A stretch of 64,000 nucleotides of DNA from an uncultured virus (IMG/VR IMGVR_UViG_3300014666_000034). Lineage: Duplodnaviria; Heunggongvirae; Uroviricota; Caudoviricetes. Positions 1-64,000 of the stretch are shown piece by piece. The position numbers were made by a program, and so were the translations under genes. A model generated the notes under the pieces. That model saw nothing but the letters and a program-made list of their open reading frames with translations. It did no database searches and was not told the DNA's origin. Numbering within the stretch: position 1 is the first letter of the stretch; every line of letters begins with the position of its first letter. The stretch is from the IMG/VR virus record IMGVR_UViG_3300014666_000034, positions 1-64,000 of that record. One strand, written 5' to 3'.

Positions 1-67
1 AAGAGTACTTTTATGTAGTAAAAAAAGGGGAATAGAAGAGTGTTTAAACTCAACTATTCCCATAATT

Positions 68-187
68 TTATATATGCTCTAAAATTTCTTTTTTCTGAGT
101 TTCGGTGATCCAGCCATTAATTATTGCGTTCGCAAACATGTCGGTAGTCAGCTTTTCTTTTCCACCATCGTATAACCACAACAATAA
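68..187 (-). pseudogene. XkdX-like small tail-associated gene remnant (5' truncated, frameshifted)
   Basis: Minus strand reads LLLWLYDGGKK, then in another frame KLTTDMFANAIINGWITETQKKEILEHI*; the GWIT..Q..EI ending is XkdX-like; lies directly after the tail fibre stop. Confidence 0.5.
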
Positions 188-188
188 T

Positions 189-3100
189 TTACAGTTTTTT
201 AAATTTAATTCCTAAGTCATAAGTCACAAATGAATTAGTATTATATACACCCTCTTGCCAGATTAATATTTTATTACTTTTATCAATCGCAGGCCTGATT
301 GCGCGATTAATACCATTTTTACTCATTGTTTTTATGGTTTCTGACAATCCCCATCCATTTGAGTAAACATATTTTTCTATACGATCATAGCCGTTAGAGT
401 CATTCCTGCTCAAATAAACTGTGTTGGCGGCATCACCATATTCAAATATGATACCACCATAATACATTGATGGATAATAAAAAGCTGTTCCGGTTGCAAC
501 AACTGTAGTTGTAACACCATTTCTGTATACCTTATACACACCATCTTGATAATTAGTAAATGTGGCATATGCTATATGAATAACACTGGGGTCTGTAACT
601 GCAACATCAAATAAGCGATTTAAATATCCGTTTGTAACATCAATTAACACATTGAACTTTGTATAATCAACCCCACCTGTTGATATATTTCCTAGTACCG
701 TAACTCCATCTGAATTGTAAATATCTCCAGTTGTCAAATTTACAAAACCCATTCTCACTCTAGTATCAGGATTTGTAATATTTGGATTTGAATACATTAC
801 AATCCTTAGTAAATTTGGGTTTGTTGTTTCTATGAACCCACAATAGTATTGCCTATCGGCTGTAACCACTGAAAATGGTGTTCCCCAAGAAGTTCCCTCA
901 GTTCCACCTATTCCAGATGATAAATTATTTGAGCAACATCCCCACCAACTATTTACATTCACTCGTGTGAATACCCAATATTTGTGATTTATTGTGTCAT
1001 AAATTGTTTGTGCATAGGTTGTTGTACCTGGAAATATTATTTCATATCTATTACTCCAGTATTCAGCATTCCCGGGTTTTTTACTAAAAAATAATCTCAC
1101 CATATTATCATTATTATGTGATGTCCCATATGACATTAATCGATTATCTGGTGTGACAAATACATTGAATCCATTATGGTCATCCATACCTGGATTGCTT
1201 AATTCTGTCCTTCTTACTTTTGTTATATCATCTATGTCAATTTCTGCGACACCAGCAATACCGGCACTGTCAACATATCCAAAGTACGCACTATTACATC
1301 TGTAATTAAGGGTAACAATCCTAGGAGCAACCCACCATGAATAAGCGCAATTGTCAATGTCATATTTTCGCCTATTTAATACTGCATTCTCATCTGCCCA
1401 ATTAGATACATATCCTTTTAATGAGTTTGCAATCTTGTTATCAACTTCTATCCCCGTTACATGGTCTGTATCATCACTTATCATCTCCATTATTTCTGAC
1501 TTAGTAAGCCAACCAAGATTAAAGTTATAATTTTTGTTCAAGAAATCATCGGATAGTAAAATATCCATCTTGTAGTTTAATGGGTCTGTGTTAGAAGCCC
1601 CGAAGTAAGTACTCGCTTTTAGTAAATATAAAGGTGCAACAACTGATTCAACAATTCCTGCAGTTGTTCTCAAATATTTAGCATTTACAGGAGATAAAAA
1701 TGGTCTTATGGGGCTTGAACTTAAATCTATCATTGATATAAATTTTTTATTTACATCATACCATGCAAATGCCATTCCTCCGACATTATAGCCACTTCCC
1801 CCATAATAATAATTCGTATTTGGTTCGATCTCAACGTAGTTACACGCCTTTCTTAATGTGTCTGGTGTTACTAGCTTAAAAGTACCATCAAATTGTATTT
1901 GTGCGTAATTAGTCCATTGAATATTTTGTATGGCGAATATATTGTTACTTACTACTTTTAACCATGCCATTTTAACTGCATTTATTGCCTTGTCCTTGAT
2001 ATACCCATTTACTACCGAATTGATTTGTCCTCTGACGGCTTCTCCTGCCGTTGGATATATCTCTCCTCTTGATCCTATTCTCGTATCAATTAGCTCTGCG
2101 TCTCCTGTTGTACTACCGGTTGCCAATGCTGTAAAGCTATTTATTCTGGTACGTTCAACTGCCACCTCCTGCTGTCTTTCAAGTTTCTCTGTAGCTATAG
2201 CATCCGTTCTGTTTTTTATTTCATTTTGCAGATCAACTTGTTTTGCAGTTAGTGCCAATTGTGAATTGGCTTCAGACATTGATATATTAAGATTTTTTAC
2301 ATTAGTTGAAATTTCATCTACTAAACTTTGAGAATCTACAATAGACCCTTGATTACCCAACATCCCATTGGAATCTATCGCTTTTATTTGAAATAGAGTC
2401 TTAGGGTCAACATTTCCCGCAAATTGTTCGGCGCGATCAGCAGACGACTTTGCTTCCAAGGAATATAATTTTGACTGATCACTATGGAATTTTGAATTAT
2501 TTGTAGCTTCTCCGTCTCTAGAATTTGTACCACCAATTGCCCAACTTTCGGAAAGTTTTGCGCTGCTTGCTGCTGAATTTTCAACATTTTCCATATAAAC
2601 ATGCAAGGCATCTATAACATCCTGCATATCAGTTTTCATTTCTCCATACTCAGTGGCATATGTTTGCATTTGTCGCTCGTATTCAGCCATAGTGGAATTT
2701 ACTTCTGATATTTTATTTGACACATCGTCCAAACTTACATTTATATCATTTATGAGATCAGGTATTGTTGTTGCCTGTCCGATAAGATGAGATAGTACAT
2801 CAAAGTCTTCGCTTGCAATTATTCCGTCATAATCTATTAATGACTTTTGAATTAATAAATTCTGCTGTCTTGTGGAGATAACAGCAGGACTACCAGGTTC
2901 TTGGATAACAAATTCGTATTTCACCTTACCTACTTTTGAAAGCATTCTGCTTGTCATAATTAAAATAGGGTATCCATTTTCCCATGGCTCATCAAGCCAG
3001 TCATCAACGTATGGGGCTGACTCACCATCGGCCCACATTCGTATTCTAATAGCTTCGTTTCCTTTCAATGAAACCATGTTGCCCTTATCTGTAATCATTA

Positions 3101-3200
3101 TTCTATATTTACGAGATAGATTATCGTACTGCTTAACCTTCTCATATACATAACTCATTTCTTGCGATACATCGGCTCTTATAGCTTTATATGATATCAA
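189..3200 (-). CDS. Tail fibre / receptor-binding protein: BppU-like N-terminus, coiled coil, C-terminal BNR-4-like beta-propeller
   Basis: 1003 aa; last gene of tail operon; DDHNG...GTSHNND motif resembles BNR-4 family; TTGDAELIDTRIG is typical of fibre linkers. Confidence 0.75.
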   Translation of the reverse strand: MISYKAIRADVSQEMSYVYEKVKQYDNLSRKYRIMITDKGNMVSLKGNEAIRIRMWADGESAPYVDDWLDEPWENGYPILIMTSRMLSKVGKVKYEFVIQEPGSPAVISTRQQNLLIQKSLIDYDGIIASEDFDVLSHLIGQATTIPDLINDINVSLDDVSNKISEVNSTMAEYERQMQTYATEYGEMKTDMQDVIDALHVYMENVENSAASSAKLSESWAIGGTNSRDGEATNNSKFHSDQSKLYSLEAKSSADRAEQFAGNVDPKTLFQIKAIDSNGMLGNQGSIVDSQSLVDEISTNVKNLNISMSEANSQLALTAKQVDLQNEIKNRTDAIATEKLERQQEVAVERTRINSFTALATGSTTGDAELIDTRIGSRGEIYPTAGEAVRGQINSVVNGYIKDKAINAVKMAWLKVVSNNIFAIQNIQWTNYAQIQFDGTFKLVTPDTLRKACNYVEIEPNTNYYYGGSGYNVGGMAFAWYDVNKKFISMIDLSSSPIRPFLSPVNAKYLRTTAGIVESVVAPLYLLKASTYFGASNTDPLNYKMDILLSDDFLNKNYNFNLGWLTKSEIMEMISDDTDHVTGIEVDNKIANSLKGYVSNWADENAVLNRRKYDIDNCAYSWWVAPRIVTLNYRCNSAYFGYVDSAGIAGVAEIDIDDITKVRRTELSNPGMDDHNGFNVFVTPDNRLMSYGTSHNNDNMVRLFFSKKPGNAEYWSNRYEIIFPGTTTYAQTIYDTINHKYWVFTRVNVNSWWGCCSNNLSSGIGGTEGTSWGTPFSVVTADRQYYCGFIETTNPNLLRIVMYSNPNITNPDTRVRMGFVNLTTGDIYNSDGVTVLGNISTGGVDYTKFNVLIDVTNGYLNRLFDVAVTDPSVIHIAYATFTNYQDGVYKVYRNGVTTTVVATGTAFYYPSMYYGGIIFEYGDAANTVYLSRNDSNGYDRIEKYVYSNGWGLSETIKTMSKNGINRAIRPAIDKSNKILIWQEGVYNTNSFVTYDLGIKFKKL

Positions 3201-3265
3201 GTTGAAGCCTCCCTTCTATTGTGCTTTTTCAATAAAAAAAGCGCTATTTACGCTCTGATTGATTT

Positions 3266-3673
3266 TCATTTTATTTTAATTAATTTATCTAAGGCCAAAA
3301 GATACCCTGGCTCCAACATAAACGATGGGTTATTATCAACAAACTTGTCATAATCAAGTAGATATGGATCAATTTCAACCTCTAATTCGCCAAGTTTTGA
3401 AATCGATTCATCATATCTCTCGTGATCTTCGTCACTCTTATAATTTGGAAGCACTTTGCCGTCTTCTAAGATCTTGGCATATTTACCTTCGATATCTTTG
3501 TAAAGATATTCTTTCATAAGTTTGTTTTGTTCTGTCTCGTAGTAAGTGCAGTGTTCTTTAATAATTCTAACATTTCTAAATATCCAATAGCTCATTTCTT
3601 GTGGCACTTTAATTCCGGATAGGCCACCAATGGCCCTATCCATATTTACGACTTCGTATAAATGTAATTTCAT
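3266..3673 (-). CDS. Phage tail-region hypothetical protein
   Basis: 135 aa ORF with AGGAG RBS, upstream of the fibre gene. Confidence 0.7.
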   Translation of the reverse strand: MKLHLYEVVNMDRAIGGLSGIKVPQEMSYWIFRNVRIIKEHCTYYETEQNKLMKEYLYKDIEGKYAKILEDGKVLPNYKSDEDHERYDESISKLGELEVEIDPYLLDYDKFVDNNPSFMLEPGYLLALDKLIKIK

Positions 3674-3696
3674 ATATTCTCCTTATTTTAGGCAAC

Positions 3697-3731
3697 AAAA
3701 AAGAGTAGGAATAATCTCCTACTCTTTTTTT
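3697..3731. terminator. Bidirectional intrinsic terminator-like hairpin
   Basis: AAAAAAGAGTAGGA-ataatc-TCCTACTCTTTTTT. Confidence 0.7.
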
Positions 3732-3736
3732 TAATG

Positions 3737-4492
3737 TTAGGGTCTTGCAAAATCGGCACTACAGTCAATTAATTGAATATACTGTCCGTCTTTTACCGTC
3801 ACGGTTTTATTTGCTATACGACTAACAAATAAGTCTTGTTCTATATTATGCTGCGGAGCAAATTCATCTTTGCTGGATGGAATTGATGCAAAAACTGTAC
3901 ATGTAGCCCTATTGTCATTAGGATTTAGACGAGTCAAACTGTATGTTCCAGCTTTAATATCCTTTCCAACCCAAAACACTCCTTCTTTAGTAATATCTAA
4001 TTCTCCTGATTCGCTAACTGGAATATATGTCCCTGAGTTTATAACATCATCTTCGTATAGTTTTATATAATTAAAATTACTCATGGGGCTATAAGATCCT
4101 TTAACTATCACATTTTCACTTATCGAACTGGGATAATAGACATATTCGCCTTCCGGTATATTTCCCTTTTTTACCCAATTACCCGAAGTCTCAAAAGTAT
4201 ATTTTGCTTCAGTGTTTTTAGTTTCATTTATAATAGTATTAGATTGCGTCCACTCTCCATTTTTGTTAACTTGATACCCATCCGGAGTAATAGTATCGCT
4301 TAACATATAACCATCTCCATTAAAATAATACCATTTCCCATTAATTTCTCCCCATGAGTTAGTCATATATGAACCGTCTTCGTTTTGATATTTCCATCCA
4401 AGATCATTAAACCTCCATTCTCCAGCAATAGCATTTATACAGAACGCAGTCGATAACATTACTGACATTATTATTATCTTTACTTTTTTCAC
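3737..4492 (-). CDS. Secreted protein with cell-wall (choline-binding-type) repeats; moron
   Basis: GTG start after AGGAG; signal peptide ending INAIA; WKYQNEDGSYMTNSWGEINGKWYYFNGDGYML repeats; own promoter and terminator. Confidence 0.8.
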   Translation of the reverse strand: MKKVKIIIMSVMLSTAFCINAIAGEWRFNDLGWKYQNEDGSYMTNSWGEINGKWYYFNGDGYMLSDTITPDGYQVNKNGEWTQSNTIINETKNTEAKYTFETSGNWVKKGNIPEGEYVYYPSSISENVIVKGSYSPMSNFNYIKLYEDDVINSGTYIPVSESGELDITKEGVFWVGKDIKAGTYSLTRLNPNDNRATCTVFASIPSSKDEFAPQHNIEQDLFVSRIANKTVTVKDGQYIQLIDCSADFARP

Positions 4493-4535
4493 AACTTCTC
4501 TCCTTTTGACAAATTGTATTATAATATTCGTTTTA

Positions 4536-4564
4536 ATTATAATACTATTCTCAAAATTAGTCAA
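4536..4564 (-). promoter_or_regulatory. sigma-A promoter of the moron gene
   Basis: TTGACT-17 nt-TATAAT on the minus strand. Confidence 0.7.
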
Positions 4565-4573
4565 TTATCATAA

Positions 4574-7354
4574 TTACTCTAAATTTGAAATTTGATCTTC
4601 TAAAACAGATAGTCTATCATCGAGCCACTTCACAGTTTTGGTTAAAGTCCATGTATCATTTCCCCACCATGAATCCCCAGTTATTCTAATTTCATTTGCG
4701 TAAACGATAGATCCACTAACTGCAAAAACATAATTAGTTATTGTACTTGCACCATTACCATTATAACCACCCCAAAGAGCAAAACGATTAGAAGCTGCTT
4801 GTGCAGACATTCCAGAATATTCATCAATTGACATAAACAACGCGCGATCTGTATATGTCGTGTAAAAATCTCCAAGGTATACCTCATTATCTGCAGCGTA
4901 AAAGAATCTATTATTAATATTGATGCTTCCGCCTACAAAACTAGAACCCCTAATTATGCCTGTTATGTCAGCGTTTGTTGCATACAACTTTCCATTATTT
5001 AACACTCGGTATGGAGCTATAGATTGATTTGCATTTCCGGCCCAAAACGAAATGGCATTATTCGCAGTAGAAGAACTCATTCCAACTCCACCAGAATATA
5101 GATATCCAGATGTTATACTCCATCCACCAATAAAGCCTTCATCAATTTCAGCTCGACCTTTAAATATAAGCTTGTCTTTTACGGCATCAATATATAGCAG
5201 GCTCGTACCACCTTTGGATATATTAAATATCTGACTAGGATTATCCGGATTAATTTGCACCTTGAAACCATTTGTTGCAGAAGCAATAAAACCATTTTCA
5301 TCAAGAGTGAGAGTGTTATTCTTATTCTGTATTTTAAGAGCTTCCCCTATAAATAATCCACCATAGATTACATCTGCAGAAATGCCGTAGTATGATGTTG
5401 TTTTGCCATTATTTGTTACATATACTTTACCTATAGCAAGTTTTGGGTCACGAAGATTAGTTCCATCTGGTTCCTCAAATAATAATATCTGTCTATTGGT
5501 AATCCAAAGTTTTTCAGGAGCATATTTATTTAAGTCAGGTAGCCATTTTTTCAATAAAATACCGGTGCTATCAATAAGCACTTCCTGATTCTTTCCGTTG
5601 CTTTCAATCTGCTGATTACTTAAGTCAAGGAATTCTTTCTGAGTGCTATAAAAGGCTTCATTTGCTTGTTTCGACGCTTGATTCCAACCAGAGGTGTTGT
5701 AACTAAGAGAAGCACTTGTCTTATCTACAAGTTTCTGCATGGCGACGAAATCAAACCAACCGCCTGTTATGCTTGACTTTGAGCTGAATGTAAGCTTGAA
5801 TTTACTAAAATCTTCCCAATCAATTTCCATTTTAAGAAGTCTAGCTTTTATAAATTCTTCATCAGAATATTTTATTGCAAGAATGTCTCCTAGATCAAGT
5901 TGCTCTGTCCATACTTTATATTTAAACAGTACTGGAAAGTTTATAGAATTAACTTCCATATCAAATTGAGGGTAGCATACCTTATTCAGTTCATCAATGC
6001 CATGTTTATACAAATCCTGTTTCATTTCCAATATATCAGATTCAGTCATAATTGGAGTGGCGATATAGGAGTTGTCGCATAAATTATCTTCTCTGACAAA
6101 TGGTTGTAATTCCCGATACAATTCTTCGCCAAGTACATCATCAATTCTAACTACATAAGAAAGCACTTCGGTTTGCTTTGCTTTGATCTGATTTTCTTTA
6201 GCTGTTATCTGTGACTGTCTGACTGCGATTTCATTATTAACAGCATTCCAAAGAGTGTTGTAATTATTGTATTGTGTCTGTGCCACCGGATCTGCATTTT
6301 TTATATCAGTCAACACAGACATTTGTTCCTTGTATGTATTTGCCTTTGCTTTTAATCCAACAAGACCATATTGCTTCCAATCTGTACTTGACTCATCAGA
6401 TGGCATTTTATTATATAAACTATCCAATCCATCTTGTAAAGTCTTTAACTGTGATAGAGCAATGGTAATTAAACCTTTATTATTATCCATTAGCCGATAA
6501 TATTCTTCCAGCTTTTCTTTTAAAGCCTTACTCATATCATTATAGAAATAGCTGAAATTACTTACATAATTATTACCAGCAGGATTTACAGAAGCAATAG
6601 ACAGAGCAGTACCGCTTGCATCATTGCCACCAGTAACATTTAAAACAGTTTTAATATCATTTTCATTCCAAGTAATATTTAGTTCCTTAATGAGATTCAT
6701 GAACGATAGGGCGATAGGAACTTCTTTCCCAATGTTTTCAGCTTTATATGCACTTACACTTCGGTCATTACTGTCGAACACAAAGATACATTCAAACGTA
6801 TCTGATACATCGCCAGTAAGAAAGTCATATGACGTGACACTATCGTTGTCAAAGCTACGACGATTCTTTGATATCTCCGGGTCAATAAACTTGAATTTCC
6901 AACCAGGATTTTTGTCCATAAAAATGTGAGCAATGCTATGTGTAACATCGTTGGCATCATATAAGGAGTATCGATCAAGCCCGCCTTGTTCATCATCTTC
7001 GGTTCCCATAGAACCAAATGATGTAAGATATGTTTGTTTTAGCTCGTAAGTCAAATCATAACAAGTTATTTCGAGATAAGGGTTAGACCCACTGTCTTTG
7101 CGACTAATATCTGTAATCCTATACCATCCGATATCCTCTAGCCATATGTATTTACCAACAGAGATCTCGTCAAATCCATAATTCTCAATTTTTTCATGAT
7201 ATTTATAAATGGAGAATTTAAACTGCGAGACACCCACTATATATAATACGGAACCTTTACTCTTGGCATTAAGCTGACATATTAACTTTTTATTTGGATA
7301 TGCCAAGAAGACTCTTGGAATTACAGGTTTTCTGTAAGCATCAAATTTAACCAT
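4574..7354 (-). CDS. Baseplate hub / Tal-like (prophage tail endopeptidase family) protein
   Basis: 926 aa, follows Dit; LDLGDILAIK and C-terminal GFIGGWSIT beta-rich segments typical of siphophage Tal. Confidence 0.75.
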   Translation of the reverse strand: MVKFDAYRKPVIPRVFLAYPNKKLICQLNAKSKGSVLYIVGVSQFKFSIYKYHEKIENYGFDEISVGKYIWLEDIGWYRITDISRKDSGSNPYLEITCYDLTYELKQTYLTSFGSMGTEDDEQGGLDRYSLYDANDVTHSIAHIFMDKNPGWKFKFIDPEISKNRRSFDNDSVTSYDFLTGDVSDTFECIFVFDSNDRSVSAYKAENIGKEVPIALSFMNLIKELNITWNENDIKTVLNVTGGNDASGTALSIASVNPAGNNYVSNFSYFYNDMSKALKEKLEEYYRLMDNNKGLITIALSQLKTLQDGLDSLYNKMPSDESSTDWKQYGLVGLKAKANTYKEQMSVLTDIKNADPVAQTQYNNYNTLWNAVNNEIAVRQSQITAKENQIKAKQTEVLSYVVRIDDVLGEELYRELQPFVREDNLCDNSYIATPIMTESDILEMKQDLYKHGIDELNKVCYPQFDMEVNSINFPVLFKYKVWTEQLDLGDILAIKYSDEEFIKARLLKMEIDWEDFSKFKLTFSSKSSITGGWFDFVAMQKLVDKTSASLSYNTSGWNQASKQANEAFYSTQKEFLDLSNQQIESNGKNQEVLIDSTGILLKKWLPDLNKYAPEKLWITNRQILLFEEPDGTNLRDPKLAIGKVYVTNNGKTTSYYGISADVIYGGLFIGEALKIQNKNNTLTLDENGFIASATNGFKVQINPDNPSQIFNISKGGTSLLYIDAVKDKLIFKGRAEIDEGFIGGWSITSGYLYSGGVGMSSSTANNAISFWAGNANQSIAPYRVLNNGKLYATNADITGIIRGSSFVGGSININNRFFYAADNEVYLGDFYTTYTDRALFMSIDEYSGMSAQAASNRFALWGGYNGNGASTITNYVFAVSGSIVYANEIRITGDSWWGNDTWTLTKTVKWLDDRLSVLEDQISNLE

Positions 7355-8142
7355 TAAAATGCCACCAACTTTCGATATTCTCTATATTTAATCACTCCTT
7401 CGCAAGCAAGATTAAAAGTAAGTACATTGCTACCTTCATAAAATCTAAGCCACTTTAAATTAGAATCATTCAATACATCGTGACCTGTGATGGAAGACGA
7501 GATTATACCGTCTGTAGTTAATACGATTTTTTCACCAATGCTTACATTCTTTATTTTCATAACATACTCTGAATCGATTTCTTGACTGTTGCTTATTTCA
7601 AGATTGCCGGATTTTAACATAGTAATTTCTATATATGGAAATATATGAATCTCCTCGTCGTTGACTATATATAGGTCATCAATTATTTTATTGTTGTCAG
7701 TGAGAGAGAAGTAGTATTCATGTTCCTCCGAAAAGGCTAAAGCAGAAGAGGTAGTTACAGTAAATTGCATGCCCACTGTATCATTTACTGCCCATACTTG
7801 CGGATGATTGATATTGCAATGCAACCATATATCAGAATAGTATTCGTCTTGAATGAATAGCCAGTTATATTCACCACGCTTACATAGCCATTTAGATATT
7901 GCACGTTGCTGCTCCTGACTTATAGGAGACCCATCTGAATTAATGATTTGAAATATAAATTCCATTGGCTTATCATAATTCTGCGATATGATTTCCCATT
8001 CTAAAGATTGTGCAGATTTATCGGTTATTAATTCTGTAGACTGACCACTGTATAACCCTTGATATTTATTATTTTCGAAATATACTGCTATCACACCAAA
8101 TTCATCGCTGCTGTTTTCGCCGAATGTAAATAGACTATGCAA
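7354..8142 (-). CDS. Distal tail protein (Dit-like)
   Basis: Directly downstream of TMP; TTG start after GGAGG; FTFGENSSDEFG...WLRFYEGSNVLTF pattern. Confidence 0.75.
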   Translation of the reverse strand: MHSLFTFGENSSDEFGVIAVYFENNKYQGLYSGQSTELITDKSAQSLEWEIISQNYDKPMEFIFQIINSDGSPISQEQQRAISKWLCKRGEYNWLFIQDEYYSDIWLHCNINHPQVWAVNDTVGMQFTVTTSSALAFSEEHEYYFSLTDNNKIIDDLYIVNDEEIHIFPYIEITMLKSGNLEISNSQEIDSEYVMKIKNVSIGEKIVLTTDGIISSSITGHDVLNDSNLKWLRFYEGSNVLTFNLACEGVIKYREYRKLVAF

Positions 8143-8206
8143 TTTAAAACCTCCTTCCAATTTGATTTTTTTTATATAAGAAGCCACAGTAAAAACTTTG
8201 TGTTCA

Positions 8207-8243
8207 ATTTAATAAAGAGAGCATCAGTTAAGATGCTCTCTAC
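8207..8243 (-). terminator. Terminator-like hairpin after TMP
   Basis: AGAGAGCATC-agttaa-GATGCTCTCT with an A-rich flank on the + strand. Confidence 0.6.
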
Positions 8244-8245
8244 AT

Positions 8246-11200
8246 TTAATGTTGTTTTGACATTTCCATCATTTTCTGAGGTATTTCCTTGTTAATGAAA
8301 GTATCTAGTCTTTCATTCATTTGAGTTAATACTTCTTTATCTGCGTTACCCTGTACTACAAGTAGTGGGCTATCGATATTCATAGAAACGTTGTTTCGAT
8401 TAGCCATAGCCATTGCCCTATAATCATACTTCGGCATATTAGCCAACACAAACTTACTTGGATCAATAGCAAAATCCCATAGCTTATCAGTCATATTCTT
8501 TGTAAAGATGGTATCGCCACCTACTGAATTGAGAACAGTACCATTTTTAGCAACAATCAATTCTGGCCCATCTTCGTTAACATATTTTAATCCTGGCTTA
8601 GAATTAGTAGTGCCACTTTTATATCCAACAGTGATATTTCTCTTTTTCACATCATCATAGGATATTGTTTTTCCGTCCCATACACCACTGTCATCAATAT
8701 AATAATACCCGTTGCCGTCTTTCGCTTTGATAGCCATGTCTGTAGCCATAGTACCATCAGATTTCAGATAGTAGTCTTTACCATCTTTAGACTTTCTCCA
8801 TGCAGATTTAACCATCTGACCATTCTCAGGCTCAAAATACCGCCAATCACCATTGCTATCGTCCCAACCAGTTTTCATATAGCCATCTTCGTTGAAGCTA
8901 TACTGCTTACCTCCAATGGTGTAGATTCCATCAGAAGCGTAATCATCATTAGAAGCTCCGTACCACCAGCCCCTAGAGTTCTTTTGCCACGTTCCGGAAC
9001 CGGTAATATCCTCAAATGAAGCCGAATTATTTCCATCTGCGGAGAATCCTTGTATTGTACTCACTAATTCTGTAAGCTTTGACAAATCAATATTAGCAAT
9101 GTCAATATTAATCTGTGAGATAGCTTCTGACACAGCGTCTTTAAATGTAGACACGGCGCTATTAGCTGACTCCCATGGAGAAGTTAGTTCGCTAGTCATG
9201 GTAACATTATAATCGGTTCCATACTTAGTCAGGGTATTGTAGACTGTTTTGTAGTTATCTTTTACCTGTCCGAGATATTCTTCTATTACCTTCTTCTGTG
9301 CATCAGTATTTGACTTAAGTTCATCAAGCTCTTTTTTCTTTGCGTCCTGATAGTCCTCTTCCTGCTTATCTAGGCTTTCAATAGTTTTATCATAAGCATA
9401 GTCAGCTTGTGTCTTAGCCAAATCTTTCTTTGCATCTGATAGCTGCTGTTCTAACTGTAATCTCTGTGCAATATCTTTCCTATCGGTAGACAGTGACAGT
9501 TCATCAATCTTTGCCTGTAAATTATTAATGTCAGTCTGTTTCTCGCTAATACTTTCAAGATAATCCTGATAGTCCTTTTCAGTCTGCAATGCTTTCTTCT
9601 TGGCAGCAATTAAATTATTCATATCATCTATCTGTGCCTGGATTGCATTATATCTAAACTGCAAGATAGCTTGTTCGGCTTCTTTCGTAGCTTTTACTGC
9701 TGATAATTGAGCGTTGGTATATTCATTGAGTTTTTCGTTATACTCGGCCTGTGTGAGAGAACCATTTTCATACATCTCATTAATAGCATTAATGGCTTCT
9801 TCGTAATCGGCCGCTTGTTGTTTAGCATTAGCATACTGTTGTCCTAATAGTGCAATTTTAGCAAGACCCTTAGATGTAAGCATTCCTCCGTCTAAAAGTC
9901 CATCGTCGCCAATTAGATCAGACATGGTGTTGATTCCATTGTTAATTCTATCGAGTGCACTAGAAATCCTCTCTAGCTCCTCAAATGGCAAGTTGATTAG
10001 TGCTTTTCTGAAATCGTTCATTGAAGAAACAGCATCATTCATAGAGGAATTTACAGCAATTAATTCCTCGTTGTATTTACGCCATTCATTTGAACCCACC
10101 TCAATTGTTCCTTTACTTACCGCTTTAGATAATTCATTGGATAGCGAATTATACTTACTATGCAACTGCTTATAAATTGCTTCCTGTTGATTAATTAACC
10201 GTTCATAATCTGTATTGGTAATAGATTCGCCCAATTCCTTTTGTAGATTTAAAAGATTATTACTATATGAAGCGTACTTATCCATTAACGAAACAAGACT
10301 ATCAAAATCATTGATAATATTTTCAAGTTTGGTCTGAGCAAGTTCTTTCAAAGTCTTTTTTGTTTCATCTATCTTCTTGCGAACATCTTCAGCTTTGTTA
10401 TACCATTCTTGATAACCTTTGATATTGTTTGCAATTACTTCATCAGTAACAGTTTCAATTTCAAGAGTGCCATTTTTGATTTTGTCTATGTAAGTGGGAG
10501 AGAGGTTGTAAGAATCTGCCTTCTTCTGGTATGTATCTAACTGAGACTGTAAGGCAGTTATTTTATTTGCCATTTCATCAATAGCTGTATCTGTAAGAGT
10601 GTTTTTAGGCTTCCAGTTTGATGTATCAGAAATTTTACTCTGGATGTCTTGGATCTTTTCGTCTACTCGTTTAATTGTAGTTTCTACCCAGTCAAATACT
10701 TCTGAGAAATCTTTTTTATCCTTTTTAGAGCCAGATGGTTTATTTGTTTTTGTACCAACTGTATACGATGCATTAACATTTGCTCCCTTGCCTTTATATT
10801 CGGAAGCAGATTTTATTGCGTCTTCGGCTTCCTTTTCTGCATTTCTTACAAGAGCTTCATAACCTTCTTTTCCGCCTATGTTGCCGCCAACACTACCTCC
10901 GACCTTTAAAGTATTTAAAGCTTTGAGTGCCGTATTAGCAGTTCCAATTACTCCAACAAGAGAGATAATATTCTCAATGTCACCACTAGTATCCAGTGCA
11001 TTTCCATTGAAAAATTCCTTCTCTAATACCAGTCCGGCCAGTGCAACTTTGGCTATGTCACTTTGAGTTGCTTCATCAATAATTCCTGGTATCTCACTAG
11101 CCGTAGCATTGGCAAGATCATTACTTACTTCTGCCGTATAAGCTTTTTCAGCGGCCAAATGCTCCTGTGCAATCGCTAATCGTGACATTACAACTTCTTC

Positions 11201-13078
11201 CGCATTAGCAACACCCATATTTTGAAGCATAGCAGTAGCAAGATTGGTATTTTCGTCTGTAAGTCCATTTAATACGCCAGAACTATCAATCCACGTTGTT
11301 ACGAGATCATTAAATGCAGATTTTGTAACATTTATATCTTTTGGTGAGGACGAAACCTTTTCAACGAAGTCAGTATAGGATTCTCCCAAGTCTTTAAAAT
11401 TATCTTTGAACTTTTTGTCATCTAGTAGAGCATAGTCAAACGGATTATCTTTGTCGGATATGCTCTTCATAATTTTATCTAAAGATTCAAAACCATCAGA
11501 TAGTGAGTTGATATTTGAGATTACGTCTTGTTTGGAAAGAGGAGAGAATGCGGCTTCACCAGACTTGGAGATATCATCTTGAACGTATTTCAATCTGGTC
11601 AGTTCATCAATGACCTGGTTAATGCTTAATCCATATTTGTCGGTTGATTCAACAATTTTATCAAAATTATCATCTTTTCCATCATTAGCCATGGATAGTA
11701 CATCTGTCTTTGTTAAACCTTTTAGGCTTTTAGCATAGTCTTTGATATTATCGTTGTTTGAAGAGAGTGCGTCTCTGAAATCGTAAAGTCCTGTGTTTGC
11801 GTGATCGAAAATATCATTCATTACATTTCCGTATCGTTTCCAATTGTCACTTGTTAAATCAATGGAATTTTTAACTTCATTGAGGTCATCTCTTGCTGAT
11901 AATATTTTAGATTCGTCACCAGAAATTAGTGCATCATTATATGCCTTCACGGCATTTGTAGCCTTATTATAACCTTCTGACAATTCGTTATCAGTGGCAA
12001 TTTGTGCTTTAAGTGCCTCATTATATTGATCTTGTGAATCGTCTAGTATTTTTTTGTTATTTTTTAAAGCATTAGTAGAATTATCGAGGAAACTAGTAAC
12101 AAAATTATTATCTTTGAATTTCTTATCAAGTTCTTGTATTTCGGTCGCTAAATCATGTATTATTTTATCAGCATTTTCAGCGTCACCCTTAAACTCAATA
12201 GTATAACCATTTATATCACCATTTGTAAAAGGATTAAGCTTTATACCCTGGTCTTGATACTTTGAAGCAATATCATAAATTTCTTGAGAATAATCATTCC
12301 TTAAATCACCAGTACTACCAAGAGAATATGTACGAGTTCTTTCCATTTCCTTCGTAGCGTTATCGATACCATTTCTGTTTTCAAGAAGATAATTCTGTGC
12401 CGCCACCTTATTTCTTGCTAATATAGCATCAGTCTGATCTTTGTAAGCATCAGTTACGAGATTTAATCGTCCATATTCATCACCATATTTTTCATTTAAT
12501 TCTTCTTGAAGTATTAGTAATTCATTCTTGATCTCGTGCTGACGCTCTTCTGTAGTATTGGCCTTTGTGAGTTCATCATGTAATTTCTTATACTTTTCCG
12601 CATAATCATTAATAGAAGAGGTAGTTTCTTTAAAAATATTTGCTGCATCAGCGGTGGCCTGACGTGTTTCTTCAATTGAACGTTTGTACATACTCCAACC
12701 AGCCACGCCAGCAGTAACGGCCATACCAACAAACAAAAGCGGATTCGCTATCATTGTCGACCAAAGACCTTTTAATGCTGTTGTGAAACCAGTGGTTGAT
12801 AAAGTGGCACTTTTCTGGGTTGTTGAAAGGGAAGTGGTGGAGATTGCTGTTTCAAGCTCTGCCTGAGACAGTCCTTTTACTGAACTAGATACTCCATTAA
12901 TATTGGTAGACCACACAGTACCGGCCTTAATGGCTTCCAACTGTGCCTTATTTAATTTCTCACTTGAAAGTATACATTTTTGCATACTAAGTTCTAGCGA
13001 ATTAAAGTATTCTGCAATATTATTACTATTTCTTAAACCAGTTAATGAATTTGAAAGATTTCCGAGGTCTTTAAGTTG
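8246..13078 (-). CDS. Tape measure protein, exon 2 (C-terminal 1610 aa; includes cell-wall-binding repeats)
   Basis: Long coiled-coil ORF before Dit; no RBS before its TTG; starts CAACTTAAA, complementary to the intron guide sequence. Confidence 0.85.
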   Translation of the reverse strand, partial: QLKDLGNLSNSLTGLRNSNNIAEYFNSLELSMQKCILSSEKLNKAQLEAIKAGTVWSTNINGVSSSVKGLSQAELETAISTTSLSTTQKSATLSTTGFTTALKGLWSTMIANPLLFVGMAVTAGVAGWSMYKRSIEETRQATADAANIFKETTSSINDYAEKYKKLHDELTKANTTEERQHEIKNELLILQEELNEKYGDEYGRLNLVTDAYKDQTDAILARNKVAAQNYLLENRNGIDNATKEMERTRTYSLGSTGDLRNDYSQEIYDIASKYQDQGIKLNPFTNGDINGYTIEFKGDAENADKIIHDLATEIQELDKKFKDNNFVTSFLDNSTNALKNNKKILDDSQDQYNEALKAQIATDNELSEGYNKATNAVKAYNDALISGDESKILSARDDLNEVKNSIDLTSDNWKRYGNVMNDIFDHANTGLYDFRDALSSNNDNIKDYAKSLKGLTKTDVLSMANDGKDDNFDKIVESTDKYGLSINQVIDELTRLKYVQDDISKSGEAAFSPLSKQDVISNINSLSDGFESLDKIMKSISDKDNPFDYALLDDKKFKDNFKDLGESYTDFVEKVSSSPKDINVTKSAFNDLVTTWIDSSGVLNGLTDENTNLATAMLQNMGVANAEEVVMSRLAIAQEHLAAEKAYTAEVSNDLANATASEIPGIIDEATQSDIAKVALAGLVLEKEFFNGNALDTSGDIENIISLVGVIGTANTALKALNTLKVGGSVGGNIGGKEGYEALVRNAEKEAEDAIKSASEYKGKGANVNASYTVGTKTNKPSGSKKDKKDFSEVFDWVETTIKRVDEKIQDIQSKISDTSNWKPKNTLTDTAIDEMANKITALQSQLDTYQKKADSYNLSPTYIDKIKNGTLEIETVTDEVIANNIKGYQEWYNKAEDVRKKIDETKKTLKELAQTKLENIINDFDSLVSLMDKYASYSNNLLNLQKELGESITNTDYERLINQQEAIYKQLHSKYNSLSNELSKAVSKGTIEVGSNEWRKYNEELIAVNSSMNDAVSSMNDFRKALINLPFEELERISSALDRINNGINTMSDLIGDDGLLDGGMLTSKGLAKIALLGQQYANAKQQAADYEEAINAINEMYENGSLTQAEYNEKLNEYTNAQLSAVKATKEAEQAILQFRYNAIQAQIDDMNNLIAAKKKALQTEKDYQDYLESISEKQTDINNLQAKIDELSLSTDRKDIAQRLQLEQQLSDAKKDLAKTQADYAYDKTIESLDKQEEDYQDAKKKELDELKSNTDAQKKVIEEYLGQVKDNYKTVYNTLTKYGTDYNVTMTSELTSPWESANSAVSTFKDAVSEAISQINIDIANIDLSKLTELVSTIQGFSADGNNSASFEDITGSGTWQKNSRGWWYGASNDDYASDGIYTIGGKQYSFNEDGYMKTGWDDSNGDWRYFEPENGQMVKSAWRKSKDGKDYYLKSDGTMATDMAIKAKDGNGYYYIDDSGVWDGKTISYDDVKKRNITVGYKSGTTNSKPGLKYVNEDGPELIVAKNGTVLNSVGGDTIFTKNMTDKLWDFAIDPSKFVLANMPKYDYRAMAMANRNNVSMNIDSPLLVVQGNADKEVLTQMNERLDTFINKEIPQKMMEMSKQH

Positions 13079-13103
13079 CAATATTTGGTAAAAATAGTAT
13101 AAT
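13076..13103 (+). promoter_or_regulatory. sigma-A promoter for the cargo lipoprotein, overlapping the 3' splice site
   Basis: TTGCAA (13076-81)-16 nt-TATAAT (13098-103). Confidence 0.55.
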
Positions 13104-13139
13104 AATTTTAATAGAATATAAATAAGGGAGAGTTATTTT

Positions 13140-13664
13140 ATGAAAAACTCAATTATTAAAATCTTTTCAATACTTATTGTATTAGGAGTAGTTATTAGTG
13201 GTTGCTCAAAAGAGTCCGAATATCATATTAAGCCGCCAAAGAACACAGACTTTAATTCTGCTAGTGTTACCGATTTGAATGATTCTGATATTGAGCTTAT
13301 AAAAGAGTGTATACCTAAGGTGGTAAAATGGTATAACTCAATAGATATTACAAAACCTCAACCTATTGATTTTGTAGCAGAAGAGGTAAGGGCTCCTGGT
13401 AATACTTTATTTAAAAACGAAATATATCAAACCTACCTAAATAACTTTACTTCGGGTATTAAACAAACAGATGAGGAAAAAGTAACCTTTAATCAAATCA
13501 ATATGATTAATGCTGTTTATGGGCAAATAGCTGAAATAATGATGACAAACGAAATTAACTATACGTTAGTAGGTGAAGGAGAAAACACAATAACGATTAA
13601 TAAGGATAGCTGGGCAAAATTAGGTGACAAAATTAAAGAGGCTATTGACTTTTATTATAATTAA
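13140..13664 (+). CDS. Lipoprotein of unknown function (intron cargo)
   Basis: MKNSIIKIFSILIVLGVVISG-C lipobox; GGGAG RBS. Confidence 0.8.
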   Translation: MKNSIIKIFSILIVLGVVISGCSKESEYHIKPPKNTDFNSASVTDLNDSDIELIKECIPKVVKWYNSIDITKPQPIDFVAEEVRAPGNTLFKNEIYQTYLNNFTSGIKQTDEEKVTFNQINMINAVYGQIAEIMMTNEINYTLVGEGENTITINKDSWAKLGDKIKEAIDFYYN

Positions 13665-13680
13665 TCATTTATAATAAACT

Positions 13681-13717
13681 AAAAAGGATCTCTGGAATTT
13701 AATGGAGGTTCTTTTTA
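13681..13717. terminator. Possibly bidirectional terminator
   Basis: AAAAAGGATCTCT...GGAGGTTCTTTTT imperfect hairpin. Confidence 0.5.
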
Positions 13718-13813
13718 TTATAGGTTACGAATAAACGTTCCGTCTGTTTTTTTAGTAACTTTTGGTATATAATAATACCATCATTTAGTAGTGTGGGGGG
13801 GGGTATTATTTTT

Positions 13814-14902
13814 ATGTTTCCTGATGAGATAAAGCAGATTCTTAATAAATATCAAAAATACAATGAAGGTAGTATTCAAAATATAAATAAAAATATTAAT
13901 ATTATAATTACCGAATTCAAAATCATTAACGCGAACTTAGCTAATGAACTTAAAAAGCTTGTCATAGATGAAAATACAAATAACAATGCAGAAGAACTTT
14001 TAAAGGATTCAATTGCATTGCGAGATTATATAAATTCTATTACCTCACTAGAATTTGATGACACTACAAAAATATTGGATGAATCAATACCTGTTTTTGA
14101 TAAGAAGGTATTTCCGTATCTTATCTCCGATGATTTATGCCCGTTTTGTAATGTTAAGTTGGTTCCACATATAATTTATTATCAAAGGAATCTTAATAAT
14201 CAATTAGTAAATGATGAAATTGAATGGAATAAATGCCCTAACTGTAAAAGATTATTTGTCTTAGACTACGATGCTGAAGGTTTTAACTTCAATAATACAA
14301 ACATAACATTAAACAAGGATAAGTATGACGAAATTCCGCTAATAGACATTTATAGTGTGATTGTATTAAGTAACACACTCAAGTGCTCATCAAATCACCG
14401 ATCAAAAGACTTGGTAGCAAAAATTCCTGTATTAAATGAAAGTGGTCAAATTATATACATAAAAATAAGCGCATCGTATTGCTTCGACTGTGAACGTTTT
14501 ACGATTCTCAAAGATGAATTTAATGCAATAAAAGATGTGGTTATGTGTAAGGTAATTGATGAAACAACCGAGGGACAAAGTAATAATTGCGATATGGAAA
14601 TGGGACAAAAGCAATCCATTCTTTATAACTATGGTTATAATGTTCAGACAAAGAAAAACTTATCAGGCCAACAGCGGCGTATTATTTTATCTTCTGTGAT
14701 AGAAGCAAACATAATGAATAGAAGAGATGTAATAAATCATATTAGCACTCTTATCGAAAGAGGCAGTAAAATATCATCTTGGAAAGATGCCACTCAAAAA
14801 TGGAAGACTGATAGGAAATTTGTGACTGAATATCAAAAGGATTGCTTACCGGAGGTTATTTTTAATAACATCATTTTAAAATACAGAAAATCTACAAAAT
14901 AA
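13814..14902 (+). CDS. Hypothetical protein with multiple CxxC Zn-binding motifs (intron cargo)
   Basis: CPFC, CPNC and CFDC motifs; upstream TATAAT. Confidence 0.75.
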   Translation: MFPDEIKQILNKYQKYNEGSIQNINKNINIIITEFKIINANLANELKKLVIDENTNNNAEELLKDSIALRDYINSITSLEFDDTTKILDESIPVFDKKVFPYLISDDLCPFCNVKLVPHIIYYQRNLNNQLVNDEIEWNKCPNCKRLFVLDYDAEGFNFNNTNITLNKDKYDEIPLIDIYSVIVLSNTLKCSSNHRSKDLVAKIPVLNESGQIIYIKISASYCFDCERFTILKDEFNAIKDVVMCKVIDETTEGQSNNCDMEMGQKQSILYNYGYNVQTKKNLSGQQRRIILSSVIEANIMNRRDVINHISTLIERGSKISSWKDATQKWKTDRKFVTEYQKDCLPEVIFNNIILKYRKSTK

Positions 14903-15109
14903 TATGATTTGAAACAGCACGGTAACAATAGAAGCAGGAGGACATTAGTAACAGTAATCTACCAAATTTCCTTATTGTAATTCGACTAATGTTAAAAAGG
15001 TTACGTACTTGTCTAAACCTGGTAGTGTGGTATTGGAGTATAATTACTGCTGATAATTTAGCATGGTAATAGTTGTAAGACTGATTTTTAGCGAATGGAG
15101 ACATAAACT

Positions 15110-15706
15110 ATGATATTATGTTGTACTACCTGTGGGAACAGTTTTAATTCAGATATAGATAATAATAAGTGCGACTATTGCGGTAATGAAACAGTTGTTT
15201 TAATTACTGACGAAGAACTAAAATCAATTCCAAAAAGTGAAATAGCCCTTCTTTCTAATACTCTAAAAGAAAAATACAAAAGCAATCCTAAATATAACTC
15301 TGATGTATGGGAGGCCAGAGTATCAAGAGACAATTATATAATTACTAAAGAACAAAATATAAATTTAAATAATAACATTTCAAACCACAAATTAACTACT
15401 GGATTTGATTTCGACGGTTATAAGATTACAAAATACATAGCGGTTATAAGTGGAAACGTAGTTTTGGGTACTGGTTTATTCAGTGAATTTGTTGGCTCGA
15501 TTAGTGATGTTTTAGGTACGACATCTACTCCTTTTGAAAACAAAATGGAGAAAGCAAAAGAAATTGCAATCGAAAAATTAATTATAAAATCAGCAACTAT
15601 TGGTGGAAACGCTATTATAGGTGTGGATTTTGATTTCTTTACTTTAAGCAATAATATGATCGCTGTTTCAGCGAACGGAACATCTGTCGTAATAGAAGAA
15701 GAGTGA
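15110..15706 (+). CDS. YbjQ/UPF0145-family protein with N-terminal Zn ribbon (intron cargo)
   Basis: CTTC/CDYC, then TTGFDFDGYKITKY...GGNAIIGVDFD...VSANGTSV. Confidence 0.85.
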   Translation: MILCCTTCGNSFNSDIDNNKCDYCGNETVVLITDEELKSIPKSEIALLSNTLKEKYKSNPKYNSDVWEARVSRDNYIITKEQNINLNNNISNHKLTTGFDFDGYKITKYIAVISGNVVLGTGLFSEFVGSISDVLGTTSTPFENKMEKAKEIAIEKLIIKSATIGGNAIIGVDFDFFTLSNNMIAVSANGTSVVIEEE

Positions 15707-15736
15707 ATCTTGATTGAAGCTAGTAAATCGCAAATG

Positions 15737-15803
15737 AAAATGGGGGTATCGTAGGATACTCCTTTTTTTGTACACAAAAAGAGCCAGTCAAATGACTGAC
15801 TCT
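15737..15803. terminator. Two adjacent terminator hairpins between convergent cargo units
   Basis: GGGGTATC-gtag-GATACTCC-TTTTTT (+) and AAAAA-GAGCCAGTCA-aa-TGACTGACTC (-). Confidence 0.65.
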
Positions 15804-15909
15804 AAATTAAATTGGAGTTATATATATAAAAATATTTAATTGTAAATCATGGTATATTTTTGATAATTTCGAATATAATGAGTAATTTGCATATAAAAAC
15901 TAAGCATAG

Positions 15910-16010
15910 AAAAAGGACTAGAATTAACTAGTCCCTTTCAACATATCGTGATAAAACATATCGTAACAAAACATATCGTATCAAAACTTATCTTAACAAA
16001 ATCATATCGT
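15910..16010 (-). ncRNA. Putative ~100-nt small RNA made of five 15-nt tandem repeats
   Basis: Promoter TTGACA(16045-40)-17-TATCAT(16022-17); ACGAUAUG-core repeats; terminator GGACUAG/CUAGUCC-UUUUU; no RBS or usable ORF. Confidence 0.6.
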
Positions 16011-16013
16011 GAA
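15940..16013 (+). repeat. Tandem repeat AACATATCGTRWYAA x5 (periods 15,15,15,16)
   Basis: CATATCGT cores at 15942, 15957, 15972, 15987 (degenerate CTTATCTT) and 16003. Confidence 0.9.
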
Positions 16014-16063
16014 CTTATGATATCATTTATTGTATTATATGTCAAGTGATTTTTTTTGTTACT

Positions 16064-16852
16064 TTATTCTGGTGCAGATATAGAAATTGCTCTACCTTCG
16101 CCCCTTTTTATTAAAGCTCCCCTCTCCAGCATTATATTTATAATTTCTGACGCATATACTTCGGATACATTACATTTCTTAACAATCTCATCTTTTGCCC
16201 ATGTAAATCCAAGAGTTTTACCATTACCTCTATTAGTAGTATGCCATTCAGACAACGCTGTTTTCACTTGTTCAAACCAATATTCCGGATTTCCCTTATC
16301 GTCATCAATATTAAATAATTTTAAGATGTCGCAAGAAAAGTCGCAATATGACTCAAAGTGGGTTGTTTGAGATGTATTTTGACTCGTGAAATATAAATGG
16401 ACTTGTTTTCCTTTATATTTTAATCTACTCATTATTGGTATCATATCACTATCAGATGTCACGATTGAATATGTATCTATATTAGGATCCTTATATGTGG
16501 ATTCAATTGCGTCTATACTCAGTTCGATATCGGATGCATTTTTTCTATATTTATCATCTCTGTTATTACCATATACATTTCTTATTTGGACTCTTTGTTC
16601 TTGTAGTTTTCTGAGACTTACTTTTACCTGTTCGAAATCAGCGTATGCTCTAAACGATCTGATTTTATCTCTACCATATAAGTTATTAAAATACTCACAT
16701 ATATTATATTCATCATCCGTAACATCTATAGCATATCTTTTCATTGTATAATACAAATTGTCATAATCAATTAATATGCAAACATTATTGGTACTCTCAA
16801 CTGCATCTTGAACCTCCCTATTCACTTCTTCATTTAAGCTCATTCCACCCAT
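16064..16852 (-). CDS. NYN-domain (LabA/DUF88, PIN-like) ribonuclease with C-terminal helical domain (intron cargo)
   Basis: ILIDYDN, RAYADF, KNASDIELSIDA and IVTSDSDMIP motifs. Confidence 0.88.
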   Translation of the reverse strand: MGGMSLNEEVNREVQDAVESTNNVCILIDYDNLYYTMKRYAIDVTDDEYNICEYFNNLYGRDKIRSFRAYADFEQVKVSLRKLQEQRVQIRNVYGNNRDDKYRKNASDIELSIDAIESTYKDPNIDTYSIVTSDSDMIPIMSRLKYKGKQVHLYFTSQNTSQTTHFESYCDFSCDILKLFNIDDDKGNPEYWFEQVKTALSEWHTTNRGNGKTLGFTWAKDEIVKKCNVSEVYASEIINIMLERGALIKRGEGRAISISAPE

Positions 16853-17494
16853 AATAATTCTCCTAACGTATAATTATTTACCATAAATTACCATATAGTT
16901 ATTATACGACTAAGATTGATATATTTCTACAAGAACGTAGGTTCTTATTAGGGTGATATTTACATCTAAATACTGTAAATATATAACTATGTTTTTACAT
17001 TTATTTGAATCAAATATATAAATATCCAACGCTCTGTGAAGTGTTGATATCGTGTACACTTTGGAACATGCATTAACAGCACAATAAAATATGGCTTTCA
17101 TGTACTGTGAGGAGTGGTGCTCTCTGAACACTCCCTATCATTAATGATCTTATCCCGACATTGCTTGCGCAATTGTTACCATCGGATTATATATCATGAC
17201 TAAACGTAGATAGGGCTAGCTGCTTCATTGGTGATTGTACATCTGTCGGGAATTATTTTTTATCCCTAGAAATCTCACTACGGTGTGTAAACCGTTTGAC
17301 TTATTTACCTTATTTTTCGGTTTCTTCAAAATAGAAGAGTAGTGAGTATTACACTTTTAAGCAATTAATCCTCTTTTTATTTTAAAACTTTCGTCTCTAG
17401 GAATTGTAAATACCGCCATTATGGTATTTCCTTCCCCTAGATAGGCCAACTTAAATCCCTCGGAAATTTAAGCGTAACTCTTGTTTCAGAGTTA

Positions 17495-19057
17495 ACCGTA
17501 GTTTTTTATAAATGCGGCTATACCAGCACCAGATAGTGTAGTAGATAAAATACCAAAACCATTTATTGTCTTATCTAATACATTATTAAACGTCGTACCA
17601 GAATCTATAAGAAACTTTAAGAAATTTGAATTTAGTATAGTCTGTGATAGTGATTGGAACGAAGCTTCATACTGTTGTGTTTTCGCATCAATTGACTGAA
17701 TCCACTTGCTCTGTTCTTCATAAGCTGATCCGGAAGAATTTATAGATGCATCAAGAGCCTTTTGCACTTGCCCAGATTGGAATGACTGAATTAGTGCCGC
17801 AACGCTGTTGCCGCGTTGTTTTCCTGCTATGACCTCAAGAAGGTCGGCCTGGTCAGTTTGGGAAATTTTCGACCATACTTCAGATATTCCCTTTAGAATC
17901 TCGTATGTAGACTTGAAATTGCCTTTGTTATCAAAAATATTTACTGTTCCACCAGTGCGGTTTAAAATCTGAGTTTGTATTTTTGAGATGGATTCTACAT
18001 TGTCATACTCTTCTCCGAGTGCTTCCAGCTCGCCTTTCATGCCTCGTATTCTCATGCTTAATATTTTTAGCGCATTACCCATTTCTGAGGCGTTCTGAAT
18101 TATTTCCGTACCACCGGTTAGCATAGCAAGAGTCTGATTAATATCGTTTCCAGCAAGACGAAGAGAAGAGGCTGAATTTTTAAGTCCTTCTCCCAGAGAA
18201 GCAGCATCAGTGGCAAATTCATTACCAAGTTTGTTAAGTGAATCGACAATTGTTATACTCTTTGTACTTTCGATATTAAACGCCTTCATTGCTGTTACTA
18301 AATCAGAAACAGCAGTTTTATCATCGACTTCCCCTACGTTTGAGTAAATCGATGATACTTTAGCCATGTTGGCGCTTTCATCTATTGTGAATCCAAGTTT
18401 TTTCCAGGTCGCTGTCTGCTCAATAAGACTGGATACTGTTCTACCGAGTTTTTGAGCTTCTACATTTGAACTTTGAAGAATCTGTCTATATTTTGAACCC
18501 GTTTCATCGGATACTTTATAGAGATTGGTTAAGGCTGTATTTATCTCGATCACAGAATCCTTCATTTTACGTAATCCACTAATGGCAGCCATAATTCCAC
18601 CAGAAGGAAGTAACCATGAAGCAAATTTACTTGCGTCTGCCTTAAACGAATCACCCCAGGTCTTACCAAGCAAGTTCATATCTCTGGATGCAATTTTGAT
18701 CTTATTGAAGCTGGCATCTAAACCCTTAAATTCAGACAGTGAAAGATTAGCCTTTCCCATTTTGGTGATGATGTCCTGGATCTGATCACCAAACATCTTC
18801 ATGGCTTTGGTATTGTTGTCAGCCCAAGTTTTAACTGTATTGATTTTTGATAACTGCCTAGATTCAGATACAATCTTTCCAATTGCTGAAGCCGTATCAT
18901 TTAAGTCCTTTTTTGCCTTCTTAGCTTCAGAAGTACCGACTTTTATTTCCGTTTTTAAATTGGCGTCTTTTTGTAATTCCTTTAAAATGCTATTTAATTC
19001 ACTTCTCGCTTTTGCTTTATCGAATATAAGCTCAACGAGAGTTCTAAAATCAGCCAT
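17495..19057 (-). CDS. Tape measure protein, exon 1 (TP901-family TMP domain, 521 aa)
   Basis: INTALTNLYKVSD...IVDSLNKLGNEFA...GNALKILSMRIRG; ends ...KNYG at the predicted 5' splice site (GGU|UAA). Confidence 0.88.
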
Positions 19058-19155
19058 ATAATTCTCCTCTCAAAAATTTACACAATAAAAAACTCCCCTT
19101 GTATGAAAGGAGAGTTGGTTAATAAATAAGTGTTCGCTATAATATGGTGAAGATT

Positions 19156-19596
19156 TTATTTTGTATCTACGCCCGCTCTTTTAAGTTCTTCTTTGAGAAT
19201 TTTCAGAGCGTTGTTATCGCAATAACTTTCAAATTCATCCCAGTACCTATGTTGTACTGATTCTTTAGTTGTCCAGCCACCATGAATTCCTTCATTGGCA
19301 GCATTTATTTGAGTTGCGCCGTTCCACGACCAACCCCTTCCGCTAAATGGATAGTACATCTTATCTGGGTTCATAAAGATCTGTCCACAAGTATTAGTAA
19401 GCATTTCTGTCATTGCAGATTCATAGAACTGCATAGTTCTTTGGTACTGTTTGGGTTCATACGCATCATAGTATTCTGACATAATCAATTCTTGCAAAGT
19501 CCCAAGTAATCTATTGCAAGTTTTCTTTACGGCCTTTTCACATGCTGAGTCAATAAAGTTTTCCATTTCAATAAAAGATTTAAAAGTTCTAGCCAT
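19156..19596 (-). CDS. Phage tail-region hypothetical protein (possible tail completion protein)
   Basis: 146 aa; YYDAYEPKQYQRT motif; upstream of TMP. Confidence 0.65.
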   Translation of the reverse strand: MARTFKSFIEMENFIDSACEKAVKKTCNRLLGTLQELIMSEYYDAYEPKQYQRTMQFYESAMTEMLTNTCGQIFMNPDKMYYPFSGRGWSWNGATQINAANEGIHGGWTTKESVQHRYWDEFESYCDNNALKILKEELKRAGVDTK

Positions 19597-19802
19597 TACT
19601 TATCATCCCTATGTATATAATCATGTACGACACCAGCAAACTCTTTAATAAATTCGCTCTTTACTTCTTCAGGTGTCATATTCTTAGAAGCTACGGCCAA
19701 CTTTGTGAACATCTCTAAATAATCTTCACTATGGGATAATACCTTATATAACTCAATTTTAAGTCTTGCAAAGAATAACTTTGATTTAATATAATTAATC
19801 AT
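19596..19802 (-). CDS. Hypothetical protein
   Basis: 68 aa, GGAGG RBS, coupled to next gene. Confidence 0.65.
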   Translation of the reverse strand: MINYIKSKLFFARLKIELYKVLSHSEDYLEMFTKLAVASKNMTPEEVKSEFIKEFAGVVHDYIHRDDK

Positions 19803-19871
19803 AGATTTTCCTCCAATTTAAATAAGAGCCAATCATCATGATCGGCTCTAAACTTTGTTTTCAATATTTTT

Positions 19872-20093
19872 TTACACCGTTTCACACGGCAATAGTATCC
19901 ATTTGGCATTTTTATGTATTTTTAATTTTGAAGAAATAAAGTCTGAAACTTCTTCAACTGGCTTATCTACATTTTCTAATACACGAAAGTCAAATGCATC
20001 ATCATCATCAATACACATCACTTTTAGAAATTGTCGTTCAGTAATAATGTTACCTTCATCTGTACTCAAAGCCTTGTCCATACTCATGCCCAT
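19872..20093 (-). CDS. Hypothetical protein
   Basis: 73 aa, GGAGG RBS. Confidence 0.55.
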   Translation of the reverse strand: MGMSMDKALSTDEGNIITERQFLKVMCIDDDDAFDFRVLENVDKPVEEVSDFISSKLKIHKNAKWILLPCETV

Positions 20094-20109
20094 ACCTCCA
20101 TAAAATATA

Positions 20110-20313
20110 TTATCTTTTTATAACAAACAATTCAAAAGGACACACCCCCAAAGCTTTAGACAGGAGCCATGCAGTTATTAATGTGACATTTTGAGGATTG
20201 TTATTTTCTATATTTGTTATAGTAGTGTGATGTAAACCAGTTTTGCGTGATAGATCATGTACGCTCATATTTCTGGCAATACGATATTTTAGCAAATTGT
20301 TATCAATATGCAT
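20110..20313 (-). CDS. XRE-family HTH regulator
   Basis: LLKYRIARNMSVHDLSRKTGLHHTTITNIENN...LSKALGV. Confidence 0.85.
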   Translation of the reverse strand: MHIDNNLLKYRIARNMSVHDLSRKTGLHHTTITNIENNNPQNVTLITAWLLSKALGVCPFELFVIKR

Positions 20314-20492
20314 AACTATACCTCGTTAAATTGAAGTCCTATTATTGTTATCTGGTATAGTATTTGTATGTGTACGTTTGTTTATCATGGTAAAATTATA
20401 CAATAAATATTGGTTAACCTTTTAACCATTATGTGTGATATAATTGGGGATTGGGAGCGTTTGTATATAACATACTAAATCGATGTGTATGT

Positions 20493-21032
20493 TTAACTCA
20501 TAATAATATTTTTAGAAAGAAATTTATCAATATCCCATATGTATTTAATTCGTTTTTTATTTCCAGTAATTTCGATAGGATTGTATTTCAATAAGTCCTT
20601 TTCATTAAAAGATTTTTTATTTATTTCACTTATCATTTTTACAAAATCGCAAATACTCTGATAGTATGTGATTTCTTTTCCAGATTCCTCATTTCTAAAA
20701 TTGAATAGAAATCCTGCAAACACGTTTGCATATTTTCCATACTCTATGAGCGCCACGATTTGATGTTTATGTATCATTTTTGATGGCTGTTTGCCCTCTA
20801 TACTTATATCTTCAAAGCTGAAGGCATTATTTTTCGTAGTCTTCAATTCAAGACAATAAAAGATAAAAGAGTGACTATCAAATATGAAACAGTCACATGG
20901 GTTCTTCCAACTAAATCGTAGAGATGAAGATTGATTGAAACTCTGTGGGGGATCTGGTAATCGATAGTATAAACAATAATCCGGAATCGAAGCTTTTATA
21001 GCACTTTCAAAATGCTTTCCTGAGTTGATAAT
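20493..21032 (-). CDS. RecU-like Holliday junction resolvase (probable ATT/ATC start)
   Basis: Frame is open upstream of the tracked TTG: NSGKHFESAIKAS...YYRLPD...NPCDCFIF...LELKTT (PD-(D/E)xK); RBS GGAAGGTG. Confidence 0.7.
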   Translation of the reverse strand: MINSGKHFESAIKASIPDYCLYYRLPDPPQSFNQSSSLRFSWKNPCDCFIFDSHSFIFYCLELKTTKNNAFSFEDISIEGKQPSKMIHKHQIVALIEYGKYANVFAGFLFNFRNEESGKEITYYQSICDFVKMISEINKKSFNEKDLLKYNPIEITGNKKRIKYIWDIDKFLSKNIIMS

Positions 21033-21100
21033 TTCACCTTCCTTTTCTGTAAAATAAAAACTCCACCAGATTAACCAGTGGAGTTGTATTTCATATTATT

Positions 21101-21871
21101 TTAATCAGTCACCAAATCTTTATCATAATATCCATCCTTGCGAAGAAGCTTACGAATGTATTCTAATCCCTTTTTAGTAACATATGTAACTGGCCTATAT
21201 TTTCCGTCAGCACATGGTGTTTCTACGACTGCGAATAGATTTTGTGTCATAAATCTCTGATATGGAACATTTGAATTATCCTGATAGAATAAAATACCTT
21301 TTCCACGAAGATAAGACAACATGGTATTTCTGCCGATTTTTAGTTGTTTGGCTACCATATTTGTGTGATACAACCCTTCTGTATTCATAAGATCATCATA
21401 AAATTGCTTAAGTTCTTTATTGGTATCGGCTAACTCAGTAATGATTTTATCTTTTAATTCTCCCGAGATCGATGGAAGGTAATATTCTATAAATTTCTTT
21501 TCCATACCATTTTCGATAGAACCACCAGTAAGTCTTATCTTCTTTAAGTGAGATGATATTTCTCTGCGATAAATTTTAGCCTCATTCTTACGAGACTGCA
21601 TCAAGACATCATACATAGCATCTTCTGATATGAACAGTGACTTTTGATTGCCGCCAGGGGTGTATTTTAAAAATATACCCTTCTCAGTCTCAGGAATATC
21701 CGCTTGTTTTAGCATCTGACTTACATTTTGCACATTTATCCAACCAGCAATTTCTTTTGCTTCAAACAGCGGGTCTTCAATACTCCGATAAAGTTTTACA
21801 GATTTTCCTAATACCTTTGTTTCATTAATAACTTCTAATAATTCGATTTCTTTCATTATTAATTCCTCCAT
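21101..21871 (-). CDS. Phage antirepressor (Bro-N + KilAC-like)
   Basis: DPLFEAKEIAGWI...FISEDAMYDVLMQSRK; AKQLKIGRNTMLSYLR...YVTKKGLEYIRK. Confidence 0.85.
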   Translation of the reverse strand: MEELIMKEIELLEVINETKVLGKSVKLYRSIEDPLFEAKEIAGWINVQNVSQMLKQADIPETEKGIFLKYTPGGNQKSLFISEDAMYDVLMQSRKNEAKIYRREISSHLKKIRLTGGSIENGMEKKFIEYYLPSISGELKDKIITELADTNKELKQFYDDLMNTEGLYHTNMVAKQLKIGRNTMLSYLRGKGILFYQDNSNVPYQRFMTQNLFAVVETPCADGKYRPVTYVTKKGLEYIRKLLRKDGYYDKDLVTD

Positions 21872-22088
21872 TCTTTATCCTCTGCTTTAGTAGAAGAGTA
21901 GTGAACGTGGTCAGAGGATTCCCACTTCATCGGGTAATTAGGCCGATTATTCACTACCCAAGAGATGAGTTCAATAACCTCTCATCTTACAGATATGAAA
22001 ATACCTGTATCAACTTATTGTTGCTCATACAGATATTCTCCGTTTAAATACCAAAAGAGCGACTTCGAAATGAAATCGCCCTTTCAAC

Positions 22089-22598
22089 TTAAAATCCATT
22101 TTTTAATTTTTCCTTATATGACTCGTTGATGATATCCATACTAAGAGTCACTTCACCATTTGTAAGATTGTTCTTTTTTAATAATTCCTCATACTTGGTG
22201 AATATTTTTAAACAGTGGCGATAACCGTCCTGATTACATGGTTTTCCTTCAGATATTTTAATTGCGAAATTGATAATCTCTAAACGCATTGTATCAATTT
22301 CTCTACTAATAAACATGTCTTTTAATTCTGCTAAATCATTTCTTATTGCTTCGTCATGCTTAATAGATTCTTCAACGTCTATGTTGCGCTGGTTTTTCAG
22401 ATCAACTAACTCATTAGCTGTTTTTATTAATAACTCATGATCTTCCCTCTTTTTTCTTAACCACTTAAATTCTATTCCAGTTTTATCGGCAATCCACTCC
22501 AGAAGAGTAACAATACCTTTGAATCCTGTAAAAATTATAAGTATGCTAGATAATACAAGCGGAAAATCAACTTGTAATAGTGCCTTTATCTCGCTCAC
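22089..22598 (-). CDS. Membrane protein next to holin (possible lysis accessory)
   Basis: N-terminal TM helix; C-terminal KYEELL...NGEV motif seen in phage lysis-region proteins. Confidence 0.65.
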   Translation of the reverse strand: MSEIKALLQVDFPLVLSSILIIFTGFKGIVTLLEWIADKTGIEFKWLRKKREDHELLIKTANELVDLKNQRNIDVEESIKHDEAIRNDLAELKDMFISREIDTMRLEIINFAIKISEGKPCNQDGYRHCLKIFTKYEELLKKNNLTNGEVTLSMDIINESYKEKLKNGF

Positions 22599-22632
22599 GC
22601 ATTATGTACCATGCCTTTCTATAGCCTTACAG

Positions 22633-22887
22633 TTACTTCTTTTCCAAGTACTGTTTAAATACCTGATGAAGACCGGTACTTGCTAATCCACTTACCATGC
22701 CCCCAAGTGCAATTTGTGGACTAACAGTCCAACCATTAATCCATGAAGCAAGGAAAATGCCCAATACCGCACAAATGGTAGGAATATACTTATTATCTAC
22801 ATCTGTTACCCATTGTTTAATTACATAACCAGTACAAAGACAAATGCCAAGTACAACTGGTAGCATATATTCATTTAAAAATTCCAT
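22633..22887 (-). CDS. Phage holin
   Basis: 84 aa, 3 hydrophobic segments; DNKYIPTIC..LG, GLASTGLHQVFKQ. Confidence 0.88.
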   Translation of the reverse strand: MEFLNEYMLPVVLGICLCTGYVIKQWVTDVDNKYIPTICAVLGIFLASWINGWTVSPQIALGGMVSGLASTGLHQVFKQYLEKK

Positions 22888-23027
22888 GATAAAACCTCCT
22901 TGTTACTTTGAATAATAGGAAAATGGCAAACCTTCCTGTCTATTGGAAATATCAATTTCCTCACGGGTATGTTATCCACTTTTACATGTATTGTCTTACA
23001 TAACCTCATCTAATATTGTCTCTTTAT

Positions 23028-23201
23028 TTATGAATAGAATTCCGATAACGCTTTGAAAAGCCTTTTATTCTTTTCATATTTGTAAGTAATTAATCCATTT
23101 ATTTTCTTCACAAAAGTATATTTAATGCCTTTTCCTGTAAGATAATTTACCTCTGCTAGATATTGGCTTTGATATTCCTTATCAAATTTTGTTTCGTATA
23201 T
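23028..23201 (-). CDS. Small phage protein (57 aa, apparent ATA start)
   Basis: GGAGG-7 nt-ATA; FDKEYQSQYLAEVNYLTGKGIKYTFVK; absent from the ORF track. Confidence 0.55.
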   Translation of the reverse strand: MYETKFDKEYQSQYLAEVNYLTGKGIKYTFVKKINGLITYKYEKNKRLFKALSEFYS

Positions 23202-23286
23202 AATATATCCTCCTTTCCAAGACGTAAAAAATAGGGATATGCAAATGATTGAATATGCATATCCCTCACACTATACAATTCAATCA

Positions 23287-23487
23287 CTATTTTATATTTT
23301 CAGATACTTTAATTTCTTTGATCTTAAAAATTCCGTTCTCATTAGATAAATCAACGTACCTTCCTTCATACTGCTTTACCTTATGCTTCGCATCAAAAAC
23401 AATGTCGGTTTTCATTTTGTCAATTGTAACTATAATTGAATCATAACCATAGGTTCCTTCTACTACTTTTTCAATCTTAACTTTCAC
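23287..23487 (-). CDS. Hypothetical protein
   Basis: 66 aa, AGGAGG RBS, GTG start. Confidence 0.65.
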   Translation of the reverse strand: MKVKIEKVVEGTYGYDSIIVTIDKMKTDIVFDAKHKVKQYEGRYVDLSNENGIFKIKEIKVSENIK

Positions 23488-23520
23488 TAATAGTCCTCCT
23501 ATAACAGCAAGAGATGAGCA

Positions 23521-24321
23521 TTATGCCCATCTCGTCATCTGAATCATAGTAGAACTGCTTGCAGCCTTCATGATCTCACATTCAAATGAGGTTGGCTGCG
23601 GATCTCCTTCAGCAGAGAAGTCTAGATTAAGATTAGAACTCCATTTCAAGTTAGGTATTACAACCTGGAATGCTTCATCTTTTCCTGTCTCCCTATTTCT
23701 GATTACTGTGTTGCCTACCAGCTTATATGTACCACTAAAGTGAGAAGCATCAATTACGTAAGTTTCTGTAGTGGCGGCACTTGCAAATGTATAATAAACA
23801 ATAACTTTTTTGTTTGATGCCGCAGCTACAGTTAAAGTCTTACCGGTGAGCTGTGCTCCGGTCATTGCAATTGGAGTACCGCAATCATCGCTAGCTTCAT
23901 ATACCAAAATCTGACTCGCTGCTTCCTTTGGAACATAAGCCAGTTCAATAACACCAGAAGAACTTGCCGTTAAAGGATATAATTCTCCTTTATCTTTGGG
24001 AGTTGCACCAGTAGTGTCAAATTCTGTTGACTGCCTCATATATACTGTCTGAGCCCCCGTTACGGTAGCAACACCAGATATTAATTCAAGGGACTTTGGT
24101 GAGAGTAAGGCGTCTTCAATGGTTAACTTACCTTCCTTATTTAATTCCCAAGTGATAAGCTTCGCATTGCCTTTACCACCTCTTGCGTACACCTTTTCTG
24201 CCGTTACTTCGATAGAAGAGGTCTTTAAAGTATCAAAAAAGATTACTGGTTTACTTGTGGACATATCATAAAGAATTACATCCATAACTTCTTTAGCACC
24301 AAATTTAGTATTAGCACCCAT
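23521..24321 (-). CDS. Major tail tube protein
   Basis: KFGAKEVMDV...VYARGGKGNAKLITW...FSAEGDPQPTSF; position in operon. Confidence 0.8.
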   Translation of the reverse strand: MGANTKFGAKEVMDVILYDMSTSKPVIFFDTLKTSSIEVTAEKVYARGGKGNAKLITWELNKEGKLTIEDALLSPKSLELISGVATVTGAQTVYMRQSTEFDTTGATPKDKGELYPLTASSSGVIELAYVPKEAASQILVYEASDDCGTPIAMTGAQLTGKTLTVAAASNKKVIVYYTFASAATTETYVIDASHFSGTYKLVGNTVIRNRETGKDEAFQVVIPNLKWSSNLNLDFSAEGDPQPTSFECEIMKAASSSTMIQMTRWA

Positions 24322-24372
24322 TATGTTTCCTCCTAATTTTCAATAAAATAAGCCGATACATAAGTACCGACT

Positions 24373-25170
24373 TTAATCATCTTGTTTCTCTATTTTTGAG
24401 AGCCAATGCTGAAGTTTTACATCTTCACTTTTTGCACCAGCCAACAACGCCTGTATATTTACATGAAAATCATCCATTATTTTTAAACGGTTAAATTGAT
24501 TGTTGAATTGATAAATATCGTATCTATCATACACTTCCTGCAACGGCATATGTTCAGCCTGTGCAAATATGCTTATTAAGTCGGTCATATTTATACCATC
24601 ATCTTCTCCGTTTACCCGTTTGGACTTATTTAACTTTTCACGTAGTTTTTTTCGCTTTTCTATTAACTTCTTTGCCATTTCATTGCTTGGATTATCATTT
24701 TCATCTACTCCATTTAAATCAATTAGGCAGTTTCGTTCTTTTAAGATTGTTCTAAAGTCATCATAATTTATGTCATTTAATAAACGTTTTTCATCTTCTC
24801 GATTTCCTATAAAAAATCCGTAGTCTTGATGATATGTAACTTCCTTTTTGAAAAATAGAGATAAAAATGATGGTATAGTAACACTTAATAAACTATCAAG
24901 CTCGCTTGCTTTTAATTGTCCACATTTTATAGAATTTTGTTCTTGTAAAATGCTTATCATTATAAGCATGAATGTAGATGGATTCTCTATAACACCATTT
25001 AGCAATTCACTTGCTTTATCGTCGTCCATGCACAAAATAGATATTGCGCTTTGAAGTTTTGTAAATCCAATGTCAGCCATTTCTCCTAGTGATATTTTAT
25101 ATGTTGGTATGTCGCCTAGTAATAATGGGCTACCCCTGAGCAATTTGTGTTCTAGATCATATTTGTTCAA
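24373..25170 (-). CDS. Conserved morphogenesis protein (tail assembly region)
   Basis: 265 aa between terminator-like gene and tail tube; DIYQFNNQFNRL...LLAGAK motif. Confidence 0.6.
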   Translation of the reverse strand: MNKYDLEHKLLRGSPLLLGDIPTYKISLGEMADIGFTKLQSAISILCMDDDKASELLNGVIENPSTFMLIMISILQEQNSIKCGQLKASELDSLLSVTIPSFLSLFFKKEVTYHQDYGFFIGNREDEKRLLNDINYDDFRTILKERNCLIDLNGVDENDNPSNEMAKKLIEKRKKLREKLNKSKRVNGEDDGINMTDLISIFAQAEHMPLQEVYDRYDIYQFNNQFNRLKIMDDFHVNIQALLAGAKSEDVKLQHWLSKIEKQDD

Positions 25171-25182
25171 GAAGCCACCGCC

Positions 25183-25662
25183 TTACAATTTATTGTCTAT
25201 ATTAAATTCTGGACAGGTATATATTAATTGTCTACCATAGAACTCTTTATTTGGCACAAGATATGTTGCAGACTGTAATCTCAATCTCCCCAAACCAAAG
25301 TTGTTTGAACTATTTAATAGTCTATCAACCATATCTGTGAGAATATCTGCTCTTGTTCCTAAATATCCACTTTTAGAATATTTCATAATTCCTCTATGAC
25401 AATAGCACCATATAATAACTTTCATATCCTTATAAGAAAAATCCATTGTACGAGGCACGTCAACCTCTACACAGACATATGAACATTGTTGAGTTTGGGT
25501 ATCATCTATGTAGAGATACGGAAATATATGTTTATACGTCAAAAGTTCATCAACGTTCTCTTTATCATAATTTTTACCGAGAATTAATTCTGCAACGTCT
25601 TCAGATTGGACGATAGAAGAAAATAATCTGTTTTTATATTTTCCAATATCTCTTAATGTCAA
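25183..25662 (-). CDS. Putative tail terminator / neck protein
   Basis: TTG start after AGGAGG; synteny. Confidence 0.55.
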   Translation of the reverse strand: MTLRDIGKYKNRLFSSIVQSEDVAELILGKNYDKENVDELLTYKHIFPYLYIDDTQTQQCSYVCVEVDVPRTMDFSYKDMKVIIWCYCHRGIMKYSKSGYLGTRADILTDMVDRLLNSSNNFGLGRLRLQSATYLVPNKEFYGRQLIYTCPEFNIDNKL

Positions 25663-25672
25663 ATGATACCTC

Positions 25673-26734
25673 CTAAAATCCTTCAACTAAAGTAATCAGA
25701 ACTTTCGCCACATGATTACTACCAATGGTCACACTCAATAAAAATGACTCGTCAATCAGCGAGTCATCGACTACCTTTAATTTGATTGTTTTACCGCTTA
25801 CTGACCGAATTATCTTATCATCAAAATCACTGGCCACATTCCACTTGAACTCTACATCATTAACGATATTCCTATCTTCATCGGTGAATATTACTGTATA
25901 AGTTCTTTCAAATCCAACCTTTAAGCTGGCATTTCCGCTAATCGTAGCAGATAAATTCGCTGTTTCATTGGGTAGAGTTGGGTCTGTAGGATCTGGATCG
26001 GGTGGGGTAGTGGTTGACGGAACATAACTAGCTATCCATACACTCGTACCATCTCCGAGAGTGACACGTTTATCATACTCTTTGTTGAAGGCATCATATG
26101 AGAGCGTAATAATCATATTACTTCCACGTCCAAAATACTGATTATTATTAAGATTGACCTTACGATTGGTTAATTTATAAACATCTGGTTGCTCTGAATC
26201 ATCTAAGTCAATGGGGAAGCGCATGTCTCTTTTAAGTTGCTTGGTTTCTTCATCAATCGGAAGAGTAAGTCCATACTGATTATCGCCAATAGAGATTGTA
26301 TTATTGGCAGCGACTCCAGAAGTGTATCTCGTAAAATCCTCAGAATAAGCCCAACGTTCAACAATTTCATCTTTTGAATTTTGCCACCTCAACGGTACGG
26401 TGCATAAATACATATACCCAGAATGATATGCTTTTTCATCTGGATCAATTAAAGTCACTAGCCAGTGTTGATTATTCCACTCAATATAGTCTCCTAGATT
26501 AAACGGGGCAGAGTGCTTGGCTTTGATTTTTTTCTTAAAGGTATTTCCTTCTGTATCTCTAGTAATAATCAATTCATACGGTAATCCATTTCTACTAACT
26601 ACATGATAATCAATTGTGTCTGCAAAACGCTCATCGACTTGTTTATTAAGTAAATATAGATCTGTTTCTTGTCTACTAGAAGACTTATAAGTGTTGTTTA
26701 TTTTTTGAAAATACGTAATATCCATAAGCATCAC
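25673..26734 (-). CDS. Putative head closure/neck protein with C-terminal Ig-like domain
   Basis: FNLGDYIEWNNQHWLV; Pro-rich linker and beta-rich C-terminus; synteny. Confidence 0.55.
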   Translation of the reverse strand: MMLMDITYFQKINNTYKSSSRQETDLYLLNKQVDERFADTIDYHVVSRNGLPYELIITRDTEGNTFKKKIKAKHSAPFNLGDYIEWNNQHWLVTLIDPDEKAYHSGYMYLCTVPLRWQNSKDEIVERWAYSEDFTRYTSGVAANNTISIGDNQYGLTLPIDEETKQLKRDMRFPIDLDDSEQPDVYKLTNRKVNLNNNQYFGRGSNMIITLSYDAFNKEYDKRVTLGDGTSVWIASYVPSTTTPPDPDPTDPTLPNETANLSATISGNASLKVGFERTYTVIFTDEDRNIVNDVEFKWNVASDFDDKIIRSVSGKTIKLKVVDDSLIDESFLLSVTIGSNHVAKVLITLVEGF

Positions 26735-27223
26735 CTATTCTGATAGCTGACTATAGTCAATCAGTTTCTTCTTTCCGGTTAATCTATCTACAGAGGAATA
26801 TTGAGAAATTTTTACAATATTTTCATTTTTGATTTCTTTCAACATATCAGTAAATGTTTTTCTTTCGGAAGCGGGAGAGAATTGATTCAAATCACTGGGT
26901 GTCATTGATATTTTAAATGCTTTAAGCAAAGATAAATCTCTGTCAAAATAAACTTCCCTCATTAAATCAGATAAAATCCCCATCTCTTTCCTTGTCAAGT
27001 CAAAGTTAAATTCTGCCATATCTTCACTATAATCAAAAAAATCTACATCAGGTGTGCATTCGTCAACCAATCTTTCGATTGCTTCGTACAAATAATTAAC
27101 CGCCTGACTCTCTGCTAAACCCATGGCTTCATCTAACGAGACATTGTAATAAGAAAAAAAGTCTCTATCTTTCTCTATTTTGCGAAAAAATTTTTGGATT
27201 AAAGAATCAAATGGTGTTGACAA
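26735..27223 (-). CDS. Putative head-tail adaptor
   Basis: MSTPFDSLIQKF...FNFDLT; synteny. Confidence 0.6.
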   Translation of the reverse strand: MSTPFDSLIQKFFRKIEKDRDFFSYYNVSLDEAMGLAESQAVNYLYEAIERLVDECTPDVDFFDYSEDMAEFNFDLTRKEMGILSDLMREVYFDRDLSLLKAFKISMTPSDLNQFSPASERKTFTDMLKEIKNENIVKISQYSSVDRLTGKKKLIDYSQLSE

Positions 27224-27237
27224 TTATATGCACCTCC

Positions 27238-27930
27238 CTAATTCTTCTTAGGTCTTCCGGGTTTCTTAACTGGTTCTTCTTTTGCTTCTTCATCGTCATC
27301 AGAGACAGGGTCGGTATTACTAGATTGTGATGCAAGCATCTTTTCCATTAGTTCCCGCATTTGAGTCATCTGTTCTTGTAAGGCAATATTCTGTTCTTTT
27401 AATGCATCTACTTCCTCATTCTGAATTACAGAAGCGGTATCTTTCGGTTTAATAACGATTTCGGTATTACGAATACCTCTACGTAACTCATCCGATCTTG
27501 CGTTAATAATTCTTTCTACGCGCATAGAAATGTCGCTATTGGTAGTATTTTTTAATCTGGTAAATACACCTCTAAGTCTATCAAATGTTCCTACGTCTTT
27601 TATTCCAACCAGTTTAACTAACTTCTCCATGGTTGGACGTAAGATAATATCCTCCATTTCTTTAATGGTTAGCAAATCTCTCCAATTGGGAATTCGCAAG
27701 TGATCTTCATACATTTCCTTTTCGATGTCTTCTGGAAATCTTAAAATACCACTCTTAAATGCAGCGGAGTTTCCGTTGATATAAAGTATTTCCTCTAAGT
27801 TAAGTGGGAGAATAGTAGGGGTTTCACTGTCGATCGCTGGTTCAATAGCGTAACTATCATGCTTCGTAGATACTACAACGACATTTTCATTGTAATTAAG
27901 CAGATTAATCGTTTTCATATCTTTAATCAT
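27238..27930 (-). CDS. Head morphogenesis-region protein
   Basis: 230 aa after MCP; C-terminal coiled coil and KKPGRPKK. Confidence 0.65.
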   Translation of the reverse strand: MIKDMKTINLLNYNENVVVVSTKHDSYAIEPAIDSETPTILPLNLEEILYINGNSAAFKSGILRFPEDIEKEMYEDHLRIPNWRDLLTIKEMEDIILRPTMEKLVKLVGIKDVGTFDRLRGVFTRLKNTTNSDISMRVERIINARSDELRRGIRNTEIVIKPKDTASVIQNEEVDALKEQNIALQEQMTQMRELMEKMLASQSSNTDPVSDDDEEAKEEPVKKPGRPKKN

Positions 27931-27979
27931 TTCTATCCATCCTTTTTATTAGGAGAGGACTGGCCTCTCCTTTATTTTT

Positions 27980-28972
27980 TTATTTTGCCATTGTAATTTT
28001 AGCAATTTTTTCAATGTCGGTAATGCAATATCCATACTCAAATCCAGTAATCTTTACATTAACCTTCTCTTCGTTGTTATCCATTGTTTCATAAACTCTG
28101 AGATCGCCCTTCTGATCGAGAGTTCCAATCTTACCTGCAACACCGAAAATTTTCTTATCAGGAAGGAGATAGGAACCAGATACAAGTTTCTTTGCACCAG
28201 AAATAGATGCGATATTAATACCATCATTAAAGTTTACAAGTCCATATCTGTTGAAGTTATTTTTCATATCTTCAGACATATATTGTGTATATCCAGTCAT
28301 TCTTCCAAGCGCCTGAGCATATTTAGAAAGAGTAACAGCCACGGGAGCTGAATCTCTGTCTAATAAATATAACCCAAACTTGTCCCAAGTTGTAAGTGTT
28401 GGCGCTGCTTCAGTTTCTGTAATCGCCTGTTCTCCACCGGTGATAGCGTTATCTACAGTAGTAAACAAGTCATAGAACTGTTTATTTCTTAACGCCTCTA
28501 CTGCGTAATTAGTCAATAGAGCAACAGACTTAAATCCGTTTCGTCTCATCTCAATATACGGAAGTTCAAATTCTACCTGCGCAGATTTCCAAGTAGGTTT
28601 TAAAGAGGCAAAATCGATATAGGATTTATCAACATTACCACCAATTACCGCATCGTATGCTTCCATAGTGTTCTTTGGAGTTTTATCCACTGCATAATCA
28701 TCAAATTCTCCAACCGTTCCTCTATCAAATAATCTGTCTAACAATTCATCTGGAGCATTGTATACTTCATCGATAGCGGTTCTTTTAATAAAAGCTGCAA
28801 TTTCGCAGTCTTTATCATTTCCATTAGATGCAATCTCTTTTACCCAAGCATCGCAAATTTCACATACCTCTTTTTCTTCTGCAGAAAGATTTCTATTGTA
28901 TGTAATTTTCTGGGCGATACTAAAAACCTGACCGTCCTTGTTCATTAATTCGGCAACTTCTGTTTTTAACAT
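27980..28972 (-). CDS. Major capsid protein
   Basis: 330 aa from ATG after GGAGG; follows protease/scaffold and decoration genes. Confidence 0.75.
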   Translation of the reverse strand: MLKTEVAELMNKDGQVFSIAQKITYNRNLSAEEKEVCEICDAWVKEIASNGNDKDCEIAAFIKRTAIDEVYNAPDELLDRLFDRGTVGEFDDYAVDKTPKNTMEAYDAVIGGNVDKSYIDFASLKPTWKSAQVEFELPYIEMRRNGFKSVALLTNYAVEALRNKQFYDLFTTVDNAITGGEQAITETEAAPTLTTWDKFGLYLLDRDSAPVAVTLSKYAQALGRMTGYTQYMSEDMKNNFNRYGLVNFNDGINIASISGAKKLVSGSYLLPDKKIFGVAGKIGTLDQKGDLRVYETMDNNEEKVNVKITGFEYGYCITDIEKIAKITMAK

Positions 28973-29047
28973 TTTTGTTCCTCCATTCGATTTTTTGCAT
29001 AAAAATAACGGCAATCATTTTGCCGTTTCAGATTGATATTTATTTAA

Positions 29048-29494
29048 TTATTCAACTACTTCAATAACATGAAGAGTATGGGTGTCAATTACCTTAGTTC
29101 CTCGGTACACAAATCTTGTAGCGTTTTCAGATTTCTCAAACTTACCATTACTACCAAGTGCTAAATAATCTCCTTTAACAGCTCCGGCAGTAAACTGATC
29201 GGTTGCATATCTCTCAGGGAATTCCGGAGGTACAAGTTTAAGACCATTACCCGCTTTAATTTTCATAAACATTTCTTCATAATCGGAAAATTCACCAAGT
29301 CCAGCGTAAATTCCCTCAGCTCGCTTTTCTTTAGTTACAAGAAACACTCCCTTATCCGTAGGAGCATCTGGAAAACCTACTTCCCTATCCTTTGTATAAT
29401 CTTTTACAACACCCATACCCACTACTACATCAACAGTGGTAATATTTGTAGCATCATATACCTTACCGGTATTTGTCTGTAATTCTCTTAACAT
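29048..29494 (-). CDS. Capsid decoration / cement-like protein
   Basis: 148 aa between scaffold and MCP. Confidence 0.6.
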   Translation of the reverse strand: MLRELQTNTGKVYDATNITTVDVVVGMGVVKDYTKDREVGFPDAPTDKGVFLVTKEKRAEGIYAGLGEFSDYEEMFMKIKAGNGLKLVPPEFPERYATDQFTAGAVKGDYLALGSNGKFEKSENATRFVYRGTKVIDTHTLHVIEVVE

Positions 29495-29510
29495 TTTTAT
29501 ATTCCTCCTT

Positions 29511-30986
29511 TTACTTGCTTAAATAGCTTTTCATAATAGATTTTACATCTAACTGTTCATCTTCTAAGTTATTCAGGTTTACAGAAGCGATAGTAGTTTT
29601 AGTCTCGTCTGTATGTAGGTTTTCAGATACCATAGTTTCCTTATTATTCAAGGACTCCATGTATCTTTCGGCTAAAACGGCCTTCAGTGATTTATCATCC
29701 AGAGTATCTACATACCCCTTTAATTCTTCAGAGTTTTCAATCTCTTCTTTTGTGATTAGCCCTGATTTCGTAACAGAAGATACTAAAGTATCTTTCTTTT
29801 CCTGTAATTCAGCGGCAACCTTTTCCTGTTCAGCCTTTTCAAATTTCTCTTTAAACGGAGTAAGAGTACTGACCTCTGATTTTAGTCTTGAAATCTCTTC
29901 TCCTGATTTAATAATAGCTTCATCTTTTGCTGAAATTTCTGATTCTAATTCTGCTACCTTTGTGTTGATTTCAGAAATACTCACTGTCAACTTCACATTT
30001 TCTGGATCAAAAACAGTAATTGTATCATTGTTTACTTCGTAGGTTATGCGAACAAAGTCTAATTCTGAATCCCTATCATCAACTTCCAACCAAACCTCTT
30101 TCTCTACCGGGAAATGAAAAGAGATCCAGCACCACTTGTCTAATTTTACCCTACAAGCCTCTCGGATCTTTTTTCTTAAATCATATTCAGTAAGCTGAGA
30201 GATTTCGGTTGTATTATTGGTAGTTGTGTTTTCAATAGCGGCTGGAGTTTCTTTGATTACTCCTTCTGCGCTGTTTTCAGCAACCTGTGTTACATTATTT
30301 TTCAGCAAATTATTATCCTCCTTTGCTTCATTTTCTTTATCTAAACCATGACATATAATGTCCTGGGATAGTGCCTCTGCAACCATTAGCCCATCATTCA
30401 TATCTGTAGATAGAGACAATGCTTTTGCATCTACTCCATATGATGGTTTTGCGTATTCGTATCCAAGTAACGTATTTGCTAAAAACTCATAATCAGTTAC
30501 CCTTTTAATACCATCTTTATACTCATAAGAAGATATGACGATTTCCCAACTACCATAGAGTTTTCCAATTGAAAAGAGCCGCCTCACAGCAGCCACAACA
30601 TTTTCATATCTTTTCCATATTCTATATTTTGCATAAAGACAAGGTAAGCTTTTGATAACCCCACGAACATCTACATCAGCATTTTCTATGTATACTTCAG
30701 TGTGAGTGCCGATAGATTGAGTACCAAATGAGATATTGCCGTTCTCATCTTTTGACATTTCGTGTCCAGAGAATGTTGGTAGGCCCACAATATTAGTTCT
30801 ATATTTTGCTTGAACTGGCATATTAACTAAAGTCTGTGCTTTGTCTTCGGCTCCGTCAGATGGAAGGAGTACACCATTTGCATTAGTGTCATCGTAGTAA
30901 CAAATTCTACTTGTAAGTTCCATATAAGTATTGCTCTCTGATATTTCTACAACTTCACTTGATATAAAAATATTTTCTGTATTCAT
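29511..30986 (-). CDS. Prohead protease / scaffold protein
   Basis: NANGV...FSGHE...IWKRY...SWEI...LLG..AKPSY N-domain plus acidic coiled-coil tail. Confidence 0.75.
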   Translation of the reverse strand: MNTENIFISSEVVEISESNTYMELTSRICYYDDTNANGVLLPSDGAEDKAQTLVNMPVQAKYRTNIVGLPTFSGHEMSKDENGNISFGTQSIGTHTEVYIENADVDVRGVIKSLPCLYAKYRIWKRYENVVAAVRRLFSIGKLYGSWEIVISSYEYKDGIKRVTDYEFLANTLLGYEYAKPSYGVDAKALSLSTDMNDGLMVAEALSQDIICHGLDKENEAKEDNNLLKNNVTQVAENSAEGVIKETPAAIENTTTNNTTEISQLTEYDLRKKIREACRVKLDKWCWISFHFPVEKEVWLEVDDRDSELDFVRITYEVNNDTITVFDPENVKLTVSISEINTKVAELESEISAKDEAIIKSGEEISRLKSEVSTLTPFKEKFEKAEQEKVAAELQEKKDTLVSSVTKSGLITKEEIENSEELKGYVDTLDDKSLKAVLAERYMESLNNKETMVSENLHTDETKTTIASVNLNNLEDEQLDVKSIMKSYLSK

Positions 30987-31002
30987 AATTCACCACCTTC
31001 CA

Positions 31003-31161
31003 TTAACCAAGAAGAATATTGTGTTTTACAAACAATTCTTGCTCTAAAACGGCTTGATCTTCTTTAAGTTCATTTAAACTATCTTCAACATCAATATCGC
31101 CGCCAGGTATAATGACTTGAAGATTTTTATTACACCAAGGACATATAATTTCTACTTTCAC
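31003..31161 (-). CDS. Small hypothetical protein (52 aa, CPWC)
   Basis: GTG start overlapping the portal stop; MKVEIICPWCNKNLQV. Confidence 0.55.
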   Translation of the reverse strand: MKVEIICPWCNKNLQVIIPGGDIDVEDSLNELKEDQAVLEQELFVKHNILLG

Positions 31162-32780
31162 AATGTCTCCTGTCTGGTCTGGTCATATTTTTGTTTTGCT
31201 TGATTTTTGCTGTCCGAAGGTCGACCGCCCTTATTGCCCTGTGGTTCAGTTATCTCGCCTCGTCCACTAGACGTATATGCAGTCTGTCTACATTTAAAGA
31301 TCTGTTCAAATCCTTCGTCGTTCTCTTTGGATCGTTTTGCCTTTTCATCATTAACATCTATACCAAGTAATTCTAAGCTTGATGTAAGAGAACCATTAAA
31401 TATTGTATAAAGGGTAGAAGCTAAATCCTTTCGCATCTCAAAACTTAAAGCTTCACTATCAATCACATTAATTGTCGGGCAAAATTCAATCGGTAGATTG
31501 TTATCAGCCAACACCTGTTTATACCATTTCTGTAAAATATCCTCGACTTGCTCAGATATCATATTTATAGTACGCATGAGCTGCGTCACAGAGATATCGG
31601 AGGTGCTTACAGATTGACTACCGGAATCCATTAAAAAACTGATACCAAGAGCCGCCAGTACACGAGAACGATAGTTGTTGACGGTTTTCGTATCTGTAAG
31701 TTCTATCGTTGGCTCTACGTATAATATTTCTTCAACCGTTGGGGGAGTGGTTACAACCACTGTGGGCTGTTTCCATGCCGCCATAAAGTTTTCGTGTGCG
31801 TAACTCATTTCCTCAAAGCCTTTTTTATTAAAATCAGTCCCCATTACTTCTTTGCGAAGCTTTTGGTGAATTATCTTTTTAGCCTTTGCCTTACTATTTA
31901 CCCTATCTGCATTGTCGAAAGTATCTAACATAAGTAAATCTTTAAAGGTACGGAAGATTGGAGTGAGACCATAATTACGATTCATATTGTTAATTCTAAT
32001 CACCCCAGTATACTTATGATCTAATTTTGCATAGTCTTCTTTTGCCATAAAAGCATCGTATACTTCTTTAGGGTAGTTTGCTTTGACTTCTTCTTCTATG
32101 TTTTCAAAAAATAATGGTTTGTTTTTCTTCGTCTTTTTATATATTTTTTGAAGTCTTGAACGAAGTTCTTTTATATCAAATAGAACGATTGGGTCTCCGT
32201 CGATATCGTAACTTCCAAGCACACAAACGCCGAGGGGGTAATAATCGATTTTGTAACTATTATCTTCATGCCTTAAATAGCAAATGTATGTACCTTCATC
32301 AAATGTTGTTGGAATAGAATTGCGAATAAATTTTTTAACGTTAATTGCTTTATTAAACTCTGTGATAAAGTCCTTTACTTGCTGAAGTTGTTTTGATTTA
32401 TTTCGTCCAGATACATCTATGTCATATGACAGCTTTGTTTTTGTATTAATATTTGTGGTTATACATTCGTGTGTTTTTCCGATAATGCCATCTTTATTAA
32501 TCTCTTTCCGTACAATGGAGTTTATAATTTGTATCTTTCTTAGGTCATTTTGTGTTCCATCAGCTAACTCATCTATATATTCTGGTGTCAGTTTTTCGGA
32601 CGATGAATTGCCGTCTTTTAAATAAGCTGAATATTTTTGGTTTGATGGGTCATACTTAGCAACTGCACTGGCAAGCCATTTATCAGTAATAGCTTCTGAT
32701 GAGGTAACAATCTCTGTTCCATCGTTAGATAATGAACGGATTATAACTTCGTAGTCTTCATTATTTATATTTTCTGGCAT
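31158..32780 (-). CDS. Portal protein
   Basis: 540 aa directly after TerL; YGLTPIF, C-terminal KGGRPSD. Confidence 0.8.
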   Translation of the reverse strand: MPENINNEDYEVIIRSLSNDGTEIVTSSEAITDKWLASAVAKYDPSNQKYSAYLKDGNSSSEKLTPEYIDELADGTQNDLRKIQIINSIVRKEINKDGIIGKTHECITTNINTKTKLSYDIDVSGRNKSKQLQQVKDFITEFNKAINVKKFIRNSIPTTFDEGTYICYLRHEDNSYKIDYYPLGVCVLGSYDIDGDPIVLFDIKELRSRLQKIYKKTKKNKPLFFENIEEEVKANYPKEVYDAFMAKEDYAKLDHKYTGVIRINNMNRNYGLTPIFRTFKDLLMLDTFDNADRVNSKAKAKKIIHQKLRKEVMGTDFNKKGFEEMSYAHENFMAAWKQPTVVVTTPPTVEEILYVEPTIELTDTKTVNNYRSRVLAALGISFLMDSGSQSVSTSDISVTQLMRTINMISEQVEDILQKWYKQVLADNNLPIEFCPTINVIDSEALSFEMRKDLASTLYTIFNGSLTSSLELLGIDVNDEKAKRSKENDEGFEQIFKCRQTAYTSSGRGEITEPQGNKGGRPSDSKNQAKQKYDQTRQETL

Positions 32781-32795
32781 TTTTCACCGTCCTTT

Positions 32796-34646
32796 CTAAT
32801 CATAAGATATTGATGAAGAACAAATTGGGGCAGAAGAGTAATCTGCCGGTTGTTCGTCTTGAGTGATTATTTGCCCTCGTCTTAACTCATAAAGTCTATG
32901 AGCTAACATAATAAGTACATAAAACCTATCGTCATGCATCGAACCTTCTTTGTCTTTTGCCAAAGCATATGTTTTGGTCGTCTTTTCAGCATTTTCATAT
33001 TTATAGATTGAAGTTGTTTCAAGCTTCATTAAATCAATATTGGCCAAAGCAGATATTTCTTTGTCAGATAGTTCATACTTTTCAATTACCTCTTCGTCTG
33101 AATCATCTTGTTTCTTAGCCATTGATATAAACTCTCGTTTGAATTCATAAGGGAATTTTATTACTCCTAAATCCATCAATTCTATAAACTCATCAACCAT
33201 CTGAGTTCTATATTTTTTAGGACTAATTAACCTTAACTTGTCGATAGCATTAGGATAGAGTTCCTTGTATCCAGTATAAATATCATGTGAAGCATCTATT
33301 AAACCTCTATGATGCCGACCATCTTCGCCAACCCAATCATTAAGCAATCCGTCCGCATAAGTAGAGACACCACCACCTCCTGCTCCTTGATCGATCAATA
33401 AGCAATCAATATTTTGATAATCATTGTATTGCCCATTATATAGCACAAGATGCTTTCTAATTTCTGTTAATTGTCTGTTTGAATCTAACTTATAACCCTT
33501 TTTACTAGCCTTATCAAACAAATTGGCACAGTTGACTATTTCGCCAATGTAGCCATAATTAGGATCATTGACAATATTCATTGCCCCAAGAATTGAATTA
33601 TCAAGCGTTCTGGCGGGATCTAAAGCAAGACATATAGAAGTGTTTGGTTTATAAGATAATTGTGGAAGATAAAAACTCTCGTTGCGTCGTATGGTTCCCC
33701 ATTTTATAATTTGATTAACCCCACCGTCACGAGTCGGTTGATTGTAGTACTCCCTCAAAGCTTTTTCTCTATTGGCTTTCATAGCGGCATCAACCTTATC
33801 CTGTGTTAAGAGAGGTGTATAAGGCTTGCCTTCCATAAATGTTTTTATAGCTGTGTCACAAATCATATCTACAACTATATAGTCTCTATCACCAGCGATC
33901 ATACGTTTAGTGAAGTTTTTATAATGTTGGTAAAAAATCTTACTCATGTCATCTTGGGAAGATGCATAGACTAACTGAGTTGGACATTTTCTTTTCAGAG
34001 TATCAGGATTAAAGCCTTTTGCAACTGAAGTTTTAAACTCCGTATTCTGAGTTGCAAATGCTTCACAAACTGCAATTAATTCATCAGACGAGAATGCTGC
34101 TTCATCAAAAAATACTAAAGTTGCGCGCCTACTTCTGTTATTATCCGGGTTCCCATTTAGTGTAAAAATTTCACTACCGTTGTAAAATTCCACATGGAAA
34201 CCAGACTGAGCATGTCCAAAGCCAGTCTTATTATTACCCGACTTTTTAGTTTCTTTTTCAACAATATCTTTGAGTGAATCTATAGATGCTGCTGTTTTAC
34301 CTATACGAAGAACAATCTCTTCAATCTTTGAGAAGGTTTCTTTTGACTGGTCGCCAACAGAACTTACAATATAGATTGCTTGATTCTCATATAAAATTGC
34401 TTTGAGAACCATAAAAATGGCACCCAAAAATGATTTGCCGAAGTTTCGACTACAGCACCATAAGACATGTGGTTTATTCCAACTTGCTTGTAATATGTAT
34501 TTCTGGCTATCTATGAGTTTTATTCCGAGTAAATCTTCGCAAGCAATACAGGGGTTACGCCTGTAATATGCTATGCTTTTTGCGTCCAACTCACAAATTC
34601 GCTTTTTTCTCTCCGACATTAATTTATGATAAGCCATTATCGTCAC
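32796..34646 (-). CDS. terL: Terminase large subunit
   Basis: CSRNFGKS Walker A, VFFDEAAF Walker B, LALDPAR and HDDRFY nuclease motifs. Confidence 0.92.
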   Translation of the reverse strand: MTIMAYHKLMSERKKRICELDAKSIAYYRRNPCIACEDLLGIKLIDSQKYILQASWNKPHVLWCCSRNFGKSFLGAIFMVLKAILYENQAIYIVSSVGDQSKETFSKIEEIVLRIGKTAASIDSLKDIVEKETKKSGNNKTGFGHAQSGFHVEFYNGSEIFTLNGNPDNNRSRRATLVFFDEAAFSSDELIAVCEAFATQNTEFKTSVAKGFNPDTLKRKCPTQLVYASSQDDMSKIFYQHYKNFTKRMIAGDRDYIVVDMICDTAIKTFMEGKPYTPLLTQDKVDAAMKANREKALREYYNQPTRDGGVNQIIKWGTIRRNESFYLPQLSYKPNTSICLALDPARTLDNSILGAMNIVNDPNYGYIGEIVNCANLFDKASKKGYKLDSNRQLTEIRKHLVLYNGQYNDYQNIDCLLIDQGAGGGGVSTYADGLLNDWVGEDGRHHRGLIDASHDIYTGYKELYPNAIDKLRLISPKKYRTQMVDEFIELMDLGVIKFPYEFKREFISMAKKQDDSDEEVIEKYELSDKEISALANIDLMKLETTSIYKYENAEKTTKTYALAKDKEGSMHDDRFYVLIMLAHRLYELRRGQIITQDEQPADYSSAPICSSSISYD

Positions 34647-35727
34647 CGTCCTCTTCTATGTACAATTGTGATTTAAGCTCATCGACTTGTATGAGCAGTT
34701 GGCGAACTTGCTCTTTTTTATCGTCTAGTTCCTTATATAAATCGTCTATGAGTTTTATCTGTGTTTCATATACTTCTTTTTTATCATTTTCATCGAATAG
34801 ACAGTGATCTAAAAGTGCCTTTTGAGATACCGAAATTGCCCACTGGGTTCCGGTTCCGCTTAATTGATCATAGTAATCAGCTTCAGCCATATCAAAATGT
34901 TTTTCTCGTAAATCACGCATTAAATAGGTCAAAGTTGATTTACCAACATCCTTGTTAGATCTATTTTTTACAGAAATCTCATTTTCTTTTGCGATTTTAT
35001 CATTACTCGCAACAAGATCTTTCTTTATAACATTTAAAGTCTTGATGTCATTTGCGTCTTTAACTGGATCTAAATTAGCAATACGCTTATCACAAACATG
35101 AATTTGCTTATTATTGTTCACAATTTGTAATATCTGCGAAAGCTTGTATGCGTCCTCGGCAGAGTCTTCATCTTCTAAATATGGTGACAACTGATTGAAT
35201 AAAAAACGTCTGTCTTCCTCTGGATAATCTTCAAACGGGTCATAACCTATAAGCTCAATGGCATAATCTCTATTTTGTTTGTCTTGCTTTGACCATTTAA
35301 TTTCTTTATCTTGATCAAGCTCAATAACTGTTTTTCCCATTTCACCAGCCAAAATTGATTGTGAGAAATCTTGATATTGATATTGACGACCGTTAATTTG
35401 ACGCATATAAAGCCCCATACTAAAGTTATTATTAGCTTTTATAATGCTATCAAAAAGAGAGTAGTAGTAGGGGATATCTAGTTTATAGCACATGAAAACA
35501 CACGCCGTTTTGGTATCATATTTTTTTTCGTAATATTGAAAAAGTTCATTTACACAGTCTTTGCATATATGAGTGAACTTTGAGTTTTTTGTAAAGCACT
35601 CTGACCACTGAGATTTATAGAATTTGCCTACTGGATTCTCGTAACTTTTACCACATCGTAGGCATGTATAAACATGAGAATCATCAAAGTTATCAGTCAA
35701 GTCAGCAACCTTGGGTTTTCTTGCCAT
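34624..35727 (-). CDS. Zn-finger protein upstream of TerL (possible terminase small subunit)
   Basis: CLRC...CKDC; overlaps terL start. Confidence 0.6.
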   Translation of the reverse strand: MARKPKVADLTDNFDDSHVYTCLRCGKSYENPVGKFYKSQWSECFTKNSKFTHICKDCVNELFQYYEKKYDTKTACVFMCYKLDIPYYYSLFDSIIKANNNFSMGLYMRQINGRQYQYQDFSQSILAGEMGKTVIELDQDKEIKWSKQDKQNRDYAIELIGYDPFEDYPEEDRRFLFNQLSPYLEDEDSAEDAYKLSQILQIVNNNKQIHVCDKRIANLDPVKDANDIKTLNVIKKDLVASNDKIAKENEISVKNRSNKDVGKSTLTYLMRDLREKHFDMAEADYYDQLSGTGTQWAISVSQKALLDHCLFDENDKKEVYETQIKLIDDLYKELDDKKEQVRQLLIQVDELKSQLYIEEDGDDNGLS

Positions 35728-35866
35728 TTATAATACCTCCTTTGCTGTTTACAATAAAATAAGCACTACCGCCAGAGCAGTAGTGCTTGTTTATAGTTAC
35801 GATATTTGATTTCTAAATGAAAGCGCAGATTCAAGACAAAATAGAAGAGGATAGTTATGATACTCT

Positions 35867-36496
35867 CTATTTAAAACCTATAACTATATGGTTTTCTTTC
35901 AATTTGTCCAGTTGTTCACCATTTAATCCGGAATTTTCATCTATAAATATAATCTTATCTCTAAGCTGCCTTAAGCTTAATACATCTCTATATTTATAAA
36001 ACGGTATATTAAATCCAAACTGTTTGCAGTTGTTTTTTATTCCATATACACCATTGGTATTCTCGCATACAACAACCCCATTGTATTTATTGCACATTAA
36101 GGTAATCGCGTAAGATTTTCCGGAACCCCTACACTCACCACCGTAAGTGCAGATATAAGATTGATGCTTAGCAATATAGGAATCAAATTTTTCTATCCAT
36201 ACATTTTCTCTGTATTCAGAATCTGGAATACTATATTCTTTAAGATTTCTAATTTCGCCACAATGATTTTGCTCCCAGATTTTTATCTGTTTGCCAGTTG
36301 TGGTTTCTAGCTCCAAATACTTCAATTCCCAATCATATTCTTTAATGAGTGAGAGAGTATCCTTCAGTAGTCGCATACAACTTATTGCTTCTGTAAAATT
36401 ATTATTTTCTTGACACTTTGAAAATTTTGCCTGAAGTTTCTTTGCATCTTCAATTAGTGTTACTACGGTTTCTTCAAATACGTTTTTGTTTTCCAT
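35867..36496 (-). CDS. Hypothetical protein with C-terminal P-loop-like motif
   Basis: CRGSGKS and IFIDE. Confidence 0.6.
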   Translation of the reverse strand: MENKNVFEETVVTLIEDAKKLQAKFSKCQENNNFTEAISCMRLLKDTLSLIKEYDWELKYLELETTTGKQIKIWEQNHCGEIRNLKEYSIPDSEYRENVWIEKFDSYIAKHQSYICTYGGECRGSGKSYAITLMCNKYNGVVVCENTNGVYGIKNNCKQFGFNIPFYKYRDVLSLRQLRDKIIFIDENSGLNGEQLDKLKENHIVIGFK

Positions 36497-36555
36497 ATTA
36501 TTTCCTCCAAGTGGTAAGTCACAACCTGTTATTCCTCTTCACGATAGAAGAGTAG

Positions 36556-36637
36556 CGCCGCACACACGATTCGAACGTGCAAGCCTTTTACGGCCAACTG
36601 TTTTCAAGACAGCTCCCTCACCACCCGGACATACGGC
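36556..36637 (-). tRNA. tRNA-Ser(UGA)
   Basis: Acceptor GCCGTAT/GTGCGGC, anticodon loop CTTGAAA, long variable arm, GTTCGAATC; no encoded CCA. Confidence 0.85.
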
Positions 36638-36776
36638 ATAATAAAAGAGCCGGAGATTAATCCGACTCTTCCCAATAAAATACTCATTTTCTTATTCCTT
36701 CAAAATTTTGACTGAATTGCGCTAATAGGAATTATGTTTACTACTAAATCTTATAGTGCTTATTTTCCTCTGGAAA

Positions 36777-37169
36777 TCAATTGATATGTGCTACAGCACG
36801 AATCTCAATTAACTGGTCGGGGAACGACATACTTGATACGCCCACGAGAGTGCCAGCAGGCCGATGCTCACCCACATATTCCTTGAAAATTTTAATACAT
36901 TTTTCAAATTGTTCTTGTGGGTCTGTAAGAAAAATTTCAATTTCAGCAATATTTGATCTTGTAGCATCAAATTCTGCAAGCACTCGATCAAGATTTTCTA
37001 ATGTTTGTTTGGTCTGTACCTCTATATCTCCCTCTCCAACAAATCTACCTTGCATATCATGGGAGAATTGTCCCGAAATGTATAAGATGCCGTTAACGCA
37101 GTAACCCTGTGCAATACCGTGTTCACCTTCCCATGGAAGACCGTGATTATAGGTTTTAATACCTGTCAT
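36777..37169 (-). CDS. RidA/YjgF-family protein
   Basis: LYISGQ...QTKQTLENLDRVL...RPAGTLVGV..LIEIRAVA. Confidence 0.9.
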   Translation of the reverse strand: MTGIKTYNHGLPWEGEHGIAQGYCVNGILYISGQFSHDMQGRFVGEGDIEVQTKQTLENLDRVLAEFDATRSNIAEIEIFLTDPQEQFEKCIKIFKEYVGEHRPAGTLVGVSSMSFPDQLIEIRAVAHIN

Positions 37170-37273
37170 AATTATCGCTCCTTTACTTTGATTTGAGATT
37201 AGTATATACTAAGTTCAAATATAAAAAAGTACGCACTTTATTGAAAGGTACTATTTGAAAGGATAGTGTAAGT

Positions 37274-37615
37274 ATGGGTATGGCTGATTTTGATGGCATA
37301 GTTAATAATATTCAAGATACCCCTTTCGGTTATACGATGTCGGTGATTGGTGGAAAATGGAAAATGGTTATTATATATCTTTTAGCGGAAAACCAACCAG
37401 TTCGTTTTAATGAAATGCATAGACAAATAGGAACCATAACTTATAAAATATTGAGTTCTCAATTAAAAGAATTGGAAGCGGATGGGCTGGTGAAACGGAA
37501 AGAGTATCCCCAGATTCCTCCTAAAGTTGAGTACAGTTTAACAGATAGGGCACAAACTTTACTACCCATCTTAGAAGATATGTGTGATTGGGGAGCAAAA
37601 AATAAAAATAAATAA
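37274..37615 (+). CDS. HxlR-family winged-helix regulator
   Basis: IGGKWKMVII...RFNEM...LKELEADGLV.RKEYPQIPPKVEYSLT. Confidence 0.92.
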   Translation: MGMADFDGIVNNIQDTPFGYTMSVIGGKWKMVIIYLLAENQPVRFNEMHRQIGTITYKILSSQLKELEADGLVKRKEYPQIPPKVEYSLTDRAQTLLPILEDMCDWGAKNKNK

Positions 37616-37618
37616 AAT

Positions 37619-38491
37619 TTATTCTATTAATCCTTGATACCGCAGCGCTCCATCCTGTCCCGGCGTCAGCGTCAGTTGTTTTGTAACCATTTTGCCATCA
37701 GCATCGACGGCATAAATCTTTCCGGAGTTTGCTACTAACTGAGATGTACACATGGCACCGTCAGGCCCTAGATAATACCATGCTTGGTTATACTGATACC
37801 ATGTATTCTTAATCATGTTCCCGGCACCGTCAAACCAGTACCATTTTCCGTCTGTATCCCGAAGCCAGTCATTGCAGATAGGAAAACCAGTGTTCCCATT
37901 GTAATATTTCCAATTGTCGCCTTCTTGCTGCCAACCTAATTTTTTAGTGGGAGCATCAATTAAATCTGCATTAAAAGATTCCCATGTGTGCTGTGTATGA
38001 TTATAGACGTAAGGATTCGGACAGATCTTGCCAGTAACGTCGTAATGTCTGATTACACGATCCAATGGAATGCTATATAACTTCATTAAATACTTAGTTA
38101 ATTCAATAGTCGATTTTACGGTAGCATCTTCAAAATACCAATCCTTAGATTCAGATGCTTTTGAATTACTATTTCTTACGCACATTTCAATATTGATACA
38201 GTTTGCATTTTTTGCAATTCCATGTAATGAGCCGCCGCCAGTAGATAATTTTGAACCTCCGACAGCCCAACAGTACCTCACATTTGGATCAGGATTATAC
38301 TGCCATATATCGCCGTTAAATCCAACAAAAAAATCAGCAGAAGCATTAGTTGTTGTCCGCTGATTATAGTATTTTACATTTGCTTCAGCATCTCCTAGAG
38401 CGCCGACATAATGTATTACTGCATATTCAATTTCACCTGGGCGCACAGATGTGTTATGTGTACCGAAGTTTGGATTCTGATTAATATTCAT
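37619..38491 (-). CDS. Endolysin: Amidase_2 N-acetylmuramoyl-L-alanine amidase with cell-wall-binding repeats
   Basis: VIHYVG, INIEMC, RHYDVTGKICP; WYWFDGAGNM repeats. Confidence 0.9.
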   Translation of the reverse strand: MNINQNPNFGTHNTSVRPGEIEYAVIHYVGALGDAEANVKYYNQRTTTNASADFFVGFNGDIWQYNPDPNVRYCWAVGGSKLSTGGGSLHGIAKNANCINIEMCVRNSNSKASESKDWYFEDATVKSTIELTKYLMKLYSIPLDRVIRHYDVTGKICPNPYVYNHTQHTWESFNADLIDAPTKKLGWQQEGDNWKYYNGNTGFPICNDWLRDTDGKWYWFDGAGNMIKNTWYQYNQAWYYLGPDGAMCTSQLVANSGKIYAVDADGKMVTKQLTLTPGQDGALRYQGLIE

Positions 38492-38535
38492 ATTTTTACT
38501 CCTTTACAATAATTCGTCCATTTGAATGCTACAGA

Positions 38536-38609
38536 TACGAGTGAAAGGAATCGAACCTTTGGCGTTAACGGATATAAGCCGTATCCCATCACCACTTGGG
38601 TACACTCGC
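38536..38609 (-). tRNA. tRNA-Ile(UAU)
   Basis: GCGAGTG/CACTCGT acceptor; anticodon loop CTTATAT; GGTTCGATTCC T arm. Confidence 0.75.
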
Positions 38610-38659
38610 AAAAGAGAAGAGTTAGAAAAACTCTCCTAAATTCGTGGTTGCCATGTTAT

Positions 38660-38890
38660 TTTTGAAGGTTGGCTAAGCCTTTAAGCTCCACTGGCACGTT
38701 ATTACTCACGATGATTAAGCTATCCACTGCTTGATTTGACCGCACAGCAGTCATTCGCTACTGGTTTAGAATTTCACCTTCCTTTGGCATGGGTTTTGAG
38801 TCTCCATGCTGACTTATTGGCTGTTTTGCGCTCCGTTAAGGTATTTACTACGTTTAATCTGGGTGAAATGCGGCACCAGAACCAATAAAA
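38660..38890 (-). ncRNA. Candidate structured ncRNA of unknown family
   Basis: ORF-free, several stems and a possible 8-bp pseudoknot (see findings). Confidence 0.45.
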
Positions 38891-38901
38891 GGCGGAATTA
38901 A

Positions 38902-39855
38902 TTAGAAGGTGAACTTATCTTTATTTTCTTTTACCTTCTTTTTATTTACAGACAAATAATGTTTGACAGTCGTTTCTGTGGATTCGTGATGCAAAAGTTC
39001 AGCAATGTCTTGCAATTCCATACCTAATTCCTTCAATATGTTAGAACCCGAGTGACGTAGGTCGTGGTTATGGAGGCTTGGTTCGCCTATTAAATTGCCA
39101 GCCTTTTTACACCAGTCATTTAAAGTTCCATTGTTAATACAATTTTTCTCGTCAATATACGGACTTATGAATACCCAGCCGTAATCATTAATTCTACTCT
39201 CATTTCTGAAAGACTTTAATTTTTTAAGTAGTTCTTCAACCTCTTTTGAAAAATAAAGGTCAACAATTTTACCCTCTTTTTCAACCACGTCGGAACACAT
39301 TCGTTCTTCTAAATCTATTTGCCCCCATCTTAAATGAGCCATGGCATTAACCCTAGCCATCGTTGATAATCCAAAGAAGATATAGGTTTGTAGTTGAATG
39401 TCTCCATTTTCAGCCAATTTTTCTCTAAGCTTATCTACCTGTTCTACAGTCAGAAAAGTTTGTTTGATGATTGGTTGTCCTTGTTTTGGTCTTTCTAAAA
39501 ATTCAGTAGGAGATTCTTTAATTAATTTCTTTTTACGAAGGAATTTATAGAATGCCGAGATAGAAGACATAATCCTTCTTTGTCTATTAACATTATTACC
39601 TTGTTGTTTTCTCCAATAAAAATATTCAATTAAATCCTCATCTGACGCTTCTAACACAGATAAATTAAATTGGTTGTTATACATATAGATAAACCATTGC
39701 ATTAAATCAGAATTATATTGTTTAATGCTATTCTCAGATAAATCACGAATTGACATATCCATTTGATATTTCTGAAACAATTTCAGCGTTTCCTCGTTTA
39801 TTTTCTTTGCCTTTTCAGCATCATATAGACAAATTCGCTTGCTTCGTTCTGCCAT
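38902..39855 (-). CDS. Tyrosine recombinase (XerC/D-like)
   Basis: TMARV, KEGK, HDLRH, LLHH and terminal KHY catalytic residues. Confidence 0.9.
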   Translation of the reverse strand: MAERSKRICLYDAEKAKKINEETLKLFQKYQMDMSIRDLSENSIKQYNSDLMQWFIYMYNNQFNLSVLEASDEDLIEYFYWRKQQGNNVNRQRRIMSSISAFYKFLRKKKLIKESPTEFLERPKQGQPIIKQTFLTVEQVDKLREKLAENGDIQLQTYIFFGLSTMARVNAMAHLRWGQIDLEERMCSDVVEKEGKIVDLYFSKEVEELLKKLKSFRNESRINDYGWVFISPYIDEKNCINNGTLNDWCKKAGNLIGEPSLHNHDLRHSGSNILKELGMELQDIAELLHHESTETTVKHYLSVNKKKVKENKDKFTF

Positions 39856-39897
39856 TCCATCACTTCCTTTCAAAATAAAAGAAGTGACTAATTTTAT

Positions 39898-41445
39898 CTA
39901 AGCCACTTCTTCTAAATATTTATTTATTATTCTTCTGTAGTTTTCTTCATTCATATCTTGTGGTAACAATATGTAATATTCTAATCTATTCTTTTCGAGT
40001 ATGGATTTTTTCTTATTTAGAGATTGACGATATTTTTCTTTTGACTTAGATACAATAGGAGTATTGCTAAGATATGCCTCTATATGTTGTTGATTTGAGA
40101 GGATACCAGCAAGTTCAATATAAATAATTTGATTGTTTATAATTATTTTATAATCACAATTCATTTGCCCTTTATATGAATTATCTAAATCTTTGTACTT
40201 CACATCTCTAAAATATGATACGTTATGAATAAATCCATTATTTCTTAAGAAAGTGGAAAAGTCATATTCATATTTAGATACTACCTTTTCACCATCTTCA
40301 AACCTATGATTCATACCGTTCCCCGAACGTTGCAATTTACAACCATATCGTTTAACCTCTTTATTTAAAGTCGTCCCGTCTAATCTACAATGTTTACGTA
40401 CTTTTTCCACACATAACTTATCAAGGTTAAAGTCTTTATACATTACCGTATCTCGCCCATCACGTTTTACAGTTTCACATACGGTTTTAATACTTTTCAT
40501 AATCTTCTCATGAGGTATGTAATTTTCAGAATTTGGTTTAAAATAGCAATCGTGACTTAGTAATCCAAGATCTTTTATCATATTATTAAAATTTCCCCAA
40601 TATTTCCATATAATGCGAACACCAACAGATGTTTTACTCGTAACGATACCTTCGAAGTCAGATTGTAATAGAGGTCTCCCTAAGTCTTCTTGCTTTTTAA
40701 TAATTATAGAAGAAGCCTGCTCTTTTGTTAGCGAAGTCTTATTTTTGATTTTTATTCTCTCGGTTTCATTTCTGAATTTTATTTTACTGCTACTTATGTG
40801 ATTCCAAGATGTTTTTATTATGTTACCATCTCCATCGGTAAAATTCAGTAATTCTCTTGCATATCCCGATACCAGTAGGCCCGCTCCATCTATTTTTAGG
40901 TCAATATTGTTCAATTTACAATATAAGTTAATATTGTCGTACGTATATTTATTACGTTTAAAAAATCTATTTAATTCCTTTTGATTCTTATAAGCTGCCA
41001 TTACAGCATTATATGAATAATTATATTTATATCCCAGATTATCAACTAGATCTAGGTAATATGAATTGTGATTACTATCTTTGTGTATAATTTCTACATC
41101 ACCGGAGATATCATATGTTGTTTTATTGATAGTAATTGGAAATTTCTCTTTATTTTTCTGAGTTTGAATATTTACATTTAAAGATTTAGGTGTTTTATCG
41201 TCAAACCTTTTAACAAAATCAGCATAAGTTATGTTGTTACTATCCAATACTCTATATACCATATCCAGAGTTGGCATATTATATTTTGATAAACAATATC
41301 TCTGTGAAGGTGTTCTACCGTATGTAGTAATAAATTGCTCATATAAAATAATTAAATCATCGTAATTTAACTTAGAAGATAACACGGTTCTGTTACTAAT
41401 TTGTAGTTTTGTTGGTTGTGGCATAATTTCCTCATTTCTCCTCAT
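39898..41445 (-). CDS. Free-standing putative homing endonuclease (helical repeats plus C-terminal PD-(D/E)xK domain)
   Basis: GRTPS / LGRPL..KYWGNFNN.IKDLGL repeats; SKYE...CDYKI...IYIELAG. Confidence 0.6.
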   Translation of the reverse strand: MRRNEEIMPQPTKLQISNRTVLSSKLNYDDLIILYEQFITTYGRTPSQRYCLSKYNMPTLDMVYRVLDSNNITYADFVKRFDDKTPKSLNVNIQTQKNKEKFPITINKTTYDISGDVEIIHKDSNHNSYYLDLVDNLGYKYNYSYNAVMAAYKNQKELNRFFKRNKYTYDNINLYCKLNNIDLKIDGAGLLVSGYARELLNFTDGDGNIIKTSWNHISSSKIKFRNETERIKIKNKTSLTKEQASSIIIKKQEDLGRPLLQSDFEGIVTSKTSVGVRIIWKYWGNFNNMIKDLGLLSHDCYFKPNSENYIPHEKIMKSIKTVCETVKRDGRDTVMYKDFNLDKLCVEKVRKHCRLDGTTLNKEVKRYGCKLQRSGNGMNHRFEDGEKVVSKYEYDFSTFLRNNGFIHNVSYFRDVKYKDLDNSYKGQMNCDYKIIINNQIIYIELAGILSNQQHIEAYLSNTPIVSKSKEKYRQSLNKKKSILEKNRLEYYILLPQDMNEENYRRIINKYLEEVA

Positions 41446-41664
41446 TCAATAATAAAAGTAGAAGAGGGCGGTGCGAATGAGGTTACACCTTCTAAGGCTC
41501 ATGACTTCCTTATATCCTCTTCAAAATCCCAGTATCAGCAATGACGCACAATACTGGACACTACTTATTTCTCCAAACAAAAAGAGAATCACTGAAAAAT
41601 CAGCAATTCTCCATAAAAATAGACCCTACACGTTTGACCGCATAGAATCTCACATAATTACTAA

Positions 41665-41913
41665 TTATTCTTCATTTTCTTCTGCGTACTTTTCACATTC
41701 ATCATCGAATGTAGTACCAGAAAATGTCTCCCAACCTCTAGCCTTACAATACGGGCAATCATTCGGATGAGATTTGCCAGTAGCTGGCCCGTACTCAGCC
41801 ATATGTCTCTTGTAATCAATCTCCTCATCTGGATACTCAAAGGTGATTTTCTTATTCTTGTAATCATAAATCATATGTATTTCCTCCTTTAAAATTATAT
41901 TGTTTTTGACCAA
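41665..41913 (-). CDS. Small hypothetical protein (CPYC)
   Basis: Probable start at MIYDYK after AGGAGG. Confidence 0.55.
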   Translation of the reverse strand: MVKNNIILKEEIHMIYDYKNKKITFEYPDEEIDYKRHMAEYGPATGKSHPNDCPYCKARGWETFSGTTFDDECEKYAEENEE

Positions 41914-41939
41914 TTATTTTGGTAAATGGGTTATTATAT

Positions 41940-42086
41940 TTAATCTAACTTCTCCAAAAGTGTTTCAATAGTAATCATTTCTCCTAGTGATACTCGCCTA
42001 TCCTGTCGTTCTTCGAGAACTTCTTTTAAAATGGTTATTTCATCATCTGTAAGACGAATAATCTTCGTTATGGAATCATAGCACAT
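41940..42086 (-). CDS. Small hypothetical protein (48 aa)
   Basis: GGTGGTG RBS; MCYDSITKIIRLTDDEITILKE. Confidence 0.45.
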   Translation of the reverse strand: MCYDSITKIIRLTDDEITILKEVLEERQDRRVSLGEMITIETLLEKLD

Positions 42087-42107
42087 TCAACATCACCACC
42101 TATCAGA

Positions 42108-42383
42108 CTATGCTTTTACAGCATCTTTCAAGAGCTTACCAGCTTTAAATTTAGGAGCCTTAGTAGCAGCAATAGTCATAGGTTCGCCAGTTTTAGGATT
42201 TCTACCTTCACGTTCGGCTCTATTAGCTACTTCAAAAGTACCGAATCCTGTAATTGCAACCCTTTCACCTTTTACTAATTCTTCAGTAACAATATCTGTG
42301 AAAACTGCAAGTACTTTTTCTGCTTCCTTCTTGGACAGTTCTGCTTTTTCTGCGACTGCTGCGATTAACTCTGCTTTGTTCAT
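42108..42383 (-). CDS. hup: HU DNA-binding protein
   Basis: MNKAELIAAVAEK...GFGTFEV..RAEREGRNPKTGE...PKFKAGK. Confidence 0.96.
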   Translation of the reverse strand: MNKAELIAAVAEKAELSKKEAEKVLAVFTDIVTEELVKGERVAITGFGTFEVANRAEREGRNPKTGEPMTIAATKAPKFKAGKLLKDAVKA

Positions 42384-42447
42384 ATATTTTTAATCCTCAT
42401 TCTTTCTTGATTTTTAAGTAATAAAATAGAAGAGTAGCAAACTCTTC

Positions 42448-43416
42448 CTAAAGTACAATTACTTTTGTTTTATCCTGTATCAATTCGCCGGCCTGATTTT
42501 GACAAATGATAGCATAGCCCATCTTTTGTGGTTTACTTAATCTACCGTCCATATAATTCATTTTTCTAACATCACAGCAAGTACCCTGTTCAATCAATCG
42601 TATACGTCCTTTTGTCGTGTCACCTACTGCGTGAGTATGCGCCATAACTACCGCATCGAAAGGCTCGCTATATTCATCTTGAAGGAAATTCTTTGCCTGT
42701 TCTACAGTAGCCAAAGTTCCGCTTTTATAGGAGAATGGGTGCACGAACCAGGTTTTGCCTATTTTAGATTTCCAGTCATCAACAAATTGAATGTCTATAT
42801 CATCAAATATCTTTGTGATTGGATCATACCAAATTTTAGATTTAGATTTTTTATCGTAATGCCTTATTCCATCATCAAAAATTAATTCTAGTGAAGTATC
42901 TGGCAAGAGTTCTAATAAATCAGAATCAAGATTTTTGGCCAAATAATTAGCAAAGCGTTTATCATGATTTCCCCAATTACAAACTACACGTTTTGGTTTT
43001 ATGTATTCAATCAGATCTATTAAATACTGCCTACCTGAAATAATCTCTTCCATTGGGGACAGCCTATATTGTTTAGGAAAGCGAGAGAGTGCCTGACAAT
43101 CAACTACATCTCCATTTATTTGTAGAATGTCGATTTTACCAACATAATCGGAGAAAGTATTCAATGGTAGCTGATAAGGAACATGCAAATCTGAAACAGA
43201 TAGAATAGTAGTAGCAACTCCGCCATAGCCATGAATGTAGTTATCATATTTTTCATATCCTACAGCCTGTTTACGCAACTGATCTGGCGTTATTTCTAAT
43301 CCAAGCATGTCTCTTATCTCTATCCAGTCCATGTCTGTATTACCACGTTTCTTTGCTAGGCAGCATCTAATTTCCCAGCCGGTAAAATCTTCACCGTCTA
43401 ATCTCTGTAAGTCTAT
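42448..43416 (-). CDS. Calcineurin-like metallophosphoesterase (apparent ATA start)
   Basis: SDLH, NGDVVD, GNHD and AHTH motifs; frame open 28 codons upstream of tracked ATG to an ATA after GGGTGGG. Confidence 0.85.
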   Translation of the reverse strand: MDLQRLDGEDFTGWEIRCCLAKKRGNTDMDWIEIRDMLGLEITPDQLRKQAVGYEKYDNYIHGYGGVATTILSVSDLHVPYQLPLNTFSDYVGKIDILQINGDVVDCQALSRFPKQYRLSPMEEIISGRQYLIDLIEYIKPKRVVCNWGNHDKRFANYLAKNLDSDLLELLPDTSLELIFDDGIRHYDKKSKSKIWYDPITKIFDDIDIQFVDDWKSKIGKTWFVHPFSYKSGTLATVEQAKNFLQDEYSEPFDAVVMAHTHAVGDTTKGRIRLIEQGTCCDVRKMNYMDGRLSKPQKMGYAIICQNQAGELIQDKTKVIVL

Positions 43417-43433
43417 ACGTCAGCCCACCCTTC

Positions 43434-43661
43434 TTATTCTTCATCATCAGACAGGTCAATATTTTCTGCTTCGACTGGAAGCTCAATAGTAATTTTAAAA
43501 CTTATCCTATCTATATCATTAGGTAAAGCATCAATAACCTGCTGCGTAATATCACCAGTCTCATCAACAAATTTTAGATCCTTTATATAAACATCTTTTA
43601 CTTGAATGTTTTTCTTGGCAGGAGTTAATTTCTCTGCACTTTCAGTTACTTTAATCATCAA
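43434..43661 (-). CDS. Hypothetical protein
   Basis: 75 aa, AGGAAG RBS. Confidence 0.65.
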   Translation of the reverse strand: MMIKVTESAEKLTPAKKNIQVKDVYIKDLKFVDETGDITQQVIDALPNDIDRISFKITIELPVEAENIDLSDDEE

Positions 43662-43724
43662 AAAATCTTCCTTTCATTGTTATGTTTTTGCAATAAAATA
43701 GAAGAGTGTATTTACTCTTCCGAA

Positions 43725-43907
43725 TTAGTTTACCTGTCTAATGGTCTTAGAATTTCTAATCTTATTTAAATCTGCAATTGCTTTTCTGGATTCAGTTACG
43801 TAATATTTCTTATACCGACTATAAGTGTGATGTAGGTCGCCTTCGCTTCCAAATGAATATCCTAATCGATGTAGTTCAATACTTTCTGACTTCGTAATTT
43901 CTACGAT
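43725..43907 (-). CDS. Small phage protein (60 aa, apparent ATC/ATA start)
   Basis: AGAAGG RBS; VEITKSESIELHRLG...YKKYYVTES; absent from the ORF track. Confidence 0.5.
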   Translation of the reverse strand: MVEITKSESIELHRLGYSFGSEGDLHHTYSRYKKYYVTESRKAIADLNKIRNSKTIRQVN

Positions 43908-43953
43908 TATAAAAACCTTCTTTCTTAATATGTATTTCCGTATATCACGGGAG

Positions 43954-44028
43954 TAGGTGTAGGTAGATTTGAACTATCGGCACACGGCTTATAAAGCCGC
44001 CGCTCTAACCAGACTGAGCTATACACCT
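43954..44028 (-). tRNA. tRNA-Ile(UAU)
   Basis: AGGTGTA/TACACCT acceptor, TAGCTCAGTCTGGTTAGAGC D arm, anticodon loop TTTATAA, GTTCAAAT T loop. Confidence 0.85.
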
Positions 44029-44176
44029 AAAGATACCAATGGCAACACCTCTAGATTTAGTAATGCTACCATTGGCATGAAAGGAAGATATGAACTGCAT
44101 AAAAGGTAAATTTCAATTTGAATTACTTGTACTTCCATATCTGATATATACGTAGGTAAAAACACCGATAAATGGC

Positions 44177-45088
44177 TCAACCACAAGGAAAGATGATATT
44201 TTGGCTTTCGTTACATTTATTTTTCCTATATTTTTGCACCCTAATCTTTGTTTGATTCCTTATAACTTCCTTTTTACAATTACTGCAATATTTTGTTGAA
44301 TAATCATGTTTATTAGCTTTCTCAACAATCACACCGCACATTTCACAGCGTTTGTATTTCTTGTGATCACGTACATTGTAGTATTGCTTCTGATATTTTC
44401 TTATCTCTCCATCGAGGCTCCTATTTATATATCTAACATAAAAATTATCTTCTGTTATAAAATCAAATCTACTTAGTAATTTTGTCTTATCTTCGTATTC
44501 GCCTATAAGTTTACAATTATTAAAACATCTTAGTAAGAACCTCTCAATTAATTCCTTATAGTTTTCCCATGGTAATTCCATTTTTTGTCTTTGTAGCTTT
44601 ACCTTTATATATATAGATTCCTGTATGGCGTTATCTATGGTAGCTGTAACTGCGTCAGCATCTATATCTTTTTCGCCTTCAATCCACTGAAAATATAAGT
44701 GTTTTGGTGTTTTCAGTAATTCCATGTACTCTTTTGATAAAATTATTTCTTTATCAAAATATCTAGTATAGATATTATTTACTTTTTGCCTAATGAAAGA
44801 GCACCAGTTTTCATCTTTTGTCATTGATTTATAGTATTTATACTCAACGCTTGACCAAGCGTTAAATACTTGTCCCAAATCTGTTTCCAATAAATCTTTT
44901 CTTACATTAAACTTTATTGATTTTGTGTAAATGCGCCTTTTATTATTGGAAGACCAGATAGAAGAGCAGAACGATTTGAATATCTTGTCCTTTTCTTCTT
45001 CTGATCCAGCCTCTTTATAATCCTCAATTATTTCATACAAATACGTTTCGTTGCTATCGTATATATGTATCACCCACCTCAAACTCAT
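44177..45088 (-). CDS. Protein coupled to the YonO-like RNAP (possible promoter-specificity factor), C-terminal Zn ribbon
   Basis: Overlaps RNAP stop; helical body; CEMC...CSNC. Confidence 0.55.
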   Translation of the reverse strand: MSLRWVIHIYDSNETYLYEIIEDYKEAGSEEEKDKIFKSFCSSIWSSNNKRRIYTKSIKFNVRKDLLETDLGQVFNAWSSVEYKYYKSMTKDENWCSFIRQKVNNIYTRYFDKEIILSKEYMELLKTPKHLYFQWIEGEKDIDADAVTATIDNAIQESIYIKVKLQRQKMELPWENYKELIERFLLRCFNNCKLIGEYEDKTKLLSRFDFITEDNFYVRYINRSLDGEIRKYQKQYYNVRDHKKYKRCEMCGVIVEKANKHDYSTKYCSNCKKEVIRNQTKIRVQKYRKNKCNESQNIIFPCG

Positions 45089-47678
45089 AATATTTTCCTA
45101 GATATTCATAGGAATCATTTGTTTTATAAGGAACCTCTTTAATGGAAATGTTTCTTTTGGGATTTGTGTTATTCTTAAGATTTAGAATAATATATTCACC
45201 ATACGCTGACCAAGCTAGTGACTTGCTAATAGAAAGACTGCTATAAGATACCTTAATTATGTAATTAGCAATTAAATATTCGTCCATGTTTAAATCTTTG
45301 GTGATTCTTGATTTAAACTCATCAATCAGAATGCCCATTGGAAAACTATCATGTTTAGCAGCTGAGTTATCTCTTACATTTAAATGCTTCTTGATTTCGC
45401 TAGCATAATCATTAATGTATTTCCTGCATATCCTCATCACCTTTTTGTTGGATAGATCTAGATCATTATCTATAATCAAACATCTGGTATCAACTAAATT
45501 ATTAATGTCATTGTCCCATAAAACTCTTTTCTTTTCCCACGTGCAAATATAATCACATAACTCATTCATAGGGGAAGGAGAGAAGTATGCATTTAGCTTT
45601 ATCTTGTCTTCTGATTTTTCTATACCTTTATTTTTCTCACGCAATGATAAAAAGGTTTTCATTTTTTTGGGATAATTAAAGAGTAGAAAATATGGCAATT
45701 GCTTCATATACTTTCGCAGTCCACTATTCATATGCCACCTAAATCCGGTTTTGATAAAATCAATCTCTTTACCCTGGAACACTCTTAAAAGAGAAGAATA
45801 GTCTGAATATAACTTCTTGATGTCATCATTTACTGCATATCTATTTTCAATACTTGTGGCGACGTTAGTTATTTCCCCAATACGATTATCTCTTGTCATA
45901 ACCTCATATTCGATGATATTTTCCTTTGTATATGGCTTTGCTTTTGCAGTCACTTTATCCTCTATATCTAATATTATCGGCTTTTCGATTTTAGAGGATA
46001 CGAGGATTTTATCTTCGCTCAACAGGAAAATATCTCCATCCGTATCGGCACCCCCCTGTTGTGGCAGAGAAATATCATTCATATTAAACATAACAACATC
46101 CTGGTCTTTAAAATGGCTAAACCATTTTGATGTAATTTCGTTCTGAACAATTTTAACCTTATTTACCTCTGATGGGTCAACCAAGGGTGATCTAAATGAT
46201 ACACAGTCTCCGATATTAAAGTTCCCACTATATAATTCTCTTTCGCCTAAGCAACCCACCGGTTCCTCACCAACAACATATTGCAAATACCCGTACATAT
46301 CACCAACACCGGTATGATAAAATCCAGAGCAATATATTTTTCCTACTTTCATCTCATCTATAGACTTTTTTAGCTTACGATATATAAATTGCTTCACGGC
46401 AGGATCTTTTAGCATAACATCATTTATCATAGCAGCTTCTAGATATTTACTTTCCGGTTCATAATCTTCAGTGTTATTTATACCCATGAATTTATAGGTA
46501 TAAAACTTATCACCTTTGATTATTTTTTCAAATAGTTCTGTTGTATATCTTGCCAATTTAATTATTTTACCATCATTGCTATTATCAAGAACATCGTAAA
46601 CACCATCAGTCCCACTATTATAATAATCTACGTATTTCTTATTCCACAGATCCAGGCACTGCAAATACTGAAAGTTCATACGTGTATATTTGTTTAAGTG
46701 TTTAACATGATGACTGTATTTGCTTATACCAAGGCTAAAACCATATTTGTTAACTGTTTTCATGTATTCAATCCATGCCTCGTTGCCATATTTGTCTTTG
46801 AAAATTTTGTGGCCTTTAAACATAGATGTATTCCAGATACAATCTACATCGTCTATATGATGCCGCTTACCATATATGTCGGTTATGTATTCATATCCCC
46901 ACTCTCTCAGAATATCTCTAAATGGAACATATACTGAATAGCCTTTCATGAGTGGAATCCGTACTTGTGAACCGATTGCGTCATAATCAAGACCTATCTG
47001 TGAACTTACTTTTTCCACAAATTCTTTTTCATGACAGCCGCTTCCGTCAAAAGGAGAAATTTTAATATCTCGATAACCTTCCTCAATTTCTCTGGAATTA
47101 TATTTCTTTATTTTTCCAGTTTCTTTATCCACAAACTCTTTTTCTTTTTCTACTACATACTTAATCCACTGATGTTTGATTATCTTTTCGTACTCATCAA
47201 CTATTATAATTCGTGGCATATAATCTTTGATCAATGTGCATGAGCTGAATAATAAACATCTTTGTGATTCATATTTAGAAATGACACATTCAGTAATCTC
47301 AATGTCCATCTGGGTTATTATATATAGCTCATCAAATATCTCATCGCAAACAAAAGCTGTTATTCCGTCCTTCCCCTGAGATGCCGATTTACCAAAGCGA
47401 GTATAGTGAACACCATTATATGTAAATCCAGTATCTAATATTTGCCGTAAGGCCGACTCTTGCTTTGGATTTTTTTTGGCAACCATAAGGATTATTTCAC
47501 TTATATGAGTAGATTTTCTACCGCGTAGCTTTTCTATTTGGTCAAACAATAGTGAATCACCTTGTTCTATTAAGTACTCGTTTTCAATTTCAGTTTTTTT
47601 GTCAATAGAAACATCGAAATCCTGCTTTATTAGTATACTGATTGGTATTTTCACAAGCGTATATTGCGTATTATTGAT
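45054..47678 (-). CDS. YonO-like single-subunit (RdRP-related, double-psi barrel) DNA-dependent RNA polymerase
   Basis: SPFDGSG, QVRIPLMKG, FRSPL, GGADTDGD catalytic loop, IGEITN, QGKEIDFIKTG; apparent ATC start 8 codons upstream of tracked GTG. Confidence 0.88.
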   Translation of the reverse strand: MNNTQYTLVKIPISILIKQDFDVSIDKKTEIENEYLIEQGDSLLFDQIEKLRGRKSTHISEIILMVAKKNPKQESALRQILDTGFTYNGVHYTRFGKSASQGKDGITAFVCDEIFDELYIITQMDIEITECVISKYESQRCLLFSSCTLIKDYMPRIIIVDEYEKIIKHQWIKYVVEKEKEFVDKETGKIKKYNSREIEEGYRDIKISPFDGSGCHEKEFVEKVSSQIGLDYDAIGSQVRIPLMKGYSVYVPFRDILREWGYEYITDIYGKRHHIDDVDCIWNTSMFKGHKIFKDKYGNEAWIEYMKTVNKYGFSLGISKYSHHVKHLNKYTRMNFQYLQCLDLWNKKYVDYYNSGTDGVYDVLDNSNDGKIIKLARYTTELFEKIIKGDKFYTYKFMGINNTEDYEPESKYLEAAMINDVMLKDPAVKQFIYRKLKKSIDEMKVGKIYCSGFYHTGVGDMYGYLQYVVGEEPVGCLGERELYSGNFNIGDCVSFRSPLVDPSEVNKVKIVQNEITSKWFSHFKDQDVVMFNMNDISLPQQGGADTDGDIFLLSEDKILVSSKIEKPIILDIEDKVTAKAKPYTKENIIEYEVMTRDNRIGEITNVATSIENRYAVNDDIKKLYSDYSSLLRVFQGKEIDFIKTGFRWHMNSGLRKYMKQLPYFLLFNYPKKMKTFLSLREKNKGIEKSEDKIKLNAYFSPSPMNELCDYICTWEKKRVLWDNDINNLVDTRCLIIDNDLDLSNKKVMRICRKYINDYASEIKKHLNVRDNSAAKHDSFPMGILIDEFKSRITKDLNMDEYLIANYIIKVSYSSLSISKSLAWSAYGEYIILNLKNNTNPKRNISIKEVPYKTNDSYEYLGKYYEFEVGDTYIR

Positions 47679-47695
47679 TTCACCTCACCCCCTAT

Positions 47696-48028
47696 CTATT
47701 TATTTAAAAACGTAACGTCGTAACCATCGACATCTACAGAAATCGGAAGCATGGAAGCGATTTTATCTCTTTGTTTATCTGTCATTCTTGAAATATTCAA
47801 GGCTTCTTTTATTTGCCTTTTAACGTCGAAAGAAGATATAGTTCCGTCATGAAATTGAAATGTGGCAATATATTTGCTATACTCAACCACGGAATAATTT
47901 CCGTATCCATTGTTTTTTACATAATCAGCATTCTTCATTGCCTTTCGTATATCATTTTTCTTGTATCCTCTACTGGAATTAATATTACAACCAGGAACCC
48001 ATTCTAAAGCAACAATCTTACCTTTCAT
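47696..48028 (-). CDS. Hypothetical protein
   Basis: 110 aa, GGAGG RBS. Confidence 0.65.
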   Translation of the reverse strand: MKGKIVALEWVPGCNINSSRGYKKNDIRKAMKNADYVKNNGYGNYSVVEYSKYIATFQFHDGTISSFDVKRQIKEALNISRMTDKQRDKIASMLPISVDVDGYDVTFLNK

Positions 48029-48062
48029 AAACCCTCCTCTTAAAGAAACATCTATTTAATTA

Positions 48063-48353
48063 TCAATCAACAAACCACACAGGTACTTTGCAATCAATCC
48101 CTTCAGCAGCTCGATATATCCGATAACTACTTAGTCCATCGACAAGCACAAAATCCTTATTCAGCACGATTCTGCTTTCGCAATATCCGTTTCTATGGTA
48201 GAACTGCCATTTTCTTTTATATTTAGCCGGTTTAATTATCGACCGGCTAAATTGTGGCGTAATATGTATATCACTTAGTTTCACCCAATACTCATAACCA
48301 TGTTCATATTTACCAACCAGTCTCTTTGCAAATCTAATTGCCCATTTACTCAT
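48063..48353 (-). CDS. Hypothetical protein (ParB-like LVDG motif)
   Basis: IVLNKDFVLVDGLSSY. Confidence 0.55.
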   Translation of the reverse strand: MSKWAIRFAKRLVGKYEHGYEYWVKLSDIHITPQFSRSIIKPAKYKRKWQFYHRNGYCESRIVLNKDFVLVDGLSSYRIYRAAEGIDCKVPVWFVD

Positions 48354-48709
48354 GATTTCACCTCCATATCGTTAACAACTAGTCTTTCTCTTTCTAAAAC
48401 TTCAAAACCCATATCAAAACATTTCAACTCATACTCATATCTATCTATGTACTTCTTAAAGAATCCATTTGTGAGAAGATCCGTAACATACTGAGCCATA
48501 TCCCTTTTGATTGACTTCATATCCGACTCGATTTCTACGTTTGCTGCCTCTTCAATGAGATCCCACTTACTCACAGTATTTTCATGTAGTAGAAGAGTAG
48601 TGTAGTATTTCTTTTTCTCGTTATCCCACCTCGCCATTGCAATGACTGAATAACCATTCTGTAAATCAATTGAAACTGTCACATTTGCCTCTGTTTCGTA
48701 TCTAAGCAT
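48350..48709 (-). CDS. Hypothetical protein
   Basis: 119 aa, AAAGGA RBS. Confidence 0.65.
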   Translation of the reverse strand: MLRYETEANVTVSIDLQNGYSVIAMARWDNEKKKYYTTLLLHENTVSKWDLIEEAANVEIESDMKSIKRDMAQYVTDLLTNGFFKKYIDRYEYELKCFDMGFEVLERERLVVNDMEVKS

Positions 48710-48828
48710 ATTTAATTTCCTTTCTATTCATTAATATTGAATTTTTGAATGCACTCCTGTTATGTAAGTATTTCTCCATTGAATGTAGTGAAATTTTCTG
48801 TTCAATGGTAGTTATTAAAATTTAAAGA

Positions 48829-49185
48829 TTAAAACTGATTCTGTGTGCCTTTACTGGCCTTGTATTTTCTCATACGCTCAGCGGCTGCCTGTTTCTGTTC
48901 TTCTGATAGCTCTTTCTTCTTTGCCCGAAAACTGATTAACGTCTTATCTTGAAGCAAATATGTTTTTCCACACTTTGTTTCTTCAATAACTGAGTACATC
49001 TCAGGACTAGAACCACACAGTTTATCTAGCTTTGTTATGTAAGTACTGTCCGACGTGTAAATGGTTGCAGTTTTCTCGTCCCTCATCATATTGATACATA
49101 CTTCCTGCTCATAAATTGGAACAGAAGTTGGTGACTTTATTTCCAACGATTCTTCATCTTCGATATATTCATCATTCATTTTCAT
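48829..49185 (-). CDS. Phage hypothetical protein
   Basis: EQEVCIN..RDEKTATIYTSD..YITKL; LSEEQKQAAAERM. Confidence 0.7.
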   Translation of the reverse strand: MKMNDEYIEDEESLEIKSPTSVPIYEQEVCINMMRDEKTATIYTSDSTYITKLDKLCGSSPEMYSVIEETKCGKTYLLQDKTLISFRAKKKELSEEQKQAAAERMRKYKASKGTQNQF

Positions 49186-49228
49186 TTATTTTCTCCTTTT
49201 AAATTGTATCTTGATCTATTCGTTACAT

Positions 49229-49804
49229 TTACATATTCTCTAACCATACTTCCCAATAGCCATCGCGATACTTGGTCTTTAACTGTTCTTTACCAAAATG
49301 GAATTTCGCAAGTTCCATGATTTGATATATGTAATAACAATAATCAACCTGTCCGGAACGAATGTTGCTCAATACATCATTTATATATCCACAATATTGC
49401 TGCCAATTAGTACAACCATGATAAACACCCTTTGTTTCTTCATTCCATATACCAGATTCTTTTGAACCTTTACCCCCAAGCTTCTTCACGTCTTTTGAGT
49501 ATCCGTGATTAAACAATTTCCGCACATTAAATTCCTTTTGCCACTTTTCATCTGTTAGAGTGGAAGATGGGCGACCATTCGTGTTTGATACAATTTTCAT
49601 TTCTCTTAATTCTTCAAGTGTCATATTTTTATACTTTCTCTCCTCGTTGTTTTTTACTTTCTTTGCTTCTAGCGACGAATGCAGGTTATTGGCCTCAATC
49701 TGATTACTAATTCTCTTTTTATTTGGGAGAGTAGTGTTAAAATCTTCTGGTGAAATTTCACCTCCGTAAGTATTATGGTTTGAGTATGTAATTGTTTCTG
49801 TCAT
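49229..49804 (-). CDS. Hypothetical protein
   Basis: 191 aa, AGGAG RBS. Confidence 0.65.
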   Translation of the reverse strand: MTETITYSNHNTYGGEISPEDFNTTLPNKKRISNQIEANNLHSSLEAKKVKNNEERKYKNMTLEELREMKIVSNTNGRPSSTLTDEKWQKEFNVRKLFNHGYSKDVKKLGGKGSKESGIWNEETKGVYHGCTNWQQYCGYINDVLSNIRSGQVDYCYYIYQIMELAKFHFGKEQLKTKYRDGYWEVWLENM

Positions 49805-49918
49805 GTAATTTGTAATTCTCCTTCTTATATTTAGTTTTTGTGATTATTTCTTGCATCATCGTTGACCGCCTTTCTGGTGAGCCATTGATTGATTTGGTTT
49901 CATGTATATATTCTCTGT

Positions 49919-50149
49919 TTAAATTAATTCTTGCTTTAAAACATCAATAATTTTTCTTTTAGATACTGGTGATACAATACAACTCCTATCATCAATTAAA
50001 AGATTTAGAATATCCTCATATGATATATCTTTGTTTTTTAAATAGTTTAAATAAGTTTCTCTGTCCTTGTACCATTTGGTTCCCACTTTGTGGAACTCCG
50101 AAGAATTTCCACAAACACCGGTTACTACACACTTAACAAGTCTAGCCAT
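49919..50149 (-). CDS. Hypothetical protein
   Basis: 76 aa, AGGAG RBS. Confidence 0.6.
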   Translation of the reverse strand: MARLVKCVVTGVCGNSSEFHKVGTKWYKDRETYLNYLKNKDISYEDILNLLIDDRSCIVSPVSKRKIIDVLKQELI

Positions 50150-50172
50150 AAATATTCTCCTTTTTATAATGT

Positions 50173-51405
50173 TTATTTCTCTAAACTATTTTCTTTTATC
50201 CACTGCTTTAATAAGCATCTCATGCGCACACTGGGAATATAAATCCAAATCTCTTTTCCATCTCTAATCGCTGATCTCCATATAAATTGCAACATCTCCG
50301 ATAATGCATAACCGTCTTCATCTGTTGCGACACCATGTTGAGTGAAAAAATTCTTAACCACTGGATTCATGTATTTGTTTGCAACATAAGCTATAGATGT
50401 TCTACTTCTATATTCATTAGTGGCCCTAGTGTTTATTGCAAGAAAACCTTTTGTGTACCCCTTACCCTGTAAGAATTTTTTGTAGTCCTTAAAGGTTGTC
50501 CATATATTATCGCCGGCTTTATCTTCGCGAATATTTCTAAAGAAATTTGTTATGTTCTTTTTTAATTGAGATAAGGCGATATTACCTCTATTCCTTTCAA
50601 ACCATGCCTTAGATAAGTCTGTTTCCCTATCACCAATACGATTTAGCCTTTCATTATCAACTATATTAATGAGACTTTTGTAGTCAGTAAAATTGTTAAT
50701 GGTGTTATCCTTTTCATTTGTGAAGTGGTAGTTGTATGGATTATTGCCATTCACATAAATGTATTTATAGGGTAGCTTGTAATAATCGTAATAGTATCTT
50801 TGCATTTGGGCATCAAACATATATGTAAGAATATAAATATTTCTAAAGGCATTAAAAGCATCAATAGGAAACAACCACATCATCACAGAGCCACCATATA
50901 ACGAAAGACTACCTAAATCGCATAACCTCTTAATGTGCGAAAACTCTCCCACATAAGAAGATTTCTCTTCCTTCCATCTGATTCGATTTAAATCATCAAT
51001 GTATACAAAATCTTTTTTTAATATTTCAAAATCTGATTTTGAGATAGGATATTCTTCTACGACATTTGCAACCTCGTCCATTATGAGGGTATAATTTTTT
51101 GCCCTACACATATCTATTAGTTCATTATCAAATCTTTGAAATAGAGCATGACTGGCTACAATATTTTCTTCTTTATTTACCAAATCCTTCAAATTATCAA
51201 ACTTAGAACTTTCTCGGTACATGGGTTGTTTGAAATTTTTCTTACTACAATAATCCTTGTACCGTTTAATTTCGTTTAGATAAGGTGTTATAACCAGAAA
51301 CTTTTCTTCATCTCCATTTGAATGGTTGATAAAGTTCATTGCCGAATAACTTTTTCCTTTACCCATGATTTCATCAACGATTCTCACATTACAATTAAAC
51401 TCCAA
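50173..51405 (-). CDS. SF2 helicase-like protein (possible replication initiator)
   Basis: DEIMGKGKS Walker A, LIMDEV Walker B, EMLQFIWRSAIR motif VI-like. Confidence 0.7.
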   Translation of the reverse strand: MEFNCNVRIVDEIMGKGKSYSAMNFINHSNGDEEKFLVITPYLNEIKRYKDYCSKKNFKQPMYRESSKFDNLKDLVNKEENIVASHALFQRFDNELIDMCRAKNYTLIMDEVANVVEEYPISKSDFEILKKDFVYIDDLNRIRWKEEKSSYVGEFSHIKRLCDLGSLSLYGGSVMMWLFPIDAFNAFRNIYILTYMFDAQMQRYYYDYYKLPYKYIYVNGNNPYNYHFTNEKDNTINNFTDYKSLINIVDNERLNRIGDRETDLSKAWFERNRGNIALSQLKKNITNFFRNIREDKAGDNIWTTFKDYKKFLQGKGYTKGFLAINTRATNEYRSRTSIAYVANKYMNPVVKNFFTQHGVATDEDGYALSEMLQFIWRSAIRDGKEIWIYIPSVRMRCLLKQWIKENSLEK

Positions 51406-51801
51406 TTAATATCCTCCTATTTTGTTTTTTTGTTTCATCTATCTATTCTCCAAATAATATGAAAACCACGTAGATTTTCGATTAATATGGTTTAACACTT
51501 TTGAAAACCAGAATTGTGGTAGCTAATTTTAGAAAAGTGCCTATTTATAAGGGTCTTATTATTTTGGTGTTTTTAGTTCTCAATTTTCAAAAGTGCTAAA
51601 ATTGAAAAAAAAGCCTTATTTTAAGCCATTTAAGAGGCATTTCCTTAAAGAAGAGGTATTATAAAAGTGATATAAAAATTATTACTAACGTTCATATTTG
51701 TTGGATTGCCAAAGGCAAGACAACAACGGTATGAGCTTGCGCCCTTTGCAAGCGATTACCGATAACGCCGTAGGCCATAACCACAGATGCAATAATTTAT
51801 T

Positions 51802-52032
51802 CTATTTCTTCTTCCTGTAACAGGTGTTGCTCCTATATTTCTGTAATTCAGTCTTAGTGGCAAATACGATTAATCCATCTTTAGAGTATGTAACTCTATC
51901 AATGTGGTAATCTGACCATTGACTCTGCCATATGTCACCTGGCTTTGGAGCTGTACTTTTTGGTAAGACAGGGTGATCAGATGATTGATAATGATATTGT
52001 TGTTGTGGTAACTCTCTGATATAAAACTTCAT
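51802..52032 (-). CDS. Hypothetical protein
   Basis: 76 aa, AGGAGG RBS. Confidence 0.55.
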   Translation of the reverse strand: MKFYIRELPQQQYHYQSSDHPVLPKSTAPKPGDIWQSQWSDYHIDRVTYSKDGLIVFATKTELQKYRSNTCYRKKK

Positions 52033-52278
52033 AGTGAAATACCTCCTTATTGGGTTTGCTAAAATTGTAATTATATATCTGATATCTAATTCTCTATTTC
52101 TGTAATGATTCTTGATAATTGATAAGATATTTTACCGGCAGCATTAAATAGGAGAGTAGTGGTGTAATAGGTAGTTCTCTGTTTTAATGTAAAAACACCC
52201 CCTCCCTAAACGATGGAGATATTTATTTGTGCGAAATTAAAAAACCCCACTATCATTAAGATAATGGGGTATGGCTAT

Positions 52279-54558
52279 TTATAAAGGTTTTGGCAAATTG
52301 GTAATAAACTTTGCCCTTCCGTCTTCGTAATTTATGAGATTTAGTGAATGGTATTGTGGTAACATTTCCATATCTTCTAATGTATATGGCGCTAATTCAT
52401 CTTTGAACTCGTTAAAATTAGATTTTCCACTTCCTTTCATTAGCATGTAACTTGCACCTGCACTTCTTAGCGTTTGGTCAATAATTGCAATCTGTCCCAG
52501 GTATTGGCAAGAAAATACAAACTTGTTTCCGAATTTTCTAGTCTGTGGAAGAGTTTCCTGTTCTTTTAACATTTGCATAGCTGTTTTGGCTTGGAATATT
52601 TCGTCAACAAGTACATGGAATCGTTTTGGTTGATTATAAATTCCACCTCTCACTAGAGTGGCGCACCATATTTTCGTGAGCCAATAGGTGACTATTACAT
52701 TTTTAGAGTATGGAGTGGCAAAATATTCTTGCGGCATTTTGACTAATACAATTTTTCCATCGTCCATTGCCTTTACGAGATCTATATTATCTTCGCAATT
52801 TTTGTTAAACATCATTTTGAGTCGTAAATCTTTCTTCAAAAGATTAATTCTATGATTAATACCGTCTATTTTGGCATTCCTAGTGCCTATAATGGAGTTA
52901 TCCTTGCTCAAATCGTTCAACTCCTTTAAGGCGCTTATTTCGTCTGCTAGAAGCTCTTGTAGATTCACCGGTACTTTATTAATGCATATTTCACGATATT
53001 CAAAGTCGTTTAAACACCTTACTACATCTTTAAGGCTTGCGTTTGGATTAAGAAAGACAATATTGCTAGCAGAACTCAGATATCTATCCATGCTAGTAGA
53101 TAAAGGCTCGCCATCTACATTTAAGGCATCTATAAGCATTTGTACGTATAGGGACTTTCTGTTGGATACGTCAAGTAAGTCAAGGTGATTATTTGTTTTA
53201 GGTTGTAATTCATTGTATCCAAATCCTTGTGCTTCATATATATTTGACATATCCAATATTATTAATTTGTCTTTAGAGACAACCTTTTCGATCGTTGTTG
53301 ATAGGTCACAGTTTTTAATATAATCAATAACGATTGCTCCTTCGTCCCTTGATTGAATATTATTTACATAATTACTTATATAAGTAGTCTTACCACTTCC
53401 TTGCTCTCCAATTAATACTAGTGGGAAATTGCCCTGGTCGTAGTTGTCTCTTAGATATGCTTTTGTCTTATTGCCTTTAAAAGTGTTAGTTCCAAGGTAG
53501 ATATATCCACTTTGCAACTTTTCAGGCACTTGTGTTTCTAATATATTTGTATGATCTATATTTTTATATTCGTCTAGCAATTCCCTTCCAGGCAAGCTTA
53601 TGAAATTCTGCCCCTCTTTAGGTTGAATTTTGATTGATTCAACCCCTTTGATTCTCGTATCTAGTAAATCTACGTCTCGATTCACTTTCCTTGAAATAAG
53701 TCGATTATCGGCGTCTAAGCACTGAAAACTACCACATATGCTTATTGCATTGTTGTATTCTCGTTCTTTGTCATTGCTCTCCGACAAACATAAAATCTGG
53801 GCATTTACTATTGTAGATTCACGTTTTTTGCTCGTGTCGTCACTCAAAATAATATCCTTAAGTCGTTTTTCTACTATATTTGTGGGACTTAAACTTAAAC
53901 AGCTTAGAACTGTATCAAAAGCTTTGCTTAATAACATTAAACCCAATCTAACAATATAAACAGTAGATGCTTTGTTTTTATTAATTGGAAGGTCTTCCTT
54001 TAGTTTTTCAATAGTCTTATCATATTTTGCTCTCCAAGATTTTTGATATATAGGGGCAAAGTTATAAAATACCCCTACCTTGTCACCGTCCTCCATTATA
54101 TGTAATGTGGTTAACAAACTGTTTAGCAGCACGTTATTTCTCTTATCACACGAAAGACTCATGGCGTCATCGTTTTTATATGTCATGTAATATTTAGTAC
54201 ACTCTTTGTTAAAAAGAGGTATTTCATCAACCTTGGTGATAGTGATTTTATTACTCCAAGTATCTATTATCTTATCTTTGAAAAGATTGAAATGAGTCTC
54301 TGGCACTACAAAATAAAATTGAACATCACTTTTCTCCATGTAAATGTAGTAGCTAACTTTGGCATTACACTCAAAGAATAGTTTTTTGTTAATGGATCTT
54401 ATTTGTTTATCTATAGTTTTGTAAAGCCCGGCAACTAAAGTAATAAACTTATCTGAGTTGTAATTGCGGATAGAATTAGATGGAGTGAGTTTTAGAAACA
54501 CATAATTAGGTCGCTTATATTCAATGTAATCACTAATCTTTATGGAATGTTCTTTCAT
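52279..54558 (-). CDS. VirB4/TraG/HerA-FtsK-like P-loop ATPase
   Basis: LIGEQGSGKTT, VIDY, HVLVDEIFQ, TRKFG..FVFSCQ. Confidence 0.8.
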   Translation of the reverse strand: MKEHSIKISDYIEYKRPNYVFLKLTPSNSIRNYNSDKFITLVAGLYKTIDKQIRSINKKLFFECNAKVSYYIYMEKSDVQFYFVVPETHFNLFKDKIIDTWSNKITITKVDEIPLFNKECTKYYMTYKNDDAMSLSCDKRNNVLLNSLLTTLHIMEDGDKVGVFYNFAPIYQKSWRAKYDKTIEKLKEDLPINKNKASTVYIVRLGLMLLSKAFDTVLSCLSLSPTNIVEKRLKDIILSDDTSKKRESTIVNAQILCLSESNDKEREYNNAISICGSFQCLDADNRLISRKVNRDVDLLDTRIKGVESIKIQPKEGQNFISLPGRELLDEYKNIDHTNILETQVPEKLQSGYIYLGTNTFKGNKTKAYLRDNYDQGNFPLVLIGEQGSGKTTYISNYVNNIQSRDEGAIVIDYIKNCDLSTTIEKVVSKDKLIILDMSNIYEAQGFGYNELQPKTNNHLDLLDVSNRKSLYVQMLIDALNVDGEPLSTSMDRYLSSASNIVFLNPNASLKDVVRCLNDFEYREICINKVPVNLQELLADEISALKELNDLSKDNSIIGTRNAKIDGINHRINLLKKDLRLKMMFNKNCEDNIDLVKAMDDGKIVLVKMPQEYFATPYSKNVIVTYWLTKIWCATLVRGGIYNQPKRFHVLVDEIFQAKTAMQMLKEQETLPQTRKFGNKFVFSCQYLGQIAIIDQTLRSAGASYMLMKGSGKSNFNEFKDELAPYTLEDMEMLPQYHSLNLINYEDGRAKFITNLPKPL

Positions 54559-54893
54559 ATTAGTGCACTCCTGATCATTAAAAATAGAAGATATATCAAA
54601 AAACATTTCGTGCCAAGAGCAAAAGACTTCTTATCGCCTGTGCAATATATTGTTACAATGCACCAAACAACTACTAATTTGCAACCCCAAGTAACAAACG
54701 GATACAGGATATCAAATATTCCATTAACTAACCATTTACCGAAATCTACAAGATTCGCTCTAAACGCTTCTCCAAACCAATCAATAGAATTTTCTACTAA
54801 TCCTTTATCTGTTCCTTCACCACTGGTGACAGGATTTGTATTACTGCTTAATATCATTGATATTTTAACTAGATACATATACAAACACATCAC
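54555..54893 (-). CDS. Small membrane protein
   Basis: Two C-terminal hydrophobic helices; coupled to the ATPase. Confidence 0.6.
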   Translation of the reverse strand: MMCLYMYLVKISMILSSNTNPVTSGEGTDKGLVENSIDWFGEAFRANLVDFGKWLVNGIFDILYPFVTWGCKLVVVWCIVTIYCTGDKKSFALGTKCFLIYLLFLMIRSALI

Positions 54894-54897
54894 CTAC

Positions 54898-55116
54898 TTA
54901 CAAAATAAGATTTATGATCAGACTAACAATCCATTGAATTAATGTTAAGAAAGTGGTTAAAACTAGTGAGAGAACGATTGCTATAACAACCTTGTTATTT
55001 ATATTAATTTTGTTGATGAAGATACGAGAGAAAACAAATACTCCACATAATACAAAAATAAATGATAACATGGCACCCCTCCTATTGGAACTTACTTTGC
55101 ACTGCGTCGAGAACAT
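54898..55116 (-). CDS. Small two-TM membrane protein
   Basis: Probable start MLSFIF after AGGAGGGG; two hydrophobic helices. Confidence 0.55.
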   Translation of the reverse strand: MFSTQCKVSSNRRGAMLSFIFVLCGVFVFSRIFINKININNKVVIAIVLSLVLTTFLTLIQWIVSLIINLIL

Positions 55117-55300
55117 TCACGATAGCATAGAGGCAACCATAGCTTAATCCACCGTGAATTACGCTTTTAATTACTCCCTGGATATCTGAATTGTTACCAT
55201 CCTTTATTATGTCGCTTGCCATCTTAATGGCGAATATCCATTTTGCTATATCGCAAATCGAATAATACATCATCTTAAAAATGTCATCTAATTGATTCAT
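55082..55300 (-). CDS. Small hydrophobic protein (VirB2/pilin-like size and position)
   Basis: 72 aa, AAAGGA RBS, first gene of the ATPase operon. Confidence 0.5.
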   Translation of the reverse strand: MNQLDDIFKMMYYSICDIAKWIFAIKMASDIIKDGNNSDIQGVIKSVIHGGLSYGCLYAIVNVLDAVQSKFQ

Positions 55301-55640
55301 ATATAATTTCCTTTCGAAATGAGGTGATCTTAATGGGATATTTAGATTTAGTAATAATCTTTGGTTTAGTTAAGCTTTTTGGGACTATAGCGGGATATTA
55401 ATAGAATCTTTAGAATTGGTACAAGAAGTACATGCATAATTCGTAAAATTTGAGCATACACATGTCGTGTAATGCAATCGACGCGAGTTGATGTAATGGA
55501 ATGACATTCACATGGGGTAAGTCTACCCCTTGCGATGGCTTGATTCGTATGTAAAAATATGTTAATATTAAGAAGCTGATCTACTCGGTTAGCAATAAGA
55601 TTTCTCCCTGTGTAATGTTAGCGCATTACATGGGGATTTT

Positions 55641-55829
55641 TTAATCTAAGAAATTAAGTAATCCTTGGTTCTGTTGCTTTGGTTGTTCCTCTGCATTTTT
55701 CCTTTTGTACTCATCAATGGCTAAATCCTTTAACCATGCACTTGGAGAACTGTGTTCCCAGACATAGTCATGTAACCATTTTTCATCTGTTTTCCATGTG
55801 ATCTTGACTGGCTTTAAATCATCGGCCAC
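55641..55829 (-). CDS. ParR-like adaptor
   Basis: Overlaps parM stop; KITWKTDEKWLHDYV..HSSPSAWLKDL. Confidence 0.65.
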   Translation of the reverse strand: MADDLKPVKITWKTDEKWLHDYVWEHSSPSAWLKDLAIDEYKRKNAEEQPKQQNQGLLNFLD

Positions 55830-56721
55830 ATGCAACACCCCTTTCTGCAAATTTGAAATAACCTATATTATAGTACCCTATCGCATTAGCGAATTGTGGG
55901 TTAACTATCTTATTAACATCTAGGAACCTCTTGCGAAATGCATTATATACCAAATCAGACCCGCCACCTACCAGATACATTGGTGTAGTTTCTGTCGGGT
56001 ATTTTAGCTTAATTTCTTCGACTAAAATGTCTATGTAATCTTGGAGTAATGGCTTTAAAAAGCTAAGATCTTGCTGCACACCTCTAAACTTTAGTCCCGT
56101 TAAAAGTATCTTTTCTGCATATGAATTATCCAATTTTAGACCGTATTTATTATTGACCATTTCAATAATAGAAGAGTAGAGAGTCCGCATTCCCTTATAC
56201 CATGTATCTGATTGAAGTATCTGGGAACTTGTTGCAGTAAATTCTACGAGACAAGGATCAATCGTTAATCCTCCAATATCTATTACAATGTACTCGCCTA
56301 GAAGCTCTTTGAGTGTGTATAAGGAAGATACTCCTTGTGGGCTCACTATAACATCATGTATTTTAAAGTTATAAGGCTTGTTATCGTATAATACGACACA
56401 TTTATTGTAGCCTAAGATACTTTCCTTAAGCCTTGCCTTTTGCTCCTCATATTGACCGATTGGTAAGCCAGCGACTATACACAAATCTTTTGCATCACTC
56501 ATTACGATATTGTAAATAGTACAAACCTTATTTAATTCAGTGTTTGTCTTGTCAACCTCACTTGTCATTTTTCCAGATCCAATGTAATAGTTCTTTCCGT
56601 CTATTGTAAGTTTTTTAGAGCCAACCACACTAGTATCATTTGTTGAATATGCGCTCCGAAAAATCCTTCCCTTGTTATCCTTTGTATGGCTGTAACCTAC
56701 ATCTAGACCTTTAATTAACAT
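55819..56721 (-). CDS. parM: ParM/StbA actin-like partition ATPase
   Basis: GLDVGYSHTK, AGLPI, PQG, VIDIGGLTID, LVGGGS, PQFANAIGY. Confidence 0.9.
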   Translation of the reverse strand: MLIKGLDVGYSHTKDNKGRIFRSAYSTNDTSVVGSKKLTIDGKNYYIGSGKMTSEVDKTNTELNKVCTIYNIVMSDAKDLCIVAGLPIGQYEEQKARLKESILGYNKCVVLYDNKPYNFKIHDVIVSPQGVSSLYTLKELLGEYIVIDIGGLTIDPCLVEFTATSSQILQSDTWYKGMRTLYSSIIEMVNNKYGLKLDNSYAEKILLTGLKFRGVQQDLSFLKPLLQDYIDILVEEIKLKYPTETTPMYLVGGGSDLVYNAFRKRFLDVNKIVNPQFANAIGYYNIGYFKFAERGVACGR

Positions 56722-57652
56722 AGAAACCCCTTTCGAATATTTTACCTTGTTTTGGCAAATTTTCTCTTGCTCTTTGCTAGATTCTATGCAAGGTTTTCGA
56801 AAGTAGTACCTAATTGGGGAATATTTTGCAAAGTTTTTTATTGCTTTGGAAGTGGGAGAGTTAGATGGGCTTATGAGTACTTTACTACATTGCATACAAT
56901 TTAGAAACAGTTTGCTTGTTTGGATTTTATATGATTTAAAACCATACTTCGGTAGATGGGATAATTTGAGGTGATAAAATGAGGAAAAGCATTGATTATC
57001 CTGTGATTAAGGTTGATCTGGTATGAGTGATATTAATGAGATGAGTAGTCGATATTGGTGAAAATGAGGAAACTTCGAGGAAAGCTTGATGAATCAATGG
57101 TTTTAGGAGTTTTAGAGGTGATATTTGTGGATTTTAATGTGATTTTGAATTGTCTGAAAACTTTATAAGTACTGATTTTGCTGGATTTTGTGGTGATTGT
57201 CCCGAAGGTGCTATCGAAGTGATTTTGCTAATTGTTTGTATTCGGAGTACAATTCTAAACATTTTATGCGGATGGATATGATAGGAGCTTTTGGAGAGGT
57301 AGGAACCATTCTTAAAATGTAAACCTACCCCCACCTATCAGGAATGCCATAAAAGCCTTGTAAATCAATCAAAAAAGTGAACTTCTGTTATTTCTTCATA
57401 TTAATATATTCCTATGTCATGACATGTAGTTCTGGCTACTACATATAATACTGTGCAATTGTGCCAAATTGAAACGCAATTTAATCTTATATTAATAGAC
57501 TAATACAATAATACAGGTTCGATTTTTGTGCGTGCTTTAATTTTGAATGAGTAATCACTCAATGAAATAAAAAGTTAGCCATAAATAACGAGCACTTACA
57601 TACATAACAAAATGGTAATGAGTATATAACTAAATTGTTATGAATCATAATA

Positions 57653-57871
57653 TCAATCCTTCTGATCTGATTCCTGGTCTGTCAAATATCCATCTCTTTC
57701 CAGTCTCTCTACAATCAACTCATTAATCATACCATTTTTACTCTTACCTATATTTTTACAATATTTATCAAATTGTTCATACAATTCTTTATTCATTGAA
57801 ATGCTAGACCGTTTTAAATTTTCCTCATCCCATTTCAAATTACTTTTCTTCTTTGCTTCCGATATAGCCAT
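57653..57871 (-). CDS. Ribbon-helix-helix DNA-binding protein (putative repressor)
   Basis: KRSSISMNKELYEQFDKYC..IGKSKNGMINELI. Confidence 0.75.
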   Translation of the reverse strand: MAISEAKKKSNLKWDEENLKRSSISMNKELYEQFDKYCKNIGKSKNGMINELIVERLERDGYLTDQESDQKD

Positions 57872-57933
57872 TTAACTATGCCTCCAAGCACTCTATTTTA
57901 CCCTCTATAGGCTGTCAAAATATCTCATCTTAG

Positions 57934-58068
57934 ATCCTATCATATGGCACTGAATAAGTCAATATGACGGCATAGGAACATCTAAAACTCATTGTGCAAT
58001 ATATACAAAAACAGCACTGAATAAGTGCATTTATTGTACTTGCACATACACTGAATAAGTGCTATAAT
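57934..58068. promoter_or_regulatory. Divergent sigma-A promoters with three operator repeats
   Basis: +: TTGCAC(58040)-17-TATAAT(58063); -: TTGACT-17-TAGGAT; CACTGAATAAGT at 57948, 58015 and 58049. Confidence 0.75.
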
Positions 58069-58191
58069 GTACTTAAGTTAATAAACCAGTTATTTCAGAT
58101 TTACCCTCTTTGCCACACTTGTGCCATCTATGCCATTTCTGACTTTGCGCTCATATAAAAAGAGAATTAACCTATATTGGAGGTATTTAAT

Positions 58192-58386
58192 ATGAGTAAA
58201 GAATATGTCATAAAAACAGCATTGGTTAGGTCAAATGGAAACTTGAAAATTGTCAAAGATCTTTATTCTACTAACAAGGAAATGGGAAAAGATTTGAGAA
58301 ATAACGGTTATAGAGTACTTAAGATATGGGACGGAAATATAGACGAATGGGAAGTATGGGAGTGGGAATTTTTAAACAGAAAGTAA
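58192..58386 (+). CDS. Early hypothetical protein
   Basis: ATG after GGAGG. Confidence 0.65.
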   Translation: MSKEYVIKTALVRSNGNLKIVKDLYSTNKEMGKDLRNNGYRVLKIWDGNIDEWEVWEWEFLNRK

Positions 58387-58420
58387 CACTCAAACAAGTA
58401 TCACACAAGGAGGTCACACC

Positions 58421-58573
58421 ATGACAAACGAATTCAAACAAGCGATTACTTCCTATATTATATCTCTTGGTGGTAACAACGAGGATATAGAGCAAATCAT
58501 TGATGAAATAGTTGAATCAGGCTACACCACCATGGAAGAGGTTAAAGTCCATATTGAAAATTACTACCAATAA
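58421..58573 (+). CDS. Small acidic protein (50 aa)
   Basis: AAGGAGG RBS; MTNEFKQAITSYII... Confidence 0.6.
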   Translation: MTNEFKQAITSYIISLGGNNEDIEQIIDEIVESGYTTMEEVKVHIENYYQ

Positions 58574-59100
58574 ATACAATACAAAGCCTAAACGACAAGC
58601 GTTACAGTCAGGTGCAATTCCTGACTAGGCTCTCAACAAGTGGATCACTTGTTTCCATTATGAACGGACATAGGCTCATGAGTAGCAACGCCTCATAGTT
58701 GTGCTACCAATGGTAGTTTGTACACCTACCATATAAAACAGATTGTACACGCAATGGAGCATCGAAAACGGCGTACACTTTTCAGAGGCCGTCAACCTAC
58801 GTAGAACGGCAAGAAAATGCAGGTAGGGAGCGAACATAATGAATAAAACTAGGGAACACATCCTATTATAGGGTGCCTGATATTAAAAAGCCTAGATACT
58901 TCCTAAGTTGCCATAAAGGGTAACGAAAACAAATAAGCGTGCCATGTGTCGGTACGAGTAAGGACTGAAGAGTATCCTTAAAAACTTCAGAAGGCACAGA
59001 CAAATACAAGTGATGATACTTGCCCCACATAGAACGGAAAAGAGCCTGACAGCTACCAACCGTCAAGCCCTAACCAACTACATAATGGGAGGTGATGGAA

Positions 59101-59202
59101 ATGCCCAAAGGCTACTTAGTTCCTTCCGGTTACATGGGTTTCGTAAATAATAGCTACCAACTATTTGCAACAGAAGCCGAGTATCTGGAATACATAAGTT
59201 AA
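59101..59202 (+). CDS. Small protein (33 aa) MPKGYLVPSGYMGFVNNSYQLFATEAEYLEYIS
   Basis: GGAGGTG RBS 7 nt upstream; flanked by AGCTACCAAC hairpins. Confidence 0.6.
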   Translation: MPKGYLVPSGYMGFVNNSYQLFATEAEYLEYIS

Positions 59203-59984
59203 TCACCAAAGGCGGGAAGCTACCAACTTCCTACCTATCCCAAAGGGAAACACATAGAAATGTGCTCACCAATCACAAGTTGAGATTATCACATTTCTTG
59301 CAATCTGTCAATTCTGACAGAGAGTTTCCCGAACCAAACAGAGAATTACAATCTAGCAATATCAATACCGTTTGACAAAGTAACAAGCAGTCAATCGCTT
59401 CTCTAAAACAATTCTTAGATGGTCCCTATAATGAAACGTCTGACTGATGTGGTACAGACAGGGCATCCGCCTATACGACCTTGATAATAGAATAAATCCG
59501 CAACGTATGAAATATGTAGACGCTATACCGTAAAGGATAGTAGGAAGAAACCAGAAGACGTTAGGCAGGACGATATAAACCGCTATAAGACTATGATACT
59601 ATATTGAGTTGATATGGGCAGCATAGAGGCAGATCAAAAGCGGTATATAAAGTAAATAAGCGATAAACATGAATTAAGGCCGTAAGGCTTGCTTTAATAT
59701 AGGAAGTAACACAGTTTTATCAGTTGCACCACGCACATAAACCAGGCACAACATATCGGTTTCTTGGATTGTATATACTTCATTCCTTATTACTGATTGC
59801 GTGTAGTCAAATATATTCAAGACGTATGAAATCAAGTTGATTATTGGAAGCTCTTGACAACTACCCATCACGGGAGGCTCTGCTAGACAATCTTTCATCG
59901 ATTGACTTTTCTTATTTTGAAATCATTGGCTTTTGTGTGCGTTAGTATCTGTTAAAGATAAAAACTCATGAAAGGAATAATACA

Positions 59985-60704
59985 ATGAAGCTAGAAGTAA
60001 AAGAAATACAGTTTTATAATGATACTTTACTAGGCATCAGAGACAAGAGTGGTCAAGTTTGGCTGGCTGTCAGGAAAACATGCCGTGACATTGGTCTAAC
60101 AGACGCACAAGCCAGACGTCAAGTAATGAATGTACAAGAGGATCTAGTGTTGAGTGAAGGGGTCACAAATATGAGACACCTTACAAACGGAGGAGAACAG
60201 GAATTACTTGTGATCAAAGAAGATCTCGTTACATTGTGGCTTGCAAAGTTACCATTAACACCAACAATGCAGCGAGAAAATCCAGTAGTTGTGGAAAAAC
60301 TTATTCGCTATCAGCTTGAGGCGCAGAAAGTTCTTCATGACTATTTCATGGGAACAGAAGAGAAGAAAGCGGAATTCTTTGATTCCATGGGTATACAGGG
60401 GGAAATACTTGACCTAAAGCAAGAGGTTATGGATCTCAAAGACAATGTTAAAACTTTGATTGATAATTCAACCATCAATAAAGCACAGCAAAACGCTTTG
60501 TACAATCTTGCAAAGGAAAGAATTTGCCTACTACTTGGCGAAAAAGGCACAAAGGAATACAAAAGATATAACAAACTGTATTTCCAGAACTTGTGGGGCG
60601 ATGTCAAAAGAAAGTTTGATTGCTCTGGAAGCTATCATGATTTAAACCCAAAGGATTTTAAAGCTGTGAAAGAATTTATTCCATCTTGGGAATTCACGGG
60701 CTGA
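59985..60704 (+). CDS. Phage antirepressor (P22 AR N-terminal-like + ORF6C)
   Basis: IQFYNDTLLG...VWLAVRKTCRDIGL; LWGDVKRKF..SYHDLNPKDF. Confidence 0.85.
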   Translation: MKLEVKEIQFYNDTLLGIRDKSGQVWLAVRKTCRDIGLTDAQARRQVMNVQEDLVLSEGVTNMRHLTNGGEQELLVIKEDLVTLWLAKLPLTPTMQRENPVVVEKLIRYQLEAQKVLHDYFMGTEEKKAEFFDSMGIQGEILDLKQEVMDLKDNVKTLIDNSTINKAQQNALYNLAKERICLLLGEKGTKEYKRYNKLYFQNLWGDVKRKFDCSGSYHDLNPKDFKAVKEFIPSWEFTG

Positions 60705-60770
60705 TTATAGGGCTTGTAACCGTCAAAAGTTATAAGTCCATTTTTATTAAATAGGAAAGAAGGTCATAAA

Positions 60771-60944
60771 ATGAAAATTAAATACATGGTTATTATGGCA
60801 GCGCTTGTAATAAGTGCTTTTTTCGTCGGTAAGTATACTAATACAGATACCATCAACATGAATCATGTCATTGATATCCAGGCTACCGAATACGGAACAC
60901 AGCTCACCTTATTAGACGGCAACGGCTACTACTGGGAGCGATAA
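60771..60944 (+). CDS. Small membrane-anchored protein (57 aa)
   Basis: MKIKYMVIMAALVISAFFVG...DGNGYYWER. Confidence 0.55.
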   Translation: MKIKYMVIMAALVISAFFVGKYTNTDTINMNHVIDIQATEYGTQLTLLDGNGYYWER

Positions 60945-60977
60945 TAAGAAATATTCATTCCAAAGGGAGATAATAGC

Positions 60978-61436
60978 ATGAACAAATATAATACATTAAA
61001 CTGTCAGCCGAGCATGGCAAAAATGAAAAAATCATTTCCAGATATGATGGAAAATAAAAAGGAGTTCACCAACAACAAAAAGTATCTATATGATTTTTCA
61101 TTGCTTGATGGCAAATTGCCAGCTGATATTATTAAATCGATTTACGACCAGGCCATGAGCCAAACTGGTATCATAGATTGTTTTGCTATATGTGATGCCG
61201 TGTCAAGTGCGGAAGGTAAGAAATATTTTGTATATCTGGACTTTATCCCATACAAGGTTATAAACAGTAATACAGGCAAAACAAGCTATTGTGTCATGGA
61301 GTTATCAGCCTTACGGATATCCGTTCACAATCTGAATGTGTACAGCTATGCAGAGAACATACAGGCTGATTATATAGAAGCCGGTCACTGGAGGGAAGGC
61401 ACTTTGACATATATAAATGATATAGAAGTAGCTTAG
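60978..61436 (+). CDS. Hypothetical protein
   Basis: 152 aa, GGGAG RBS. Confidence 0.65.
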   Translation: MNKYNTLNCQPSMAKMKKSFPDMMENKKEFTNNKKYLYDFSLLDGKLPADIIKSIYDQAMSQTGIIDCFAICDAVSSAEGKKYFVYLDFIPYKVINSNTGKTSYCVMELSALRISVHNLNVYSYAENIQADYIEAGHWREGTLTYINDIEVA

Positions 61437-61666
61437 AATATCCATTTTATAGGGAGGTAAAAGCATGAAACCTGTTGATTATTTGATAACTGATTTACAG
61501 AGAATGAAGGATAAAAGAGAAAATATCTGTAGGGAACTTGGAAATGGATACGATTGGATACTAGTTGAAAGTTTATAGCCATTGAAAATAAAATTAAACA
61601 GACATCCGAGAGAATCGACAAAATGCAAAACCTATAAAACGATTATTTGATTGGAGGATTTTAAAC

Positions 61667-61801
61667 ATGAAGGAAAAGTTAAAAAGGCAAGTAGAAGAAA
61701 TGATTCTTTACTGGAAAGGTATGGAACAAGAAACAGGAAGAAGCCACAAAAAGGATATTGATCATTGTGAAGAATTCTTAAAAGAGCTTGAAAGTAGATA
61801 A
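61667..61801 (+). CDS. Small hypothetical protein (44 aa)
   Basis: GGAGG RBS; MKEKLKRQVEEMILYW. Confidence 0.55.
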   Translation: MKEKLKRQVEEMILYWKGMEQETGRSHKKDIDHCEEFLKELESR

Positions 61802-61836
61802 AAACCGAATTTTATAGAAAGCAGGAGGAAATAGCA

Positions 61837-62028
61837 ATGGGAAGAATGTCGATGGTTTACGATGGAAAGATTGCTGATGATCTGACGAAAGATGAATTGG
61901 TAATGGCTATTTTGAAAGAATATAAAGTTGCCTTTGATGAAGGCCATATAAAGGCAATGAATGAAGCATTTAGGTGCGGATTCCTCAGGGGTGAAGAGTA
62001 CGGAATCAATATAAGCAAAGCAGAATAG
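61837..62028 (+). CDS. Hypothetical protein
   Basis: 63 aa, AGGAGG RBS. Confidence 0.6.
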   Translation: MGRMSMVYDGKIADDLTKDELVMAILKEYKVAFDEGHIKAMNEAFRCGFLRGEEYGINISKAE

Positions 62029-62137
62029 ATAATTAGCAGAGTGGAGCAGCCTATAAGGGCTGCTTTAATGCACTTGACACAAGTCAAGCGGTCACAAGTC
62101 CGCAAGCATTAATACATATAAAATGGAGGAATAGAAA

Positions 62138-63304
62138 ATGTTGAAATTTGAAGTATATGGAAAAGAATTAAAGGAAGTAATTGAGAAGGCCTTAACAGTA
62201 GTACCTAAAAAATCAAGTGTTTCATTTTTGGAACGTATGTTGATAGAGACTACGGACAACGGAATAAAAATCATCGTAACTGATATGGATCAGTGGCTAG
62301 AGATAACAGCAGATGCCATAGTAATAGAACGTGGCAAAATACTACTTGATAGTAATGATATGAAGCTGCTTCTTAAAATGACCGATCATATTACTGTCAC
62401 AGAAATGGAAGGAGGAAAGATCGATATTAAGACAAGCAAGAAAAATCTTTCCATGAATAATTATAATGTGACTGATTACCCAGAAATCCCACAGGTCATA
62501 AACGATACAGAAGCCATACAACTAGAAGAAAGCTATTTATTAGACGCTATATTGAATTTATATTCATTTGCCAGTCCATCAGACAGTAACAGACTGTTTC
62601 AAATATATAATTTCAATCTAAAAGATAAACGTGTAGAAGCTTTAGACGGGCATAGAATTGGAATGAAATCACTTGAAAGCCAGACGGTTCTAAACGAATC
62701 TAGCGAATTGCATTTACACGTTATGGCTTGCACTGTATTTAAGAAATTATTAGATAAGAAGTCAAAGAACCAGATAACTATGTGTGACAGTGAAAAGTAC
62801 ACTATAGTAAAAGGTGTTAATTTCAAATATATGCAACGTAAAGTAGAAGGTAAGTATTTCGATATAAGCAAAATGTTATTATCAAATTACGATCATAGAA
62901 TGGTTCTTGATTGTAAGGAACTTTTGGAGGTATCAAAGTATAATTGTGAACTTTTAAAAGCTGGAGTATCAGATAAAATGCCCATGTATTTCTACTCAAC
63001 TGGCAATGATATTGTAACATACTTTAATAATGGGAAAATTGAAAGCGTGGATAGATTGACTACAAAAAATACAGAAGTAAAAAAAGATTTTACCATTGCA
63101 TTTAATCCCGTCTTTATTAAGGAAACAATAAGTATTATTGATAGTGAAACAGCGTTGTGTACTATGACTAATGCAAAGGCCCCAATAATGATTTACGGGA
63201 AAGAATATTCTTTCCTGATTCTACCCATAAATATGAAACCAGAAACAGTTGATAACATGAGATCCTATCTATTAAAGATAGGAATAATTGATCAAGCAGC
63301 GTAA
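62138..63304 (+). CDS. dnaN: DNA polymerase III beta sliding clamp-like protein
   Basis: VVPKKS...TDMD...DYPEIP...ALDGHRI...VEGKYFD...IAFNPVFI...LILPI. Confidence 0.85.
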   Translation: MLKFEVYGKELKEVIEKALTVVPKKSSVSFLERMLIETTDNGIKIIVTDMDQWLEITADAIVIERGKILLDSNDMKLLLKMTDHITVTEMEGGKIDIKTSKKNLSMNNYNVTDYPEIPQVINDTEAIQLEESYLLDAILNLYSFASPSDSNRLFQIYNFNLKDKRVEALDGHRIGMKSLESQTVLNESSELHLHVMACTVFKKLLDKKSKNQITMCDSEKYTIVKGVNFKYMQRKVEGKYFDISKMLLSNYDHRMVLDCKELLEVSKYNCELLKAGVSDKMPMYFYSTGNDIVTYFNNGKIESVDRLTTKNTEVKKDFTIAFNPVFIKETISIIDSETALCTMTNAKAPIMIYGKEYSFLILPINMKPETVDNMRSYLLKIGIIDQAA

Positions 63305-63386
63305 TGATAAGGCTTACACTTTTCAACAGGTGTAAGCCTAATTCTATAATACAAATAAAATTCTTATTTCAAAAGGAGGAAATAAT

Positions 63387-63653
63387 ATGAGCGAATATAA
63401 ATGTATTAGGGTAATAAATAAAGAATTATCAAAAGAAGACTTTAAAAAGGCATACAATTTTTTGTGTAAATTAGAAACTGGTATCATATCAGAAGACGGA
63501 TGTTCTATCTTATTTAGTGGAAAATCAGAAAAGAAACAAAGATTTTCAGTTGATTCAGGTTGTTACACTACGGAATTAAGGGCTTTTACACAGGCCGTAA
63601 AGTGGTATCTGGGAAAATATGAATATGGTGTAGAAGTTCATATTTGTGAATAA
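63387..63653 (+). CDS. Hypothetical protein
   Basis: 88 aa, AGGAGG RBS. Confidence 0.65.
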   Translation: MSEYKCIRVINKELSKEDFKKAYNFLCKLETGIISEDGCSILFSGKSEKKQRFSVDSGCYTTELRAFTQAVKWYLGKYEYGVEVHICE

Positions 63654-63667
63654 AACTATTCTTTCAA

Positions 63668-63886
63668 GTGGAAAATATGGAGGTAAAAACAATGAAGTTA
63701 AAAGACGCAAAGTTAGCATACGCAAATAATAAAATGGTGCAACACAAAGAGGAAGGCAGAATTTGTAATTATATTAGCTGTTTTGATGATGATGAGACGG
63801 GAGTATATTTAAAGCATACACATACTTTTATACCGTTGGAAAAACTTCAGCTATACAATGTACATGATTATTATAAATCATGTTAG
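63668..63886 (+). CDS. Hypothetical protein
   Basis: Probable start MKLKDAK after GGAGG. Confidence 0.6.
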   Translation: MENMEVKTMKLKDAKLAYANNKMVQHKEEGRICNYISCFDDDETGVYLKHTHTFIPLEKLQLYNVHDYYKSC

Positions 63887-64000
63887 AAAATAGTATATTT
63901 TATTTCCAGTCAGAAGCCATTAGAGAATATAACTCTAGTGGCTTTTATAGCGGGAATAACACGAAGAATAAATCGTATGGAGGATTATATCATGAAAAAA

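Follow-up and report, generated by a model that had tools for sequence, protein, structure and literature searches.

A putative group I intron with variable multi-gene cargo in the tape measure gene of an SPbeta-related temperate phage

The interrupted tape measure gene

The window (the whole 64,000-nucleotide stretch of DNA analysed here) belongs to a large temperate phage (prophage) of ~120 kb that is a distant relative of SPbeta. Two of its minus-strand open reading frames, of 521 and 1,611 amino acids, represent successive parts of a single tape measure protein (TMP), separated by a gap of 4,416 nt (13079-17494, minus). We name the two parts as the exons that they would form:

17495..19057, minus: TMP exon 1, 521 codons (Pfam PhageMin_Tail, 6e-22)
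8246..13078, minus: TMP exon 2, 1,610 codons, with choline-binding repeats near the C-terminus

On the PHROG TMP profile 4211, exon 1 occupies positions 579-942 and exon 2 positions 958-1674, and one relative (L006) has a single unbroken TMP frame across the predicted junction (...GAFVENF-QDLKSAG...), at the place where the window, after predicted splicing, would read ...AAFIKNYG-QLKDLG.... Exon 1 ends with AAC UAC GGU at 17495, and its UAA stop (17494-17492) is built from the first bases of the insert; at the other border, the G at 13079 followed by CAACUUAAA lies at the beginning of the 1,611-aa frame. Joining GGU to CAA fuses the frames (521 + 1,610 = 2,131 aa), which bears out the in-frame splice product of the original prediction.

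The same arrangement could also be read as a split gene with a relic ribozyme, an option that we consider very unlikely. Here, nothing would be spliced, the 521-aa and 1,611-aa products would be made separately (the second from a TTG at 13081) and form a two-piece tape measure, and the conserved RNA described below would persist through some other role, for example in mRNA stability or in regulating the cargo. Of the 13 distinct loci in which both splice sites were located, eight have ATG or TTG as the codon that closes with the terminal G, and exon 2 could be translated separately in those loci; none of the RNA-library reads or contigs covers the exons or the junction. Against this, that codon is ACG or AGG, and thus not a start codon, in 5/13 loci, and no ribosome-binding site lies upstream of exon 2 in any of the 13, although most cargo genes have GGAGG-like sites; the lack of such a site, originally noted for the window, extends to all of these loci.

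A conserved RNA with group I topology

Over its first ~465 nt, the insert encodes a conserved, structured RNA whose topology is that of group I (P1 with its guide, P2, P3, P4-P6, P7 as a bulged pseudoknot, and P8). Its elements downstream of P1 are as follows:

17441-17396, minus: P2, 7 of 12 pairs changed on both sides
17395-17386, minus: P2.1, a small hairpin with a GAAA loop
17063..17373, minus: catalytic core, with blocks that resemble the Rfam consensus P, Q, R and S stretches
17373-69 with 17113-09, minus: P3, GAGGA with UCCUC
17364-59 with 17225-20, minus: P4, UUGCUU with AAGCAG
17346-17274, minus: extended P5 region
17266-48, minus: extra hairpin after the P5 region
17215-17133, minus: P6 domain, P6 being CCCUAUC with GAUAGGG
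17173-60, minus: GCAA-loop hairpin within the P6 domain
17132-25, minus: J6/7
17124-18 with 17068-63, minus: P7, GAGCA (17122-18) with UGUUC (17068-64), A17123 bulged
17108-17076, minus: P8, ACAGUACA with UGUGCUGU
17075-69, minus: J8/7
17030..17062, minus: P9-like hairpin region; in alignments, conservation with relatives stops at ~17035

The core folds better than all of 100 shuffles (z = -3.72), and RNAalifold, unaided, returns P2, P3, P4, P5, P6 and P8, with compensatory changes in 31 of 91 pairs. When P1 and the P7 pseudoknot are added, 97.2% of 1,029 cells across 11 sequences are paired, compared with 36.4-43.5% when the partners are slid, and 33 pairs (among them pairs of P1, P3, P4, P6, P7 and P8) are changed on both sides, compared with 2-7 in the slid controls. 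On four of five measures, 0/500 shuffles reached the observed value. As the 11 sequences represent about four lineages, few independent events lie behind the covariation, with one varying pair each in P3 and P7 and an invariant P5. The varying P7 pair (434-495) is G-C in four sequences and A-U in seven, and it adjoins a bulged A or C. That pairing in P3, P4, P6, P7 and P8 is kept through compensatory changes argues against a relic in a split gene.

The RNA block is better conserved than the coding DNA on either side of it. Compared with relative L002, the ~465-nt block is 92.4% identical and its coding flanks are 74.3% and 72.7% identical. Across all five clade A and C relatives, the core ranges from 88.0% to 94.3%, exon 1 from 68.2% to 86.8% and exon 2 from 68.2% to 94.7%, and L043 is the only relative in which exon 2 identity exceeds that of the core.

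In a comparison with the Rfam group I consensus, three stretches line up (AAUUGCUUAAAA with consensus AAUUGCGGgAAA, GCAGC with GCAGC, and GUUCAGAGAGCA with GUUCAaAGACUA), and the two P7 strands have changed together (GAGCA/UGUUC versus GACUA/UAGUC). The core is atypical in having ~55 nt, including a hairpin, between P5' and P4', an 8-nt J6/7 and only 4 nt between P7 and P3'. An Infernal search had been proposed as a check, the lack of a match being named as a refutation, and its result was negative: RF00028 gave no match to the window core at the gathering score or even at E<=10 (in 5 kb or 531 nt), none to this core at the gathering score in the loci of eight relatives and none to it at E<=1 in four whole records. 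The same model found three SPbeta introns as positive controls (92.4, 41.8 and 36.9 bits) and scored another intron in a relative's TMP at 49.3 bits. We judge that the model is not sensitive enough to detect so divergent a core, yet the miss is a real count against an intron and one in favour of the split gene.

Guide and splice-site pairings

The elements that would select the splice sites lie at the two ends of the insert:

17444..17497, minus: P1 region, exon GGU (17497-95) with guide GCC (17446-44), U.G wobble at the splice site
17494-17475, minus: P1a hairpin, one compensatory pair
17472-66 with 17456-50, minus: P1b hairpin, containing the P10 part of the guide (17455-47)
13079, minus: terminal intron G (omega-G), with the 3' splice site between 13079 and 13078

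The P1 region folds into an identical three-way junction in 11/11 sequences. Only three exon bases are paired, which is atypical, and the middle pair (exon position -2 with the guide) is GC in three sequences, AU in six and CG in two, and so paired in all 11. The guide as a whole is UUUAAGUUGGCC (17455-17444), and the first nine bases of exon 2, CAACUUAAA (13078-13070), pair with it at 9/9 positions as P10. Two copies of GCAACTTAAA occur in the window, where 0.33 would be expected, and one falls precisely on the first codon of exon 2. Across lineages, P10 covaries between exon and guide (CAACUUAAA/UUUAAGUUG, CAUCUUAAA/UUUAAGGUG, CAUUU/AGAUG in L010 and CAAUUAAA/UUUAAUUG in L028), with flaws in some loci (L023, L016 and L010 each have a single mismatch, L029 has two and L025/L026 have a bulge); its length of 8-9 pairs in several lineages is unusual. 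A G directly precedes exon 2 in 13/13 loci. This guide covaries with both the end of exon 1 and the start of exon 2, 1-5.7 kb away, which is sensible only if the exon pairings are still used and thus speaks against a split gene.

On the sequence evidence, we put at roughly 85% the probability that 13079-17494 (minus) is a functional self-splicing group I intron in the TMP gene. Profile colinearity, the intronless TMP of L006, conservation, compensatory changes and P1/P10 covariation all favour this reading, as originally predicted, and the predicted coordinates and pairings that we checked agree with the sequence. Under such a model, the whole ribozyme (P1 to P9, ~465-500 nt) would sit at the 5' end, and the remaining ~3.9 kb to the terminal G would form a variable cargo bay. 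Late transcription would pass through exon 1, intron and exon 2; the final GGU of exon 1 would form P1 with guide GCC, placing the U.G wobble at the cleavage site, while P1b would hold the rest of the guide (UUUAAGUUG) through an internal look-alike of exon 2. An external guanosine would then cleave at U17495. Once transcribed, the first nine bases of exon 2 would oust P1b to form P10, G13079 would enter the G-site at P7, and exon ligation would yield a single mRNA for the 2,131-aa TMP.

Cargo, its variation and related systems

The cargo consists of four ORFs with ribosome-binding sites, three of them antisense, as had been proposed, and would make up two convergent units, a sense NYN gene and a three-gene antisense unit:

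16064..16852, minus (sense): cargo gene 1, 262-aa NYN-domain protein (Pfam NYN 4e-22; PHROG 21480 3e-55), with ribosome-binding site
16929-16901, minus: promoter-like site of the NYN gene
15742..16045, strandless: intergenic block
16045-16017, minus: best promoter-like site, in the intergenic block; four ACGATATG repeats come next
~15935-15905, sense: hairpin with a T run, read by eye, 3' of the ACGATATG repeats, terminator-like
15803-15780, minus: terminator-like hairpin
15742-15763, plus: terminator-like hairpin
13140..15706, plus: antisense cargo unit, three genes
13140-13664, plus: 174-aa lipoprotein-like gene
13793-14902, plus: 369-aa Cys-rich protein of no known family
15110-15706, plus: 198-aa zinc-ribbon and YbjQ protein
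13076..13103, plus: promoter-like site of the antisense unit (TTGCAA-16-TATAAT), first hexamer overlapping the 3' splice site
13144-13115, minus: weak promoter-like site just upstream of exon 2

At E<=0.01, the window cargo matched no homing-endonuclease family, in line with the original reading, although the sense ORF has an NYN nuclease-fold domain. RNA-library contigs from a relative at 90-95% cover each of the three antisense genes in part, and the ATTATAC stretch at the promoter-like site of the antisense unit is common to the window, L002 and L005. The proposal that the cargo has its own promoters and terminators draws on orientation, ribosome-binding sites and single consensus matches: individual promoter-like and terminator-like sites fall where expected, but no enrichment of promoter-like sites relative to shuffles was seen (33 versus 28.4 +/- 5.7).

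Both in the window and in L007, sense cargo genes are followed by sense-strand terminator-like hairpins, which would require read-through if the intron is spliced in cis; they would favour separate transcripts from a split gene, and they also bring in trans-splicing, which we regard as very unlikely. In that scheme, terminators and head-on antisense transcription would break the precursor, and two RNAs, one comprising exon 1 and the ribozyme and the other the 3' end of the intron plus exon 2, would meet through P10 and the terminal G and be ligated in trans. The confinement of the entire ribozyme to the 5' piece, the unusually long P10 and the weak promoter-like site upstream of exon 2 fit this scheme; however, no conserved sequence or pairing element able to dock a separate RNA lies by the 3' splice site, where the final 40 nt vary between clades, promoter-like sites do not exceed chance, and read-through is at least conceivable in L002, whose intron contains no terminator-like site on the sense strand.

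Relatives carry a same-site intron in at least 14 length classes of 1,124-5,702 nt, with a whole range of 1.1 kb to more than 7 kb, and gene sets differ largely between loci, in keeping with the predicted combination of one insertion site and different cargo. Each intron holds from one to at least six unrelated genes, which lie for the most part antisense and are often defence-like (NYN, GmrSD/NsnA-like, Kiwa-like, MazF-like and others). Further insertions in the same TMP gene of five relatives, each with at least one sense ORF and one scored by RF00028, suggest that the gene is intron-prone.

Given its variable content and its position within an essential gene, the block could instead be removed as DNA, with a recombinase excising the 4.4-kb island on induction and restoring TMP, as in phage-regulatory-switch elements. 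Cargo variants do occur in DNA contigs (in run X1, 15702 is joined to 17037, a break just beyond the core). We nevertheless consider this extremely improbable: Pfam finds no integrase, recombinase or transposase family in the four window cargo proteins or 49 cargo ORFs of relatives, the two borders share no direct repeat, no DNA contig joins 17495 to 13078 (a weak point, as contigs only were covered), and the co-varying RNA structure and guide/exon covariation would be left unexplained. For the intron that we favour, cargo would probably be exchanged through recombination in the two flanks of the bay, the conserved core and exon 2.

Phage morons and prophage defence hotspots are self-contained accessory genes with their own signals, located between conserved genes and variable among related phages, and their content includes defence-like genes, as does the cargo here. 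To our knowledge, prophage hotspots lie between genes; here, by contrast, the cargo splits the coding region of an essential virion gene, and RNA splicing would be needed to make it harmless.

Multi-gene cargo in a group I intron is unusual. Group I introns are documented in TMP genes of Bacillus cereus group prophages (TMP-IVS1/2/3), where the account in PMC2504315 assigns them to IA1/IA2 and describes at most a homing-endonuclease ORF. As described there, they share with our candidate the self-splicing group I type, the temperate-phage TMP gene, site-adapted P1/P10, several sites per gene (here in relatives) and, in some cases, the lack of a complete homing endonuclease; our candidate differs from them in that RF00028 does not score its core and that it carries one to at least six unrelated, mostly antisense genes. 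P8 also directly follows P3' in our intron, so the P7.1/P7.2 hairpins are missing, unlike in TMP-IVS IA1/IA2. IStrons, group I ribozymes fused to an IS200/IS605 or IS607 element, likewise place foreign genes between a complete 5' ribozyme and the 3' splice site, and splicing renders the insertion harmless; as PMC4227781 presents them, they have IA2 features (P7.1, P7.2, P9.0-9.2) and are moving elements whose cargo is always their own tnpA/tnpB, whereas here Pfam finds no transposase, the cargo varies by locus and the insertion site stays the same, in a single gene. The giant ND5-717 intron of hexacoral mitochondria is another many-kilobase group I intron housing several unrelated functional genes, but in the description of PMC6545197 these are core mitochondrial genes in the P8 loop of an organellar intron; here they follow P9, are accessory and vary among close relatives.

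Because the intron would leave the mRNA, the bay would be free to gain, lose or swap genes without harm to TMP, and with putative signals of its own and a mostly antisense orientation the cargo could be active in the prophage at times when the tail gene is silent. The different accessory and defence-like gene sets found in the same intron suggest that it seems to serve these phages as a safe storage site for accessory genes inside an essential gene.

A split tape measure gene and an intronless homologue

The provirus record is 121,547 bases long, and the window is its first 64 kb. On the minus strand, an ORF of 521 aa (17492–19057) is followed 4.4 kb downstream by one of 1,611 aa (8246–13081). 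The first carries a Pfam minor-tail/tape measure protein (TMP) domain (6e-22), and in the PHROG TMP family 4211 (profile length 2,625) it matches positions 579–942 and the longer ORF positions 958–1674; because these matches are consecutive, the two ORFs are consecutive pieces of one TMP. The next gene downstream encodes a minor tail protein. The original prediction placed a group I intron between the pieces, and every coordinate and pairing that it named is present in the sequence, including an in-frame splice that joins GGU (17497–17495) to CAA (13078–13076) and gives 521 + 1,610 = 2,131 aa.

17495–19057, minus strand: TMP exon 1
13079–17494, minus strand: predicted intron
8246–13078, minus strand: TMP exon 2

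The G + CAACTTAAA motif occurs twice in the 64 kb (0.33 expected); one copy lies at the first codon of exon 2, and the other (26231–26240), upstream of the TMP gene, is irrelevant. Choline-binding repeats and endolysin PHROG matches lie in the C-terminal part of the TMP (8600–9200, minus strand; exon 2 residues ~1293–1486), which suggests, at the level of sequence matches, that the tape measure has a module that binds or degrades the cell wall.

We gathered 47 loci (L numbers below) by searching genome, viral and metagenome collections with the exon 1 protein and a 23-nt pattern from the ~465-nt conserved core at the 5′ end of the intron; many of them are one contig present twice. L002, on the chromosome of Lacrimispora sp. 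HJ-01, is the closest cultured candidate among them. An nhmmer profile of the core found it in every locus with the pattern, always directly after the codon matching exon 1 residue 520/521, and did not find it in L001, L003, L006, L009 or L011–L015. In L006, a single open TMP frame of 2,229 codons runs across the insertion site, reading ...FVENFQDLKSAG..., so the position of the junction is fixed to within one codon (...GAIGLGAFVENF QDLKSAGTAV... in L006 versus ...GAGIAAFIKNYG QLKDLGNLSN... across the window's exons). Among GenBank phages, nothing matched in megablast of 12600–17900, blastn of the core or tblastn with the N-terminal 400 aa of exon 2, and tblastn of exon 1 returned only distant TMPs below 60% identity.

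Two other loci without the core have their own arrangements. L001 (11540–14843) is a close relative (exon 1 87% identical) whose TMP is nevertheless split: the middle of the TMP is replaced, and the pieces are separated by ~3 kb of other sequence that contains three antisense ORFs (183–211 aa) and may be a second, unrelated intron with cargo. In L015 (9374–16601), exon-1-like and exon-2-like matches lie 7.2 kb apart.

A conserved core with group I topology

The core is better conserved than the exons that flank it: identity to L002 is 92.4% in the core, 74.3% in exon 1 and 72.7% in exon 2, and identity to L026 is 89.6%, 68.3% and 68.3%, respectively. Its predicted fold (17030–17504) has an energy of -114.9 kcal/mol versus -93.9 ± 5.6 for shuffled sequences (z = -3.72, with 0 of 100 shuffles as good). 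From an alignment of 11 sequences (about four lineages, 591 columns), RNAalifold recovered unaided P2, P2.1, a long-range P3, P4, P5 with extensions, a large P6 domain and P8, with 31 of 91 pairs compensatory. We added P1 and the P7 pseudoknot to this structure before counting pairs; 97.2% of 1,029 cells were then paired, versus 36.4–43.5% when the 3′ partners were slid by 1–3 columns, and 33 pairs changed on both sides versus 2–7 in the slid controls, although the 11 sequences are related and independent events are therefore far fewer than the cell counts suggest. On four of five measures no shuffle (0 of 500) attained the observed value; the fifth, further pair types, was not above shuffles (439 of 500). 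Varying pairs are spread over P1 (1), P1a (1), P2 (7), P3 (1), P4 (1), the P6 domain (11), P7 (1) and P8 (5), with none in P5 among the 11 sequences. An alternative P5 pairing of GUGUA with UGUAC, seen by eye, was not adopted, as its register differs between clades.

The topology is that of a group I intron: P3 encloses P4–P6, a P7 pseudoknot spans P3′, and P8 sits between P3′ and P7′. P7 pairs GAGAGCA (17124–17118) with UGUUCC (17068–17063), and its outer pair (G-C in 4 and A-U in 7 of the 11 sequences) is followed by a bulged A or C, as in the guanosine-binding site of studied group I introns.

Splice-site recognition follows the same logic across lineages. The last base of exon 1 is a U opposite a guide G in all 11 sequences, forming the U.G wobble of P1. 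The neighbouring pair is formed in 11 of 11 as well (G-C in 3, A-U in 6, C-G in 2), the last codon of exon 1 being GGU, GAU or GCU and the guide base opposite its middle position C, U or G. The exon side of P1 is short, at only 3 paired bases. P10 forms between the 5′ part of the guide and the opening bases of exon 2, 1.1–5.7 kb distant, with matching changes on both sides.

P10 pairing between the guide and the first bases of exon 2
Window, L002, L005: guide UUUAAGUUG; exon 2 CAACUUAAA; 9/9
L007, L017: guide UUUAAGGUG; exon 2 CAUCUUAAA; 9/9, one G.U
L010: guide AGAUG; exon 2 CAUUU; 5 pairs, one mismatch
L028: guide UUUAAUUG; exon 2 CAAUUAAA; 8/8
Imperfect elsewhere: one mismatch in L016 and L023; two in L029; a bulge in L025/L026

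Folding makes the P1 region a three-way junction in all 11 sequences. One of its hairpins, P1b, pairs the guide bases that serve P10 with CUUAAAU, a copy-like stretch inside the intron; we read P1b as the usual upper part of P1, which exon 2 would later displace.

In all 13 distinct loci where both splice sites were located, the base directly before exon 2 is the terminal intron G. It completes a TTG codon in 3, ATG in 5, ACG in 4 and AGG in 1, so exon 2 has no start codon in 5 of 13 loci. By eye, none of the loci has a GGAGG-like site within 20 nt upstream of exon 2, and most cargo genes have such a site. A relic intron with separately made TMP halves would fit the ATG or TTG codon at the remaining loci, but given the missing ribosome-binding sites and the compensatory changes that preserve the core helices we regard this explanation as very improbable.

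The original prediction had named the lack of a group I model hit as a refutation, and no hit was obtained. The Rfam model RF00028 gave no match to the window, a 5-kb region, the 531-nt core or 8 relatives' loci in any setting tried; the other Rfam matches in the region were at chance level (PyrG leader, snoRNAs and similar; E 0.19–9.3). In the same run, three SPbeta introns scored 92.4, 41.8 and 36.9 bits as positive controls, and a separate insertion in TMP exon 1 of L010 scored 49.3 bits, just below the cut-off of 50. We do not accept the miss as a refutation because the comparative evidence is direct; the core is divergent. Its P5′–P4′ linker is ~55 nt and contains a co-varying hairpin, J6/7 is 8 nt and the gap from P7 to P3′ is 4 nt, all atypical, and P8 comes directly after P3′, so P7.1/P7.2 hairpins are absent. 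In a comparison by eye with the RF00028 consensus, the blocks AAUUGC (5′ side of P4), GCAGC (3′ side of P4) and GUUCA.AGA (J6/7–P7) recur in the core, only about 6 of 12 positions of the S block agree, and the two strands of P7 depart from the consensus in step (GAGCA/UGUUC versus GACUA/UAGUC).

Other structured RNAs in the provirus include a Type-P5 twister ribozyme (62035–62103, plus strand; RF02684, 52.9 bits, cut-off 37.6) and two tRNA genes (38536–38609 and 43954–44028, both minus strand).

Cargo that differs between close relatives

Four ORFs, each with a ribosome-binding site, lie between the TMP pieces of the window, where sense denotes the TMP strand (minus).

16064–16852, sense: NYN-domain ORF, 262 aa
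15110–15706, antisense: zinc ribbon + YbjQ ORF, 198 aa
13793–14902, antisense: Cys-rich ORF of no known family, 369 aa
13140–13664, antisense: lipoprotein-like ORF, 174 aa

The prediction that the intron carries no recognisable endonuclease held: no homing endonuclease family (LAGLIDADG, GIY-YIG, HNH, His-Cys or PD-(D/E)xK) was found in these four proteins with Pfam (E ≤ 0.01), PHROGs or NCBIfam. NYN is a nuclease fold that is not known as a homing enzyme. PADLOC gave a weak HEC-09 match to the NYN protein (2.5e-4) and no match for the other three, and a protein-cluster search with the 369-aa protein returned only unnamed clusters (0.89–0.90). The 369-aa gene has a stretch of nine G (13793–13801, plus strand) as its ribosome-binding site, ~10 nt upstream of the probable ATG; a DNA contig from one sequencing run (X1) is 3 letters shorter at 13795, and the G stretch may be a length-variable switch.

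Several candidate transcription signals can be placed in the cargo. A promoter-like site, TTGCAA-16-TATAAT (13076–13103, plus strand), overlaps the splice junction with its first hexamer and precedes the lipoprotein gene by 37 nt, and an ATTATAC stretch is common to the window, L002 and L005. The plus-strand unit ends at a terminator-like hairpin (15742–15763), and the NYN gene has a promoter-like site at 16929–16901. The strongest promoter-like site of the region, TTGACA-17-TATCAT with a TG (11/12), lies within 15905–16045 (minus strand); four ACGATATG repeats and then a hairpin with a T run follow it, and this part of the cargo may encode a small RNA of ~100 nt. Promoter-like sites are not enriched (33 versus 28.4 ± 5.7 in the window, 20 versus 24.4 in L002 and 33 versus 32.2 in L007), and we treat the cargo promoters and terminators as placements, not proof; antisense genes would nevertheless need promoters of their own.

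Sense-strand terminator-like hairpins lie in the window's intron at 15803–15780 and, by eye, at ~15935–15905, and another follows the sense cargo gene of L007, so late transcription must read through them or the exons must be joined in trans. The intron of L002 has no such sense-strand hairpin, and we consider trans-splicing of the TMP exons quite improbable.

The expectation that related phages carry different cargo at the same site was borne out, with introns of 1,124–5,702 nt and differing gene sets.

Intron lengths at loci with both splice sites located
L023, L032, L045: 1,124 nt
L028: ~1,558 nt
L029: ~1,712 nt
L025: 1,796 nt
L004: ~3,084 nt
L005: 3,498 nt
L002: 3,857 nt
L026: 4,238 nt
L043: 4,406 nt
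Window: 4,416 nt
L031/L017: 4,684/4,686 nt
L016: 5,453 nt
L010: 5,493 nt
L007: 5,702 nt

The 3′ site was not reached within 4.7–7.4 kb in L039, L044 and L041. The foreign DNA in the intron amounts to 0.6 to >6 kb, and gene sets differ between otherwise similar phages. Followed inward from exon 1, conservation ends at ~17035, and from exon 2 it ends within ~60 nt of the 3′ splice site. The cargo is a mosaic, since the 369-aa and YbjQ genes occur in both the window and L002 but the outer genes are not shared. An X1 DNA contig joins 15702 to 17037, a version without the NYN gene block.

Cargo genes at relatives' loci
L007: DUF262/GmrSD-N protein (PADLOC NsnA 1e-28) and an S24-HTH repressor
L010, L039: KwaA-like (2e-15) and KwaB-like ORFs, and a P63C protein
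L025, L044: MazF/PemK-like proteins
L044: also an HD-domain protein with a weak dGTPase match
L026: PBECR3 nuclease, Bro-N/ANT antirepressor, HTH protein and two skipping-rope RNAs
Most loci: a small antisense zinc-ribbon ORF adjoining the 3′ splice site
Across loci: repressor/antirepressor pairs and lipoproteins

The skipping-rope RNAs of L026 (RF02924) are in tandem at 6089–6168 and 6197–6275 (minus strand; 59.8 and 77.2 bits), on the sense strand just downstream of the PBECR3 nuclease gene.

Relatives also carry five further insertions in TMP exon 1, at five sites (L004 9374–11457, L010 6096–8001, L016 8822–10110, L025 1868–3457 and L028 4794–6103), each 1.3–2.1 kb with a sense ORF of 247–478 aa. 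Two of these ORFs carry DUF4379 treble-clef and DUF2726 or CapR domains, and from their sequences the five look like classical endonuclease-bearing group I introns.

Excision of the intron at the DNA level would also rejoin the exons. By Pfam, the 4 window and 49 relatives' cargo ORFs include no recombinase, transposase or classical homing endonuclease, and none of the DNA contigs examined contains the spliced form, although contigs cannot prove absence; we judge this explanation exceedingly improbable. Parts of the window are contained in 20 of 22 listed sequencing runs, two of them RNA runs, and none contains half of it; we compared four (X19, X20, X1 and X3) with the window at contig level. 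The two metatranscriptome runs hold contigs of a 90–95% relative covering 13224–13656, 14300–14915 and 15299–15594, which fall on the three antisense cargo genes only and not on the exons, core or junction. This fits with cargo expression from the prophage, in contigs that do not distinguish strand or DNA contamination.

A probable cargo bay inside an essential gene

Taken together, these results support the original interpretation of 13079–17494, and the finding is real. We put at about 0.85 the probability that it is a group I intron that still functions and whose cargo bay is variable. A more far-reaching version, which we think unlikely, would make the ribozyme lineage a dedicated safe harbour in which large temperate phages retain and exchange cassettes for defence and lysogenic conversion within an essential late gene, with the promoter of the antisense cassettes built into the 3′ splice junction. 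Wherever sense-strand terminators close the cargo, each exon would then have its own transcript, and the long P10 pairing would guide their ligation by trans-splicing; no earlier natural case of bimolecular group I splicing would be known from a phage.

Phage group I introns are generally regarded as small selfish elements whose only passenger, if any, is a homing endonuclease of their own. The presence of an intron in a TMP gene is not in itself new, because such introns are established in prophages (PMC2504315) and relatives carry further insertions. The nearest architectures are the IStron (PMC4227781), with a ribozyme at the 5′ end and the transposon's own genes 3′ of it, and the coral ND5-717 intron (PMC6545197), with genes in the P8 loop. 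Unlike the IStron, the intron described here has no IS200/IS605 or IS607 transposase family among the 4 window and 49 relatives' cargo ORFs, and it has no P7.1/P7.2, hairpins described for IA1/IA2 phage introns and IStrons (PMC2504315; PMC4227781). A full-text literature search returned no description of a phage group I intron that carries, beyond P9, several unrelated genes with signals of their own, most of them antisense and variable among close relatives.

The finding is of interest mainly because the intron acts within an essential gene as a hotspot where accessory and defence-like genes gather, and because the ribozyme lineage escapes the standard model. Automatic annotation misses the intron because it calls two TMP fragments and 'hypothetical' genes. 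If splicing is confirmed, the core would represent a group I ribozyme lineage missed by the standard Rfam model, and the system would offer a natural test of how a 3′ splice site is found kilobases away, across antisense transcription and internal terminators. For the phages themselves, confirmed splicing would mean a new way to accommodate accessory and anti-phage genes, with no expansion of intergenic space and no danger to essential genes.

What the first reader, a model, noticed from the sequence alone, without database searches (positions are those of the whole stretch)
13681..15936. Terminators inside the intron imply read-through or trans-splicing
Seen: at least two hairpin + U-tract terminators oriented for the minus (TMP) strand (15910-15934, 15776-15802) and two possibly bidirectional ones (15737-15769, 13681-13717) lie between the intron core and exon 2. 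Inference: host RNAP should stop before exon 2. Full TMP mRNA would need the phage RNAP or antitermination, or two RNAs annealing through the clamp helix (trans-splicing). Either route would tie TMP production to the lytic programme while cargo is expressed in lysogeny.
Basis: inference. Interest (0 to 1): 0.72.

Follow-up and report, generated by a model that had tools for sequence, protein, structure and literature searches.

The report
Terminators inside a cargo-carrying phage intron
A prophage's tail tape-measure gene is split by a 4.4-kb self-splicing-type intron that carries independent genes with their own stop signals, and the phage's own RNA polymerase most likely reads through those signals, as it must do all along the late genes.

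Summary
Partly confirmed. Two of the four hairpins (15934-15910 and 15803-15780) are good intrinsic-terminator look-alikes on the tape-measure (minus) strand. The other two (15742-15763 and 13681-13717) fold well only on the plus strand and end antisense cargo genes.

The intron is real by comparison. A roughly 430-nt RNA core follows exon 1 in 16 viral contigs and 7 bacterial genomes. It covaries strongly and has a guide that pairs with both exon ends, a U.G pair at the 5' splice site and a terminal G in 15 of 15 copies. Joining the exons is in frame and matches an uninterrupted relative. No Rfam family recognises the core.

The terminators end a sense-strand cargo cassette (NYN nuclease gene plus a repeat array). 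They are not special to the intron. Sense-strand terminator-like hairpins are about as frequent across the rest of the late region, in the flanks of relatives, and in SPbeta's YonO-dependent late operon. The phage encodes a YonO homologue.

Best reading: phage-polymerase read-through followed by cis-splicing. Trans-splicing is unsupported but not excluded. I found no RNA evidence for a splice junction. Earlier notes of this scan describe the same kind of intron on other DNA.

The parts
17495..19057 (-). TMP exon 1 (521 codons, ends ...AFIKNYG with GGU)
   Evidence: ORF. Pfam PhageMin_Tail, E 6e-22. The splice position comes from alignment with relatives.
13079..17494 (-). Intron, 4416 nt, from UAACUC... 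to ...AUAUUG (terminal G at 13079)
   Evidence: Boundaries. In-frame junction NYG|QLKDLG; the uninterrupted relative L005 reads ...AFVENF QDLKSAG... across the same point.
17064..17494 (-). Conserved ribozyme-like core. Hairpin a 17494-17475; P10 guide 17456-17447; P1 guide GCC 17446-17444; helix c 17441-17396; second exon-binding stretch 17392-17385; P3 17373-17369/17113-17109; P4, P5 and P6 helices; proposed P7 17122-17117/17069-17064; P8 17108-17076
   Evidence: Alignment A1. 96.7% of cells paired against 37-44% when slid; 36 of 89 pairs with compensatory change; 0 of 500 shuffles reach this. P1 statistics. Coordinates. Single-sequence fold z -3.35.
16064..16852 (-). Sense-strand cargo gene: NYN-domain protein (262 aa). 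A promoter-like site lies at 16929-16901.
   Evidence: Pfam NYN, E 4e-22. phrog_21480. Promoter-like site matches 10 of 12 positions.
15938..16045 (-). Promoter-like site (16045-16017, 11 of 12 positions with TG) followed by five 15-nt tandem copies of ACGATATGTTTT-like units (15938-16010)
15910..15934 (-). Sense-strand intrinsic-terminator-like hairpin T1
15780..15803 (-). Sense-strand intrinsic-terminator-like hairpin T2
15742..15763 (+). Plus-strand terminator of the YbjQ-domain cargo gene
15110..15706 (+). Antisense cargo gene: zinc-ribbon plus YbjQ domain (198 aa)
   Evidence: Pfam YbjQ_1, E 3e-22.
13793..14902 (+). Antisense cargo gene: 369 aa with CxxC pairs and no family match
13681..13717 (+). 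Plus-strand terminator of the 174-aa gene
13140..13664 (+). Antisense cargo gene: lipoprotein-like (signal peptide then Cys). Its start abuts the 3' splice site. A promoter-like site at 13076-13103 straddles the junction.
   Evidence: An antisense ORF abuts the 3' splice site in 15 of 15 introns.
8246..13078 (-). TMP exon 2 (starts CAA CUU AAA GAC = QLKD...)
   Evidence: The first 9 nt are complementary to the guide at 17455-17447.
45054..47654 (-). YonO-type single-chain RNA polymerase homologue (866 aa)
   Evidence: tblastn hit to SPbeta yonO. BLASTP 24% identity over 660 aa, E 7e-17. DTDGD aligns with YonO's DNDGD.

Best explanation
The two sense-strand terminators are the 3' ends of an autonomous cargo cassette. 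This cassette is the NYN nuclease gene with its own promoter-like site, followed by a promoter-like site, a five-copy repeat array and the tandem terminators T1 and T2.

The cassette sits inside a group-I-like intron that splits the tape-measure gene. It converges on three antisense cargo genes, which have their own plus-strand terminators.

In the lysogen, the host polymerase would transcribe these cassettes and stop at their ends.

In the lytic cycle, the whole late module is transcribed by a terminator-tolerant machinery, most likely the phage's YonO-type polymerase. That module carries similar hairpins about every 2 kb. The polymerase runs through T1 and T2 and through the antisense genes to exon 2.

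The 5' core then joins exon 1 to exon 2 in cis. It holds the last 10 nt of exon 1 on a two-part guide and captures the first 9 nt of exon 2 by a P10-type pairing.

Shown here by computation:
- the intron's anatomy and covariation;
- the hairpins;
- the YonO homologue;
- the equal density of hairpins inside and outside the intron.

Inferred:
- that the hairpins terminate the host polymerase;
- that the YonO-type enzyme ignores them;
- that splicing occurs.
For: Intron:
- The core is conserved in 16 viral contigs, the window among them, and in 7 of 68 genome hits.
- 36 of 89 pairs show compensatory change, and 96.7% of cells are paired.
- P1 has U.G in 13 of 13 rows. Its middle pair is AU 8, CG 2, GC 2, GU 1.
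- Exon position -10 covaries with the guide (AU 9, GC 4) through a synonymous Lys codon.
- P10 has 91 of 108 positions paired in register, against 48, 62 and 32 in other registers. 29 of 10,000 permutations reach this.
- The intron ends in G in 15 of 15 copies.
- No Shine-Dalgarno sequence is visible before exon 2 in any printed junction. The junction codon is ACG or AGG (no start codon) in 5 of 15.
- The uninterrupted relative L005 reads through the junction.

Terminators.

Not specific to the intron:
- 22 sense hairpins lie in the other 59.6 kb of the window's minus strand.
- Across 14 distinct introns there are 13 in 45.5 kb. Their flanks hold 76 in 293 kb.
- The tool found 18 sites against 8.6 +/- 3.3 expected in 20001-40000, 13 of them on the minus strand.

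Polymerase:
- YonO homologue with an intact DxDGD motif.
- From the abstract and passages of Forrest et al. 2017 (PMC5467207): YonO transcribes SPbeta's late genes as one operon, pauses little, and the authors note that the flap domain of cellular polymerases is needed for hairpin-dependent pausing and termination.
- That SPbeta operon carries 9 sense hairpins by my scanner and 7 annotated minus-strand stem-loops. Two of these flank its TMP gene yomI.
Against: - There is no RNA evidence. The one RNA run that shares words holds only contigs 90-95% alike on cargo genes and on one 170-nt piece of exon 2. It shows no joints.
- The passages I read of the YonO paper do not test intrinsic terminators.
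- The promoter used by the YonO-type enzyme here is unknown.
- The proposed P7 has no compensatory change.
- No Rfam intron family matches the core, even at E up to 10.
- Hairpin-plus-U sites between late genes could also be RNA-stability elements or partial terminators.
Confidence: 0.55

Rival explanations
1. Leaky read-through or phage-encoded antitermination of the host polymerase. T1 and T2 act as attenuators that lower the dose of full-length TMP pre-mRNA. Splicing is still in cis.
For: Tandem intrinsic terminators are rarely absolute (general knowledge). TMP is needed in few copies per virion (general knowledge). Similar hairpins lie between many late genes.
Against: Genes downstream of TMP also need transcription. 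No antiterminator gene was recognised among the 46 window proteins scanned against PHROGs, though many had no match. A YonO homologue is present.
Confidence: 0.2
2. Trans-splicing. Exon 1 plus the core, and a separately started RNA carrying the intron's 3' end plus exon 2, meet through the P10 pairing and the terminal G.
For: The whole catalytic core lies 5' of the cargo. The 3' side needs only G plus up to 9 nt of exon 2 that pair with the guide. The 10-bp hold on exon 1 would suit a slow second step. Natural trans-splicing group I introns exist (recalled, not checked here).
Against: Exons are collinear and on the same strand in 15 of 15. Promoter-like sites are at chance level, and none near exon 2 scores above 9 of 12 within 13100-13680. 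There is no significant tail-to-core complementarity (z -1.1 to +1.5 in 12 introns). An antisense gene fills the space next to the 3' splice site in 15 of 15. 6 of 14 distinct introns have no sense terminator.
Confidence: 0.07
3. No splicing. The tape measure is made as two polypeptides, and the conserved RNA after exon 1 has another role.
For: The exon 1 frame ends in a stop codon. Exon 2 begins with TTG or ATG at the junction in 10 of 15. Rfam does not call an intron.
Against: No ribosome-binding site precedes exon 2. 5 of 15 have ACG or AGG at the junction. The RNA's guide covaries with both exon ends. Relatives L005, L008 and L012 have one continuous gene.
Confidence: 0.06

Closest known systems
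Group I introns in tape-measure genes of Bacillus cereus-group prophages (TMP-IVS1, -IVS2, -IVS3; Tourasse and Kolsto 2008, PMC2504315; passages read)
   Same: A self-splicing-type intron sits in a prophage TMP gene. Its guide is adapted to the insertion site. Most copies lack a homing endonuclease.
   Different: Those are compact IA1/IA2 introns, at most with one endonuclease gene. Here the core escapes Rfam. The guide strand is interrupted by a helix. Between 0.9 and 5.7 kb separates the 5' and 3' splice sites. The space holds up to six unrelated genes on both strands, with their own promoters and terminators.
SPbeta late operon transcribed by YonO (Forrest et al. 2017, PMC5467207; abstract and passages read)
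   Same: Phage with a YonO-type polymerase. A long same-strand structural module. Sense stem-loops between late genes and on both sides of the TMP gene. A few antisense genes embedded in the module.
   Different: SPbeta's yomI is uninterrupted. Read-through of terminators by YonO is inferred from the one-operon finding and was not measured in what I read.
T4 td, nrdB and nrdD (sunY) introns with internally expressed ORFs (recalled, not checked here)
   Same: Phage group I introns that carry a gene with its own expression signals. In sunY the 3' splice site lies far from the core.
   Different: Those carry one sense-strand endonuclease gene and no terminators facing the host gene. Here the cargo is multi-gene and mostly antisense.
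IStrons
   Same: A group I-type core at the 5' end with a long non-ribozyme stretch before the 3' splice site.
   Different: No transposase is present here. The cargo is accessory or defence-like genes.

Membership tests
Group I self-splicing intron | P1 helix between the 5' exon end and an internal guide, with a U.G wobble at the cleavage site | tested here: met
   Columns 19-21 pair with 73-75, with 100% of cells paired. U.G occurs in 13 of 13 rows. The middle pair is AU 8, CG 2, GC 2, GU 1.
Group I self-splicing intron | Guanosine as the last intron nucleotide | tested here: met
   G precedes exon 2 in 15 of 15 introns.
Group I self-splicing intron | P10 pairing of the 3' exon with the guide just 5' of the P1 strand | tested here: met
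   91 of 108 positions are paired in register, against 48, 62 and 32 when shifted. 29 of 10,000 permutations reach this.
Group I self-splicing intron | Core topology: P3 to P8 with the P3/P7 pseudoknot and the P4-P6 stack | tested here: inconclusive
   P3, P4, P5, P6 and P8 each have at least one compensatory pair. The order P7-J7/3 (3 nt)-P3-P8-J8/7 (6 nt)-P7' fits. However, P7 has no compensatory change (7 of 13 rows are unpaired at one of its pairs). P4 has only 3 pairs, and J5/4 is 64 columns long.
Group I self-splicing intron | Match to Rfam Intron_gpI (RF00028) | tested here: not met
   No hit at the gathering score or at E up to 10, even on the core alone. No hit in 7 related loci either. 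This is a detection model, not a defining property.
Group I self-splicing intron | Guanosine-dependent self-splicing | not testable with these tools
   Needs in vitro transcription and a splicing assay.
Group II intron | 5' GUGYG, domain V, 3' AY | tested here: not met
   The intron starts UAACU, UGGCU, UGACU or UACUC and ends UG, CG or GG. No Rfam group II match. Nothing is conserved just upstream of exon 2.
Intrinsic (factor-independent) terminator | G+C-containing hairpin followed directly by a U run on the transcribed strand | tested here: met
   Met for 15934-15910 and 15803-15780 on the minus strand, and for 15742-15763 and 13681-13717 on the plus strand. Not met for the latter two on the minus strand. 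Actual termination was not tested.
YonO-type single-chain RNA polymerase | Homology to SPbeta YonO, including the DxDGD metal-binding motif | tested here: met
   24% identity over 660 residues, E 7e-17. DTDGD aligns with DNDGD. tblastn hits yonO in SPbeta-like phages. No Pfam match.
Naturally trans-splicing group I intron | Intron halves transcribed from separate units and joined by base pairing | tested here: inconclusive
   Exons are collinear in 15 of 15. No significant tail-to-core pairing. Promoter-like sites are at chance level. No transcript data are available.

The most novel reading that the evidence does not exclude
The intron works as a two-piece machine. The 5' core cuts at exon 1 as soon as it folds and keeps exon 1 on its 10-bp bipartite guide. 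The internal terminators then decide whether exon 2 ever arrives. TMP synthesis, and so tail assembly, would be gated by terminator read-through, or served by a separately made exon 2 RNA captured through the 9-bp P10. That would be natural bimolecular group I splicing in a phage.
Probability: 0.1. Interest if true: 0.8.

Novelty: new variant of a known kind. Interest (0 to 1): 0.5.

Why it matters
Phage group I introns are known as compact elements with at most one homing-endonuclease gene. Here an essential late gene tolerates kilobases of independently regulated genes inside its intron, complete with terminators that face the host gene. In relatives those genes are often defence-like: GmrSD, KwaB-like, MazF/PemK, PBECR nuclease.

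This gives a concrete, testable case of how YonO-type phage polymerases deal with intrinsic terminators. It also shows how a ribozyme finds a 3' splice site several kilobases away.

If read-through is polymerase-specific, the layout is a simple way to keep lysogenic accessory genes and lytic structural genes on the same DNA without cross-talk.

Tried and rejected
- **Rfam.** Searched at the gathering score on the window and on 7 related loci. Searched at E up to 10 on 12800-17800 and on the core alone. No intron, ribozyme or large-RNA family matched. The listed weak hits (PK-HAV, PyrG leader, snoRNAs) are chance.
- **RNA evidence.** One run (X1) shares 5% of the sampled words. When laid it gives 5 contigs 90-95% alike, so from a relative. 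They fall on 12717-12886, 13314-13656, 14300-14496, 14582-14854 and 15299-15594. There are no joints and no cover on the core or exon 1. This shows neither splicing nor its absence, and DNA carry-over cannot be excluded.
- **First register for P10.** Off by one base, it gave 48 of 108 paired positions. Corrected.
- **First P1 model.** Exon -1 paired with column 125. Replaced by pairing with columns 73-75, which covaries.
- **RNAalifold's pairing of exon columns 1-8 with 544-551.** It has only one-sided changes and two A.C cells, and it competes with the proposed P7. Left open.
- **Clamp between the intron's 3' tail and the core.** duplexfold energies are not better than shuffled tails (z -1.1 to +1.5; 12 of 15 introns tested). 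A first attempt timed out.
- **The 73-aa ORF at 16910-17131.** It lies inside the RNA core and has no family match. Rejected as a gene.
- **Literature searches**. Judged from titles and abstract starts of the listings only, they turned up no description of a multi-gene cargo intron in a TMP gene or of terminators inside a phage intron. Subscription journals are not covered.
- **Supplements** of the two papers I read were not opened.
Full report
**Setting**

The window is part of a 121.5-kb provirus record. Nearly all its genes run on the minus strand.

- A 521-codon ORF (17492-19057, minus) carries the PhageMin_Tail domain.
- A 1611-codon ORF (8246-13081, minus) carries choline-binding repeats.
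- A tail protein gene follows.
- Between the two ORFs lie three plus-strand genes: 13140-13664, lipoprotein-like; 13793-14902, no family; 15110-15706, zinc ribbon plus YbjQ.
- One minus-strand gene also lies there: 16064-16852, NYN domain.

**Is there an intron?**

Fourteen related viral loci were found with the exon 1 protein.

- Three (L005, L008, L012) have one continuous tape-measure frame of 1790-2229 codons.
- The others are split at the same residue (...AFIKN[YF][GD] | [QH]LKDLGN...), with 3-7 kb in between.
- L005 reads ...AFVENF QDLKSAG... straight across the point.

The DNA after exon 1 is conserved for about 450-480 nt between phages whose exon 1 proteins are only 55-61% identical. 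Nothing is conserved upstream of exon 2 except a G.

An exact 15- or 17-mer of this core, filtered with an nhmmer profile, found the core in 16 viral contigs, the window among them. It also found it in 7 of 68 genome hits: [Clostridium] asparagiforme, Enterocloster lavalensis, Lacrimispora, two other Lachnospiraceae or Clostridium isolates, a Bacillota MAG and a Ruminococcus.

**Structure**

On a 13-sequence alignment (A1), RNAalifold gave 89 pairs, 36 with compensatory change.

My group-I-style model is P1, hairpin a, helix c, P3, P4, P5, P6 with extensions, P8, and a P7 pseudoknot.

- It has 96.7% of cells paired, against 37-44% when partners are slid.
- 0 of 500 shuffles reach it.
- The proposed P7 (GAGCAY/AUGUUC) is conserved but shows only one-sided changes, so it is not proven.

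Evidence on the two splice sites:

- The last three exon nucleotides (GNU) pair with GN'C directly 3' of a stretch complementary to the start of exon 2.
- The U.G is invariant (13 of 13). The middle pair is AU 8, CG 2, GC 2, GU 1.
- Exon positions -4 to -10 pair with a second stretch, GAAAGUUU, beyond an inserted helix. Position -10 covaries (AU 9, GC 4) through a synonymous lysine codon.
- The P10-type pairing with exon 2 has 91 of 108 positions paired in register, against 48, 62 and 32 in shifted registers. 29 of 10,000 permutations among 12 distinct combinations reach it.
- In the window this pairing is 9 contiguous pairs (CAACUUAAA with UUUAAGUUG).
- The intron ends in G in 15 of 15 copies.
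- No purine-rich ribosome-binding site is visible before exon 2 in any printed junction. The junction codon is ACG or AGG in 5 of 15.

Rfam finds no intron family, even at E up to 10 on the core alone. Group II hallmarks are absent.

I read it as a divergent group-I-type intron at 17494-13079 (4416 nt), with its core at 17494-17064. Splicing itself is inferred.

**Cargo**

Intron lengths run from 890 to 5702 nt in 15 copies. Every copy has an antisense ORF abutting the 3' splice site, most often a small zinc-ribbon protein.

Longer copies add a varied set of genes:

- GmrSD;
- a KwaB-like protein;
- a PemK/MazF-type protein;
- a PBECR3 nuclease;
- an S24/HTH repressor-like protein;
- Ant/Bro, P63C and YbjQ.

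The window carries the NYN gene on the sense strand and three antisense genes.

**The hairpins**

On the minus strand, 15934-15910 (-15.4 kcal/mol, then UUUUUCU) and 15803-15780 (then UUUUUGUGU) are canonical. The other two are good only on the plus strand, where they follow the YbjQ and lipoprotein-like genes.

The layout is therefore a convergent pair of cassettes.

- From the minus side: a promoter-like site at 16929-16901, the NYN gene, a strong promoter-like site at 16045-16017, five 15-nt repeats, then T1 and T2.
- From the plus side: a promoter-like site at 13076-13103, three genes and two terminators.

**Are the terminators a special obstacle?**

No.

- A uniform scanner finds 24 sense hairpins on the window's minus strand. 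Two are in the intron. 16 lie between structural genes from 189 to 36,700, including 19116-19091 just before exon 1 and 8240-8217 just after exon 2.
- The tool's own scan gives 18 sites against 8.6 +/- 3.3 expected in 20001-40000, 13 of them on the minus strand.
- Over 14 distinct introns there are 13 sense hairpins in 45.5 kb. Their flanks hold 76 in 293 kb.
- 6 of the 14 introns have none.

**Polymerase**

The 866-aa protein at 45054-47654 is a YonO homologue.

From the abstract and passages of Forrest et al. 2017:

- YonO transcribes SPbeta's structural and lysis genes, apparently as one operon starting upstream of yonK.
- It pauses little.

That SPbeta stretch (yonK to yomA, 37.9 kb) holds 9 sense hairpins by my scanner and 7 annotated minus-strand stem-loops. 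Two of these flank the TMP gene yomI. It also holds two embedded antisense genes. Read-through by YonO-type enzymes is thus a fair inference, but I saw no direct measurement of it.

**RNA data**

The single RNA run that shares words holds only diverged contigs on cargo genes and a short piece of exon 2. It shows no joints. It decides nothing.

**Verdict**

- Observation: half right.
- Read-through by the phage polymerase followed by cis-splicing is the best reading (0.55).
- Attenuated host-polymerase read-through comes second (0.2).
- Trans-splicing (0.07) and no splicing (0.06) are unlikely.

Earlier notes of this scan on other genomes describe the same kind of cargo-carrying TMP intron and the same question. 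They agree with this reading but are not independent evidence. Four literature searches aimed at this question found no description in print (listings only).

Noticed in passing
window 15938-16045 (minus strand): A strong promoter-like site (TTGACA-17-TG-TATCAT, 11 of 12 positions) lies just after the NYN stop codon. Five tandem 15-nt units (ACGATATGTTTT-like) follow, then terminator T1. This could be a small repeat RNA or a set of protein-binding sites.
   Followed up: partly
window 62035-62103 (+): Rfam Twister-P5 ribozyme (52.9 bits against a gathering score of 37.6), just upstream of a sliding-clamp-like gene at 62138-63304.
   Followed up: no
L003 11375-13456; L009 8097-10000; L015 and L016 10823-12109: Further insertions of 1.3-2.1 kb interrupt TMP exon 1 of relatives at residues 457, 258 and 337. 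Each holds a 355-478-aa sense ORF, so they are probably other introns. Rfam calls none of them.
   Followed up: no
window 13076-13103 (+): The -35 hexamer of the promoter-like site for the antisense lipoprotein-like gene straddles the 3' splice junction (TTG|CAA on the plus strand).
   Followed up: no
L087 and L092, about 40-60 nt before the 3' splice site: The two shortest introns share CAAGCGGUUUUUC near their 3' end. It is complementary to the J3/4-P4 5' strand of the core. This may be an alternative pairing.
   Followed up: no
window 16931-16946: A perfect inverted repeat, AAGAAC-GTAG-GTTCTT, abuts the -35 of the NYN promoter-like site. It may be an operator.
   Followed up: no
window 19116-19091 and 8240-8217; SPBc2 record 37363-37337 and 30439-30416: Sense-strand terminator-like hairpins sit immediately before and after the TMP gene, both here and in SPbeta.
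   Followed up: partly
window 38536-38609 and 43954-44028 (minus strand): Two tRNA genes inside the prophage.
   Followed up: no
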